Shown: in pieces, positions 1-64,000 of the stretch
Position numbering within the stretch: the first letter of the stretch is position 1
How the letters are laid out: each line of letters begins with the position of its first letter
NCBI GenBank assembly: GCA_047495785.1
Contig: JBLDXI010000029.1
Location: 3,859,986-3,923,985, forward strand
Length of the DNA stretch: 64,000 bases
Direction of reading: 5' to 3'
DNA from: Lepidodermella squamata
Lineage: Eukaryota > Animalia > Gastrotricha
The notes under the pieces: model-generated
What the model saw: the letters and a program-made list of their open reading frames with translations, nothing else
Databases searched by the model: none
Told to the model about the DNA's origin: nothing
Made by a program: the position numbers and the translations under genes

Positions 1-9
1 CAAATCTAG

Positions 10-3000
10 GACCCACCGTGCAAGTCGAAAGCTTGCGTTTGTGAGGACTGTACTAAGCGAAAAGGTTTCCCTCACTCATTTGACAGGTGTCGTCCGGGTA
101 CGTTTTTCCCACGCCCCACAGCATCGGAAAAATAACCATTTCTTTTATCTCAGTCACTTACATCAATTCCTTAGACGACTCCTGCATCCCCGATAGTCCT
201 GATGCTGTTCTAACCGTTACAGTACCCAACGCGGACTGTAATGAACAGAACAAACCCGAGTGCATCTTCGACAGGCAAGGAAATGGCTGCGACGCTGGGA
301 CACGATGCGGCAATGGAACTGATGGTTTTTGCGATGGTTACAACCGCGAGTGCATGCAAGATTGGTGCGTTTGCGTGGAGGAGAACGAGGTTTTCGACTA
401 CAACTACGGCGGTTGCGGTGCACGTCTCATCGGCGATCAGTGTAGAAAGTAGGGGGGGGGGGGGGGACGGTGGGTATCATCCTGGTCTCGGCGATGCTTC
501 ATCCCGACCTGGCAAGGGACGACAGCTCATCCCCGGGGGGATGAGGTTATATCCTGGTCTCCAGCCTAAACTGCACTGGGGACGATACTGGTAGCGGGGT
601 GAAGTTAGCGCAATCTGACGCCAAAATTTGAAATTTACGCGCAAAAGCCCTTTCAACTGTAAATCGCGAGATTGTAAAAATATAATTAAGAATATCTAAA
701 TTATATATGACATCCAGCACAATAATGGAATTATAAAAGAAGCGAGGTATAGACTTTTTACGCAAGGTGAGGTGAGGCAGACCTTAAAGCGGCAGACCTG
801 AGCCGTTCTCGTCCACTTTCATAGATATGCAAGAGTGTAGAGCAAATCTGGCGATAGATGGCGTAAATCTAAAGTCATATTCTGATTCCCAGACCCTCTT
901 TTAGTAAAGATGTTATATTTTCTTTCAGATCTAGATGATTTGCCACCTATGAGTCAATTTTTTCGATTTTTCACTTTGGACCATCTGAAAAATGTCATTC
1001 TGAAGGGTCTAGAGCAAATCTGGCGATAGATGGCGTAAATCTAAAGTCATATTCTGATTCCCAGACCCTCTTTTAGTAAAGATGTTATATTTTCTTTCAG
1101 ATCTAGATGATTTGCCACCTTTGAGTCAATTTTTTCGATTTTTCACTTTGGACCATCTGAAAAATGTCATTCTGAAGGGTCTAGAGCAAATCTGGCGATA
1201 GATGGCGTAAATCTAAAGTCATATTCTGATTCCCAGACCCTCTTTTAGTAAAGATGTTATATTTTCTTTCAGATCTAGATGATTTGCCACCTTTGAGTCA
1301 ATTTTTTCGAATTTTTTCGAAGAAGAATGACAAGGTTGACCGCCTCAAGAAGATCGTGAACTCATTGACGGACTTCACCTTTCTCGCTCAGCTGGCGTTC
1401 ATTCATGATGCCTTACGAGAGATGACCTGGTTATCCTTGACCCTTCAGAGGTCCGAATCGTCGCCCCTGGACGTTTGGCCTCATATAAGGCGAACTATTG
1501 AGCACCTCGACAACATGGGCGTGTCTGACGGTGTGAGCGTGTCAAATCTCATGAGCTCCTACGCCGAAAAACAGCTGAACGGCATTCCTCTTCGAAACTG
1601 CACTGATGCCGCCCTTGCAGCGTTTTCAGCAACAAAGTTGAAGCTATCCAGCAAGATGGCTGAAAGCCTGCGCGAACGTGTCTCGACATCGCAGAAATTT
1701 CTGGAAGCAGCTTCAGCCCTCGTCCCGCTTAACTGGCCGCCACGATCAAGTGTCAAGTTCCTCAAGTTCGGCGAGTTCGAAGTCGAAACTCTGGCAAATT
1801 CTTTTGGCCTTGATTGGTGGGCGGTGACGAAGGATCTACGCGATTGGAAAGAAGGTCGCGAACCCCTGCAATCGTCAGCGCTTGGTCAGCTCATGATAAA
1901 GTTGAAGACAGTCGCCGTCACTTCGTCTGACTGTGAGCGTGGATTTTCTGAAATGAACCGCACTCAATCAGACGATCGCAATAGGCTTTACGTTGTTACC
2001 ATGTCCTGTAAGTTTCAATTTGATGATTCGTAAATACTGGAATTAAAATCTTCGATTTATAGCTCTGATGTTCGTGTGTATTAATGGGCCTGCGATTCAC
2101 AACTTCGACCCAACTCAATTCGTGCGCTCATGGCTACAGAAGGGTCGTCGCAGTGCCCGTGATCAAGCCCGTCTTCCGGCTATAATCGACTCGCCGGTGG
2201 AGAAAATCAGGTCCACCATTTTTATACGAAAATAATTGATAGAATTAGGATGAATTCAATCTCAAAATTAGCTTTGTCTCGTCCAATGGTAGGACGCTGC
2301 CCCTAAAAGGCGGAAATCTTGGTTCGATTCCAAGGACAAAGAATGCTTTGAGAAATATAGGAAGAATGTGAATAGATGATGCGAGCGAACGCGTAGCGTT
2401 CGCGAGCGAAATTTTTTGACCAAAATACTCTATCCCCCCCTCAGGAAAATTCCTACTTTCTACGCTGTCGGCGATTCATGCTCAAAGGATTCGGAATGCG
2501 CTGTTATGCCCCAATATGGCAAGAAGAACTACTTGGTCTGCCGCAGTGGCAAATGCGCCTGCGATATCGAGGTTTCTGTTGAAACTGAGTACCGTGAATA
2601 CAATGAAGAGCGGAACAGCTTCGATGTCAAACGTGCTTGTTTGCATAAGAATGCCACGATTAACCTAAAACAGGGCGAGGAGTGTGACCTTCCCGAGAAC
2701 AGCCGGGAATGGAGATGGATGGGCGGCAAATGGCAATGGAACTGGCAAGAAGGCACGGTTCGCGTTTGCGAGAAATCACTTATTTGCCTCGCTTGCATCG
2801 AAGATGGCGACGTAGGCTTGTGCCGTGAGTTTTGAGGTTGCTTTTCTAAGTCTATTTAACCCTGGGTGGTTTATTTACTTTTTTATGTTTTTGCTGCGTT
2901 GGTTATATCGTTAGCGACGTTGAATAACTCGGATTTAGGCTTGTTTACAGCATTTTCGAAGCGACGGTTGACAAATAAAATGCGGTGTTTTTAGCGTGAA

Positions 3001-4554
3001 TGAAGAGGCAAAACAAAAGACTGTTTCCTTGTCACCTCGCACTTTGAAACGATGTAAACAAGTCTAAATCCGACTTACTCAAGGTCGCTAACGATATGGT
3101 TGTTAAATCATAAATAAATACCGGGTGAAAACAATCAAAAACCACTCTGTGAAAACTGCAGTAAACACCATGAACAGCTCTGAGTTAACAGTACCATTAA
3201 CAGGCAAGTTCAATGGACCCATTGGAATGACGGCTGAACAATGCGGGCGTAAAACATTCGTCTATTCCGGTCCGAAGTCCTCGGAGAGTGCTCCATTCAA
3301 GAGCTTTTCCAGGCAACGCCTGATCACAAGTGAGAACACAGTGATGCAATGTATAATTTCGTTAATAAAATTGTCTATTAATTAATAGATTGCACAGATG
3401 CCTCGGTGAAATGCCCACAAAATCAAAGATGCGAATCCTTCTCCACTTTTGTAAGGAAGTTCGCTTCGCGAATTACCTGCTTCTCTATTCACAACCCTAA
3501 ATAATCTAGGACCCACCGTGCACGTCGAAAGCTTGTGTTTGTAACGACTGCGCTCTGCGACCATTGGAATATGGCGATGAATGTGTTCCAAGTTTGTTTT
3601 TCTCTTTATAAAACCGTAGAATTTTTCATTTCTTCACCATGCAGCTACTTACATCAACTCCTTAAACTCTACCTGCACATCCACCCCTGGCGAGGTTGTA
3701 ACCATACCCGGCGCGGCCTGTCATTCACCATCGAACAAAACCCAGTGCCTTAATGGCACACAGGGCAATGGTTGTAATACTGTGGCAAGATGCTCATCTG
3801 ACGAAGATTGTTCTGGCAACGAACGCATTTGCAAGCAGGGATGGTGCGTTTGCAAGTTTAAGTACCAGGTTTTCGACTACAACACCGGCAGGTGCGTCGA
3901 ACGACAAATCGGCGATCCGTGTTCAAAAGACACCGACTGCACTATTGAGTACAATCTCAGCACTTTCTTGGTCTGCCGCAGTGGCAAATGCGTCTGTGAG
4001 AAGTATTCTGTTGAAACCGAGTTCCTTGAATACAATCAGGAGTGGAATAGCTTAGAGGTCAAGCGGGCTTGTATTAGTGAGGAGTCCACGTTTAACTTGG
4101 AACAGGGCGAGAAGTGCGACGTTCTGTTAAACGGCCGGAAGTGGAACTTGAAGTGGAGACCGGAGTGGGGTCTTAGCCAGTACTTGGAGCCCTATGAGGA
4201 CAGCAAGATTCGCCTTTGCAAAAAATCACTGATTTGCTTCGCTTGCATAGAAGATGGCGACGGGGGACTGTGCCGTGAGTTTTGACGTGGCTTTTCAATG
4301 TGAATTTGACTGTACCATTAATAATAGGCAAGTTCAATGGAACCATTGGAAAGTCGGCTGAACAATGCGGGCGAAAAAAATTCGTCTATTCTGGCCCGAA
4401 TCCCTTAGAAAGCGCTCCGACCAAGTCAATTTCTAGGCAACGCCACCTGACAAGTAAGCACAAAGATACCATTGCCGGAAAGAACGGCGTGACTTCGGCT
4501 GTGTCCTCCGCCACAATCCTGGCTGCTGTCTTGCTCGTCGTTTCAGCTTTGTAG
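10..4554 (+). CDS. Cys-rich EB-module-like surface protein, gene A. At least two tandem units; 5' end lies upstream of the window; interrupted by a hAT element.
   Basis: Exons inferred: 10-97, 154-437 + 2476-2824 (split by the hAT), 3204-3329, 3389-3450, 3510-3591, 3644-4274, 4328-4554. The family motifs DPPCxSKACVC, GNGC, IGDxCSxDxDC, LVCRSGKCxC and QCGRKxFVYS each occur twice. Ends in a hydrophobic tail (SATILAAVLLVVSAL). Confidence 0.8.
838..1310. repeat. 172-bp tandem repeat (~2.7 copies) inside the hAT element
   Basis: GATGTTATATTTTC recurs at 909, 1081 and 1253; the copies are near-identical. Confidence 0.95.
1311..2235 (+). pseudogene. hAT transposase C-terminal part (dimerization domain), N-terminus missing
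   Basis: ORF 1254-2033 contains VTSSDCERGFSEMN (hAT dimerization motif). After an intron (gtaagt at 2008 to tttatag at 2061) the frame continues LMFVCINGP...FDPTQFVRSWLQKGRR, typical of ZNF862/KIAA1586-like hAT transposases. Confidence 0.8.
2272..2342 (+). tRNA. tRNA-like cloverleaf (anticodon TAA, C33, short variable loop) inside the hAT element; function unproven
   Basis: Acceptor CTTTGTC/GACAAAG, D stem GTCC/GGAC, anticodon stem CTGCC/GGCGG with loop CCTAAAA, T stem CTTGG/CCAAG with loop TTCGATT. Confidence 0.65.
2905..3097. mobile_element. MITE in an intron of gene A (same family as 61847-62022)
   Basis: ~45-bp imperfect TIRs, ATATCGTTAGCGACGTTGAATAACTCGGATTTAGGCTTGTTTACA and its reverse complement ending at 3097. 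Confidence 0.8.
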
Positions 4555-6283
4555 TAGCTGAATTAATTGATCCGGCGTATTTATCTGAGGCTGACTGATA
4601 GCGACAATGCTTTCGAAATGCTGAGCTTTGAACAAATCTTATTGACATATCTCATTCACGTATTGCCGGTACTAAATGTTGAAACAGTTGTAAAATTTAA
4701 TTTTCAAGGTTGAAAGTTTCATATATTAATGAATGCTTCTGCTTATGTTGCGGCCGAGGTATGCAATCGCTCTCAACGGAGCTCTCTGAATAATTATTTA
4801 GATATAAATAAAGTCAAGTCTAACAAGGTGTTCAGAGTGTAATGAAGGTTGGCTGACGAATATCGTCATTTTATTTGTGTGAGCGATCATGTTTGCAAAT
4901 TTATACCAGGATTCTTAATTATCGAAATGCACAGATACGGCGAAAACAAACGATGTTCAGGTCATGGCGTGGAACGATGATACTGACGTTTTCGAGACGT
5001 AGTCGATTTGTTTGAATAAGGCGTATAATTTTGCATTTTGGGAACGATATCTGCTCACATCCGACAATCCGGCGCAAATTATCTCATGGTTTCTCGACTT
5101 ACGGTCCTGATTGTCGCATCAGGGTTTACAGTGATTTCCGGCTTGCCGTTATAGAAGTTGGTAATCGAAACCGGTGGATTTGATTATGTGGTCAAGAGGC
5201 CCGCGGCACTACGGTTACTCGCATGAGCAAATTCTTCAGCTCTAAATTTTGCCACAAACGGACTTTCTGAAAAATTGAGCCTTATCAATGATCCATTTAT
5301 TCATTCATTCAGTAATTCATTGCATTTTAATTAACGACAATGGAGATATTATAGCGTGATTCACATGGCTCCCTAATGATTTTAAAATCGGCTAAACATT
5401 CCGGAAAATTAAATTGTGACACATTTTTGAGTCGGAGCAGCTGCACATATATGTGCAACTGTTAGGCCATTGACATCATAATCGAATTCCATCGGGTTAA
5501 CTAGCTTCCAGCCACGATAGGTAATGATTTTTGTTAAGAAGAAATGCAGGCTGTGAGCTATGAGTGAGATGAGTCACAATCCAAAAAGAGAGGTACTAAA
5601 TTGGGGTTAGCTTTCTTTACTTGGAAAAGGACAAAACCAGGGTAAAACAACTACTCTAAAATAGAAAAGTAGGGCGTAATGCGTTTTCTCCCTCTCCACT
5701 GAAGAGTACCTAGGTGCAAAAGGTTATTTTACGCCATTCGCTTCTATTTTAGAGCGCAACACGCAATGCATATTTACCATTGCGCATACGCATGTTGTAT
5801 TATGACAGCTATGATTTTAGCACTTTTCTTTGTCTGTGTCCCAAGTACTTACAATACCGTGAGAGTAAAAATCCTACATTTGACAAGTCCTAAGAATAAA
5901 TGATAATTTCGAGGGATTACGGAATCGCAAACAATTATTAAGAAAGCGATTAATTTGTTGGGAGTAGCAAGATTCAATTTCGGTCACTCGTGTGTCGCTG
6001 CCATACTGAGTGGTAAAGGATATCAGTTATTTACTCAGAAAATAAGATTTTTTCGTTTAAGGAATTTTTTTTCGAGGTTAAGAATTTTTGAAATAGAGAC
6101 AAAAAAGGTATTTGGCCCACCTCAAATATTCGAAAAATGTCGGTAGAAAATTCCCCACCTCTGATGGCACCAGCGCTCGCCGGTCAAACTCTGACATAAT
6201 GTTTAATAAAAAATGTTGAAAGCCGCTCAGTCCAAGGTCGTGCGGAGTGAAAAAACGCCATCTTTGGCTAAAAGCGTTGTTAT

Positions 6284-6620
6284 ATATCTCATTTGTCATT
6301 TTTTTACTGCTCCGTGAATCTGTAATAATATATACGCTCGCTCACACACCGCTAGAATGCGTGTTTTTTTACTTAAGAAGGCATAAAAATAACAGAAAAT
6401 GCGCGGCCAGGCGGTGGAATGACGTGGAAAGATATTCGGGCGGGATGGTGATGCAGGTGTGAAGCGTACATAAAACAAATTACATAACCGGCGAGCATGC
6501 ACCGAGGCAGTTGAACTTTACGCGCAAGAATGTCATACCGCAGTTAAAGACTATAAAATTACACGCCGAAGATTTATTTCTTCTAGAAGTTACATTTTCT
6601 TCTTCTATTCAGCATTCAGC
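6284..6620 (+). promoter_or_regulatory. Conserved upstream/promoter block of gene B (paralogous to 10573-10939)
   Basis: High identity to the region upstream of gene C; contains GAAAGATATTCGGGC, GAGCATGCACCGAGGCA and a TATAAAA box at ~6552. Confidence 0.65.
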
Positions 6621-7861
6621 ATGCTAACAAGAATCATTTTGGTGAGACTTTTCAACAAAATTTGTGAATATTTTTCTTATTTCCTTCCTGAAAATCAGAC
6701 GTTGTGTCTTGTATCGAGCGCATTGGGGCAAAAACTTTCTACAAGTAAGCCTCGCGATGCTTTATAGAGTTGCGTTGACATCATTCTTTAATTGATAGAT
6801 TGCACAGATGCCTCGGTGAAATGCCCAGATAATCAAAGATGCGAAGCCTTCTCCACTTTTGTAAGGAATTTCGTTTTGCAGGCAGTTTGCTTTTTTATTC
6901 AAAAACTCAATTCTAGGACCCACCATGCAAGTCGAAGGCTTGCGTTTGTAACGACTGCGCTGTTCGAGGAGAATATGGCGATGATTGTGTCCCGAGTATG
7001 TTTTTCTTTCGCTAGATAGATTCGCAGAATTTCTCATTCCTTTCATCTCAGTTACCTACGTCAACGCCCTGGGCGCAGCCTGCAATACGCCTGGTGCTGT
7101 TATAACCATACCCGCCGCAGATTGTGATAAGCCAGCGAACAAAGCCCGATGCCTGCTTAGTACCCAGGGCAATGGCTGTGATGCCGGGACGAAATGCTCA
7201 TCCAACGATCAGTGTGCTGGCTACGACCGCACTTGCGAGCAGGGTTGGTGCGTTTGCAGGGAGAAGTTTCAGGTTTTCGACTACAACACCGGCAGGTGCG
7301 TCGAACGTCAAATCGGCGATTCGTGCTCGAACGACACCGACTGCGCTATCACACGCGATAAGAAGAACTACTTGGTCTGCCGTAGTGGCAAATGCGCCTG
7401 TGATACGGCCGCTGGTGTTGAAACCGAGTACCGTGAATATAATCAGCTGTGGAATACCTTCGATGTTAAGCGTGCTTGTTTGAACAAAAAGGCCACGGTT
7501 AACGTGAAACAGGGAGAACGATGTGACCCAGTTGTCAACAACATCAACTATGAAACGGCTAAGGTTTGCGAAAAATCGCTGGTCTGCTTCGCCTGCATGG
7601 AAGATAGCGGACTGTGCCGTGAGTTTCTAAGTATACTCTTTGAAATCTGAAGTTAACTCGATTTTTCCAGGCAAGTTCAACGGACCTATTGGAAAGTCGG
7701 CTGATCAATGCGGGCGACAAAAGTTTGTGTATTCGGGTCAAAAGCCGTTGGATGATGCTCCGATCAAGACTGCCTCGGGCAAGAGCGGTGCGACTGTCAT
7801 CGCATCCTCGGTCTCGGCGCCAATCCTTGCTGCTTTCTTGCTCATTGTTTCGGCTTATTAA
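6621..7861 (+). CDS. Cys-rich EB-module-like secreted/GPI-anchored protein, gene B (6 exons)
   Basis: Exons 6621-6641, 6699-6744, 6799-6860, 6917-6995, 7052-7618, 7671-7861. Signal peptide MLTRIIL/TLCLVSSALG; C-terminal tail ASGKSGATVIASSVSAPILAAFLLIVSAY. Confidence 0.9.
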
Positions 7862-10800
7862 AAACTTTATTGGTTTCCAAAGCATCAGATGTCAGAAAAA
7901 TATGACGATGCTTTCAGAATTGCAATTCCCCAGCTTTACACATTACCGACTGAAATAACTCATCTGATAAATAAAAAAGTTTTTTTTGAGTTCAACGTTA
8001 ACTGGATTAGAAGGGCGTGAAGGCCTCAACCGTTCTGCAACACCTGAGGTGCGATTTCAAACAACACGCTCAACCTTTCATTATTCTTGACTGTGATCAG
8101 GTTTTTGGGCATGCCCGCACTATACGAGCGTGATATCTGCTCATTCAGGAATACCCGGTCCGTTTTTGCTAATAGGGACAACCCGTTATAGATGTAGGTG
8201 AATCAAGGCCGGCAGATTCAATTATATGTGGTCAAGGGTCAAGGGACCCAACAGTTGCGCGTATGGGTGGATGTGAGCTACTCCAAAATTGCCAACATTC
8301 GATGGTAGTGACACCAAAAATGCGTCTCATGGTTTAATCCAACAAAAGAGCGCAGCCTACCGAAATGAGTCGGGTTAAAAGCGTTTGTTAATATTATCTA
8401 TCCATTTCACTTACGTCATATAATTAACAAAAAACATCAGTGAAGTAAAAAGACGAGAAATTAAACAAACAATTCAAGTCGAAGGGCGAAAATGAAGTGG
8501 CGAAAAATGGTAAGTTCAAGCTATGTGATTCATAGGAGCTTCTTTGTTAGCTCTTTGAGACGAATGGCTGACGAGATTTTTTACTTCGCCGCCAAAACAC
8601 GCCACAGTTTTTCCCATTTTTTAATGCGAGGACCGGGGCATTTAGTCAGGGGTCAAATCGTAGCGAATACTAGAATAGTAGAGAAGAATTCCGCAATTTT
8701 TGACAATTTCGGTTGCAAATATCCGACATAGCCGGTCGAATTTGTTGCCATTTAATCAGCGGATGTACCTGAAATTAAATGAGAATATATATCAATTACT
8801 AGCTACAAAATCAGAGATCGGGTTAATTCGATTCTTAGCTTGTAAGCTTTTCTTAATAATCCGAGAAATTTCCAAAAAATTATAATAAATTTTAGAATTA
8901 TGAATTTAAATATTTGAGGAATTTTTCCCATGAAAACGAGCGATATCAGCACATTTCGAAATTTTGAAACGATAAGACCTGGTTTTTTTCGTAAGATGTA
9001 AACTTCTGCTTTCTTCAGTTACCTAAAAGCGTGATTTTTTCCCGCGACCTCGAACGGCTAGTAGCCCATGTTTCCGTGCAGCTTCGGTACAGCGCACCGA
9101 CATGCACTAGGCGCTGTTTACGAGTTGCGTCATGCAAAGTGACAATCTCCAGTAAACATTGCTTTCCGCAGTATGACGTCTGGGACCAATAAGCTACGGC
9201 TAGTACTGAACGCTAGTACCGCTCCGGCTACCTAGGTTACAATAGTAATTATCTGAAATAATCAATATTTAAAATCAAGTAGCATATATATGGCGAGAAA
9301 GCAACACATCTACTTCTTCTTCAAGCCCCATAGGGCACATCCAATGCCAGCAAAAGTTTGTTATTTTTGCGAGTTTTCTGAGCTGCGAACTGGTGTGATG
9401 GTGGGCCAGATGAACTGCCATCGGCCCATTCATCTGGCTGTCGTTTAAGGCAGAGAGCGAAGCCCTACCATTACATCGTTACATCGGCCCATACGGTGAG
9501 GTCGGTCAAGGACCACAGGGGATTTCGCCGTCCTACTTCGCTCTTTGTTTTAATCCTTTCATGGCCGATTTTGTAACCCGCTTCTCTCTATCCATCACCG
9601 TAAAGGCTGTTCAAAAAGTGATCGAAATCGCCCTATTGGCCCAGCTGATTTCAGCACATTTTTCAAACACCCTAGTTTCAGCATCAGATGCTCTCATAAT
9701 TGAATTTTCATGTTCTAAGCCTCTCCTTCAACACTCCTTGACAATCTCCCTTTTTTATTTCGAGGAACAAATTAGTTGAAACCAGTTTTCAAAGTCAGCA
9801 TTTTTATCAGTTTTCAGCCAAGTCAGCTTTTTCACACACTATGGCGGACACGATATCATTTTTAGTTTTATCAATAAAAGATGAGAAACCACCGTAATTT
9901 CGAAATTTCAATCTCAGGTAGACTATTTTAAAACAGCTACAATGTGCTGACCATGCCAAATAACGGCGCGTTCGTTTGAAATTCTTATAGTTAACATCGA
10001 AAAGTCGTATTCCTTAAACGGGTGATGAACAATTCATCAAATTAAAATTACTGCAGATTTTCAAAGTCTAAATTCCAAAATCGCCCTTATGTATACGGCC
10101 ATGAAAGGTTGAAGACGATCACAACTTCCACGACCATTAAAATTTGCAAGAATGAGCGTTCTCTTCAAGAATTGCTATTCCGAGTAGGGAAACAAATAAT
10201 TGAAATCAAATGTGGAGGCTTAGTTTGAATTTTACGTTGCAAAAAAAATTATGAATGAATTTTAGAAGAATAATTAGGTCAGCTCAAGGCGCAGGATAGC
10301 AATTATCAAGATTTTCAAACCGAATTACTTCTCGGGAGTCGTAAAAATGAATTTCGGTCGCTGTCTTTAGGTGTTAAAGGAAATTACTCGTTTGTTTAGG
10401 AAAGATATTTTTCGTCTACAGAAGTTTTTCCAAGGTTAAGATTTTGTACAGTTTGTAAAGAAAAATTCGAAAAATTGTTTTTAAAAAATATGGTATCGGC
10501 GTTCTATGAAATAATGTTGTTTGCAAACTGTTGATAAGCCGTTACTTAATGGCAAAAAAAAACTGTGATATACATCTCATTTGTCATTTTTTACTGCTCC
10601 GTGAATCTGTAATAATATATATGTTCGCTCACACACCGTAGAATGCGTGTTTTTTACTTAAGAAGGCATAAAAAATAACAGAAAATGCGCCGGCCGGGCG
10701 GTGGAATGATGTGGAAAGATATTCGGGCGTGATGATGATACAGGTGTGAGGCGTACATACAACAACTTATATGACTGGCGAGCATGCACCGAGGCAGTTG

Positions 10801-10939
10801 AACTCTTCGTGCAAGAATGTCATAATGCCGCTACTATAAAATTGCTTTATTTGCTGTAGTACGACAGTCTTGCTTTTTACACGCCGAAGATTTATTTCTT
10901 CAACATTTTACGTTTTCGACTTTTCTTTAGCCAAGCAAC

Positions 10940-12145
10940 ATGCAATCGAGCATTATTCTGGTGAGATTTTTCTGAATGATTCAAATACTTTTTAAATGTT
11001 CTACCTGAAATTTAGATACTGTCCCTTGTATCGGGAGCACTGGGACAAAAGCTGTTCTCAAGTAAGTCTTTCCCCGATGCGTAACAGAGTTTCGTTAATG
11101 TAATTTGTTAATTGATACTAGATTGCACGGATAATTCTGCGAAATGTCCACAAAATCAACGATGCGAACCCTTCACGACTTTTGTAAGCACGCTTATTAT
11201 CTATCTACTCTATTTACACATTCTCAATCCAAACTGTAGGACCCACCATGCAAGACGAAGGCTTGCGTTTGTAACGATTGCGCTCGAGGGTACATGGCCG
11301 ATGATTGTGTCCAGGGTATATTTTTCTTATTTCTCTAGAAAATCCCGCAGATTTTATCATTTCTTTCATCTCAGCAACCTACGTCAATTCCTTGAACGCA
11401 GCCTGCAATATGCCTGGCGGTATTTTAACCATACCCGGTTCGTTCTGTGATATTAAGGGGAACCAAGCTCTGTGCCTCACTAGCCCTAAGGCGAATGGTT
11501 GCGAAACTACTACACAGTGCTCATCTAACGAAGATTGTGGAGCCACCCGAAAATGCGACAATAAAGTGTGCGTTTGCTTTGAGGCTTATCAGGCTTACGA
11601 CTACAACACCGGCCTGTGCGCCGCACGGCAAATCGGTGATTCATGCTCGAATGACGCTGACTGCGCTATTACGCGTGGTAGTCCGAACTATTTGGTCTGC
11701 CGTAGTGGAAAATGCGCCTGTGATACGGCCGTTAGTAATGAAACCGAGTACCGTGAATACAACGACGACTGGAACAGCTTCGACACCAAGCGAGCTTGCT
11801 TCGGCAAGAATGCCGCGCTTAACCTGAAACAGGGTGAAAGATGCGACCAAAAACCGAGCAATGATAACTACCTAGCGCCTAAGGTTTGCGAGAAGTCACT
11901 GGTATGCTTTGCTTGCATGGAGGATAGCGGACTGTGCCGTGAGTTTTTGAAACGGAAATGTTTAATATCTGAGAATTGAATTCTTTCGATTCTTTCCAGG
12001 CAAGTTCAACGGACCCACACAGCCCACTGGTAAGTCGGCTGATCAATGCGGGCGCAAAAAGTTCGTCTATTCGGGCCAGCCTCGTTTGTCCTCCGGCTCA
12101 GCATCCGTCATAGCTGCCGTTTTGCTCATTGCTTCTGCTTTTTGA
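10940..12145 (+). CDS. Cys-rich EB-module-like protein, gene C (6 exons)
   Basis: Starts MQSSIIL|gtgag, same intron positions as gene B, main exon within ORF 11305-11979; last exon 12000-12145 ends SVIAAVLLIASAF*. Confidence 0.88.
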
Positions 12146-12659
12146 TGATAACTCACTTGATTTGTAGCAATAGCATCCGACGTCAGACTGAATAATGACG
12201 ATGCTTTCGATATTGCAACGCCTAGCTTTACACATTTCCAATTGAAAAAACTCATTCATGTATTACCGGTAATATGTAAACATTCGAATATTCGTCATAT
12301 AAAGTGAAATGCTACGATTAATTTGCCACCCGCCCTCAATTACGAAATATAGTTTCTTGATCTTAGTTGAGGATACAGGATGAGGTTACTTTCGACCAGC
12401 AGTCTGGGCTACGTCATAAGACGAAGAGCTGTTTAATAACTTCAAATACTTCAAACATGAATCTAAAAAAGTCGCTAAAGAACTTTTTGGCTATTCGTTA
12501 TTCCTAAATATTTTCGGCTTTCAACTGAATTGTAATTCAGGTTAGGATTAGGGTTAGGAATAGTTAGGCTAAGGTTGGGTTTGAGATTTGAGAATATTTA
12601 CGAATAGCCAAATAGTTGAACAACATAACTATGTCAGTGCGATAAGAGGATACCTAATA

Positions 12660-13860
12660 CTAATCAATCAATGCTTCTCTTACATATTGCATTGAACGTC
12701 CTTTGAATAATCGCTTAGCCGTAACATATGGTTCCATATCGGAACCAATTGGGACATTGGACATGCGATGACTTCGCTTTCCGAGACTAAAAAATATCAT
12801 CTTCCGCTTGGCCGCACGGGCCTGATGCACGCGGTGGGCGACACGAACTGGAATGTCAAATGTCAGCCGCCGAGTGATGTTCACGAAAAGCATATTGATT
12901 GTCCGGGAGGAGATGGTGAGGCTCCAACTACTGGGCTATTCAACGCGCGATAGCAGCGGTAGCAGAGGACGCTGCGACGACGAGAACGCGGCTTCCCCGA
13001 CTTATGCACGGCCACGGCATCTGCCTCCTTCCAATCCCGCAGTGTGTATTGGCTGCCGAGCATATGCTGTAGAGCAGACGAATGTGAATCTGTAGAGGCA
13101 CACCTCCCCACTTATAAAAGACGTTGCCGACACCGTTGAGTCCAGGGGCTCTGAAAGGCTTCAGGTTATCAATTGCGCTAGCATGCGCTGGCGGACACTG
13201 AATTCCTGCGGACCTGCGGGCTTCGACGAGAGCAGCGTTGATTGCACGGCGGTACTCGGTGAAGCGAAGGATCGGTTCGCAAGCTGAGGGAGTCGGATCG
13301 CACCGAGAAGGTACGCTGGTAGTCCTTACGATCAGCCCGGGAGAATTCGAACCGAGGGGTGGGTTCACGACTGGGCAGGACGCGCTTAACGCCAAGCAGC
13401 GGCATCTCAAAGAGTGTAGAATTTCTGAAGTGATCACTCTCCAGCCGATTGCCGATGGTAATAGATCCACTGAGCAGCTGACGGACAGCTACCACCCAGA
13501 CATCGAGTGTCGACAAGCTATTCCAGTGTGCGGATTCCAGAAATCTTTTGTACGGCACAGAGAGGAGCATTCAAATCACCCGCAAAAACACAGGGTAGTC
13601 GATAGTCGATGGAGGGCGGCATCGGGAGGGAAGCTCAGATCCAGAGAAAGAGGGCGGGCAGTAGCCGGTAACAATCCGCAGGAGAGCAGCACGAAGATCG
13701 GGGATAACATTTAGACAGATCCACTCACTGCGCTTGCGGCCAGCCATCGCCAGAAAGGCCAGCCATCGCTAGAAAGGCGGCACCCCAACAGGACACAGGA
13801 CCCATTATAAAGTAATCCACCCGGCGCCTGCTCTCTATCACACCGAAAGACTGCATAACC
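12660..13860 (-). mobile_element. Degenerate non-LTR retrotransposon (LINE) fragment; boundaries approximate
   Basis: Frameshifted minus-strand remnants: GYAVFRCDR..GG (AP-endonuclease-like), and LKPFRAPGLNGVGNVFYK and WKEADAVAVHKSGK (pre-RT motifs). Confidence 0.7.
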
Positions 13861-13898
13861 ATGAATGAATGAATGAATGAATGAATGAATGAATGAAT
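13861..13898. repeat. (ATGA)n microsatellite
   Basis: About 9.5 perfect copies. Confidence 0.95.
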
Positions 13899-13969
13899 GG
13901 CGAGAAAGGACTTTGCCGTGAGCTATTAAGGTGGACAATTTTTTGAATAAATTAATATTGACCTCGACA

Positions 13970-14142
13970 GAGAAGTCCAATGGACCTTCGGCTGATCAAT
14001 GCGGACGCCAGAAGTTTGCCTATTCGGGTCCGAAGCCGTTGGAAAGTACCCCGATATAGACCATTGACAGTAAGAACGGCGCGCCTTCAGGCATCTCCTC
14101 AGACTCAGTCCTAGCAGCGGTCTTGCTCATTGTTTCACCTTA
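13970..14142 (+). pseudogene. Relic last exon of a Cys-rich family gene (D)
   Basis: SADQCGRQKFAYSGPKPLESTPI* followed by a tail like other copies (VLAAVLLIVSP). In-frame TAG; upstream exons are absent and a LINE relic lies in their place. Confidence 0.8.
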
Positions 14143-14755
14143 ACATTACTTGAACGTAATGATATTAGTGATATCATCTGATTTCGTAAATTATGTCGTC
14201 GTCACAAAATGGAAGATGGCTAAGAAACAAGTACTAAGGATTGAGAGAGGCAGACTTAACACATTTCCTCAAGAGTAGCAAGAAGATTCTCGTAAATAAG
14301 TATAACAGCAAGACAAACCAGTCAGCCTTCTGTGTTGAATTGAATATGTATACCTGATAGCGAAACGCTGCCCGGCTTAAGGTCGCTCTATTGAAGATTA
14401 TACGACGTCAATTTTACAGCTCGGTGATTACGCAAAGTAAAAAATGTGTTCTATCTCTCGTGCTCTAGTCTCTAAAGTTCTGAACCGCAAAAAATGCGGC
14501 CGTCCGCGCGTTTGTTGTGATAGAAAGAAATTCGGGCTTGATGGTGATGCCAGTGTGAGACGAACATTAAACTATACCCGGTGAGCGTGCACTGAGGCAA
14601 TTCTACTGTATAAGCGCAAGAAGCAAGAATTTCATAGTAATGATAATGTACCTTACCGTCGTTCAACGCTGTAATCTATTCTCTAACACTTTTTAAACGC
14701 CAGATAGATATTTTTTCTATACTACAATTTTCTCTTTTATTTAACTTTAAGCAAC

Positions 14756-15991
14756 ATGTTAGCGAGCGTAATTCTGGTAGGATTTTGAAAAATATCAATT
14801 TCTCTGAAATTTCCCCCGGAAAATTAGCCGTTGTTTATTGCATCGAGCGCGCTGGGGCAACGCCTGTCCACAAGTAAATCAAATGTTACACTGCTAAGCT
14901 TAGTTTTAATCTGTTTTCGATCTCTAGATTGCACGGATGCCTCAGTGAAATGCCCACAAAATCAAAGATGCGAATCATTCTCGACTTTTGTCTGTTCAGC
15001 CATACAGACAATCTATTATTCTATTTAAAATCCCAACTCTAGGACCCACCATGCAAGACTAAGGCTTGCGTTTGTAACGATTGCGCTGTTCGAGGAGAAT
15101 ATGGCGATGATTGTGTTCCGAGTATTATTTTTCTACATAAAATCGCAAACTTCATTTCATTTCTTTCTTCTCAGCTTCCTATGTCAACTCGATAAACGCA
15201 ACCTGCACATCTACCCCTGGCGTTGTTGTAACCATACCCAGCGCGGCCTGTGATACGGAATCGAACAAAACCCGGTGCCTCATGGGCACATTTGGCAATG
15301 GCTGCCATCCTGGGGCATTATGCTCAAATAGTAGTTCGTGTCTTGGCTACAACCATCAATGCGAGAAGAGTTGGTGTAGATGCAAGGAGACGAATGAGTA
15401 CTTCGACTACAACATCGGCAGATGCGGCGAACGACAACTCGACGAAATATGCATGAGTGACAGTGACTGCGCTGTTACGTCCACTCCGAAGAACTACATG
15501 GTCTGCCGCAATAACAAATGCACCTGTGATACGGCCGTTTCTGTTGAAACCGAGTACCGTGTGTACAGTGCGGAATGGAATAGCTACGATGTCAAGCGTT
15601 CCTGTGTGAGCAAGAAGGCCACCGTTAACCTGAAACAGGGTGAACGATGCGACCCAGTCTTGAACGCTGCCAACTATGAAACGGCTAAGGTTTGCGAGAA
15701 ATCACTGGTCTGCTTTGCGTGCATGGAGGACAGCGGACTGTGCCGTGAGTTATTAAGGTGTATTTTTTCAATCTGATTTTTACCAATATTTTTCTAGGCA
15801 AGTTCAACGGACCCATTGGAAAGTCGGCTGATCAATGCGGTCGTCAAAAATTCGAGTTTTCAACGCCAAAGGCGTTTGGCGATGCCCCAATCAAGACTGC
15901 TGCCTCGGCTAAGAGCGGTGCGACTGTCGTTGTATCCTCGGTCTCGGCGCCTATCACAGCTGCTATCTTGCTTATTGTTTCGGCTTATTAA
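14756..15991 (+). CDS. Cys-rich EB-module-like protein, gene E (6 exons)
   Basis: Starts MLASVIL|gtagga, same exon structure; the exon 3 donor is a weak gtctgt; ends APITAAILLIVSAY*. Confidence 0.85.
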
Positions 15992-16248
15992 AACTCTCTT
16001 GATTTCTATAACAAAAACATCCGACGTCGGAATGAATATGACGATGTTTTATGCAATTCGAGCTTTACAAATTTTAAATTGAAATAACTCATTCATGTAT
16101 TACCGGTAATTAACATCCATTATTCGTCAAATCAAAATAAAGTGAAATATTACAATTTCCCTTGATCTCAATTACATTACTGTGAGTGAGAGAAACTTTC
16201 AGAGGGCGTGCGGGTATCATCCCTCAGCTCGGCAAGACCGGAAAAGAA

Positions 16249-16592
16249 AATCATTGTGGAACCACTCAAAAGTCCAATCCTGACGCGCACGCCTATTAGT
16301 CAATCGATCGTTGCTATGACTCCCGGATGAAACGTTCAGTCGCGCGATCCATAACATTTTTTGCAACAAGTGTTTTTTGCCGCAGTAGTTTGCCACGACT
16401 AATATGGAGTTTACGTTCGTGGTCAATGGAAACCGTGCAGAGGGTGTGGCAGGGTCATTTTTTACATAAAATAAAAAATAATTTATCAGTGGATCGCACG
16501 ACGGAAATGTTTCATCCCGGAGTCATAGCAACGATCAATCGACCAATCAGCGTGCGCGCCAAAGTTCAACTTTTTAGTGGTTCCATAATGAT
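16249..16592. mobile_element. Foldback/MITE-like element with ~105-bp imperfect inverted repeats
   Basis: ATCATTGTGGAACCACT...GATCGTTGCTATGACTCCCGGATGAAAC...GCGATCCA (16249-16351) is mirrored at 16488-16592. Confidence 0.7.
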
Positions 16593-17520
16593 GACAATTT
16601 TGAGAGGTTTTGGAGCGTTTCCCAGTCGAAAATCTTCACAATTTACTCGCTTCGCTCGTTTTTTGGTTGAAATGACTAGTCATTTAGGAAAATACAGGAG
16701 AACAAGGAAAAAACCAATGAATTCACGCTTATTTTCGCTAACATTAGGGAGCTCCTCGAAATTTATACCCTATGCGTATCTTTTTTCATGCTTTATTTAA
16801 AAAGGCATCAAACTCATGCAAGTTTTTTTATGCCCTATGAATTTATGGGATTTGAATTTTTTGAATTTATGAATGCGCATGTGCATATATTTAAATTAGG
16901 GAAGAAATGAAACATCAGAAATCAGGATCCCTCGGGAGGGAACCATGGTTGCCGTTTTTACAGCCGGGGATTCTAACCGCTTTACTACCAAGGCTGTGTT
17001 GCAAGATAAGGCGTATAATCATCGCCTTTCTCAATTCAAATCCTCCAAAATTTAATGTACAGGGCCAAATCTCCAAAACCGAAAATTAATGACCACCGAA
17101 CATTAGTAGATATACAGTATATAGCCCAGTTCCTTAGCTAGAATATGAGCCGTTAAACAGCGAATCAAATAAGTTTTTTCTTATCTTTCAAGTTTGCGCA
17201 TCTATGAAGATAAATTTTTTAAATCTAGGAGTCGCAACCTCCAAGCGTTAGAGTGATTTCCTATTTCCTATTCAGCAGGATTGAATATGGTTTTTCAGAT
17301 GTGTTGACTAGAAAGAAATTCGGGCATATGAAAAAACAGCGAATAAGCTATTCAAACTCCGGCATTTTTTCACCTCGTATACGTATAAAGTACGATAGTG
17401 CAAAGCCATTCATTACATCTACACTAGCGTGTATTTGTAATAATATATAGTTTCTTAAAAACATGTGAACCTGCACATACCTTATTACACAACATCATGG
17501 CTATAAATCCCGCTGGCAAA

Positions 17521-18767
17521 ATGTGCATTCGATTATACCTGGTCAGTGAACCACATATCATATTTGTAAATTCTGATTATTAATGTCAACTTTTTTCTAA
17601 AGGTCCTGTATTTTATTACTTTTAATTCATCTCTAATTGCTGCTCAGCATTTTTATAGTTCGAGTCTGTTCATTTATGTCGTGACTGAACTTACGAACTA
17701 AACTGCCTTTTTCATATCAGATTGCACGGAAGTTGGCTCAAATTGCCCCGAGAATGAATATTGCGAGTCTTTTCAAGCCATGGTAAATATTTCTATTGAG
17801 ATCTTGCCTATTGGTCTACTTATTATGGATTAGGACCCACCCTGCTCATCGAAAGCCTGTATGTGCAATGCCTGTGCGAAAAGAGGATACTTATTCGATC
17901 AATGCTTAACGAGTAAGAACTATTGCATCGAATATTCTTTGATTAATCGCTTAACCGTAACCTATAGTGTCATATCGGAACCAATTGGGAGATTCCTGTA
18001 CCGGCAGTGAGAATGAGGTTATCACAATCCCACGAGCCGAGTGCGACACGGGGAAGAAGCAAGTCTCATGTACAGTTGGCAAACAAGGCAACGGTTGTAG
18101 TTCTGGGTTTAATTGCGACAAAGGCGGGATGTGTTTAGGCTACAATTCCAAATGCGTCGCAAATCAATGCGTTTGCCAATTCGATCACGAATATTTCGAT
18201 CCAAATGAAGGCAGCTGTGTGCCGCGAAAAATCGGCGACTACTGCAATGAATTATCCGACTGCCAGAATGCAGCCTCCTTAACGCCGAATTATCTTGTGT
18301 GCTCAGCTATCAACGGAACTAAAACTTGCAATTGCGACATGGCAAAATCTGTCGAAACTCAAGTGACCACTTTCTCTGAAGATTGGAATGAGCTGGTTAC
18401 GGGGAACGTTTGCCTGCCTAATGGGTCGAGAATTAACCTGGGCAAGGGCGAATCTTGCACTATGAACTATGAGCGTTTCATTGGTTCGAACACAATCAAA
18501 GTCTGCGCGAAAAATTTGGTTTGTTTTCAATGCCCCGAAGAGGCGGATTCTGCTGAAGGCAAATGTCGTGAGTTAACGCATTACGCAATGTAAATATATT
18601 TTGAAATTTCTTTACTGACAGGCATTTTCCCTCAAAATCTGATCAAATCAGACGAAGCTTGTGGGGCGAAGAGGTTCCTATATTCGAAAGCTGATCGAAA
18701 TCGTTTCAAGTGCATCAGGACAACATCTTTGCTGTTTTTCATTTTAGTATTAGCTTTCCTTTCATAG
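17521..18767 (+). CDS. Divergent Cys-rich family member, gene F (6 exons)
   Basis: MCIRLYL|gtcagt; exons NCTEVGSNCPENEYC and DPPCSSKACMC; main exon within ORF 17967-18593; last exon 18622-18767 ends SLLFFILVLAFLS*. Confidence 0.82.
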
Positions 18768-20190
18768 ATAATCGCTACAATTTTCAAATAAAATGACTCG
18801 TTTATATTTTGGATTAAATTCAATAATCGATAACAACTTAAGCAATCAGAACTTAATTGAGAAGCAACCCAGAGATTCACTAATTTTTTAAAAGCTGAGA
18901 TCCAATTTCGGATGATAATTTAATTTGGTTATCAATTAGATCTACGATTCTTTACACCCATTTGATCTTTCATCAGACCTAAAACCTAACACCTTTTCTG
19001 TAACAATGTTGTCACTTTCATAAACGCTCGAAACTCGAATCAACCCAAGTTTCACAGCAGTGATGAGAAATCGGGATCAACTTTTTTCATATATCCTTCT
19101 CGACTTCATCCATGTTAATTTTCCGCAGCTTTGACGATGGAAACATGAGAAGAATATCGTTTTGATTTTTCAACGCAGCAACGCAGCAGCAGCGTCCAAC
19201 TTCGGCTTTTATGTCGCTATAAAATATAAAATATAAAAGATTTCATGTGAAATAATCAGGGTGCGATCTTGGATCCCGGAGCTGCCAGGGATGGAGAATA
19301 AATTGTTTGCTGTATATCTGCCAAAATTGTGAAGATTTCCACCAACCATCAAAACACGCTCCAAAATATACCTCTCAAAATATACGAAACAGAGGGATAA
19401 GCTCTCATTTTGTTGGCCGAGCTGGGTGAGATGATCCCCCCCCCCCCCCCCATTCTTCTGAAAGTCGCACGTCGCTTCCTTCTTTGTCTCAGAAATCCAT
19501 TCGATATTTAGCGATACAATTTTCCAAGTTTAATCAAATCATTTTGTAAACCTGTCTGTCAATTTGCAGCTCTAAAATTCGAAACGCCGGCTTTGGAAAA
19601 GATCAGATAAGCGACACTAAATTGGAGAGATTGAGTTATTTGCACTATTTCCATAGCTTCGATGAGTTCCAATAAATTGACCTTAAATTAATGCATCAAC
19701 GCATGCCCGCCAGCCTCCTGTGTCGAAAATTTAAGCCTGATGAGTTAACCATGCCTGGCCTACTGTCGTTCTTTGAAGGATTATATACGTAATAAACACG
19801 AACGTGAATTTGTGTAGTCTATTTGTCAAATTTTACTACTCATTGAATACGCAAAGTAAAAAAATGCATTCTATCACACCTCAACATTCGTGTTCTAGTT
19901 ATAAAACCGCATAAACTGCGGCCGTATACGCGCCATGTTGTGATGGAAAGAAATTCGGGCGTGTTGATGATACTAGTGTGAGGCGAACATCAAACAATAC
20001 CCGGTGAGCGTGCACCGAGGCAATTATACTGCATAAGAGCCAGAATGTCATAGTGATGATAATATAAATTGCCACTGTTCAACGCTATAATCAAATCTAT
20101 TTGCCGTACCTGTTACACTTTTTAAACGCCAACTGAAGATTTATTTATCATTTTCATACAGTTCCCTCTTTCATTTAAAGTATAAGCAAC

Positions 20191-21436
20191 ATGTTAACGA
20201 GCCTAATTGTGGTGAGATATTTTCAAAATTCGCTTAAATTATATATCTTAAGTTCCATTTAAAATCAGACGGTGTGTCTAGCATCGAGCGCATTCGGGCA
20301 ACGCCTGCTCACAAGTATAAACCCCAGGTGCAGAGTTTCGTTTTCAGCCTTTTAAATTAATAGATTGCACGGATGCCTCGGTGAAATGCCCTCAAAATGA
20401 ACGCTGCGAATCCTTCTCGACTTTCGTAAGAAATTTCGCTAGCCATACAACTATTTAGTTTTATTAAAAAATATTCAGGACCCACCCTGCAAGTCAAAAG
20501 CTTGTGTTTGTAACGACTGCGCCATTCGAGCTCTTTTCAAGGACAACTGTGTTCCGAGTAGGCTTTCCCTGCCAAATCAGAGAAACAGGCATTTTCTTTG
20601 TTATCCCAGCCACCTACGTCAACACTCTAAACGCGACATGCGTCGCCGATAGCCCTGGCGTTGTCGTAACCGTACCCCGCGCGTCCTGTTTTTCAGAATC
20701 GAACAAAACACAGTGCATCCTTGATAATCAGGGAAATGGTTGCGAAGCTGGGACACAATGTGGCAAGGGAACCCTGGGCTTTTGCGCTGGTTACAACCGC
20801 AAATGCGTACAGGATTGGTGCGTTTGCGTGGAGGAGAACGAAGTTTTCGACTACAACGCCGGCGGTTGTGTCGCTCGTCAAATCGGCGATTCGTGCTCGA
20901 AAGACTCGGAATGCGCTATTACGACCGATAAGAAGAACTATTTGGTCTGCCGCAGTGGCAAATGCGCCTGCGATACGGCGGCTGGTGTTGAAACCGAGTA
21001 CCGTGAATACAATGAAGATTGGAACAGCTTCGATGTGAAACGTGTTTGTATGAGCAAGAAGGCGACTGTAAATCTGAAACAGGGTGAGAAGTGTGACCCT
21101 ACCGTGAACAACTGGAACTTCGAGGCTGCGAGGGTTTGCGAAAAATCTCTGATTTGCTTCGCTTGCATGGAAGATGGCGAGAAAGGACTGTGCCGTGAGT
21201 TTTCAAGGCGGATTTTTTAATCTGAATTTTACCACGAGACTTTTCCAGGCAAGTTCAATGGACCTATTGGTAAGTCGGCTGATCAATGCGGTCGTCAGAA
21301 GTTTGTCTATTCGGGTCCGAAGCCGTTGGAAAGTGCCCCAGTCAAGACCATTGCTGGCAAGAGCGGTGCGACTTCGGCTGTCTCTTCAGCATTAATCCTA
21401 GCTGCTGCCTCGCTCATTGCTTCAGTTTCCTATTAG
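20191..21436 (+). CDS. Cys-rich EB-module-like protein, gene G (6 exons)
   Basis: MLTSLIV|gtgag, conserved intron positions; last exon 21249-21436 ends ALILAAASLIASVSY*. Confidence 0.9.
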
Positions 21437-22715
21437 CCTATTCTATATCGATTTTGAGTGTTAGCATCTGATTTTAGACTGAATATGAAGATGCTTTCGA
21501 AATCGCAATTCATTGAAATAACTCATTCAAGTAGTATGTAAGTACCGGTAAAAAGGATTCGAATAAACATTTTATATTTAAATTCACCTTTCTTTAATTT
21601 TCTGTTATCTTGACTTTTGACTTCAGAACAAATTCAATAGATGATCAGACGTTTCGAAGAGAAAAGTTGACTGCGCAACTCTTATTGATAATGCTAATTT
21701 TGCGAATAATTGGTTTATATTTCCGAAAATAAACCGAGGAAGTGCATTTTATATGCATTAATGGCCATATCAACATGTTTCTCACGTTTACTGTTTATCA
21801 GCTGAACTCTAAAGTGTCCATGGTTATCAGCTGTCCTTTCTAAAAATCGCTGTACGATAAGTTTAATGAACTCAGAAAAACTAAAAATAAAATTCGTTGC
21901 GGTGAAAAGGACAATTTCTAAAAATCATTTGAAATATGGAATTAATCAAAGGAGCGGTTGCCTTCGCAATTGCTCATAACATTATTGAAATATTTAGAGA
22001 TTGTTATTGAAAACAGTGTGCAAAGCAGGATCCTGGAACTGCCGAAGTCTTTTCCATTTTCCAGAACCCAGCCAACAAACCCTGAGGGCCCCCTTGAGGT
22101 TTTTTCGCCCTTCCTCTGTTTGGAATCCTGGAGCTTGGGGTGTCGCGGCACCCCAGCACCCCTGTAAATCGCACCCTGACATTGCTGACATGAAACGAGA
22201 GACATGTCAACCCTGGTAAAAATTATTGTTTGATGGCTCGTAAAAATTCGCGTTCGACTATCCGTGTCGCTATAAGAACATTTCCCAGGTATAATTATGC
22301 ACGCACAAGCATGTGATCGTCTCTTGCACGTTTTGAAATGAATCTGTGATTTCTTGCGAAGAAGCAACACACACCCATGCATCTTGCATCTTGCGGCTTG
22401 TGACGACATCGGCGTAGGTGTGAGATTCACTCTGATTTTATTTAGTTTCCATCACACTACCCGACATGTACATGAACTGGATTAAGTCTTGAGACTGTAA
22501 TTAACAAAAATATTCAAGGCGTGGTAGAAACGTGACTTCGGCTTCGAAATAAACTGAAATCGAGCTCGAAAGATGACTGACGCCTATGTCAGGACAAAAA
22601 TGCGTGGTGTAGCAAAAATTAGCGCTACTAAATTCCTCAATTAACGCTCTAATTACTGGATGGTATCCTTTAAATTTGCAGTTTTTCATTTGTTTTTGCC
22701 TCAATAAAATTCAAA

Positions 22716-25408
22716 ATGCGGTTGTTCTTGATAATAACAGTTTTTACTTTCGAGCCTATCCTCGGGAGTAAAATACCACTCAATGCCTCTATACCGGGCT
22801 CTGCTATTTCTTATGATTACAGCAACGCTCCACTTCTCAATCGGAAAAAGCTTCATGTCATGATGTCTATTTCCTACGCGGGCGGTTTCCCGATGGGGCC
22901 GCCTTGTAGCGAGGCAAAAGGCATCGCATTGGACCAACTTCGCGCCGACCCCAACTGGCTGCCTAACTACGAACTGGTTCTTGACCTCGTTGAGGACAAA
23001 TGTTCTGATGCGACGTCACTGGGCAGTCTGGCGAGGAATCTAAGGTTCAACTCCGAGTCGGATAGCCTATTGCCGATTTTCGTTGCTCCTGAGTGCGATG
23101 AACAAGTCGGGCAAGTTCTTTCAGCTTCTCTAGTCAAACAATTCAACTTTTTCTCGGTAAGACGATTCCTATTTTCATTTCTTGAAGTTTCACACGATTT
23201 TCACACAGATGACTCTAGCTCAGGGTACAAATCGGTTGTATCTCCAACGCGACCGCTATCCAAATTATCTGAATTTTGGACAGCGAGGTGACATTCAGTA
23301 CATAGCCTTGGCTATGTTCATACTGAAAATGGGTTGGAAGAAGGTCGCCATTATTTCAGACATTCACCCCTACGCCAATATGGTAAGTAAATTTGAGCAA
23401 TCTCCGATAGTTCTAGAGCACTGATTTCACAGATGGACCCAGCGCTAGTCCTTGCCTTAGAATCCGCAAAGATCGAGATCCAGCACATGGGTAAATTTCA
23501 CCTATCATTCGGCGATCCTGATTTGCTCACGAGCGACTTTCTTGAGATGAAACGCCGAGAGCCCAGGATAATCATATCGCAAAGCGGGAAAACCAGTGCG
23601 GTAGCTTGCTGGCTTTATCGAATGGGAATGTATGGTCCGCAGTACGTCGTATTCTCGCTGGCCTGGTTTCCATGGATCTCCCGTGACACGCCAGTACATT
23701 CTTTAGTCAAGGATTGGTGCAAAAAAGAGATGATGCTAGAAGTCGCGCCTAGTTTCTATTATTACGGCGATATGAGCCTAGGAGACGTTTTCGGGCCTAA
23801 TACAACAGATTCCACAGGTTTATCGGAAAAGGGGATGAGAGATAAGCTGAAGGAAAGAATCGAAAAGCCGGAGACTCACGAAAATTGGGACTACTGGCCA
23901 GTTATCTGCTATGATAGAGCTTTAGCCGTAGGTCAGTTACTTCAATCAACAGAACAAGTTTTGAACGAGAGGAATCAAACTTTGATAGATTGGGTGACTT
24001 CTGCCTCAAATTTCGCTAGGAACGGTAGTTTCATAGTCTCAGCAATCAAGGAAGGAGCTTACAGACTCAACTTCACAGGTTTGAAGGGGGAGTATGGAAT
24101 TGATAAGTCGACCAACCTTACAAAAGGATACGTCCCAATCACGTTTTCTAGAACTCAATCCAATAACTCCGGTTTCGCTACCGCTGCTTATCTTAAGCAA
24201 AACGACCCTAAAGATCCCCTCAAAATCTTGGATTTGAAATGGAACACAAAGGATGGTTCAGTTCCTCGGGATATTGTTAAGGTAGTTCTAGTGAACCAAC
24301 CTATGCTAACTACTAAGAATGGCCAGATTCTCATTGTAATCGCAGCGATTGAATGTGCAGCTTTTGCTGTTTTCATATTTTTCGCTGCCCTCCGAAAGAA
24401 AAAACGCTTTTCGGCGATGAAGCGACTCACGTTCAGAAGGGATGACTACGTAATTCTTATCGGGGATATCATTCTTTTAAGCTCAATTTTCGCACTTCCC
24501 CTAAATGTGACTAGCGAATCTATCGCTCACAACTGCAGAGCTGCTTCAGTTCTGATAGTCATCGGAATTTCTTTGATTTTAACCGGCATCTCGGCGAAGT
24601 TAAGCTACAATCAAGAGATGAAGCTCATCGTGTCCACTGGATCCCATGTTAGCCATACCAGACCTCAAACAGTTATGTCATACAATCCGAGTATGATGCT
24701 TCAATACGAGTCGAAACTCAACCGATTGGCCTCTGACTTCTTCAAGAATAGCTACCTCTTCGCAGGGGTTTGGACTGCCATCAATTGCGGGCTGATTTCA
24801 GCTCTACTCATCCTTCATCCAATGCGAGCAACTCCAATCTTCTCGGACTCATTCTCGGATTTGGCAGATCCAAGTGTTGTTTATAAGCCATTCAGCTATC
24901 AATGCGATATCTCTAGCAGTTTCTTCTCAGAATCCGACAGTTTAGCAATTTTCGCTGTTATGTGCGTCCTTCAATTCGGTCTCTTCCTTCGAGTTGTTTT
25001 TCAGTCAATGACAGTCCGAATGTCTAAGGTAAGTTCCCCCTAAACTGTCCTTTTTCCTTTGACAAGGCAACTTTTGTTAAAGAAATTGAAGCGAAGCTTT
25101 ACGGGAAACGACGTTCGCAACACGGCGCTGTTTGTCAACTGCAAGATCACACTAATCATCGCCGTTCTTATCCTCGGTCCAGTTCTAGCTAAACTTCGCG
25201 CAGAATACGCGTTAGTGCTCACTGCCTCGTTTGCGATTTCGTTCGCGCTCGCGAATGCTGTACCAGTTGTCTTAATGAAGGTATGTTGTACTTGTTCGAT
25301 TATTTTAATCCAAATTTGGTCATTTTTGTCTAATAGCTCTTCATCAAACAACGTATTGCGCCGATCAACAACAGCTCAGCTAGATTGATACGAGTCATGC
25401 CTGCTTGA
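22716..25408 (+). CDS. Class C GPCR, GABA-B-like (Venus-flytrap/ANF-receptor domain + 7TM), 5 exons
   Basis: Exons 22716-23156, 23209-23381, 23433-25028, 25083-25280, 25337-25408 join in frame. Signal peptide; LPNYELVL..EDKCS, RDRYPNY, MGWKKVAII and GMYGPQYV motifs; hydrophobic helices in the C-terminal third. Confidence 0.85.
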
Positions 25409-26101
25409 AAGAAGAATTTTCTGAACTCCTCCGTGACATAATTTGCGGTGAAATGCTTGTTAGACAAATTGTACTCTGAGCTAATTTTGCAGGCACAAGG
25501 CTAATAGTGCGAAACACATAGCCGTTAGTATTAATGCTGACTAGTAAAAATTAAGCATTTCTGCGCTATGACGACACTGATATTAAAGGAATTTCGTGGA
25601 AGGTTTTAACGAGAAAAGTAAATAAATTCATCAGAAGTTATATGATCAGATTGGAAGTTCGAAGTAGCGGAACGCCTTAGTCGAGGATCAATATCTCTCT
25701 ATGATGTCAAAGCGTTCGTCGGATACATCCTCAAAGAAATTCCTCCTGAAATCGAGGAATCGACCAGTGGTGGAGTTAGGAAAATGTCTGGAAAACAGAA
25801 ATTTGTTACATTTTCGCTGGAGCCGAATAGTCTATTCTCAAAACCTTCCTAATCGCTAGCAGTTCTTCTTTCGAAATCATTAAATCTTCGAATCTGAGCA
25901 ACCTTTTAATATCACTTCAATAATTTGGAGTATTTGCCTACTATAAGTGCGTACTTGGTGTTAATGCTACATAAAAGGATTCTTTACAACAGCGTAATGT
26001 TATGCTGTGTAGTTTTTTTTCACAAAAATATACTACTACAACTATACGCTCACGTAGTTGTAAAGAATAAATATATATTATGATAGTTGCATGAATTATC
26101 C

Positions 26102-27352
26102 ATGAAAGGGGTTCTGGTAAGAATTATTGATGTAATTTCTTATTTCCAGTAATCGTAATTTTTTCATCGATAAAGATTGTTCTTACCATTATTGCAGCCC
26201 TGGGCGAAGCTCATATAAGGCTAAGAGATAGTAAGGCCCATTACGTTTTACCCTACAAGCTTTCCTAGCTGTGTTTGCTTGCTAGACTGCACTGACACTC
26301 CCTGCCCGAAACACGAGAGATGCAATGTCTTCAGATTCGTAAGTCCACTATGGAAAGGTATCAATTGATTGAAAATTTGCCTTCAGTTAACAGGATCCAC
26401 CCTGCGAATCCAAGTTTTGCTCATGCGATGATTGCTCAATGCCCGAAATTGACGGCTCATGTTACCCAGGTTGGAAAATCTGAATTAACTTCCTCCTAAT
26501 TTCAACATTTTTCGAAAATCAGTAAAATATATCAATGAGCTGAATGAGCCGTGTGAACCGAATAAGAAAGGTCAGGAAATCACGATGCCCTCGGCCTACT
26601 GTAACTCGGAGCTAAACAAAACTGATTGTATCATGGCGAAATTTGGCAACGGATGCGGAACGTTAGGTGCAAAAACTACCTGTATCGAAGACCACGAATG
26701 CCTAGGCAAATGCAAATATGGCCGATGCGTATGCGAGCTGCCTAACAGGTACATCGATCTAAACTTGGACCGATGCGTGCCTCGTAAAGTAAGATAATTT
26801 TTCTGATTTTTCCTGATGATTTCAGGGGATTTTTCATGGATTTAGAGAGGTGATGTCTGTAGGAACAGCGCTGAATGTGCGAGCAGGCGTGATCCGAAAA
26901 AATACCCATTTGAGGAAACAAATTACATGATTTGCGTCAACGGCAAATGCGATTGTGACGCTGTAAGAGGGCAACTGGCGTTCCACACCATTTTCGACGA
27001 GGACCTCAACGAATTTGTTGATATTGAGAGATGCGTGGCTCTTACGGCGACTGTCAACCTAACTAAGGGCGAGCCGTGCTCTTTTGAAGATTTCGACGAT
27101 AAGAATGCGCAGATATGCGAGCAAGGCCTTATATGTCAGGGCTGTCTCGGGAATGACTACGAGACCACTTACCTTTGCCGTAATGCTACTTTCAATGGAA
27201 AAACGGCGAAACAGTGTGGTCGGAAGACTTATGTATTTTCTTCGGCACCATCTACTGCAAAGACATTTTCGCTAATTTTTGAATTCCTAGTGCTATATTC
27301 TATCTTCAAAATCAGAAAGATTGAACACAATCCGATGATGCAGCTTAAATAA
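26102..27352 (+). CDS. Highly divergent Cys-rich family member, gene H
   Basis: MKGVL|IVLTIIAALGEA signal; NCTDTPCPKHERC, DPPCESKFCSC, GNGC, VNLTKGEPC and QCGRKTYVFS motifs. Has an extra intron at RK|RGD and lacks the final intron. Confidence 0.78.
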
Positions 27353-27757
27353 AAGTTACTATGAAAAATGATGAGTGAGTAGTAACGTTTGCATTTCAAA
27401 TTTTGGAGTTAAGAAGAGGGGTTACCAGAGATTGAAAACTTCGATCCGTGCGATGGTGGAGATCTTCAAGTGTTGGCCAATTTACCCAACTTTTTTATAT
27501 CGAAATTCACTTCTGAAATGTTCGTTTTCTAAACGTCGAAGATAATCTTTCGTCTCTATTCAAACAGGCCATTCATGTTAGGACCGAAAAGACCATTCAC
27601 TCACGAGCAAAGACTATTCCTTTCAATGTGCTCATGGAAACCATCAATGGAGTGTGTTATTCTAAACGCGCTTTTCAGGCGAATTACGCGCAGTCATAAG
27701 TTGGATTCTCTAATAAAGCGAACTTCTTAGCATTTATGTAGCCGTTAGTGTTCCCAG

Positions 27758-28421
27758 ATGTCAACTACATCCTCTAGCACAACTGGGGCCTACGAATATC
27801 TGCAATATGGGACAGGTATCTTCTTCTTCTTGCCTTATGTCTCGATTGAATAATTCCTGATTTCTTTTCGCAGTCGATAACCCAATTTTATGGACCTTGG
27901 TTGTGGTATCAGTTTTACTGCTTGTCACTCTTCTTGTCACTTTATGGTGCTGCCTACGCCCGAAACCAGCCGGGCCACCCCTAGCCGTTCACTACAACGA
28001 CCTAGCCCCTTACCCTAGAGCAATTATTTCGAACCCGAACGACGTAGCGAGTTACGCCTATAAAGGACCTCAAGTCAGTCACTACTACCCCCAACCAAAT
28101 CCGATGGAACAAGCACCGGGTGTCCCACCTGCAGTGAGAGCCATGGAAGAACCGTATCCTTACACAGTAAGAGTCCCGCCACCATCCCAACCGCCGAGTC
28201 GATACCCTAGAAGGGGAGATCCTGTGGAGTACGAGCGGGATTTCTACAATGAAGAGGCGTACGACCCGCCGCCAGGTCGCAGGTCTAGATTCTACGACAG
28301 GGATATCACGCCTCGTAATGCTAAGAAAGACCTCAGACGGCCGACGCGGCAGATTTTCGACGAATATCTCACCAAATACAAGAAACAAAAACGCGGCTAT
28401 GATTTTGGTGGAAAATACTGA
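27758..28421 (+). CDS. Small single-pass membrane protein with Pro/Tyr-rich cytoplasmic tail
   Basis: Exons 27758-27815 and 27874-28421; TM segment ILWTLVVVSVLLLVTLLVTLWCC followed by a basic, Pro-rich tail. The 5' end is uncertain because the ATG follows an acceptor-like ttcccag. Confidence 0.7.
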
Positions 28422-28694
28422 AAATAAATATTCAATCAAAAACGTTATTAATTCTCTATTCTTTTTTGACTGAAAAGCTGAATGCGATCTCCTGGAGCAT
28501 TGCTGAGATCTTGAATCGCCTCACCCTTGGGAATATACTGCTGCAATGATTATAGGACAAACTGTACCCCACTTTCAACCTGTAATCTGTAAAAAGAATC
28601 ATGTTAACGCAGATAAGACAAAGGTGTAGAACTCCAGATAAGGTCTAGTGGTTTTTATGTTTGTTTGTTTCCTTGAATGCTTTCTGTATCCAAA

Positions 28695-29950
28695 ATGTTC
28701 CCCTTCTACGTTGTTCTAGCGTTTTTGATCGCTGGCTTGGCCAGAGGACAGTCCCCGGTCTGCGTAAACTATGAAGTTGGTAGCTGCAAATGCACGCTCG
28801 CTGATGGCTCAGGAATCATTGACTTATCAAACTTGATCACCCAAAAGCCGTAGGTTGGGATTATTTGATCTCTACGTTGAAATTAACCCTTCTCGTTGAA
28901 GATTTACTTATGTAACTCCCACGCAGCCTCCAGTCACCTACGAATACGCATTCTGTTCAGCACTGACTGATACGAATCGGCCGGAATGTGACGGAAAAGC
29001 TTCAGTTTGCGCCTACAACAAAACAGGACCCGGGCTTAATCTTGGGGATGTTAAACACGAGCGATTCGAATCACGAGAAAACGGACAATTGGCGCTTGTA
29101 ACGGACGTGATTTCAGGTACTCAGTGAATATTAGAAAATTAGAAAAATTCTTTTGATTTGACTCTATGTTTTTTGAAGATGGCAAACCTGTTCGACGATC
29201 TGTTGCGTACATTTATTGCTTCAAGGATAATCCCATAAATATGTTCGTTCCAAACGTGAATGGTCAAGATATTGACAAAGATGGAGCAACCCTTTACGTG
29301 AGTCTTAAATATTCGGATCAAGTGGGAAATTCCCCATAATTCTCAATTTTCAGACTATGCAATTTGCTGGTGGAGCTTTCTGTCCTCAAAAGCCGAAACC
29401 ACTACCTGCATGTAAAACCAGCTCTTTGTTCTGCGAATGTGAATTGTTGGATGGGTCTGGTACCATCGATCTCCGGCCACTGGTGAAGAAAACGATACTA
29501 CAACCCTTCGAAGCCGTAGATTCGGCTGGAAAGTACGGCTACGCGTTAACTGTATGCAATGCTATGGCAGACCGGCAAAATTTGACAAGTTGCTTCAAGC
29601 AAGCGTCATCATGCACGTGGAATAACTGGAATGTCGCCCCTCACGAGCAAAACATAGGATCGCCGAGTACGACGCGCTTTGAACTCCGAGTGTCTCCACA
29701 CTATCCATCTGGAGCTTTGGCTATGGTTGTAGACTTTGTAAACTATTACCGGACAGTGGTTTACCTAGTATGCGACTCGAGCAAAGAGACTGCTGAATAT
29801 TCGATTTGGGACTGGGATCCATTAGACCGTGACTACGATGGAGCTTATTTATATGTGAGTTTGATGTTGAATAAAGAATTCCCGTCTAATTTTGATTTAA
29901 ATAATCAGTATGGAAAGTTGGCTGGCCGGGAGCTCTGTCCTAAAAAATGA
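28695..29950 (+). CDS. Secreted protein with two mannose-6-phosphate-receptor-homology (MRH/ATG27-like) repeats; multi-exon
   Basis: Signal peptide MFPFYVVLAFLIAGLARG. Two repeats begin CKCTLADGSGIIDLSNL and CECELLDGSGTIDLRPL and end in FCP / LCP; short GT-AG introns; no TM segment seen. Confidence 0.65.
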
Positions 29951-30087
29951 GAATTCATCATACGAAGTATTGAATAATTGCGATATATAAATATAGATAA
30001 ATTTACGAACAAGAATTGGTGAATTCTTCAAAATAAAAGTGACCGTATCTAGAACATTCGTGTCTCTTCTACTGCGTGGTGGTTCAG

Positions 30088-30112
30088 TTATCTTATTGAT
30101 AAGATCTGATAA
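30088..30112. promoter_or_regulatory. GATA-site cluster upstream of beta-propeller gene 1 (conserved at 33209-33233)
   Basis: TTATCTTATTGATAAGATCTGATAA lies ~70-90 bp before the ATG, with an equivalent block before the paralog. Confidence 0.55.
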
Positions 30113-30178
30113 AATTGCGCCACCAAGTGATGAATTTACAGTTTAATAAAGGGCACTCACGGCAGTTTTTACCAAAAC

Positions 30179-31507
30179 ATGAGATCAATTCTTGTTTCCG
30201 CCGCTTTCTTAGTCGCTTCACTGCTACACGCTAATGCAGCTGTTGAGGATTGGGTAGCTGATGGAGGTGACTACAGCCATACTGGCTACAAGCCGTACTC
30301 ACTGGGTTACGTAAACAAAATCGACGTCCTTTGGAAAACGCAGCTAGAAACTACTCGCAAAGGCCTGAATGGAATTTACGTTTACAACCAGAAGTTGTAC
30401 ATTAACACTGGCGATGGAAGTTTAGCAATTCTCGACGCAAAAACTGGCAAACTGATCAAAAAGTTCAACATCTTCACGGATCTCTCAGCCTCGAGGCAGG
30501 TGATTGAGCCGCTGAACAAACTGATGTTTCTGGCAGAGGGCAACGGACTGGTTTTCGCTATTAGCCTTGAGGACGGGAAGGAGAAGCTTCTATGGTCACG
30601 AAAACTGGCTGGTGATATCTACGACATTATCCCAGTTACTGGGTTGAAAGACCTTGTTGTTGGGTTTTCAACAGACGAGAATAATGGCCAGCTTGTGGCC
30701 CTAGACTTCCAAACTGGGGAGACGAGATCTTCATATGGAGTCAATTCCATGGATATTCCCTATTACCTATCTCTCTCAAATGACAATCGACTTATCAGTT
30801 TGACGATGAGCACTACAACCGAAGCTATCGCCGAGTTTGATGCGACGAAGAATGGTAACAAATTATGGAATGTTGAATTCCCGCTAGATAACGCCGACTT
30901 AAATCATGGGCCTATGATTTCTGGCAACCTCGCAATACATAGGAAAGGGTCTGAAATGGTTTCTGTTGACATCGACACGAAATCGATGAAATGGGTCGCA
31001 TCCAGTGGCAGTCCGTATTGCGACCATTTCTTAATCGCTGTTACGGACAACGATTTCATCTACAGGAAATGTCAGTTGGGCGAACATCGCATGATGTTTA
31101 AGCATGACATTAAAACCGGTGCTTTGGAGACTTCGTACCCGGTGCCGCTTTCCGATGCGCCGCCTGCTTGCAACCCTATTGTTCTCGACGATTACGTGAT
31201 CGCACAGGGTTACTCAGGGTTCGCGATTTACGATAAGAACGACGGCAGCCTGGCTGCGAATATCACAGTTGGTGACAGCTCGTTTTCCTTTGGTTACAAA
31301 TGGGCATTTTCGGCTGGAGTGTTCTACGCGCAGGGTTCTGATGGGTATGTCTATGCGTTTGGTACGAGCTATGTGGGTACAACGCCATCTACCAAGTCGC
31401 CCCCGAAGACAACTCAACCGAATACAACCCCAAATAGCGCAGGAGTGCAGCTAATTAGTTATGTAGCATTCATTATCAATATTTCATTTTTCGTGCTTTT
31501 TCGTTGA
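30179..31507 (+). CDS. Intronless PQQ/BamB-like beta-propeller protein with signal peptide and GPI-like tail (copy 1)
   Basis: 442-aa ORF; WVADGGDYSHTGY N-terminal motif; blade repeats ILDAKTGKLI, ALDFQTGE and GSDGYVYAF; Thr/Pro spacer, then a hydrophobic C-terminus. Confidence 0.85.
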   Translation: MRSILVSAAFLVASLLHANAAVEDWVADGGDYSHTGYKPYSLGYVNKIDVLWKTQLETTRKGLNGIYVYNQKLYINTGDGSLAILDAKTGKLIKKFNIFTDLSASRQVIEPLNKLMFLAEGNGLVFAISLEDGKEKLLWSRKLAGDIYDIIPVTGLKDLVVGFSTDENNGQLVALDFQTGETRSSYGVNSMDIPYYLSLSNDNRLISLTMSTTTEAIAEFDATKNGNKLWNVEFPLDNADLNHGPMISGNLAIHRKGSEMVSVDIDTKSMKWVASSGSPYCDHFLIAVTDNDFIYRKCQLGEHRMMFKHDIKTGALETSYPVPLSDAPPACNPIVLDDYVIAQGYSGFAIYDKNDGSLAANITVGDSSFSFGYKWAFSAGVFYAQGSDGYVYAFGTSYVGTTPSTKSPPKTTQPNTTPNSAGVQLISYVAFIINISFFVLFR

Positions 31508-31974
31508 ACATTAAAGTTCCTGCAACTTGAGTAGTACATAGCAATAATAGCAATAATAGCATAGATGTAACAGCAATAAATATGAACATTGATGAGCTGA
31601 AATTCTGCCTAATATTGAATTAATTGTTAGATAAATGACTCTGGTAATGCATCAGAAATCTTTCCGGGGTGCTACTATACCGTAAATAGTTAAATTTAAA
31701 TCTGTCAAAAGTTGTATAGCTACATTCCGGGCCTATCGTAGTTCCATCCGGGCCAAAATTACGCAAACGAGGCAGAAAGAATCGTTACTAGGATTCTTTT
31801 GACACTGAGTTCAATGAGTTCTAAGGAATATTTCGCTGTGTGTTTCCTTACTTCCCTTTATAGGCAACAGGTAAGTATACTTGTAAGGATCTGCCGACTG
31901 GCATCGCGCCATCGAACTAACTAGCTTGTGATAAACATGTGATAATCAGTTAGACAATGCCATGTTCGCTTTGG

Positions 31975-32790
31975 TTATTTCTCTATGGCCATGATAGGCA
32001 GATCCTCAATGTTCGATTCCTTCTCAATAAAGTAGTATAGAGTAGTGCCTGGCCAAGTCTTGGCATTTCGCTGACAGAATGAATCGAACCATAGTACTGT
32101 TCGGACGGCCACCCACACTCCACTACGGATTCTTCTTGCCAAGTCTCGTTCAGCTCGAATTCGTCCGCAATGCCAACGATATGCTGATACGGTATCGCCC
32201 TGGCCCGCAGGTGGTGTTCTAACATCGACATCAAGGATGATTTCTGGCAATGCCAATGGCGTTCAGCTCATCACCACTGACGTTCGTATCCAAGATCCAG
32301 CCCTCACGCTCAAGGTCTCGCCCTGGCTTACGCGCTCGATTTGCCAACGGCTCACAGGTTATGGCTACGCATCTCCATTCTCGTGTTCATGTTCGCGGTC
32401 AAGCGTTCATTGGGGCAGCCTCGCTGATGCTTGACTTCAACGCCCGCAACTCGCTTGATAGCTTGTCTCGGGCGCCGCGATCTCGATTCTACGATGGCTT
32501 GGCACTGTCTTTGCTCCATGGCGTTGCTCCTGCCTCATTTGCTCTGCGATTCTCGACCTTCCGTTCCGTTAGTCAGGAATTGCTCGACATCTTCTGTCAC
32601 CCGCCAATTGATGCTGAAGCACCACCGTGGGGGTTGTGGTGCAATGGACAACGCGTCTGACTTCGAATCAGAAGATTCCAGGTTCGACTCGAATGTTTTT
32701 AAACCCTCTCTGCCCCTAACTCCTACGGCATGCCTGATTTGAGCCTTTGAGCCAGCTCTCGTTATCTGCAATGTCGGCTAATTCCCTTAC
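31975..32790 (+). mobile_element. Possible highly decayed LINE fragment
   Basis: GC-richer island with broken ORFs and a PPxxxxxPPW-like motif; no intact domain recognised. Confidence 0.25.
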
Positions 32791-33300
32791 CCCCGCACAC
32801 TGATGAAAATGCAAAAGAAAACATCATGATTTATAAGAAGCGGTTTAATTTGTATCTAAATAGGTCATAGTTTGTCTAGCGTGTCTTGTTTCTTTCTTTT
32901 AGTTTTTTCTTGTTGTGTTTTTTTCTTTTAGTGCCTCTGCTTATTATTGATAAGCGGAGGTACTGGCAGGACAAAAATTAGTAATTAGAGATTAGCTTAT
33001 TAGTAAAGATGTAATAATGGTAAAAAAGGGACATCAGAGTATAATAAACGGTTCGGGTTCCAGAATTATTGGTGAATTATCCATATCGTCATTTGAAATT
33101 TGAAAATTCAAAACCGGACTAACAAAAGTGGTTGTAAAGTGTCGTTCCGTGACGCGCGGACGCACCCATCTAAAACATTCGTTTCTATTCTTCTGCGCGG
33201 CATTCCTGTTATCTTATCGATAAGATCTGATAACATTGCGCCACTAAGCGATGAGTTTACTGTATAAATAAGGGCATTAAAGACAGTTTTTCACCAAAAA

Positions 33301-34626
33301 ATGAGATCAATTCTTGTTTCCGCCATTTTCTTAGTAGCTTCACTGCTACAGGCTAATGCATCTGTAGATGATTGGGTAGCTGATGGAGGTGATTACGCCC
33401 ACACTGGTTACAAGCCGTACTCACTGGGTAACGTCAACAAAATCGATATCCTTTGGAAATACCAACTAGAATCTACTCGCAAAAGCATGAATGGAATTCT
33501 TGTCTACAACCAGAAATTGTACGTTTACACTGACGACGGCGATTTGGCAATAATCGATGCTAAAAAAGGCGCTCTCGTCAAGCAGTTCAACGTTAAGGCA
33601 AATTGGACAGTACTCTATCAGGTGATTGAGCCCGAAAATCAACTCATGTTCCTCGCAGACTTGGATGGGCAAGTTGTCGCAATCAGCCTCGAGGCTGGAA
33701 AGGAGGCAGTCATTTGGTCTCAAAAACTACCGGGTCGTATTCACGACATAATCCCAGTTACAGGGCTGAAAGATCTAGTCATTGCTAGTACCATCGATGG
33801 TAAAAACGGTGAGTTGATCGCACTGGACTTCCAAACAGGGCTGCAGCGATCTTCTTTTGGGGTCGCTTCACTGGACATTCCTTATTACCTATCCCTCTCG
33901 AATGATAATCGATTGATCGGATTGACAATGAGCACTACAACCGAAGCTGTCGCCGAGTTTGATGCGACTAAAAGTGGGAACAAATTGTGGAATGTCGACT
34001 TCCCATTACTAAGCGCCGTCCTCAATCATGGGCCTATGATTTCTGGTAATGTCGCAATCACTAGGCAAAATTCCGAAATGGCTGCTGTTGATATCGACAG
34101 CAGAACTGTGAACTGGACAGCATCGCCTTGCAGCGACGATTTTTTGACAGCTGTTACGGACAACAAATTCGTCTACCGGAAATGTAAACCGGTCGAACAT
34201 GTCTCTATAGCCAAGCATGACATAAAAACTGGGGATTTGGTTATTATTTTCAGGGTACCACTTTCTGATGCGCCCCCTGCTTGTGACCCTATTGTTCTGG
34301 ACGATTACATTATCGCGCAGGGTTATACCGGGTTTGCGATTTACGATAAAAATGATGGCAGTTTGGCTGCCAATATCGCAGTTGGCGATGGCTCGTTTAC
34401 TTTTGGTAACAAATGGGCATTTTCGGCTGGAGTGTTCTACGCGCAGGGTTCTGATGGATATGTCTATGCGTTTGGTACGAGCTATGAGGCTACAACGCCA
34501 CCTCCAAATACGACTCCGAAGACAACTCAACCGAATACGACTCCAAATGGGGCAAACGGACAGCTGATTAGTTATGTAGCATTATTTATTAATATTTCAA
34601 TTGGCTTGCTATTCGTTGGACATTAA
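33301..34626 (+). CDS. Intronless PQQ/BamB-like beta-propeller protein (copy 2)
   Basis: 441-aa ORF, colinear paralog of 30179-31507 with shared upstream and downstream flanks. Confidence 0.85.
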   Translation: MRSILVSAIFLVASLLQANASVDDWVADGGDYAHTGYKPYSLGNVNKIDILWKYQLESTRKSMNGILVYNQKLYVYTDDGDLAIIDAKKGALVKQFNVKANWTVLYQVIEPENQLMFLADLDGQVVAISLEAGKEAVIWSQKLPGRIHDIIPVTGLKDLVIASTIDGKNGELIALDFQTGLQRSSFGVASLDIPYYLSLSNDNRLIGLTMSTTTEAVAEFDATKSGNKLWNVDFPLLSAVLNHGPMISGNVAITRQNSEMAAVDIDSRTVNWTASPCSDDFLTAVTDNKFVYRKCKPVEHVSIAKHDIKTGDLVIIFRVPLSDAPPACDPIVLDDYIIAQGYTGFAIYDKNDGSLAANIAVGDGSFTFGNKWAFSAGVFYAQGSDGYVYAFGTSYEATTPPPNTTPKTTQPNTTPNGANGQLISYVALFINISIGLLFVGH

Positions 34627-35646
34627 AGTTCTTGCAACTTGAGCTTCGATATCAATAAGAGCAATAAACATGAGTATTCAAAATCTGAAATTCCTCAATC
34701 CTTTCGACTGCCGACTTAATTTTGCCTTGGGAGAAAAATTCGGATAATACATCAGACAACGAAAAGTGTTTTATGAATAGCCCTCATGCTGTTTTATGTC
34801 ACGTAGCAATTTTATTCACATATTATAGTCGACACGAATTTGTGAAGAATATCTTACATACAAGTTGGAGCGAAAATGAAAAAGCGCCGTGTAGTAAAAT
34901 AAAAATACGCCGTTATGATCCAAATTCGTGGGGGCAAAGTACAGCAGAGTACAAAAAATCACTCATGAACTTCAAAATTAGCATCATTATGTTGAGGATG
35001 AACACGGAACCGATTTTCGAAGTCGGCCGAAGTTCGCTTCATTAATTTCCAAGCCGTTTTTTCTCTGAATCGATGAAAGCAGAATATATCATATGCAGTT
35101 GTCATATTTCAGCACAACTTCGAAAAAACTAACACTTTAAAGAATTTGAAGCATTTCAAAGTCATCGCAGGTTCAAATTTGACCACAGAGATATTGGGTT
35201 TATTTTCGCATTTGATGGCGTGGATCTGATAATGCAGTCATCTTTGGCCGCAAATTGTCCATCGAACGTCATAGCGCAAATTACCTTCAACTAAATAACG
35301 AAAGGATCCACTAGCCAGCATTTTTTCACCCGGCCTGTCAGCAATTTCTGTGTAGAAATTTTCGCGTGTGCGCCTACAAACATGCCACAAACAGAGGTTA
35401 ACGGCGGAGTTTTTCACTAGCCAGCATTTTTCATTAATTTTTGAGCCTTCTGCTGACATGCCTTCTTTAAACGAGTATTGAAGAAAGAGAGAAAGCAGTT
35501 TTTTGTTTCAAATAAAATACAGAGGTGCCGGCCACGGTCGCCAGAATAGGATAATGATTATTTCTTGTTATCTAAAATATTTCTTCTTTCGAATAGCTTC
35601 TTTTTCTTAATAGCAATATTATAGTGAATTATAAAATTCTTCGAAT

Positions 35647-37541
35647 ATGATCCGCTCGAATATTGTACTATCTATTGCCATTTTCACGATCGGCGCAGGT
35701 AAGAAGATTATTAAATGTTTCTCGCAATTACACGATTCAATTAATAGCTGCCCAGTGGCCGAATCCAGCCAGCCTGATATTCGAAGCTCATATGAACGAA
35801 ACTAATGGCTTGACCGACAGTATCTGCAACAAAAAGCCTGTTAGTGTGGGCACAGCGGATTACACTTTACCAGGAAGAATTATACCGGGCAACAGTCCTT
35901 TCGGTGGAAAGAATTCATCCTTCGGTCGGAGATTCAGGGGGGAAGAATTGGCCGTTTATGAATCATTGGATAATATGCTAGGATTCACAGTTTCATTCTA
36001 CGCCAATGTTACATCGAACAGCTCAGCTGGATTGTTCGAACTGGATTATTCAACTGATATATTGACGGCAGCTTGTGTTTCGAACAGCTTGGTCGTCAAG
36101 ATTTTCGACAAGGTAGAGATAAAAACGACATTTACCTTGACGCTCCCTGAAGCCTGCGGCAGTTATTGGCGATTCTACTCGATTTCTTACAACAATTTGA
36201 CGGGCGATGTGACCGCCTATGCAGTTAACAACACCGCCAAGTCGACGAAATCCGTAAGTGGAAGATATAGCAAGAGACTGCCCGTGGATGACTCACCTTA
36301 TCTGACGCTTGGCTACGTCTTGGATCGCGGAACCTATGTCATGTACGACTTTTCGGCTGCGTCTGGAATGTTCTGCTTTTCAGTTTACAACCAAACGTTG
36401 TCTCAGGATGATATCAGCAAATTGCCGAACGCGTGCCTTGTGAAGCCAACTAAACACCAAAATGTCACTTGCCAACCTGCGGATGCTGATTGTAAGCGAA
36501 CTCTCCTCGTCCCGAAAAGGATTTGCATTAAACTTTCAATTTCCCTCAGTTGAACCTGGTGTTTCTTGGCCAGAGGCGGGTCAACTGGTATTGGCACCAT
36601 ACATGAATTCAACGTTGGAACTGCAAGACGCGCTATGCAATGTTAAACCGATCGAGTCCGTGCGTAGTGCTCAATCTGTTACAACATTACCTGAAAAATC
36701 ACCTTATATGGACAAAGCCAATAGCATGGTTGCCGGCTGGTGTTGCATAGCATTTGATAACACCAGGGTGAACAAGACTCTGGCCCGTTACAGTGCCATA
36801 CCTCTCACTACCAACAATTTCACGATCGGAATGTTTGCATCCACGTCGATTAGTTTAAGTGGTGAGAACAGAACGAACAATTTTCGCACTTCTGGCCTAT
36901 TCGAGATTGAGTTTCCAACATCAGCGGTAACAGCCCACTGCGCGATGGAAAATGAACTCCACGTTAAAGTTTACAGCAAAGCGTCAAATGCGGTTGTAGC
37001 CACTTTGAAGGCGCAAAACGTTTGCCGCGGGTGGAAATTCTACGCTGTTACGTTCAGCTCAAACGGCTTGTTGACCCTATACACGTGGCACAAGAATGCT
37101 CAGATAGCTGATTCAGATTGGTCGAAACTGCCGTATGACCCTAACACTTTGTACGAGACATCAACGAGGGTTGATCCTGGTCTCTTCAAAGCTGAAGCCG
37201 TCGATGTAACTGTTGGCGGGGCGCTGGATGGTGAGACGAATACGCGATATGGGTTTTATGAGAACGACAGAATGGCTTGTGTTTCGCTCTACGAACAATC
37301 TCTTGATAAAAGTAAGGTGAAACAGCTAACGGAAGCTTGCCGCTCAGCTCCGCCACCCGCTTCTGCCTCTAAATGCTTCGACCTTACCAAGCCAAGGCGG
37401 CTAGCAACAGATGCACCGAAAAAGCCGGATACAGTGCAACGGCAAGATACATCTCCTAATTCTGACAAGAAGAATGGAGCTACGACAGTGACGATGAGTG
37501 CTCTGGCGGTTGTGTTTGCTATTGGAATCCGCGCATTCTAG
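35647..37541 (+). CDS. Secreted/GPI-anchored protein with two LamG/pentraxin (ConA-like) domains, 3 exons
   Basis: Exon 1 MIRSNIVLSIAIFTIGA|gtaaga. Two homologous repeats (QWP/SWP...FTVSFY/FTIGMF...GLFE...WRFYSISY/WKFYAVTF...CFSVYNQTL/CVSLYEQSL) separated by intron 36492-36549. Tail NGATTVTMSALAVVFAIGIRAF. Confidence 0.75.
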
Positions 37542-38764
37542 CTTGATGGACTGTCGAAAAGTCTCGCTTCATGAAATATCAATTTATTATCGTGTTGCAA
37601 TAATGAAAAGTTGACACTTGTGAAAAAATGGTTCTTATTAGCTCGGGCTCAAATTTCCGAACCAAATTTCAGCTAATGAACCTTCTCCATTCCCTCCATA
37701 ATTTGCTGAGATTTATTGTCTTAAAAGCATATGCTTAGATTTTCTAGCGATATCATTGTTCTCCTGGCTGGATATTCTTCACATCCATGGATGCTTCTTC
37801 GCTAACTCATCTCCTCAAACATATACACTGCACTTCAACTCCATCTTCCATAAGGTTGCGAAACGCTGCTTTGAATTACAGAACTTTAAAAATAATAGCG
37901 TATGAAAGCCCATTGTAATGTGTTTGATCTACTAGTTTTGCATTTTTTCATTCGAAAATGATAGAATATAAAAGTTGTCTTGAGCTTTCATGATTCTATT
38001 GTAACTTTCGTATTCATTTATTCATCAGTTACAGGCTTGCTTCAATTTTTATTTTCAAGGCTTTCTTCTTCTATTCGACCGGAAAAATGCATCATTAGTG
38101 GAATTAGGATTTAACCTTTCAGTAGGTTTTCATCAGTCTACAGTTTCAAGATTGAGCAGCATATCCTGAAGGCTTTAAAAGGCCTATTCAAAGCGGCCGA
38201 GGCCATTCGCGATGAATTTCATTCTGTTTTAAATAAAAGAACTCTCCATCAATCGTTGCATCAGGTCTGCAAATGACAGAGAATTATTAAAAAAAATAAC
38301 AAATGTGACGAGATGGGCGATAATGGAAACAGTTGATGAGTACTGCTTGATCTTTAGCTTCGGCCAAACTGGAAACTTCGTTTCGGTGAAAAAACCAGCA
38401 GAATCCGCGCGATTTTTACCACGTCAGCAGTTCACAGGCGTGATGGACCGCTCACCATACCAGCGTTTGTTATCTGCCTTAAGAGCGCGGCTTAAGAACC
38501 AACTTTAATAGGTTGTTATAGGCGGTGTTTTATAACAGCAACGAAGACGTTTCAAAAACCAGAAAATTTTAACAAGAAAAAGGAAAAAAGGATAACTTTG
38601 CGATAAATAACATTCGGTTAATAATGGCAGACAAAAACGATGTCAAATAAGCATGGAAATAAATTGACAACAATAATCTACGGGCTACGGGCAAAATGAT
38701 CAACCAAATTTAAATCCGTGTCACAATTGATTTGGGGGGATAATCAGCCGAAATGAGCCCAATA

Positions 38765-40969
38765 TTAGTGGGGAATATTAATCACGAAACCAAGAGAAAA
38801 CCTTGAAGAGTATAGCCAAGCGGATTCCGTCGAAACGGCAAAGACTATCAGACCGATGGCAATTGTCATTTGCTGCTTGATTTGATCGCGAAGAGTTATG
38901 GCAATCAAGGTGGTACCCACGAGTAAAGCAACTGAATTGCCCAGATTGAACGTGAGTAATTTGCCCTTCTCAATTTTCCAACGGCGACTTTTCACAACGA
39001 GAAAGCCATAGATTCCAACAGTCAAGAGGAAAATTTGCGAACTCATTAGAATGGAGATCAACGCATTCCAGGAAGCCGAGCTGCAAGAGAACAGGACAAA
39101 TGTCACTAAAACATCTCTGCTATCATCGTAAACAGGCTCTGATGGCGCATTCCAGCATCGAGGAGGGTCAAACTTTAACCAAGCAACAATCATAACTGAG
39201 AAAAGTAGGAAGCAAAATGCTATTGCCAGATGTCTACACTTTTTCATCCTTCGGCTTCGCAGTGCCCTAGCTTCAGATAGCTGCGTCGATATCCATGACA
39301 ACGGAGCTCTCGACCTCCGCTTTATCCTCCTTTTCGGGGCAAGAAAGCTAACAGCTGTGTAACCGTTGATAAGAGACAAGCCAATAAATGGCAGGACAAT
39401 CCTCAAAATTGTAACCCAAAATGGCGAGAAATTAGTTGGATACGAAAATGCAATCGCGGCTGCATAACAGAATAGTAGCCCGATATTAGTTGTGATTCGA
39501 AGACTTCTGCTGATTCCATTCCTGATGCCACCTAGCAAGGTTATCAGTTTTCCCATTGAAGCTATGCAACAAATAGTAATGAAAAACGGAGTTGGAACCT
39601 CTGAAATTTCTGTTATGCTGGGGCTGGTATCTCGCGGAATTCTCCGACCCCACGCCATCCAATCGAAATGTTGCACTCTGACTACTTCGAATCGGTTAGA
39701 CTTCCCCTCGCTGATTTGCTTGATCGTGAATATTGTTCGGAAACCATCTCGTTTGTTCCAGTTGGCTATGGTCAGAATATCGTCAATCAGTCCGAATTCG
39801 TTATAACTGATGGTGCCTATTCTTAGCCCTGTTACTTTTTGTCCCACAAATGATTCATTAGCGATCTTCATGACTTCAGCAGGATACCTAGCGTAGTCAG
39901 CCAGGGTCAAATTAGCCTTCTGAAGTCGGTTCTCCGTCACGTTCAATCCGAGAGTGATCATGAGCGCGCTGTCGTAGCATAAGAACCTTGTCTCGTAGTC
40001 ACCAGATCGTGAGTAGTTTAGGTACCTCTCGTCGAGAATCCTATCCATACTCTCCGCATTGTGACCCAGTACAGACCTGACCGAACTAGATTTGTTTCCC
40101 ATGAGTTGACCGACCCAAAAAACAAGCTGGTATTGAGCAAGCATTATTTCTTTCGTGCATTTACTCCCAATAGATTCCGGGAGATTCTCAACGTCTGTAT
40201 AAGCGAAAATATCAGCCACAATCACATACCGTTCACCTCTAATTCCGTTCGTGTATAAAATGCAGAGAAACTTGAGGAAATTAACACTGAAATCTTCGGA
40301 GAAAATAACCCGGACATCTTTCGCCCGAAGAACCGCAGCCACATCCTCTTCTTCATCAACTGAGGCATGGAGGTTGTAGTAGGCAACAATAAGATTGTTT
40401 TTGATGGCATTTTGATACACTGCTTCACAGACTAAAACTGAATATTTGTCATTTATCGCTCCGAATATAGCGATTTTTCGCCAATGTCCAATTTCTTTCA
40501 TCAATTGAATGGTGGATACAGCGACACTTGCCGAGGATGAATATCCTAGGTAGAGATTCGGATACCTGCCTCGATTTTCGAGTTCTTGCAAGTTGCAAGT
40601 CCCGAGGCCGACCATATTAAGGTGGTGATAAAGTCTGCCACTGTATATGCATCCAGCTGAGGAACATCCCGCAAAGTTTATCGGCGAGATCAACGCACCT
40701 TCCTCGGAACTTCGGGTAAAGTTGATGAGTGCTGAGGGTTGCAGATAGCCTAGCTTTTCGTCTCCGAAAATCGCGGATATGTGATAGCCGGGGATGATAT
40801 TTTGACTGTTTGCGGTGTCGTAGACCAGCTGCATCGCGGCCGTACAAGCTTCGCCCCAGTCAGGGGTTAGAGTTGCGTAAGGTATCAAGCTCAACACTTG
40901 AATTTCTTGCACGGAGTGAGCTACTGAACATCGCATTAGAAACCAGAAAATGCCACTTATAAAAAGCAT
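38765..40969 (-). CDS. Class C GPCR, GABA-B-like, intronless
   Basis: Single ORF; likely start at MLFISGIFW (signal peptide); IIPGYHI, RGRYPNLY, HWRKIAIF and GIRGERYV motifs; seven hydrophobic segments. Confidence 0.85.
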   Translation of the reverse strand: MLFISGIFWFLMRCSVAHSVQEIQVLSLIPYATLTPDWGEACTAAMQLVYDTANSQNIIPGYHISAIFGDEKLGYLQPSALINFTRSSEEGALISPINFAGCSSAGCIYSGRLYHHLNMVGLGTCNLQELENRGRYPNLYLGYSSSASVAVSTIQLMKEIGHWRKIAIFGAINDKYSVLVCEAVYQNAIKNNLIVAYYNLHASVDEEEDVAAVLRAKDVRVIFSEDFSVNFLKFLCILYTNGIRGERYVIVADIFAYTDVENLPESIGSKCTKEIMLAQYQLVFWVGQLMGNKSSSVRSVLGHNAESMDRILDERYLNYSRSGDYETRFLCYDSALMITLGLNVTENRLQKANLTLADYARYPAEVMKIANESFVGQKVTGLRIGTISYNEFGLIDDILTIANWNKRDGFRTIFTIKQISEGKSNRFEVVRVQHFDWMAWGRRIPRDTSPSITEISEVPTPFFITICCIASMGKLITLLGGIRNGISRSLRITTNIGLLFCYAAAIAFSYPTNFSPFWVTILRIVLPFIGLSLINGYTAVSFLAPKRRIKRRSRAPLSWISTQLSEARALRSRRMKKCRHLAIAFCFLLFSVMIVAWLKFDPPRCWNAPSEPVYDDSRDVLVTFVLFSCSSASWNALISILMSSQIFLLTVGIYGFLVVKSRRWKIEKGKLLTFNLGNSVALLVGTTLIAITLRDQIKQQMTIAIGLIVFAVSTESAWLYSSRFSLGFVINIPH

Positions 40970-41474
40970 GTCAGGTATGTTTAGAAACAAGCAGATACAT
41001 TTGGCTTGAGTCGAAGTGATCCTGTTGAAATATTTTGGTGTTTTCAGCAACGATTCTGTCGAAAGTCCTTTTCTGAAAGTCTCAGGTTACATATTTACGT
41101 CAACCGTTAAAAGTCCTTTGGAAATCGTGCCAAACAGCTGTTTCGTTGACTTCATGACGTCATAGGTCTATGTAGCTCTCTTGCTTATTCTGGAAATAAT
41201 GACGCACGCACCTTCTGATAAATTTAGATGTGGATGTTTTTGACACAGAATATTGTGACACGCAACGGCTTTTAAACTGAATATGAGACCACATCAGTTT
41301 ATCATAACATTTATTCACCACTGCACCATTGGGTAAATTGCGATTTCGTAAACATCACTCTGAAATTCATTCGATTGCTGAAGGCCGGTAAAACGTGGGC
41401 GCTGATGGCGCCTGATAACTGATAATTCTAAAATCAAACGTCTTCCCTCTTTGGAGTCAACTCGTAACATCGAA

Positions 41475-41556
41475 GCTGCTATGCCCGAGTGGTTAAGGGG
41501 TCTGACTTGAAATCAGATGCGGTCTCCGCGCGTAGGTTCAAATCCTACTGGCAGCG
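41475..41556 (+). tRNA. tRNA-Ser(UGA)
   Basis: 82-nt cloverleaf: acceptor GCTGCTA/TGGCAGC, anticodon stem TCTGA/TCAGA with loop CTTGAAA, long variable arm, GTTCAAATC T loop, downstream oligo-T terminator. Confidence 0.95.
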
Positions 41557-41599
41557 ATTTTTTCTTCAAGATCTTATATTTATCAGTTTTATTAATTTC

Positions 41600-42594
41600 T
41601 CACATCCCAGTTGAAACATGTTTCGAAGTGAGTCTTTCACTTATGTCCCACAATTTTGCTGCTTTATCATCATCCTGGCCAATCCACCATAATGCAGTAA
41701 CCGCCTTTTTCCTGAATTCGAAACAGCCATTTTTATAATTCAATTAAAGCCTATAAATAGAACTCACGTGAAATATTGACCGGAATACTGCTCCAATCCA
41801 GGCTGCGTTGCGCAATACATTGTTGTAGCTATTCCCTCTTGAACCGTTGATATTAGGAACCATTTGATCGGTTTCCCAATTATCCTCAACCACAAAGGCT
41901 TTTCCTTTCGAAAACCATCACCAGCATTCGTCAGTATCATGCCAGGGTGAACGCTGTAAACTGTCACCCCAGAATGTGGTTGCCCGGGGGTTAAATTCAA
42001 CCTTCTATCCAACTCGCGGCCGAATAAAATGTTCGCTAATTTTGACTGAGCGTAGGCCATAAAACCACTGTAAGGTCGGTTCTCCCAGTTAGGATCGTCA
42101 ATATTAAAACCCCATGGCAACGTCATTTGATACGAATAAGACGACAAAATCACCACTCGACTTGGGGCTGATTTCTTTAGTAGGTCCATCAGTAAATTTG
42201 TTAGGAGGAAATGACCCAGGTGATTCGTTCCGAATGCGATCTCGAAGCCATCTTTAGTGACGGCCCTCTCTGACCCTCGCGTAACTACGCCAGCATTGTT
42301 GATCAGAACATGAAGTTGCTCCTCGGTCTCGTTTATGAGTACCGCGAATTTTCGAACTGATTCCAGTGAGGCGAGGTCCAGTTGGCGAACAGCCAGCTTT
42401 TCTTCGGGAATCCCAGCTGCCTCGCGAATGTACTTCACAGCTTCTTCGCCTGCTTCAAGTCTTCTACAGGCTAGAATTACTCGAGAAGCGCCGGATTTTA
42501 CGAGTTCCAGGGCGGTTTCGCGCCCGAGACCAGTATTAGCACCGGTTACGAGGCAAACTTTGCCTACGATCGACCATTCAATAGGTTCATCCAT
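41600..42594 (-). CDS. Short-chain dehydrogenase/reductase, retinol dehydrogenase 11-14-like
   Basis: TGANTGLG, LINNAG, TNHLGHF, YAQSK and VHPG motifs; phase-2 intron after YFT, then a last exon ...AAKLWDISERLT...*. Confidence 0.92.
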
Positions 42595-42767
42595 TGTTTC
42601 AAATCGACCTAAAGAAAATGCTATTAGGAACAAAAATTATCTGTTATTAGTAAAGAGTTTATCTATTACGACTCTTATCTCTGTCCATTGTGAGAGGTGC
42701 CAGATTGTGCTAACAGAACGCTTCACTCTTCAGTAATATCGGTCAAACAGTTATAATTTCTTTGTAA

Positions 42768-44007
42768 ATGGACGAATCTTGGGATATCAAAGGCAAGGTC
42801 TGCCTGATCACTGGTGCTAATGGCGCTATAGGCCGAGAAACAGCAGTCTCATTGGCTAAATTAGGAGCTAAGCGCCTGATTTTCGCTTGCCGTAGCCTCG
42901 AAGCAGCAAATGAAACCATCAATTACGTTTGCGAGAAGGCTGGAATCCCGTCATCTGAAATAGGATCGAAATTCGCTGTTTACCAGGTGGAACTCGCCTC
43001 GCTGAGCAGTGTTAAAGAATGTTGTAAGCAAATCATCGAAAATGAGGCTGAACTTCACCTGCTCATCAACAACGCCGGAATCATGGCTGCTGGTAACAAA
43101 GTTGTATCTCAGGATGGATACGAAGCAACATTCGCCATAAATCACCTCGGTCATTTTCTCTTGACAACAAGCCTTTTGGATTTACTGAAAAGGTTAGCTC
43201 TATTAATTATTGGGGAAATTTTGATAATTTTTGAGGGTTTTGTTAGGTCAGCTCCAGCAAGAATTGTTCAAGTCGCTTCTTTAGCCTACAAGTTCTGCTA
43301 TCCCTCAGGATTCCCAATCGCAGATCCAAATTTCAAGCATAGATCCTACTCGTCTCTACCAGCTTACAATCAGTCGAAACTAGCTAATGTACTATTCATT
43401 CACGAGCTAAACAAGCGGCTAAAGGCAGAAGGCTGTAGCAATGTGACAGCGTACAGCCTCCACCCAGGCCACGTTCGAAGTAATTTGATCAACAAGAGCA
43501 ACAAAACGCTGTTCTACCTGTCGAAGCCAGTTCGCGCTATTTTCTATACAACCCCGGAGAATGGGGCGAAAACAGTTGTACACGTAGCAACAAAGTCTGG
43601 AATTGAGCAGCATTCTGGAAAATATTTTGACAAGCAAGTTTTTCAATTTTAAGGGCATGGCTAGTGGGCAATCTGAAGTTTGAAGTTCTAGCCCTAGATT
43701 CCCCTGAGCTATAATTTTTCGAGTTTCGTCTTGGTTGCCTTTTCCAGAATCCCAAGGTGCATAAATCATCAAAAGGCTAAAATCACAATAAATCAGAAAA
43801 TTGTGTGCGAGGACACGTAATTCTAGAGCTAGAGCTTCCATTTTAATGGGAAAATAATTAGACCCAATCTTTTATAATTTCAGTGGCAATCGTGATGTCG
43901 AGGAGTTGTGGAATATCGGCAAGGACGACGTCAAATCCAGTCAGCTGTGGCAACTTAGCGAGGATCTGATTTCAGCAGCTTTCAACGTCGCCTCATTAAC
44001 CAAATAG
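42768..44007 (+). CDS. Short-chain dehydrogenase/reductase, retinol dehydrogenase 11-14-like (divergent paralog)
   Basis: TGANGAIG, INNAG, NHLGHF and YNQSK motifs; short in-frame intron near 43192-43248; GC-AG intron 43634-43883; last exon ...SSQLWQLSEDLI...*. Confidence 0.9.
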
Positions 44008-44126
44008 AAATGTAAAATGTGACACCGCACTTGAAATAAAATTGAACATCACACTTTATTTTTCTATTAAATATAATAAATTATACCCAATTTTTAGGCT
44101 TGCGAAAATTTATGTTAAGCAACACG

Positions 44127-47100
44127 TTATTCAAATGTCAACAATTCGTTGTATTTACTAGCCAGAGCTAATACGTGGCCACTAGTTGCATTCCGAAGTG
44201 CTAGAGCAAATGACCACAGCTCCCAGCCAGTTTCCGCCGATACCCAAACGGGCGGCATTAAGGTCCACAGCCGAGCATCGCCTTTCATTTCAAAAATCTG
44301 AAGCCGGAAATTTCGATCGTCCGCTACAATCAGCCGTCCTGCTGGGTCGAACTGAATCTCACGCGGGCTGTAGACTGATCCGGCCATACTTATAGCAGCC
44401 CGGTTCCACTTCGCAACAGTAGTTATGTACCGGAAGCCTTCCTTCAGCGAACTGACATGCCTGTGGTACAGCGATACCTCCTGCGAATTCTCGGCCCGTC
44501 GGACGAAAGACGCGAAATCTGTTGCGTAGAGATCGACAGAATGCGTTAGACTGCTGCTTATCGCAAGGAGCATAACGCGAATATCATCGTCATCATTATC
44601 GTCGTGACCCTCCAAGGTATTAGCTTCATACATGTTGTAAAGCTGGGCTGTTGTCGCGAAATGGAAGGCAACGTAACTAGGTCTCTGGGTCAATTTAATC
44701 GAAGCGAGTAGTTTCGCCCTTTCGTTTTGCGGCGGCAAGTACCATACAGAAATATCGCCAGTTTTTGACAGGCCATCACAAGCGTAGAGAAGCCTTCGTT
44801 GCGAATCGATAGCAAGAGACGTGAAATACCGATCTCCGTTTGACAAAACGAGAAAATCGAGAGGAACTCCGTCGTAGTTCCAGTCCTTTTGTAAATCGGC
44901 CAGGCTGGCCCGATAGATACCAGCTGGGTGAGTTGATAACGTAAAAAACAGGTCGCCGGATGGTTTATCGAGTACAGCATGGTTGACCCCGACCATTGTT
45001 TCATTCTCACTGTTACTTTCCATGTATTCGTGGAGAAGCTCATCGGGCAGAAAAATTGAACTTTCCCACTGAACCTGGGACCAGTCAGCTTTATGAAGCT
45101 CCTGAAGGAAATTTCGAGACTTTAAGGTGGCATTTTTGAAATTGTTTTACTTACGATAACTTCTCCATGATAACAGACCACCACAATGGATTGCGTTTCC
45201 TCTGAATGGCCTGGATTTTCGATTTTAATAATGGCTTGGACATCAGATGGCAATGAAATCAGTGTTCGGGAGAATCGCTTTTTCCAGTGCGTGTAATACG
45301 GCGCCTTGAAGAAAGGATTGACTTTTGGAGCTTCCTCTGGGATCGGAATCCTTATTGGCTCTGATAACACGGTTTTCTCTGCGACTTCAACATTAATTGG
45401 CGATGTCGCTGTTGAAGTTTCGGTTGACGTAATAGTCGACGTTTGAGTGGTTGTAGTAGATTCAGTTGTAGTTTCAGTTGTAGTTTCAGCAGTAATTGAA
45501 CTAGGTTCCTGTGTCGTCGGCTTTGCTGTCGCAACTCGGACTAATCTCGAGATACATGAACCAATCGGAGGTTGCCATGAGTCTTTTTCCACGCAACTGC
45601 TGATATTAGCCGGGCCTTGTACTATGTAACCGATAGAACAGTGTAGAGTCACGTTTGAATACAAGGGAACAGCATTGTAAGGGGCGACTGTTATACCATC
45701 CATCATGAAAAACGCATTTTTAACATAGGGTATGATGCACTAGGAATTAGAAGGATGTAGATTCAGTAATTGAGGAGCTTTCTAGCTTACTTCTTTCCGG
45801 TTTTGGGTGCTTGAAGTCATATTCCCGCCTCCAGGAGCTAAACACGCGCCAGGGTAAGACCAGGCTCCATTATCGTTGCAAATAATCGAGTTAGGGTCAT
45901 GCGATTGCAGCTTGAAGCCCGGGTTGCACCTCAAGTCACGGATGGCTCCTATTTCGAAGGTTCCATTTGTGAAAAATCCATTCTCGACAATTGGAACTGG
46001 CCCGCAAGATGTTGGCTTTTCAGGAATCTTTGTCGTCCGTGTCATGTAAGCTGAGGCCATCAAAATCGAAGAACCTGTGTTGGTGATGGATTTTACCCAC
46101 GGTAAAACAGAGCAAATCCTGAATAATTCATGGATTACTTGTGAAATGAAGTCTTTCGGGAAATTACCTGCTGTAAATCCTAGGGACGCCTTGATAAGTT
46201 TTGCAAGCTGTTGAGTTTCGAATCGAGAGAACGCCGATTTGGTACCAAGAATCTTTGACATGGCACATAAGAGGGTCACCAGGTTCACCGATGAGGCAAG
46301 ACCTGTATCCTTCATCATCACCCCCAGCACACATTCGAGTCTTCGCGAAATATGCTGACTTTGAAACTCTCGAACAGATCGCATAAGGCTGGAGGGGTAG
46401 GGCGGCTTTCTTCAAAACACTCAGTTTTTGGTCTAAAATTTTTAGATTTAGATTTTAGATTTTTAGATAGATTTGCTATCATTGCGAAAATAGGAAATTA
46501 AGTCTTACCTCTGCTTATCGGGTTCCAACTCGCTGTAACAGCAACCTGGCAGTTATCAACGGTCGTACTGCCCTCGGAGTAGCTAGCAGGAGCTTGGCAT
46601 AGTTCGTCGGGTAGCTTGATAGGCCGAGTTTGTGGTGTAAGTCTAATGGCCATGTTCAGTTTCAGCAAGGCGAAATCGTAATTTTGAGGCAGTCCATTCT
46701 CGTCCGTTACGTAATCAGGATGCGGAACAACCAGTTCAGCAAAGGTCCGAACTTCACGGGGCTCGTTATTAAGCGCCATGTTATATTTACCCAAGCTCGC
46801 TATTACCCTAAAAATGGTTTAATAAAATTCAAAAAAATATCGAAAAATTTGAATTTAACTCACACTTTCGATTTATGACCGTTTGTAGTCACGCAACTTG
46901 CGGAGGTTAGCAACCAACTTGGTGTTATAAGGGTCGCCCCGCAAGTCTTCCGTGGTTTCCCATCAAAAAATGCCTCAAGACTGGCCTAATGAAAAAAAAA
47001 TTGCAAAATGTCTCAGCTTCGGGTGAGAGTCTCACCATCCATGGGAACTCATGCGGAGACGTGAGAATGTTTTTGTCCTCTTCCTGGAAATCTTCCTCGG

Positions 47101-47233
47101 CTTCATCGCTGTACTCCAAAGGTTGATGTTCTTCTTCGAGCTCGGCTTCTTGTTCATGATCTATTTCAATGTCAATCGCTAATAATCGATTAGCGATAGT
47201 TAGGAAGATCAAACAATGAGTTATAGTAAGCAT
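44127..47233 (-). CDS. Secreted mosaic protein: inactive trypsin-like domain + 2 CCP/Sushi + Thr-rich stalk + NHL-like beta-propeller
   Basis: Signal peptide; EFPWM|ASL..CGATLITPSWLLTSASC, YDFALLKL, CLIGEPGDPLMC; CCP patterns CGPVP..CNPGF..C..W..C and CSIGY..C..W..C; SPREIQFDPAGRLIVAD. The splice ATC|gtaagt...ttcag|GAG links the stalk exon in frame to ORF 44127-45023. Confidence 0.85.
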
Positions 47234-48576
47234 TCGTGGTAAGTTTCCGCGAAAAAATTGCGAAAAGCAATAAAACTAACACGCGATGGCGTCGGCCTTA
47301 ACGACAATGTTTATCGCGCTTTGAAACAGTAAATAAAAGTGACACTTGACCATTATTTCATCATTATATCCGCGGCGGTGTATATCGCTTTCATATCATC
47401 GGTGCGACTGCTACCTGGTGTATGATGATGATACATGTTGTAATAAAGAAGACAGCAGCCACTTGAGCGGCTTGTTGTTAAATATTTATTTGTGTGTAGT
47501 TCGGCTTTGATTCAAAGCGCGTGTAGTACGAGACTCACTTGTTGGTTGAGCGCTAAAAATGAGCGCTGGCGTAAACAAATTAAGCAGCGCTTTCACAATG
47601 GCACGCGCGCAAAAAACTTCGTGCGCACTGGCAGATGCGCTCAACGCACTCGCGCACAAGAACTGAGCAAATACTAAACCTAGAAATTATTTCAACATAG
47701 GACAGAAAACTATGGGATCAAACCGAGGTAATGGGTTCTCTCTGATCTTATGCGTTGAAAATTTCCACTTTTAATAGGTTTTAATTTGACTCAAGAGCTC
47801 AATTAAATTTAGTAGCTCGAAGATTTCAAGTCTAAATTCAATTCTAGAATTCCCCAAAATTGAGTTTATCGTCATCCAAAATCCTAATAATCTCAATTAT
47901 CATCATTGCTAAGTGTCCATTGGGCAAACAACACAATTGCCTTAAGGCCCCGCGGTTTTTTTGGGCTTTTGCCAAGGGTCCCCATAATTTCTGACTCTCG
48001 TTAGGAATTCCATAGAGCCTTTAAATTCGTCAAACTATGAAGGTCAATTTTCCGGCCCTTCGACCGAGTTTTTGGACCAACACTTGAAAAAATTCTAAAC
48101 TCTCCGACAAAAGCTTAGAAATCTCGCCTGTATTTTGCACAGGTAACATTCGCATTACCAAATGTGTCAATCAAATCCTGCTGAACTTAACGAAGTTCCG
48201 TTAAGACTTAGGTCAGTGTATTTTCGCGCCTGCTACCAATGTGAAAACCAAAATTTTAAAGTTGACAACCAAAATTCAATACTAACGTAAAAGGTTAGGG
48301 AAATTAGTATTTTGGCCATTTTTAGGGATTTGGGACTAATTTTACCGTATTTCCTTGCAAACTGTGGCAGCCAATGAAAAAGCTCGCACATCAAAAAAAG
48401 GAGCGCGAAATCCCTCATCAAACATGACAGTGCCACTAACCGAAAGGGACTGATGATCAGCGAAGCAGGAATAAGAATGTGTATTTTGTTTATTTCGATG
48501 CGCTTAGGACCTAAGCGCATCGATGGATTTCTTCATCACAAGGTCGAAGTGAGAGTCAGCAACTTGGGCACAAAGA

Positions 48577-49895
48577 TTCTCATACTCATACTCATACTCA
48601 TACTCATTTTTATTTGCAAATCGTAATGAACAGTTAGCAAATGGTGAAATCAATGATCAATGAAATCAATGATCAGCAGTATGTGATTTCGAGGCGCCTC
48701 ACCGCATATGTTACATGTTAATCAAATAGAGCAGAATTATGTTTAATATAGTTGCAGAACGCTTGATGAGAATTATTTACGACAACAGAAGACAGACGGT
48801 TCCACGCAGCACGAACACGCCTAGAGAAGCAGAATTTATAGCTTAGGTTATTTCTATACGCGCTCATCTTCACAGAGTGAGGAGGTAGGCGAGGATTCCG
48901 GCAGATTTCAAAGAAATCAGAGAAACCAATGTCAACTAATCCCTGATACATTTTACGCATCAAAATCAAATCATGTTGGAGGCGGCGAACTTCAAGCGTT
49001 GTTAAGCCCAGTTTTTTCAGACGATCTTCGTAAGAGGCACCTTCGACCGATTCGTGGTATGCGCTTCGTTAAACTTTTCTGTACCGACTCCAGGTCATCG
49101 ATGTCCTGCAGGTTAAACGGCGAATGCACGGCAGGGCAAAAGTCCAGACGGGACAGCGTATATGTCTTATACGCTCTGAATCGGAGAGTTTTAGAAGAGA
49201 AAGACTTCCTTATCATACCGTTGATGCGATGGCATTTGGCGGCGAGAGACTGACAGTGTTCTGAAAGCGATAGTTTTGAGTCGATGATAACGCCCAGGTC
49301 CTTCACGGAGTTTACCGTCTGTAGCTCCACACCTTTGATGTCGAATTTAAACGGAAACTCGTTCTTGCCCATTTTCAGAACCACGCATTTCTTCGAATTT
49401 ACAGCTAAACCATTTGTATCGAACCAATTGATAAGCCGATTTAGGTCTTCCAGTAGTTCGGAGCAGTCTGCGAGGCTTCAAATGACCTTGTACAATTTTG
49501 CGCCGTCCGCAAATAATTTCATGATCGAATTCAGAATACACGAGTTCACATCCGATGTGGATATAAGGAACAGTATTGGGCCCAGGACCGAGCCCTGAGG
49601 TACCCCTGATGTCACCGGGGACCATTCCGAATTTTTCGAGTTGACAGTTACGCGAAAGAAGCGATCTGAAAGAAAGGATCTGACCCAGTTGAGAAGCGCA
49701 CCACATACGGTGATGTCAAGAAGCTTTGCTAATAACAACGATATCGGAACAGCCTTGGATAAATCAAGGTAAATAACTACTACGTCAAGAAGCTGGTCTA
49801 GAAATTTTAGCCAGTCATTTGTACAGGAAAGAAGCTGCGTCTCACAACACCTACGCGATAAGAAGCCGAATAGATTTTCTGGTAACAGCCGAATT
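48577..49895 (-). mobile_element. CR1-like LINE, 5'-truncated and frameshifted, with (GAGTAT)n 3' tail
   Basis: RT motifs YLDLSKA, SGVPQGSVLGPILF, FADGAK and VKDLGVIID; AATAAA and a hexamer microsatellite at the 3' end (48577-48614). Confidence 0.9.
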
Positions 49896-51640
49896 GATGA
49901 ATCAGGCAATGAATTCCCAGGATATAACGATTGACATACTTCAGTAATCGCATCACTACTCCTTTCTTGCGACCGGTGAAAGCCCGCGCGCCGTCAGTTG
50001 TAGCTGAGACTAGCAGCTCTTTCAGCTCGGATATAAGGCCAGCATCAGAAAAAGCCTGGATAAGCGCATTGAAAATAGTTTGCCTACACGTGTCACCGTG
50101 CAAAGCGATAAGATCAAAGTGGTCTTCGACAATTGTGAGGCTCGGTTCTAGAGTCACAATCCTAATCGCTACGCTCAAGCGAGCAACATCTGTTGCATCT
50201 GTCGATTTGTCCATCGCGATACTCGAAGGAAATATCCCTCTAGTCTGGAAAACGTCAGTTGTGTCTCCGCTCTACAAGAATGTCGAAGGTAATGTCGAAA
50301 GTCGAAATTAGCAAATACCGCCCGGTGGCTATTTTGTCACCGCTATGCCGAACCTTCGAGCGTGTCATCGTGGAACAAATGAAGGCGTATCTGACGAGAA
50401 CGGACATCGCAGAAGCCACGCGTCTCCTCCAGCTCGATGTTCAGAAAGTAGCAGACTGGCTCGGAAGCAACAGCTTGATGGTAAACGCCAAGAAATCGCA
50501 ACTAATGGTGATTGGTGCGGAAAGTGAATCAATTACTGAAGTGAGAATCCTTATGAACGACGCTTCTCTCGCGCCTTCTGATAAAATGGAAATTCTCGGC
50601 TTTATCCTCGATCGAAAACTTTTGTTCAAGGAACAGATCGAATCTATTCGCAATCGAGCTCGGCGTGGTCTTTACGCGCTGAGACTTGCAGCAAAATACT
50701 TGGATAGAAAAACCCTGGCAATGATGGCAAATGGTGTAGTCTTCAGCTACTTGGGCTATGCCGACAATGTCATTGCGCAGTCTGCCGACTCGAACCTGAT
50801 ACCGATCCAAAGCATTCAAGATATGGCTGTTCGAACAATAATGAAGTCTCCGAAGAACGCTGATGCAGATGAGTTGAGGAAAAAATTGAATTGGCTACCT
50901 ATGCGAGGCAAACGCGATGTGCACCTGGCGACATTGGTGTGGCGATGTGTGAATGGCGAAGCCCCAGAAAGTCTTGTGAATCTGTTCTCTCGCAAGATGT
51001 TTGACCCTACGCAAAAAATGATGCGTAGTCAGTTCACACAAGCGCTCGTTGTCCCTAATTTAACATCGGCACAGGGTCAAAAGACTTTGGCGTATCGAGG
51101 AGCAATACTATTCAACAATTTGTCGACTGATGCACAAAGTGCTATCTCAGCTAATTGCTGCCGCCAATAAACTTACCTGGAACTGCTGAAAAAACCATTC
51201 GCTTTTTCTAATAATTCAAAAATCATTAAATAATTCACCGGAAACCTGAAACGGAACTGATACCATCCTGGCACTCCTGCACTTCCTTTTTCACTATCGA
51301 GCTTTCTCCCTGGATATCATGCTCATTAAATCAATAAATTAAATACTAAATGCATCAGCGAATCGGATGTGCTCGATAATCTGCTGGAAAATGTCATTCG
51401 ACAGGGATGCGACACGGCGGCAAGCAGTATCGTTAGATAACGGTATAGCTGTAAGGCGGTTGACAATCAACTTCCGTTGCTTATCAGGAAAGTCATCGAA
51501 CATCTTCGCGACAGGTCCCAGAAGAACGTTTCTCAGGAAATCCCCTTCGGCAAACGGTTTTTTCGATCGAACAATAGACCACGAAATATCAAAACTGGCT
51601 CGGCTCAATATCTCAGTTTCTAATTCGGCGAAAAAATGAG
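49895..51640 (-). mobile_element. hAT (Buster/Charlie/GTF2IRD2-like) transposase remnant, split by a LINE
   Basis: KKPFAEG..IPLSNDT..AFSI (51339-51608) rejoins AMDKSTD..TTDGA..HCLIH (49895-50220) once the insert is removed. Confidence 0.88.
50224..51342 (+). mobile_element. LINE fragment (CR1/L2 group) nested in the hAT remnant; RT core deleted
   Basis: PLVWKTSVVSPLYK and YRPVAILSPLCRTFE jump directly to LQLDVQKVADWL...ILGFILD; AATAAA-rich tail; 5-bp TSD ATACT at 50219-50223 and 51343-51347. Confidence 0.88.
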
Positions 51641-52932
51641 TATAGAATAAACAATTGATTGAGCCTAAAAACTGAGCCTGCCAGTTTGAGCCTTTTTCAA
51701 CACCTGCTGATTTTTCTTCAAGTTTGCGGCGAAACGATTGTACTCAGCGGATCTTTCCTCTGAATCCAATTTGAATTAGAAATCAAAGCGAGAATTTTCC
51801 GGTAGTGATGAAAGTGATGAACCAAGGAAATTTGGTCCAACAAATTTGCAGAAACGCTTCGCGGAATCGCGGAAAATTCGCGAAATTTACGGATAATTTT
51901 TCTTTAAATTCGGCCAGGTACTGAATAAAGCTCAGGCATCCTATGCGGTTTGACAGAAAATTAATCAGGTTGTAAATGAGTCGCAAAAACACGTAAACTG
52001 GTTTTAATTATTTTTAGTTTTCTAAAAAGCACGATAAAACTGGGAAAGTAAGCAAAAACAAGCTAATCCTTGTTGTTCAACAATTGAGTAATTACCATCG
52101 TTTACCATCATTTACCATTCGCTTAGCAGTAGTGTAAAAGCGGCTTTCGTGGTTTTGAAATGACTTTGTTTGTTCTAAGTTTGTTCTAAGGTTTTTTCAA
52201 ATAAATACAGGGGGGGTGGTGATCGAAGGTAGTAACAAATAAACAGCCATTTTAGCTAAAAAATCTTGTTTACGATAAAATGGAAGCGAATTTTTGCTCG
52301 TTAAAATAGAGTTGAACTTCATTATTCACGAATTCAAGTTTATTTGCCAATTTCATTGTTACATCACAATAATAACAATGGATGGGAATGACCTAGTTGT
52401 AGACATTGCGTCTTTTGGACATTTCCTTTAAAACAGTTCTATACTGGAAAAACTTGCCAACTCGACTTAAAATATAACATTCAATAATTCGAGAGATAAA
52501 AGTTATTTCTATACGAATTTTTGACGTTTTATCGACCATTTAATGGCACTTTTTCGAGTTGTCGAAAAATAGCTCTGAGGCATGTTTATGATAAAATAAT
52601 TTTCCAGCCAAAATCGCAAGTTGGCCCAATTTTCGCGAATAGATTCCAATTGCATGCTGCATGAATTTTTTAATTCAACGAAATTGATGACGTCACACCG
52701 AGTCACGTGAGCAGCACAAGTCTTATTTGATTATTTCCAAATCCCATGCCAAGCTTTCTTCGAATTTCAATACAGTCAAATGGAACTATTCAACCGAAGA
52801 AGAAATTACGGTCGTCGGTTTGACCCGTTCGCGAGATTTTCAGATTAAGAATTTTCAAGGCGCTATAGATTTTCCAAAGCAGGTGTTCGCTACATCCACG
52901 ATTTGATTCGAGATGACCTGCCTCAGCGAATA

Positions 52933-53340
52933 CCGTGTTTGTTCAAATAATAGCCCATTCACTAATAGTCGCCCATCTCTAACAATCGCCCGGGCACATG
53001 CTTGCTAGGTGTCGCCCGCCCCTATGCGGTCGCGTGTTTTGTGCGGCATGCCCTATGCGGTATAAAAGTCAATAAATTCTTGAGAAACTTGCAGTGGTCA
53101 AGTACTCGCTTAAGCACAGCTTGAGTGACAAGTCACGCGAATTCGGCTGCGATCGAAAAATGGGGCCGAGTTTTGTTTTCAAAGGGTCTGTTGGGTGGCT
53201 CTGACCAAATAAAACAGAAGTAAGCGTCTAACAAATCGTCCATCTCTAATAATCGCCTATCTCTATTAGTAGCCCACTTTTTAGGACATTTTTGGGGGTT
53301 GAAAATGTAATAGCCCGGGCTGCTATTGGAACAAATACGG
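52933..53340. mobile_element. Tc1/mariner-pogo-type MITE
   Basis: TA|CCGTGTTTGTTCAAATAATAGCCC ... GGGCTGCTATTGGAACAAATACGG|TA; internal repeats of TAATAGTCGCCC. Confidence 0.75.
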
Positions 53341-53768
53341 TAACTAATCGAAGGGGGGCAATAACGACCATGGTTCAGGTCCTGATTGGCTTGCGGTTTT
53401 TTGCGGCCGGGACGACTCAGCGTGAAATAGGTGATCCATAGGTGATTTTTTTACTCGTGACATTGACCCTTTGTTCTCTAGATTTCTCTAGATGAACCTT
53501 TGTTCAAGATTTAATTATCTTCAGTCATGAGAGCGTCGTAGTTGTTACTATTTATACATTACATTCATAGGTAATGTCCCTCCACGTAACAATGCGCATC
53601 ATTGTTGAGTAACACAATGTCTCGAGAAAAACAAACAAAAAAGCGTAAAAAACAGTTTGGATAACACACAACTTTGTTTTAAGATAGAAATGAAGTCAAT
53701 TTTTACATAAAAATGAACTACCACATAAATTTATTTTTTACCGGTAAAACAGCTTCGATCACTACCCC

Positions 53769-53866
53769 CAGGGTGTTCGCGTAATAATACTCTTCTAAAA
53801 ATACTTTTTGCATTCATTTTTTAGCTATTTTTAGCTCACCCAGAGTATTATTACGCGAACGCCCTG
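53769..53866. mobile_element. Small MITE with Tc1/mariner-like ends
   Basis: CAGGGTGTTCGCGTAATAATACTC / GAGTATTATTACGCGAACGCCCTG, 24-bp TIR with 1 mismatch. Confidence 0.7.
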
Positions 53867-56156
53867 TAATGAAAATGGCGCCTGAATGCTTGCTGGATAA
53901 ATTGGGCCTGCTGATCAAAAACGACATCAACAACTTTCTTCTTGAAAAGTACGGTCTTACAAAAGAGCAAGTCTTGGAAGGAATCGAGGAGTTCCGAGCA
54001 AAGCACCGGTAACTTCACGATGAATTTATGAAAGCGAAGGACCAACTGGCAGAGAAGACGGATACAGGGACACAGCCGGTTAAACGACTTCAAGAGGCTG
54101 AGATCGAGATTACTACGTTAACTAAGGAGAACGCTAGACGAAGCTTGGTACTATTCGGCCTCGATGGCAAACGAACATTCGAGCTGAAACGACAACTAGA
54201 TAACGAGGGTTTCACTGTTGTCGACGTGATGCCGATGGGTAACCTATTCAAAATGATTTTTATTACTCGCGATCAAGCAGAAAAGGCTCACCGAGCTATG
54301 CATGAGCAAAACATTAAAGTGGAATGGCTCGAAACCAAGCACGACCGCCTGGAGCGCGTGGCAGGAGAAAATTTTATCGCGGATCAGGACGACCCTAGTC
54401 AGTATCGGACGAAGTAAACAAAGATCGCAAACATAAAAAATCAAAGTGCATTTCTGAATTGGGATCTTTATTCGAGTTTATCTGCGGGACGCAAAATTTA
54501 TCTACCAGTAAAAACAAACTTCCGAACATTGCGGAAGAAATGAAAAATGGAAAAATTGCGGTGAGTTTATTTCAGGAATTTGGTAAGAAGGGAAGAGGAG
54601 AGAAACACGTTGATGGGATGACAGTAATATGGTCCGGGGTCGATGCGAGCAGGAAAAGCAGAATAGGAGTGGGTGTGTGTGTGTCTTGGATGATCCAAAC
54701 GTTTTGATCACAGGGTACGAGCTGATAAGTGAGCTCATCATGACGCTAGAACTTGAAGTCGCGGGCAGGAAGATGTTTTTCTTAAATTTATACGCGCCAG
54801 CTTCAGCCGACATTGAAGAATTAGACTTATTCATTGCACAAGCTGAAACAACGCTTGAAAAAATCGAAAATTCTACAACCGACGAAGATATTATCGTTAT
54901 TGCAGGTGATCTAAATGGGGTCGTAGAGCGTTGTGAGAATGGCAACAGTGAAATAGTCGGTAAATTCGGAGGTCTGAGTGGTAACGCTAAAGGGGACAGG
55001 TGGTTCGACTTTGCAAGCAGAAACGGGCTGTATTTTGCAAACACGTTTACCCAAATTGTGGTTACACGTTTTTTCGTAAAGTTGCACCAATCAAGCGCAG
55101 GAAAAAGGTCGAATCCAAGGACTATTTTCGTAGATCCTTTATAGATTATTTTCTTATACCTCAACATCAGAGAGGCGTTGTTGTTGACTGTAAAGTCGTC
55201 GAAGACGCTTGCTTAGGTATAGACCACCACCTAGTTAAAACAAAGTTTGCTGTCAACGGCACAATAACACCGACCTCAAATGAGGAAGTAACACGAATCG
55301 CACACGAAAACTTGCGTAAAAGCAAAAAATAATCTTCGGCTTAAACGAATAATGTCTGAAAAACTCGCGCAAATTGGGCCGAATGACGACTCAGAGGTGA
55401 TTTGGTCGAATTTTAAAACTATTACTGACGAGACAGGTGCAATTTGCGGACGTAAGCGGGTACGAAAGAGGGGCAAGAGAACTCCATGGTATAAAAACAA
55501 GGTGAAAAACAAAGTAAAAGAGAAAAAGAGGAAATATAAATCGTATGCTAAAGCCAGAAAGGAGGCTGAGGAAAAAGGTGACCCAGATAACGACCATGTG
55601 AGACATTTATACGATGTCTATGCAGCATGCCGCGGCGAGGAAAAGAAAATTATCGAGAAGGCAAAACAAGAGGTAAAAGTCGAGATTGCAGACAAATTTT
55701 TCGCGTTGAAAGATAGGCCCCAGGAGGCGCAGCAGCTATTCTGGCGGGTTGTCCAAAACGCGAAGAAAGGGTCCGGCAAGATTGAACAGAGACTAGTCAT
55801 CGAAGGAGAAAACGGCGAAGTGTTAACCGAGCCTGTGGAAGTGGCTGGCCGATGGCGACGACACTTTATGACTGTTGGGGAGGGCGTTGAACTAGTGGAA
55901 ACTGCAAACAACCCAAATGATAAGTCGAACCCCCATTCAGTCATCAACACGAAAACTCGTACGATCAATTATATTACACGCACCGAAATCTCAGCTGCAC
56001 TCAGAAAAGAGAAACAGGGAAAGTCGCCAGGGCTAAATGGAATTCGAAAGGAAATGCTAACCGCTATCGAAGAAGTAGGAATAGAGTGGCTTTATGTTTT
56101 GTTCAATTTGGTCAGAGAAGTATGTCCCTGAAGATTTTCTAAATTTTGTCCTGATA

Positions 56157-57457
56157 CTATACAATATCTGGGAGCTTTGTAGCGGATAGCGGAAAATATT
56201 CGCCTGAAGGCCAGCTATGGAGACCTGAGGCGCAGCCGAAGGTCGGAATAGCGGCCTGAAGGCGAATATTTGACCTATCCGCGTAAAAGCTTCCAGATAT
56301 AGTTGTTATCCGGATCACTATCCCCGACTATCCTCCCGAAACACCCAATTTTCGTTACAATAGAGGTACCGTCTCAGCCGAAATTATCGAAAATAACGAA
56401 ATTAAAAAATCCAACTTAAAATTGTGCATTAAAGTTGCAAAAGCGAATGATTTTCAAACGCTAATCATTTTTCCCTTTTTCGCTGCGATTTGAAAATGCT
56501 TTTTTCACGCCCGTCCGCATCAGCATGGATCGCATCAATTTCGGGCAAAACGTACAGCCTATCTCTCGAATTTGACCTATCCGCGTAAAAGCTTCCAGAT
56601 ATAGTTGTTATCCGGATCACTATCCCCGACTATCCTCCCGAAACACCCAATTTTCGTTACAATAGAGGTACCATCTCAGCCGAAATTATCGAAAATAACG
56701 AAATTAAAAAATCCAACTTAAAATTGTGCATCAAAGTTGCAAAAGCGAATGATTTTCAAACGCTAATCATTTTTCCCTTTTTCGCTGCGATTTGAAAATG
56801 CTTTTTTCACGCCCGTCCGCATCAGCATGGATCGCATCAATTTCGGGCAAAACGTACAGCCTATCTCTCGAATCGCGAGTTCAGCCGTTCAATCTTAGAA
56901 GCCAGGCTGCTAATACGCAAGAAGAATTCCCAGTCAACCAGCCAGTCACCCAGCGATGATGGCAGCGAAACGGTGTCGGCTGGCGACTTGTTTGCTGTAA
57001 CATCCTCTCTTGGCGCCACTCCGATTCTCGAGTTGATCTGAGTCCACCCCAGAGCAAGATCGAGCGCAAGTTGCGGCTGGCTCAAGTCTCTAAGCAATCG
57101 GCGATGATTCTCGGCTACGGTGGATTTTCTGTTTAATCGAACGTGATCCAACGGCCAAAACGTCTCGGCCCGCTTGTTCCCGTGCCTTTGCACCATTCCT
57201 TAAATTTTGTTAATTTTCTCGCCATTACCGAATAATAAAATGTAGGGGGTCGCGGGGGTTTCGGCGCCTCAGTATTTCGTGACTTTTGTTTCCGTGCTCA
57301 AACAAATCGAAAATAGGGGTGAATTCTGCCAAAATTTCGAGCCATGACTTGGGTTTAAATCAGCCCGGATAGCATGATATCCTGGCTCAAACAGCCCGGA
57401 ATAGCAGGAAATATTCCGGGCTGTTTTACGGCGTATTTTCCACTATGATCCGGATAA
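56157..57457. mobile_element. Unclassified non-coding element inserted in the RTE ORF2
   Basis: Removal restores PEDFLNFVLI-TIPKKGD. Flanked by short GATA direct repeats; long left-end hairpin; internal 2 x 302-bp duplication. Confidence 0.8.
56268..56872. repeat. 302-bp tandem duplication
   Basis: TGACCTATCCGCG at 56271 and 56573; two substitutions noticed between the copies. Confidence 0.95.
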
Positions 57458-60129
57458 CGATTCCTAAAAAAGGCGACCTCAAAAAATTTGGAAACTATCG
57501 GGGTATTAGCCTAATCAGCATTATAGCCAAATGCTATGCTCGTATCCTGGAAGGAAAACTCCGAGATGAAGTTGCGAAAATCCTTGAAGACAACCAGCAC
57601 GGTTTTATGAGGAATAAGGGCATTGGCGACTGCACGTTGAAGCATGTTGAAGCAGTTAATTGAGAAAGTTGTTGAGTTTGATCAATTATTTTTTATCACT
57701 TTTATGGACCTCGAGAAGGCAATCGATTTATTAAACAGGGAAGAGGTATGGAAAGCATTAGAAGATCTTGGCGTGGGAAAAGACCTTGTCGAAAATATAA
57801 AGGCGTTATATCGCGAGAGCATAGCAATAGTACGAGTGGGAGGTCAGGCATGTGAACCTTTCAGGGTCACAAAAGGCTTACGACAAGGCTGCCCTCTTTC
57901 TCCCTTACTGTTTATCTGTGTCTTCAATGTCGTATGCAAGAAGGTGAAGTTGGAGAAATGTGGGATACCATTGACCGACGAGGAATGGCTAAACATTCTA
58001 GCATTCGCGGATGATACGGGACTTGTAGCCATGGAACGAAACGAAATGCATCACTTAATAGACATTTTTGTTGAAGCCTGCCAGATTTTGGGCCTGAAAA
58101 TTAATGTACCGAAAACTAAGTTCATGGTAGTAAATAAGAAGGAAACACCGTAGAGCCTTTTACTATATATAGTGAGCAACTGGAGGAGGTTAGTAGTTTT
58201 ATCTATCTTGGCAGTGTAATAACCGCGGACGGGACGTCAAAAGCCGATATCCAAGCTAGAATTGAAAAAAGTTGTAGGGCATTTGGCGCACTCAAAAAAT
58301 ATGTCTTTGGAAACAAATCCATTCCTGTCAGTGTGAAAATGAAATGCCTGCTAGGAACAATAGGTCAAAATTGGGCCATGACAAGCGAAGACGAACGTCG
58401 ACTAAATGTCAGTCAAATGAGATGGCTTAGGAATATTTGTGGTATTACAATTAGGGAAAAGGTGGGAAATGACGTGATTAGGACGCGATGTGGAACTGAA
58501 CAACTATCGAACAAATTAGCGAGACAGCAATTAAGATGGTACGGCCATGTGGCTCGCATGGACCCCGGACGCCTAACACGCAAGGTTCGAGACTGGGAGG
58601 TCCCTGAAGGATGGAAACGTCCTAAGGGAAGACCTAAATTAAGGTGGACAGACTGTGTTAGGAAAAATTTGGGACGGTTGGGTATAAAATCTAACGAGGA
58701 GGCGGACAGTCTAGCCCAAAATAGGAGAGAGTGGCGGGCTAAAATTCATAGTTTGGGTCATTTAACTTCTTCGTCTCGGGACTTCGGGGATTTATTTCTT
58801 GATTCTCTATTCAGATGATTTCGGGCTGATTAGGATCGGTCTCCGACTGGTCCTCCTCCGACACGCGCCATGCTTGGCCCGTTACCACAGTAACGGACCC
58901 GGCATGGCGTGTACACCGGAGTGAATTTTATTCTTTAGCACACTCTTGTTGTTTTGTTTTGTTTTGTATCTCTTTTGTAACTGTGCTCAAAGAATAAAGA
59001 AAATGTAATGTAATGAAATGACTTTGATTATGTAACAGAGTGTGTGGATTAGCTGCCACTCATGTCGCGCTGCGAGTCGTCTTGCTTTTTTAGTTCATCA
59101 TCAGCTTTTTTCCATCAGAAATTACAGACAAAATCAACAATTAATTTCAATTTCAATAACTATAAAAATGCGTCAATCTCCTTGAATTGCAGATTTTTCC
59201 TCAGGTCAATTGCTGATCATCTAATTACTTATCTGAATTGCCCTGATTTTCCATTTTTCAGCTTTTTCCCGGCCAGAAAATCTCTTGAAATTTACCAGCA
59301 TTATTAGCATCACTGTTAGAATTATCACGCGTTACTTTCTTCATAAGGAATCACGCGTAGCAACACGCGTTACGTCGCGCACTAGGCGAACGCATTATGC
59401 GCTGAACAGCGATTAGGCGCACCGGCCGCCGCGCCACGATTACTGTTCATCCGTATATTCGCCATATCGTTCATGTTGCGACGTAAGAGACCTCGTTTGG
59501 CAGTACTTTCATGCTGTTGGTAATAAAATACTTGGTACTGGTATAAGCTACTTTGTATTCGTCGGTAATAGCATCATTATTGCGGCGCATCCGATACCGA
59601 GCGGTTGCAACGCCTACCAGAATGCGTACTATTACGCACAAACGCTTCAGACAATTTCTCCGTTATCATGGCTAATTTCTTAAGATCAACCAGATTTATC
59701 CTATTCTTCCTTATTTCACCTTCGTTTCCTTCAAGCGTAGTCTAGGATAATTCTATCGATTTTTCTCAATATCCATAGGGTAAACTCATAGGGTAAAACA
59801 GTTCATTCTCAAGTATACTTTTCTGTTCCTCAGTATAGTCTAGTTGAACCATGAAAATCACCATTAGTTGAAACATGATCAGTCTGCGTTCGAAAGGGCA
59901 TACTTTGTTATTGAGTTTCTCATTCCCTGAGCAAAATGTTATGCAACCCATGCAGTTATCATCACGAAAAATGCATGTCATGGACTAGATGAGCCAATTT
60001 TTCTACTATTCAGCCCCTAAATGCTATGCCAGCATGAGCGTTTGGCCATAACGATATCTCACTGATGACTATTTATTTTATCAGGTGCCCCTCTTACCAA
60101 CCTGTTTGAACAAAATTAATCGTTTAGGG

Positions 60130-60518
60130 CATGAGACGTACTATAGGACGCCGCGGCTTCGAAGCTCCCATTACATGACCCCACGGCTGCGACCCAGTGT
60201 GCATAAATATTCCGTGCATACGATTTAATTTTTAGTCCAGTAATTTCGAAATTTAAAAATTTTTAATAATTGAAATTTTAATTTTTTAAATGTCAATAAT
60301 TAAAAACTGCTGAGAATTCTTTTACAGCAAAAGATCGGCGTGGCGCTGTGTAAAGATGTGTTGATCTCGTTGATCTTAAGCAAAAAAAAGAGGCTTAAGA
60401 TGATTGCAAAAAATGTAATGAGATGATTCATTGGGCGGATTGGACTTTGGACCTCATTAAAAATATCACGCTTTTTCTGATTTTCTGCAAGCCGCGGCGT
60501 CCTATAGTACGTCTCATG
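60130..60518. mobile_element. Young MITE, P- or hAT-superfamily
   Basis: Perfect 30-bp TIR CATGAGACGTACTATAGGACGCCGCGGCTT; 8-bp TSD GTTTAGGG at 60122-60129 and 60519-60526. Confidence 0.93.
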
Positions 60519-61846
60519 GTTTAGGGTGCATAATTTCATTTTGAATGGGACAAATTTAAAACGGGAAATACAAAAATACAGTTTTATTGGTAGCTGAACC
60601 GTTGACCTCAAGGTCGAACAGCTCCAGTCTAATCGATTGCGCCACTGGTTCGCGCTAAAACGTTGCTTTGCGGAGTCGCTTATAAAAAATAGATCGCCTG
60701 CTCTTCAAAAACAGCCTTTTAATAGCGCCGAATGTGACCAGTCTCGTGGCTTATTGGGTTAGCTCGCGACTGGTTGTACAGAAGTCCTGGGTTCGAAACA
60801 GAATTTTCTCAAAAAGAAAGTTTACGGCCGCAAGCCTCGGTTCACGTGGACAGCACGCGGACAGCACGCAGACAAAAAAGAGGGGTTAGTCATAACGTGA
60901 TTGGTCAGAGGGGTGCCTGATAAAATCTGTTTTTTTTGGTTCCTTCTCCATTTGCTGATATTTCGATATCCTTCTTAAATTTTGTTACATGAAAAGCGAT
61001 CACATATTTTTCTGTTTCGATCACAGCTTTATCAACTTTTGATGAACATGCGCCGTTTGGCCGTTGCACTAAACTGAACTACAATCTTGGGCGAAGCTCG
61101 CGGAATCGCTTGACGTATTTCGCAGTAATTCGAGTAATGCTTGATATGCAACTCGATTGGCTTGATTCCTATGCGACAGAACCTGACCCACCATTCAAGC
61201 TTGGGCATTTGGGATGGGGATTGGGAAGGCATTTCACGATTTTTGCGCTTATTTCCTAATGAAATACTACGTCAAGAGCAAAATGCCACGGACTAATAGT
61301 TATCAAGGAAAAAATCATGCGCAGAAGTATAATTTACAAAGCGCATCCACTAGGTCATTTTGGCTGGAATCTTATCAGAGTAAGTGAAGGCATAAAAGTG
61401 GCGCGTACTTCAAGATGAATTACGGGTAGATCTCTGAAGCAACTGAAGCGATTTGTTCTGATGGGCAAGGCTTAATCAAAGCGCAGCTTTTTAGAGACAA
61501 ATCTGATCTGCTCTGGGGTTTAAAATATAGAATTGTCCTCAAAAATATAGGTCGCGTAGCTTGGCCAATTCGATATTTTACGGTATAACATTCGTAAATC
61601 GTTTATGTCGGAACTCGCCGCAGTCGATTTACTCATCTCAACTCGCCTCCGGCTCGTTTCGATTTGTAAATCTCGGCCGGCTCCGTTTAGAAATGAACTC
61701 TTTACTCATGTTATACCATACAAATGTAACACTTAATGAGCTTAATTAGTCTCCAATAGATGTAGACATTCTTCGTTTTGAAAGGGAAGAAAACAGCAAA
61801 ACCAAAGCAGTCAAAGCAGGATGCATCGCCTCACTACTACGTAGTT

Positions 61847-62022
61847 GTGAGCGTCGTTGAATAACTCGGATTCGGGCTTGTTCACGTCAGTTACAGACAG
61901 TTGATGGGTGACAAGTTCCCCTCTTCATTCACATAAAAACGCTCAATTACCTTTCACTTGTCACTCAGTACCTTGTAACTGACGTATACAAGCCCAAATC
62001 CGAGTTATTCAACGACGCTTAC
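61847..62022. mobile_element. MITE, same family as 2905-3097, opposite orientation
   Basis: TIR core GCGTCGTTGAATAACTCGGATT; internal CCTCTTCATTCAC matches the reverse complement of GTGAATGAAGAGG in the first copy. Confidence 0.8.
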
Positions 62023-62145
62023 GCTCCCATTTCTGTGGCTTGTTAATTTAGTTATCGTTAGTTACATAGTTAGCTAGATACCCAATGGAGTATCGTTGTC
62101 ATCTTTTCTTGAAAATTGTTACTTCGGTTAAAAGTGATCACTTTC

Positions 62146-62859
62146 AGGTCATCAACCGCTGCACCCGGAACCTGTCCCACTTTCGCCGTATTGCCTGCAC
62201 CCCTGGCCTCTCTCGCCGATGGCGTCGCACCGCCTACCTCAGCCTTGTCCGCTCCGCCGCCACTTACGGCAACGTCGTGTTTTGTACCGCGCCCAAGAGG
62301 CAGCTGAAGCGGCTTGATGTGTTGCAGAACGACTGTCTGCGCAGCCTGCTAAACATCCGCCGCGATGACCGGGTCCGTGTCTCGGAGCTGGAACGCCGCT
62401 GTGGCGTGAAGAGCCTGCCTGCCTTTTTCGAACAGACCCAGCGCCGTTATGCTGCAAATGCAGTCCGGTTCGTCCTCCCTCTTAGAGAAGAAATTGAGCG
62501 ACTCCGCCTCTCCGCGAACCCGGTGCCCCGTTCCCCGCTGGCCTTGATCGCCAGCAGGCTTCCTCGGGGTCCTTTGCCCACTTTCGATGTCTGATCTTGC
62601 CGCCTCTCCCTCTCCCTCTATCCTTTGCTTTCTCTTCTCTATACCCTTCTTCTCCCTCCCATTCTCCCTCGCTGTGTTTACGTGTCTGTCTGCCTTCGAT
62701 AAATCATCCCTCATCCCGCCCACTTGTGTCCACAGCGCACTGCCGCCGGCAAGCGCATGTAATCTTGCGACCCCGCGTCGTTGATATCTTTCAATTATTT
62801 CGTCTCCCCTGTTTATATGATGTCAACGAACAATAAATATTTGAATTTAGAATTTAGAA
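62146..62859 (+). mobile_element. 3' fragment of a LINE (post-RT region and 3' UTR)
   Basis: AYLSLVRSAATYG..LKRLDVLQNDCLRSLL..VRVSEL motif; GC-rich ORF end, pyrimidine-rich UTR, AATAAA and (TTTAGAA)n tail. Confidence 0.8.
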
Positions 62860-64000
62860 TCAGAAAACTTTAAATATCGCTATTTTCCTAATTGCGACAC
62901 TTCAGGGTATCCGATTATCCGCTAACTCCCAGGGACGAGATCTACTTTCAGCAAAATTAAGTGTTCATAAATATCATTTATAATTTTTCGTAGAAATCAG
63001 ATTAACTTTCTATTTCGAATGGGTCATTTCTATAATAGTTGGTAATGATTCATTAACATCTTATTGCAATATCTCCGAAGCTATTAAAGTAGAAATAGGG
63101 CATCATACATCCTATTAGCTGCTGTATTAAATTTTAAATTCTGCATTGTTGATAGGATTATTTTACTTCAACTTGTGCTCGAAGTCTCCCCTTCAGTTAT
63201 ATCTGATTGGATATTGGAAATTGATTGGGAATCGAAACTGGAAAATTGGCGAAATTCCGGTAAAAGGCCGTTACTCTACTATTGCTGAGTGCTGGCTATT
63301 TCGATATATTCAGCCTGTTATCGCCATTTTTGTTGAAACAAAGTTTGATGAATTATTCTCATGGTTTCATTTCCTTTGTTCATTTTCGAGTATTTCGCTG
63401 CGTTGAAAATAAAGATGCACGGCAACGGGTCACTGCAGCTCGTTTTTGCTACCTGTAAAATCTTAAATCGAAGAATTCCAGAAGAGCAGGAGAAAACTTT
63501 GAAAAGCAATTGAAAGGATAAGCGAAGAAGCAGAATTTCTCTATTCTCTTCAAGAGTCCAAGAGCGCAAGATAGCAATCGCAGCTAATGGCAATTTTATA
63601 GCCCTTGAACCGATAGGATGCAACCGCTCCGCCATTGTAAACAACCGCAATATAGCAGTATAATGATATATAGATATATACGCTAGCACTGGCGGTCCCT
63701 TACGTCGCAACACGAACGATATTTGCTAACTGTCATAGAATCACTAGAAAAATTACAATTTAATTTTCTCAAAAGAGCCTTTAATATACCTCGCTACTCC
63801 CATATGACGTATGAATGTTTATTGAATTGATTATTTGAATTCAGGCACGCGACGAGGTGAGTTGGAAAGGAGGGCTTATACATTTCCAAAAGGTCAAGTT
63901 CAATAATCAGACCGGTTAACACATCATTTTGTCGTTTATATAGACGGCTGCGAAAACTCGGTAAGTTCACTCGAGGTTCGTTGGTAAAATAACTATTGGT

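Follow-up and report, generated by a model that had tools for sequence, protein, structure and literature searches.

The question raised by this locus is whether a splice donor inside a last coding exon decides between a lipid-anchored protein and one that is extended by the next gene. The window (the whole stretch of 64,000 nucleotides that was analysed) contains a tandem family of genes, and the last exon of one of them, gene A, encodes ...APTKSISRQRHLTSKHKDTIAGKNGVTSAVSSATILAAVLLVVSAL and carries the motif CAA|GTAAGC (GT at 4454-4455, direct reading). Since an exon that ends at 4453 would leave one base of a split codon, this donor is in phase 1. An earlier note on this DNA had reported the motif, its phase and a frame that stays open beyond it into a GPI-type tail; direct reading of the sequence and the spliced translation bear out all three. 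It had further suggested that read-through splicing gives rise to a combinatorial system of surface proteins and, as a fallback, that the donor is only a fossil.

The gene family and the donor-like motif

Gene A is probably a GPI-anchored member of a tandem family of secreted, cysteine-rich (EB-module-like) proteins. By inspection, its C-terminus reads ...GKNGVTSAVSSATILAAVLLVVSAL and those of genes B, C, E and G end alike; we find the small residues, the short spacer and the terminal hydrophobic stretch of a GPI-type C-terminal signal, and no cytoplasmic tail. Genes B, C, E and G open with a hydrophobic leader, e.g. MLTRIILTLCLVSSALG; the first exons of gene A lie upstream of the window. The EB module (Pfam PF01683) is matched by module A2 with 24.5 bits (gathering cutoff 24.3) and by module B with 21.9 bits, which is below this cutoff. 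The distant relatives P0001, P0002 and P0004 reach 34-54 bits. An exhaustive HMMER search of 1.8 billion representatives gave only 9 matches, all from ENA metagenome assemblies and the best with 38% identity, and nothing was confirmed in a JGI metagenome scan with a five-module profile. Neither of them thus supplied an orthologous locus for judging the conservation of the donor. The window also encodes a short-chain dehydrogenase.

Table 1. Coordinates of the features discussed (positions in the window)
Feature	Position	Strand	Basis or remark
hAT-like DNA transposon in module A1 large exon	438..2467	.	inverted ends, target duplication
Internal chimeric linker exon, module 1 to module 2	3204..3329	+	spliced translation; paralog RNA contig
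Module A2	3389..4274	+	RNA joints 3450>3510, 3591>3645; EB-module match
Last coding exon, gene A	4328..4554	+	spliced translation, last-exon alignment
Linker half of gene A last exon	4328-4425	+	
In-frame 42-nt block encoding SISRQRHLTSKHKD	4426..4467	+	last-exon and linker alignments
Donor-like GTAAGC, phase 1	4454..4459	+	9-mer CAAGTAAGC equals gene B exon 2 donor at 6745
GPI-type tail, gene A last exon	4468-4551	+	directly before stop TAG 4552-4554
First canonical AATAAA after gene A stop	4807..4812	+	251 nt downstream of stop
Gene B promoter region	6380..6620	+	TATAAAA 6552-6558; 73% mean column identity in B/C/E/G alignment
Gene B exon 2, end of signal peptide	6699..6744	+	phase 0; RNA, spliced frames
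Gene B exon 3, proposed acceptor	6799..6860	+	phase 1; RNA joint 6744>6799 to B's own exon 2

The acceptor in front of gene A's last exon reads aataatag|GC, and the stop of this exon is followed in tandem by another TAG (4555-4557). Compared with the consensus MAG|GTRAGT, the 4454 donor has 7/9 matches, the real donors of the family having a median of 6/9 (n = 25). It is as good as donors in use, which counts against taking it for a relic; the letter-identical donor of gene B exon 2 is in use according to the RNA run. The motif is more than a chance occurrence, since it was inherited within a copied block, as described below. Motif plus phase is not specific, a point that counts against a switch, since phase-1 chance motifs of equal strength occur in the last exons of genes C and G: among the internal exon GTs, 8/330 score at least 7/9, and these eight include CTG|GTAAGT at 12030 (gene C) and TTG|GTAAGT at 21270 (gene G).

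On the acceptor side, the earlier note had claimed that exon 3 begins in phase 1 in every paralog, with B, C, E, F, G and H named. This is the case for B, C, E and G, where the spliced frames give an exon 1 of 21 nt and an exon 2 of 46 nt, so that exon 3 starts in phase 1 (at 6799, 11122, 14928 and 20364, respectively). For the divergent paralog F, with an exon 3 near 17721, the sequence makes phase 1 plausible, and no gene H was found by tblastn. A promoter of about 250 nt is conserved upstream of B, C, E and G, and among the RNA contigs a C-type 5' end carries the template-switch adaptor.

Origin of the 42-nt block

The motif lies in a block that is stop-free and in frame, with an intact GPI-type signal behind it. 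In the alignment, genes B, E and G and the D fragment lack this block in their last exons. Its identity to 3302-3345, where the internal linker exon ends and the following intron starts, amounts to 68%, and both stretches share GGCAACGCC..CACAA|GT with exon 2 of E and G. The linker exon itself is the 5' half of a last exon plus the final 20 nt or so of an exon 2, together with the donor of that exon and intron 2: its donor GT at 3330 is followed by a 59-nt intron, which is homologous to intron 2 along its full length, and by exon 3 of module 2 at 3389. Judging from the alignments, the boundary between linker exon and intron derives from the exon 2/intron 2 boundary of single-module genes, and the 42-nt block copies the 3' end of the linker exon together with about 14 nt of intron. 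In the internal linker, where an acceptor follows, the same junction is spliced, an observation that counts against a relic.

The in-frame insertion point of the block is exactly the original fusion point, in the true last exon, and this placement suggests a short templated copy, possibly the seed of a duplication. Such a copy may later have seeded the duplication of the module via unequal exchange; alternatively, the block may be a secondary copy taken from the internal linker. Since the phase match follows automatically from the copying of the block, it is not independent evidence for a switch. We also considered the retained GT.AG as a signal of selection and rejected this, as chance retention is likely at a copy divergence of about 30%; that it has been kept since the copying is about as much as neutral drift would allow (our estimate is roughly 0.5).

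Modules A1 and A2 of gene A are 69% identical. Module A2, with exon 3 (3389-3450), exon 4 (3510-3591) and a large exon (3645-4274), and the last exon have open frames and good splice sites throughout. A Trp-rich loop at 4140-4200 occurs in A2 alone. The reading frame of module A1, on the other hand, stops seven codons into a transposon of 2,030 bp. The inverted ends of this element have 16 bp (15/16 matching), and its target duplication of 8 bp, TCGGCGAT, is perfect (430-437 and 2468-2475). The label hAT-like is based on this duplication of 8 bp and on the CAG... inverted ends; its ORF of 259 aa had no match in Pfam.

RNA and DNA contigs across the locus

The RNA evidence is one run (X1, 118 million letters) in the form of assembled contigs only, in which rare isoforms drop out; the 15 best-supported joints were listed, and 5 joints and 70 loose ends lie outside this list. 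The run behaves as cDNA, as seen from its GT..AG joints, from the template-switch adaptor and from a depth of zero on 5054-6541. The introns found in it are all five of gene B and two of module A2, and one joint leads from an internal linker to an exon 3. The junction that the earlier note had called for, from 4453 to 6799 or to a later exon 3, is not among the 15 joints listed for this single cDNA run, and neither is any other joint from 4453. Over the intergenic stretch 5054-6541 the depth in X1 is 0 in every bin, although contigs can miss rare RNA.

One RNA joint, 3326>6799, could be taken for splicing from gene A into gene B. We rejected this candidate. The contig differs from 3258-3326 in 7/69 letters, and has 48 more that do not fit; past the joint, its 21 letters match 3389 and 6799 equally well, as these two exons start with the same 29 nt. 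The joint is thus the one between internal linker and exon 3 in a close two-module paralog. Likewise, the RNA contigs on 4493-4588 were rejected as the tail of gene A and assigned to a paralog, as their variants are those of a second DNA contig, which has full extra depth in X2 (about 94 atop 85). An RNA contig with the tail variants of gene A itself was not seen in X1 (places 4504-4557), and gene A may be absent from expression in this sample.

In X2 we further see the DNA joints 2706>4199 and 7752>3386, which can equally well be alleles with one module fewer or more, or paralogs that were cross-laid at the 90% threshold. The AATAAA that the earlier note placed near 4807 is present. It is contained in a segment of 149 nt (4791-4939) that is missing in a half-depth DNA contig (DNA joint 4790>4940). 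The paralogs have a canonical poly(A) signal 107-152 nt past the stop; gene A is without a homologous signal, which could favour transcriptional read-through.

A relic or a switch

We consider it quite probable that the 4454 donor is a relic that is read through, and not a switch. The two modules of gene A are joined via a chimeric linker exon that keeps the donor of exon 2 and intron 2, and the true last exon holds a 42-nt copy of that junction, in frame and just ahead of the GPI signal. A last-exon donor finds no acceptor to pair with ahead of the poly(A) site; it would hence be read through as the codons Ser-Lys-His-Lys-Asp, and the product would keep its lipid-anchor tail. The constitutive read-through, like the mode of origin of the block, is what we infer from these data. 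The RNA, the frame, the promoters and the copied block all favour this fossil, which the earlier note had kept as its fallback. Gene fusion and module duplication by tandem duplication or unequal exchange leave chimeric exons, and the linker exon, with its last-exon 5' half and exon 2 3' end, is of this kind, the 4454 motif being a second copy of the scar. Unlike in such fusions, this copy lies in frame in the true last exon, with about 14 nt of intron.

For the switch, transcripts of gene A would have to pass the poly(A) site, and the 4454 donor would be spliced to exon 3 of gene B or a later paralog, skipping its exons 1 and 2. The product would be a longer, three-module GPI-anchored protein, as part of a regulated, combinatorial surface repertoire. 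The join 4453>6799 is indeed in frame, as the earlier note had it, and yields the same ...SRQR(H)LT-N-CTDASVKCP as the native internal junction; the donor has the same letters as one that is used (gene B exon 2), and gene A lacks a canonical AATAAA for 251 nt past its stop. Nevertheless, we regard the switch as quite unlikely. There is neither a 4453>6799 joint among the 15 listed nor an RNA contig on 5054-6541, and gene B exon 3 is seen spliced to B's own exon 2. The would-be intron has 2,345 nt in a family whose introns mostly have 53-60 nt, and it would span a whole promoter together with exons 1 and 2, each of B, C, E and G having its own conserved promoter. The first real acceptor downstream is that of gene B exon 2 at 6699, and a join 4453>6699 would shift the frame and run into a stop after 26 codons. 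In addition, module A1 is broken by the transposon in the assembly. Taken together, RNA joints, intergenic depth, frame and promoters lend no support to the combinatorial system.

In typical chimeras of neighbouring genes, a penultimate-exon donor is joined to an exon 2 acceptor; here the acceptor of exon 2 would shift the frame, and we saw no read-through RNA. As in mammalian conjoined genes, we have neighbours on the same strand, a poly(A) site to be read through and an intergenic stretch that would serve as an intron. The phases are compatible (4453>6799); a chimeric joint from 4453 is not among the 15 listed for X1, and no X1 contig lies on 5054-6541. Such transcription-induced chimerism concerns 2-5% of human genes (PMC2397500). 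The same design is functional in cats, where a donor overlapping the upstream gene's stop codon is used in read-through splicing to make the double-domain APOBEC3 protein A3CH, and where the chimeric mRNA and an active protein have been demonstrated (Munk et al. 2008, PMC2397500). Similar to the feline case, gene A and its neighbours are tandem one-domain paralogs, and the upstream gene's last coding exon has a donor, the use of which would remove the normal C-terminus and add a domain of the downstream gene, precisely as the earlier note had suggested. Unlike there, no chimeric RNA was seen here (one cDNA run, 15 joints listed). The acceptor that keeps the frame belongs to the third exon of the next gene, so that an earlier acceptor would have to be passed over, and a conserved promoter lies in the spacer.

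The donor might also act within the last exon, either by splicing to a cryptic acceptor (TTTCAG|C at 4546; 93-nt intron), so that the GPI signal would be lost and a soluble form ending in ...HLTTL would result, or through a U1 snRNP bound at 4454 that dampens or shifts 3'-end processing. The acceptor-like site is pyrimidine-rich and at a workable distance, with a short open frame past the join, and from the donor it is 98 nt to the stop and about 350 nt to the first AATAAA. We think it extremely unlikely, as a joint 4453>4547 is not among the 15 listed in X1 and the TTTCAG results from ordinary Val-Ser-Ala codons and is not conserved in B, C or E. Inhibition of polyadenylation by U1 is established in vertebrates and their viruses. 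In acetylcholinesterase (H and T forms) and NCAM-120, alternative 3' exons of a single gene decide between GPI and other forms, a choice that is backed by RNA and protein data. Here, too, the GPI signal would depend on which splice is made at the 3' end, but there is no sign of an alternative form for gene A.

That gene A in the assembly is a dead allele or pseudogene, its donor and tail being functionless and looking intact since the damage is recent, seems very unlikely to us. The 2,030-bp transposon in the large exon of module A1 with a stop within seven codons, the lack of an RNA contig with the tail variants of gene A (4504-4557) and the loss of the homologous poly(A) signal speak for it; the frames, still open, and the good splice sites in both module A2 and the last exon speak against it, and the insertion may be polymorphic or spliced out. 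A dead gene and a relic donor are compatible with each other. Finally, it is unlikely that the donor is spliced at a low level or conditionally, or else that the 42-nt block of exon 2/intron 2 origin provides homology from which unequal exchange is seeded time and again. Low-level use, perhaps at another stage than the one sampled, would join gene A in frame to exon 3 of B or later paralogs, giving longer anchored multi-module proteins and an invertebrate counterpart of feline A3CH. A seed would exchange with the exon 2 boundaries of the neighbours, and the number of modules in the array would expand and contract.

If the donor were used, variable-length surface proteins could come from one tandem locus, a compact way of diversifying the cell surface comparable to cat APOBEC3. 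The evidence speaks for an ordinary scar that gene evolution has left behind. The case also shows that the presence of a strong donor, in phase and within a last exon, does not demonstrate its use, and similar motifs in the other two-module copies of this genome should be read as relics in the same way unless junction reads appear. Even so, gene A is a clean and datable case in which neighbouring paralogs have given rise to a two-module gene, with half of a last exon joined to the end of an exon 2 and intron 2 re-used as the intron between the modules.

Gene A and the paralog array

The first 22 kb of the window, in a short-intron animal genome, hold a same-strand array of paralogs that encode small secreted cysteine-rich proteins. 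Complete open frames of six exons apiece were reconstructed for B, C, E and G (see the table); introns in the family are mostly 53-60 nt long. By inspection only, the C-terminus encoded by their last exons appears to be a GPI-type signal. A search of 1.8 billion representative proteins yielded nothing close to the large exon (best match 38% identical), and its match to the EB module is borderline (24.5 bits for module A2, the second module of gene A, against a cutoff of 24.3). Gene F (17499-18770) is a divergent paralog that shares the exon plan of the array and has a hydrophobic C-terminus; the intron preceding its large exon holds a short element (~17940-17990) that recurs at 12716-12760. 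Fragment D (13900-14142) is a truncated pseudogene that consists of the large exon end and the last exon only, and carries an in-frame TAG as well as a 9-nt deletion. Upstream of it there are an (ATGA)n run (~13860-13900) and a GC-rich region (12700-13800) that resembles part of a mobile element. Elsewhere in the window, a 3.1-kb tandem duplication contains two intronless ORFs of 441-442 aa (30179-31507 and 33301-34626); both match the PQQ_2 / BamB-type beta-propeller family (E-values 6e-16 and 9e-14), a bacterial-type family that is unusual in an animal genome.

The window starts inside the first module of gene A, A1. Since A1 and A2 are only 69% identical, the two-module arrangement is old. 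In both modules the large exon encodes an expanded, Trp-rich loop ahead of the last cysteines (2700-2745 and 4140-4200; e.g. REWRWMGGKWQWNWQ), found in A1 and A2 only; the corresponding loop is short in the single-module genes.

The large exon of A1 is interrupted by a transposon with 16-bp inverted ends (CAGTGTAGAAAGTAGG, 15 of 16 positions matching) and a perfect 8-bp target duplication, TCGGCGAT, at 430-437 and 2468-2475. G/C homopolymer runs lie immediately inside both ends, and the interior has three 172-nt tandem repeats (831-1346); a Pfam search with its 259-aa ORF gave no match. The frame of gene A stops seven codons within the element. Unless the element is spliced out, this haplotype probably has a null allele of gene A.

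Features of gene A and exon plan of the single-module genes
Feature	Position	Length	Remark
hAT-like DNA transposon	438-2467	2,030 bp	in the A1 large exon
Internal linker exon, gene A	3204-3329		joins A1 to A2; followed by a 59-nt intron
Module A2, gene A	3389-4274
Final exon, gene A	4328-4554
Exon 1 (B, C, E, G)		21 nt
Exon 2 (B, C, E, G)		46 nt	codes for the final part of the signal peptide
Exon 3 (B, C, E, G)		62 nt
Exon 4 (B, C, E, G)		76-79 nt
Exon 5 (B, C, E, G)		564-585 nt	large exon
Last exon (B, C, E, G)			encodes KFNGPIGKSADQCGR...AP.K, then a small-residue run and a terminal hydrophobic stretch

The donor motif at 4454 and its origin

The earlier note had described a strong phase-1 donor in the last exon of gene A, with a frame that remains open beyond it. 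This is what we find: the 9-mer CAA/GTAAGC is present and its GT occupies 4454-4455, an exon cut at 4453 would have phase 1, and the frame past the donor reads SKHKDTIAGKNGVTSAVSSATILAAVLLVVSAL before it meets tandem stops. The phase-1 start of exon 3, claimed for the paralogs, was borne out for B (6799), C (11122), E (14928) and G (20364). A hypothetical join of 4453 to 6799 would read ...SRQRHLT-N-CTDASVKCPDNQ..., similar to the native A1-A2 junction, ...SRQRLIT-N-CTDASVKCPQNQ....

The motif agrees with the consensus MAG/GTRAGT at seven of nine positions, where the median of the family's 25 real donors is six of nine, and gene B has the same 9-mer as its exon 2 donor. Eight of the 330 internal GTs in family exons score at least 7/9. 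Consensus donors, in phase 1 like the 4454 motif, are found in the last exons of gene C (CTG/GTAAGT at 12030) and gene G (TTG/GTAAGT at 21270); they arise from Gly-Lys codons (GGT AAG) and are natural controls for chance donor-like motifs in last exons.

The internal linker was compared by alignment with the truncated copy D and the last exons of genes A, B, C, E and G. The last exon of gene A contains a 42-nt block (4426-4467) that is absent from the other aligned last exons and is located at the exact point where the internal linker ceases to resemble a last exon. In a second alignment, this block pairs at 68% identity with the linker's 3' end and the opening ~14 nt of the intron after it. 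Since the block and the linker share GGCAACGCC..CACAA/GT with the end of exon 2 in E and G, and since the internal intron of gene A is homologous over its whole length to intron 2 of the single-module genes, the linker is a chimera in which the 5' half of a last exon continues into the 3' end of an exon 2, with intron 2 re-used. The 42-nt block is a second copy of the linker junction. TTTCYAGG in front and ACAMAG at the intron start occur in both junction copies and in no exon 2, which points to a single origin. As the 4454 donor is a copy of an exon 2 donor in the frame of the working linker, its phase match with exon 3 is automatic.

Either junction copy may have been first. It is possible that a templated short copy entered the last exon and then engaged in unequal exchange with a genuine exon 2/intron 2 boundary, and one rare event would account for both copies. 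A tandem duplication may also have come first, although a second event ending at the same point would be needed. At 69% module identity, retention of GT.AG under neutrality is roughly a coin toss.

Evidence from public sequencing runs

Only two public runs contain sequence of the window: X1 and X2, the latter a DNA run, probably of the source sample. X1 (2015, 118 million letters) is one small run represented by contigs only, in which rare isoforms are dropped. It behaves as cDNA, because its contigs skip GT..AG introns, a template-switch adaptor sits directly on one C-type 5' end and no bin between 5054 and 6541 has any depth. The joints of all five gene B introns are present (6641>6699, 6744>6799, 6860>6917, 6995>7052 and 7618>7671, as exon end > next exon start), and a contig of 738 nt with more than 99% identity to this gene stops at 7981, right after its AATAAA (7969). 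Two introns of module A2 were found as well (3450>3510 and 3591>3645). No joint from 4453, to 6799 or elsewhere, is among the 15 best-supported of the 20 joints in X1, a set that does not include 70 loose ends.

One joint, 3326>6799, was considered as splicing of gene A into gene B and rejected: its contig differs from 3258-3326 at seven of 69 letters, a further 48 letters are without any fit, and for the 21 letters past the joint, 3389 and 6799 have the same sequence. The joint represents the internal linker junction in a two-module paralog, and is a positive control showing that such donors are used when an acceptor follows. The X1 contigs over 4493-4588 also derive from a paralog, since X2 has these variants in a second DNA contig of full depth; gene A's own tail has no clear expression in the X1 contigs.

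At the 5' end of gene C (10867), X1 contigs carry a template-switch (SMART-type) adaptor joined directly to AGTCTTGCTTT. This puts a transcription start of gene C ~30 nt past its TATAAAA, and there is no spliced leader on its mRNA in these adaptor-bearing contigs. In X2, the segment 2905-2949, in the intron between the A1 large exon and the internal linker, has a depth of ~36,000, compared with ~100-200 elsewhere; it is flanked by many different sequences and is therefore part of a very high-copy repeat. The 149 nt at 4791-4939 are replaced by 10 letters in an X2 contig of about half depth (49.5), so the AATAAA at 4807, the sole canonical one downstream of gene A, is polymorphic.

Read-through splicing or relic

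The earlier note had proposed that ignoring the donor gives a GPI tail and that using it appends exon 3 of a downstream gene, with a fossil donor as the alternative. The same mechanism exists in cats, where read-through transcription, with splicing from a donor overlapping the upstream paralog's stop codon, yields the double-domain APOBEC3 A3CH (PMC2397500). The quality of the 4454 donor equals that of donors in use. Furthermore, the canonical poly(A) signal located 107-152 nt past the stop in the paralogs has been lost from gene A; the first AATAAA of gene A, 251 nt downstream, lies inside the segment missing from the half-depth contig. On the other hand, a read-through transcript would reach the acceptor of gene B exon 2 (6698/6699) before exon 3, and because exon 2 starts in phase 0, the join 4453>6699 is frameshifted and meets a stop after 26 codons. 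For an in-frame product exon 2 would have to be skipped, although it is only 54 nt from exon 3. The would-be intron of 2,345 nt also includes a ~250-nt promoter block that is conserved at 73% mean column identity before B, C, E and G and has TATAAAA at 6552-6558, strong donor-like motifs are not rare in family exons, those of the C and G last exons included, and the first module of gene A is interrupted by the transposon. Together with the lack of a 4453 joint among the 15 best-supported ones of X1, these points make occasional or conditional read-through splicing from 4454 unlikely. A role within the last exon, whether by pairing with a cryptic acceptor at 4546 or by binding U1, is more improbable still.

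Of the two, the fossil alternative is favoured. The motif at 4454 is real and inherited, and the donor is quite probably a relic that is read through into the GPI tail.

Follow-up and report, generated by a model that had tools for sequence, protein, structure and literature searches.

Exon 3204–3329 of gene A, a member of a tandem gene family in Lepidodermella squamata, is identified by its sequence as a fusion exon, with a part derived from the last exon of the family on its left and an exon-2 end followed by intron 2 on its right. It is likely that a deletion or an illegitimate crossover made this exon, that two modules came to be chained on one anchor in this way, and that the fused gene was later copied. 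The original prediction had proposed that neighbouring genes were fused by a deletion or unequal crossover, and this proposal is borne out by the chimeric composition of the exon, by the collinear intron and exon 3 behind it, and by tree support.

Tandem gene family and exon organization of gene A

The window, i.e. the whole stretch of 64,000 nucleotides that was analysed, corresponds to positions 3859986–3923985 at the end of a 3.92-Mb contig (designated C29) in an assembly of 121 Mb and 151 contigs. The left third of the window is occupied by a tandem family, all copies of which lie on one strand, and introns here are mostly 50–60 nt long. The family members and the exons used as comparators are listed below.

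Left edge of the window, + strand: gene A, which runs off the edge, with exons 1–3 upstream of the window
6621–7862: gene B, single-unit family copy
About 11.0–12.1 kb: gene C, single-unit family copy
About 13897–14150: broken fragment between genes C and E, consisting only of a copy of the exon-5 end and the last exon, with an in-frame stop
14756–15991: gene E, single-unit family copy
14828–14873, + strand: exon 2 of gene E, a comparator with a hydrophobic signal core followed by the shared end
About 18 kb: gene F, divergent family copy
20191–21436: gene G, single-unit family copy
20269–20314, + strand: exon 2 of gene G, a comparator for the 3′ part of the linker

The fragment at 13897–14150 is probably a dead family member. 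In the single-unit genes, exon 2 encodes the hydrophobic core of a predicted signal peptide, followed by small residues (A-x-G) and a shared end (Q-R/K-L-x-T), and it ends in phase 1 in genes B, E and G. The last exon of these genes encodes a K-T motif, then small residues and then a hydrophobic tail of 13–15 residues with a mean hydropathy of 2.0–2.7. Gene A departs from this plan in having two modules, the exons of which are as follows.

10–97, + strand: exon 4 of module 1, homologous to exon 4 of gene G, followed by GT at 98–99
154–437, + strand: pre-transposon part of exon 5 of module 1, with an open frame and the family cysteine pattern, joined to 2476–2824 in the second contig (C46, see below)
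438–2467, + strand: hAT-type DNA transposon in exon 5 of module 1, with an 8-bp duplication, TCGGCGAT
2476–2824, + strand: post-transposon part of exon 5 of module 1, ending in phase 1
2825–3203, + strand: intron before the linker exon, containing a MITE-like inverted repeat at 2905–3097
3204–3329, + strand: chimeric linker exon, about 3204–3301 derived from a last exon and about 3302–3329 from an exon-2 end
3330–3388, + strand: linker intron (GT..AG, 59 nt), collinear with intron 2 of the single-unit genes
3389–3450, + strand: exon-3 copy of module 2, with 85–90% identity over 61/62 nt to exon 3 of genes B, E and G
3510–3591, + strand: exon-4 copy of module 2, with the donor GTTTGT
3645–4274, + strand: exon-5 copy of module 2, the main cysteine-rich body, with one borderline EB module
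4328–4555, + strand: last exon of gene A, with a hydrophobic GPI-type tail and a 42-nt scar at 4429–4470

The MITE-like element at 2905–3097 has 51-nt inverted arms that are 88% complementary, and the paralogues of gene A described below carry different inserts in the same pre-linker intron. The intron after exon 4 of module 2 starts with GTTTGT (3592–3597), a GTT-type donor.

Composition and anatomy of the linker exon

The first 98 nt of the linker exon could be aligned with the last exons of genes B, E and G, with 76–80 identical bases among the 97–98 aligned (~80%), and gave no alignment with the exon 1–2 regions of the same genes, which served as a control. This agrees with the earlier claim that the linker is homologous to the last exon of the family without its GPI-type tail. 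The last 28 nt of the linker were identical to the exon-2 end at 22/28 positions in gene G and 19/28 in gene E, the observed score being reached in 0/2000 shuffles, and showed no match to the corresponding part of the single-unit last exons, again used as a control. The 15-base pattern GGCAACGCC-N5-ACAAGT occurred with zero mismatches at exactly four sites, namely the linker (3312), the last exon of gene A (4436), and the exon-2 ends of gene E (14856) and gene G (20297); 0/100 shuffles were as rich in matches. The predicted match of the linker end to the exon-2 ends of E and G is thus seen both in the identity counts and in an exact pattern shared by the two genes.

The likeness to the 5′ part of the single-unit genes extends beyond the exon. 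The last 19–28 nt of the linker and at least the 3′ part of the linker intron match the exon-2 end and intron 2 of genes B, C, E and G. BLAST homology runs from exon 3 back into the linker intron for 32 nt in gene C and for 9–11 nt in genes G and B, and further 5′ in the intron there are short blocks that align with intron 2. When the linker intron was compared with intron 2 alone, the score was reached by 13–151/2000 shuffles for B, C and G and by none for E, so that the homology of the two introns, taken alone, is weak. The order of exon-2 end, short intron and exon 3 is collinear with that in the single-unit genes.

The linker exon is preceded by the acceptor AG at 3202–3203, is 126 nt long and has phase 1 on either side. 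Its reading frame is that of the last exon of the family, and the encoded peptide starts with K-F-N-G and proceeds through the last cysteine to Q-R-L-I-T; the stalk and the last cysteine lie in the last-exon-derived part (about 3204–3301). The donor GT at 3330–3331 leaves one base over, and after the acceptor AG at 3387–3388 the split codon is completed by exon 3389–3450. Phase 1 at 2824/3204 and at 3329/3389 gives the linker class 1-1 symmetry. Read-through of the linker donor, or retention of the intron, leads to an in-frame stop at 3383–3385, which was confirmed to be TAA. On rereading of the sequence, the coordinates, phases and motifs of the linker exon in the original prediction proved to be base-exact. 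Its further claim that the linker is spliced into the exon-3 copy at 3389 agrees with the acceptor and the phase, and the splice itself is deduced from conservation.

Copies of the two-module gene and direction of the change

For comparison, the 20 kb of C29 upstream of the window and the matching part of a 99%-identical contig (C46) were analysed. Inspection of the upstream sequence for further chained units, as the original prediction had proposed, revealed two more two-module genes, so that C29 carries three in tandem (A″, A′ and A), each consisting of exons 1–5, the linker, exons 3–5 and the last exon. C46 carries two two-module genes. The AG, the GT and the frame were kept in 5/5 linker copies. 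Since the linker is present in three diverged paralogues on C29 and in two copies on C46, the fusion is old and is not an assembly artefact. Copies with more than two modules were not found at the DNA level in the assembly; the multi-unit gene that had been predicted is accordingly a gene of chained units, with exactly two units in every copy found. C46 may be either the other haplotype or a segmental duplicate. In its upstream two-module gene, both modules are closest to those of A″ and the linker and linker intron are closest to those of A′ (97–98%), and these mixed affinities suggest an unequal crossover or conversion between paralogues.

In the exon-5 tree, which was rooted with a gene upstream of the cluster and the divergent copy F, the module-1 copies formed one clade (98/98) and the module-2 copies another (99/100), and module 1 was sister to the single-unit gene G (85/99). 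Because there is one clade per module and module 1 stands beside G, the tree speaks for a single fusion between two distinct neighbours, with the fused gene being copied afterwards. The upstream outgroup gene (exon 5 at 1242–1814 of segment L001) is single-unit and has a hydrophobic tail of its own, which indicates that the single-unit form is the older one.

Two other explanations of the linker were weighed against a fusion of single-unit genes. The 19-nt end shared with exon 2 is short, and could in principle reflect convergence on a needed N-terminal peptide (Q-R-L-x-T), chance, or a chimera of assembly or amplification, the last of these because the DNA for the Lepidodermella squamata assembly was obtained by multiple displacement amplification, which yields chimeric reads (PMC11660948). 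However, the 15-base pattern has four exact matches and none of the 100 shuffles was as rich, the intron and exon 3 behind the shared end are collinear with those of the single-unit genes, and the structure recurs in five diverged copies on two contigs, so that convergence, chance or a chimera is extremely unlikely. The change could also have run in the opposite direction, with an ancestral two-module gene from which the single-unit genes arose by splitting and the linker as the source from which exon 2 and the last exon were each derived; distant EB-type proteins do include multi-module ones, with 2–7 matched stretches per protein. Such a split would require an exon to be interrupted in its middle by a tail, a 3′ UTR, a promoter, exon 1, intron 1 and a hydrophobic signal core, and with the outgroup gene being single-unit with its own tail and module 1 nesting by the single-unit gene G, we regard this direction as very unlikely, though less so than convergence or a chimera. 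A simple internal duplication of a unit was also considered as the origin of the two modules and was rejected, as it would not carry an exon-2 end; moreover, modules 1 and 2 are only about 54% identical, and most of their exon 5 groups with different single-unit genes.

Proposed origin of the fusion exon

In the preferred reading, the final exon of a single-unit gene would have been linked, by a deletion or an illegitimate unequal crossover, with the terminal ~25 nt of exon 2 in the gene that follows it. The break in the upstream gene would lie just before the GPI-type signal, and that in the next gene at the predicted end of the signal peptide, with the join falling inside a short patch where the parental last exon and exon 2 happen to be alike, sharing about 13/19 bases (around CATT..GGCAA). 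As this patch of microhomology is inside two exons, it argues for a deletion or illegitimate crossover rather than for classical recombination within introns. Module 1 would thereby have lost its hydrophobic GPI-type tail, and module 2 its promoter, start codon and hydrophobic signal core. With phase-1 introns flanking each of the parent exons, the fusion exon has 1-1 symmetry and preserves the frame. On the module-1 side the join is likely to fall a few residues short of the GPI attachment region, and on the module-2 side it is likely to coincide with the signal-peptidase site. Both predicted cleavage sites were placed by reading the sequence, and a join at such a position connects one mature part with another.

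The primary transcript of the fused gene would start at the promoter of module 1, and the linker donor at 3330 would be spliced to the former exon-3 acceptor at 3388. The predicted product begins with a single signal peptide, continues through module 1, a Ser/Pro-rich stalk and module 2, and ends in a single GPI-type tail. The fused gene would then have been duplicated as a whole, giving the three paralogues on C29.

Coding constraint on the linker and module 2

Linker and module 2 of A, A′ and A″ (375 codons) showed dN/dS of 0.40–0.48; exon columns were joined for the codon counts, and single exons were used in the homology searches. Differences among the three genes were most frequent at third codon positions, followed by first and then second positions (p 0.003–0.04). 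Among their exons, one 3-nt indel block was found in 1128 nt, and the introns of the paralogues had eight blocks in 224 nt (1, 1, 1, 3, 3, 3, 4 and 308 nt). A stop codon was gained in 99.7% of neutral simulations at the A–A′ divergence, and no stop was observed in A, A′ or A″. The frame across the junction is open in these three genes and in the upstream two-module gene of C46; the C46 copy of gene A has one stop. In the frame of module 2 there is a TAA three codons before exon 3, and the module has neither an in-frame ATG nor a signal peptide of its own. As a conserved module of secreted type without its own start is readable only through the linker, we strongly infer that module 2 is translated as part of the chain, and the 3329/3389 splice is very likely to be real for the family.

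Alternatively, the fusion may be real and module 2 a dead passenger, with transcripts that stop in the linker intron or retain it and that encode a tail-less secreted protein of one module. Gene A is damaged on both contigs (see below) and the two-module model is without supporting relatives in protein collections, which speaks for this alternative. Against it stand the coding constraint on module 2 in three paralogues and the lack of stops where nearly all neutral simulations gain one. In addition, the linker intron differs in length by 4 nt, and the peptides that read-through would add vary in length and frame among the paralogues. A dead module 2 is therefore quite unlikely, and translation of the two-module chain is the reading adopted here. 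For annotation, A, A′ and A″ are to be treated as two-module genes and not split at the linker.

A second linker junction in the last exon

All two-module genes have a 42-nt insert in their last exon (4429–4470 in gene A), which is not present in the single-unit genes. The insert comprises the chimeric junction of the linker, an intact phase-1 donor GT (4454–4455) and about 17 nt resembling the start of the linker intron, and it leads in frame into the normal tail. Over their first 98 nt, the two-module last exons group with the linkers (95/97), apart from the single-unit last exons. From the linker junction and this grouping, the two-module last exon is a linker copy that was rejoined to the tail. 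The scar may stem either from a collapsed third module or from a linker conversion that ended at microhomology. The number of two-module genes differs between the contigs, being three on C29 and two on C46. That module number is still in flux and that the linker junction serves as a re-usable joint is a doubtful proposition, to which we give a small chance; if it were true and the retained in-phase donors were sometimes used, there would be a choice among anchored forms with one, two or more modules.

A Trp-rich loop was observed at the same place of exon 5 in both modules (about 2700–2765 and 4128–4205), and it is absent from all four single-unit genes. In the rest of exon 5, outside this loop, module 1 groups with gene G. 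The shared loop hints at an exchange between the modules. Sliding-window and partition trees were too weak to decide whether one unequal crossover between modules accounts for the scar and for the resemblance at the start of intron 5 as well as for the loop.

Predicted nature of the products

The products of the family are probably cysteine-rich, GPI-anchored surface proteins. Visual inspection and hydropathy were the basis for assigning the signal peptide and the GPI signal; hydropathy was 2.0–2.7 for the tails, preceded by small residues, and 1.4–2.4 for the N-terminal pieces. In Pfam, module 2 of gene A generated a borderline hit on the EB module (PF01683) with 24.5 bits, against a gathering cutoff of 24.3, and gene B scored 21.9, below the cutoff. 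An Atlas feature search likewise indicated EB proteins, at 0.90. Genome-wide, about 68 exon-level matches to the module were obtained, with close copies only in this cluster and on C46. Among 1.84 billion representative proteins, none had more than 38% identity, and the 10 distant hits belonged to unnamed clusters. AlphaFold prediction with 14 paralogous exon-5 sequences gave a weak model with a pLDDT of 66.5, and a Foldseek search against the PDB returned nothing below E 0.19. If the proteins are anchored as predicted, carrying two modules on each anchor would make its module valency twice as high.

Comparison with known multi-domain families

The arrangement resembles that of the Ly6/uPAR (LU) cluster, in which single-domain GPI proteins encoded by phase-1-flanked exon sets stand beside two- and three-domain members that keep the exon pattern of the unit, such as uPAR, C4.4A and CD177 (PMC6600238). 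As in that cluster, small cysteine-rich single-domain genes of predicted GPI type are clustered here, the predicted signal peptide has a separate exon, the last exon encodes the predicted GPI signal, the domain exons are flanked by phase-1 introns, and a few members have at least two domains with the exon pattern kept. There is no relation to the LU proteins in sequence or fold, the sole Pfam hit here being a borderline EB module and the fold search having been empty. A further difference is that the junction is still legible here, as the linker retains a piece of the signal-peptide exon.

In Patthy's class 1-1 modules, a phase-1 intron at the signal-peptide boundary makes secreted single-domain proteins joinable (PMC8001218). 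The unit described here is likewise bordered by phase-1 introns, one of them by the predicted signal-peptide cleavage site. However, classical exon shuffling takes place within introns, whereas here the break is inside two exons at microhomology and produced a hybrid exon; also, the copies that were joined all belong to one family. Like other deletion fusions of tandem paralogues, this one lost the 3′ end of the upstream gene and the promoter and 5′ end of the downstream gene and has one reading frame. Unlike deletion fusions in general, it removed two predicted sorting signals, the C-terminal GPI-type signal and the N-terminal signal peptide, almost exactly.

The case is a real but ordinary gene fusion, which is a known route to multi-domain proteins, and its mechanism is not new; current ideas on domain accretion are unchanged by it. 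Its value is that a secreted single-domain family is seen turning multi-domain in legible form, with break points, microhomology, lost sorting signals and later gene copying all readable at one locus. It also illustrates that, besides recombination in introns, an exon-to-exon deletion can yield an in-frame module joint if both exons border phase-1 introns.

Damage to gene A

The hAT-type element (2030 nt, 438–2467) splits exon 5 of module 1 and is flanked by the duplication TCGGCGAT at 430–437 and 2468–2475. The hAT assignment rests on this 8-bp duplication, on CAG-type inverted ends and on a C-terminal motif in an ORF. The C46 copy of gene A lacks the 2038-nt block with the element. As the element is present on C29 and absent from the 99%-identical C46, its insertion is recent or polymorphic. 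The C46 copy instead has a CGA>TGA change in exon 5 of module 2, at the position of 3902 (L004, within 4182–4805). With the hAT insertion on C29 and the nonsense codon on C46, both copies of gene A are compromised, in different ways, and may no longer make the full protein; A′ and A″ are intact. The hAT-type element itself has a G-run near its 5′ end, ~180-nt tandem repeats (about 840–1310) and an ORF with the hAT C-terminal motif.
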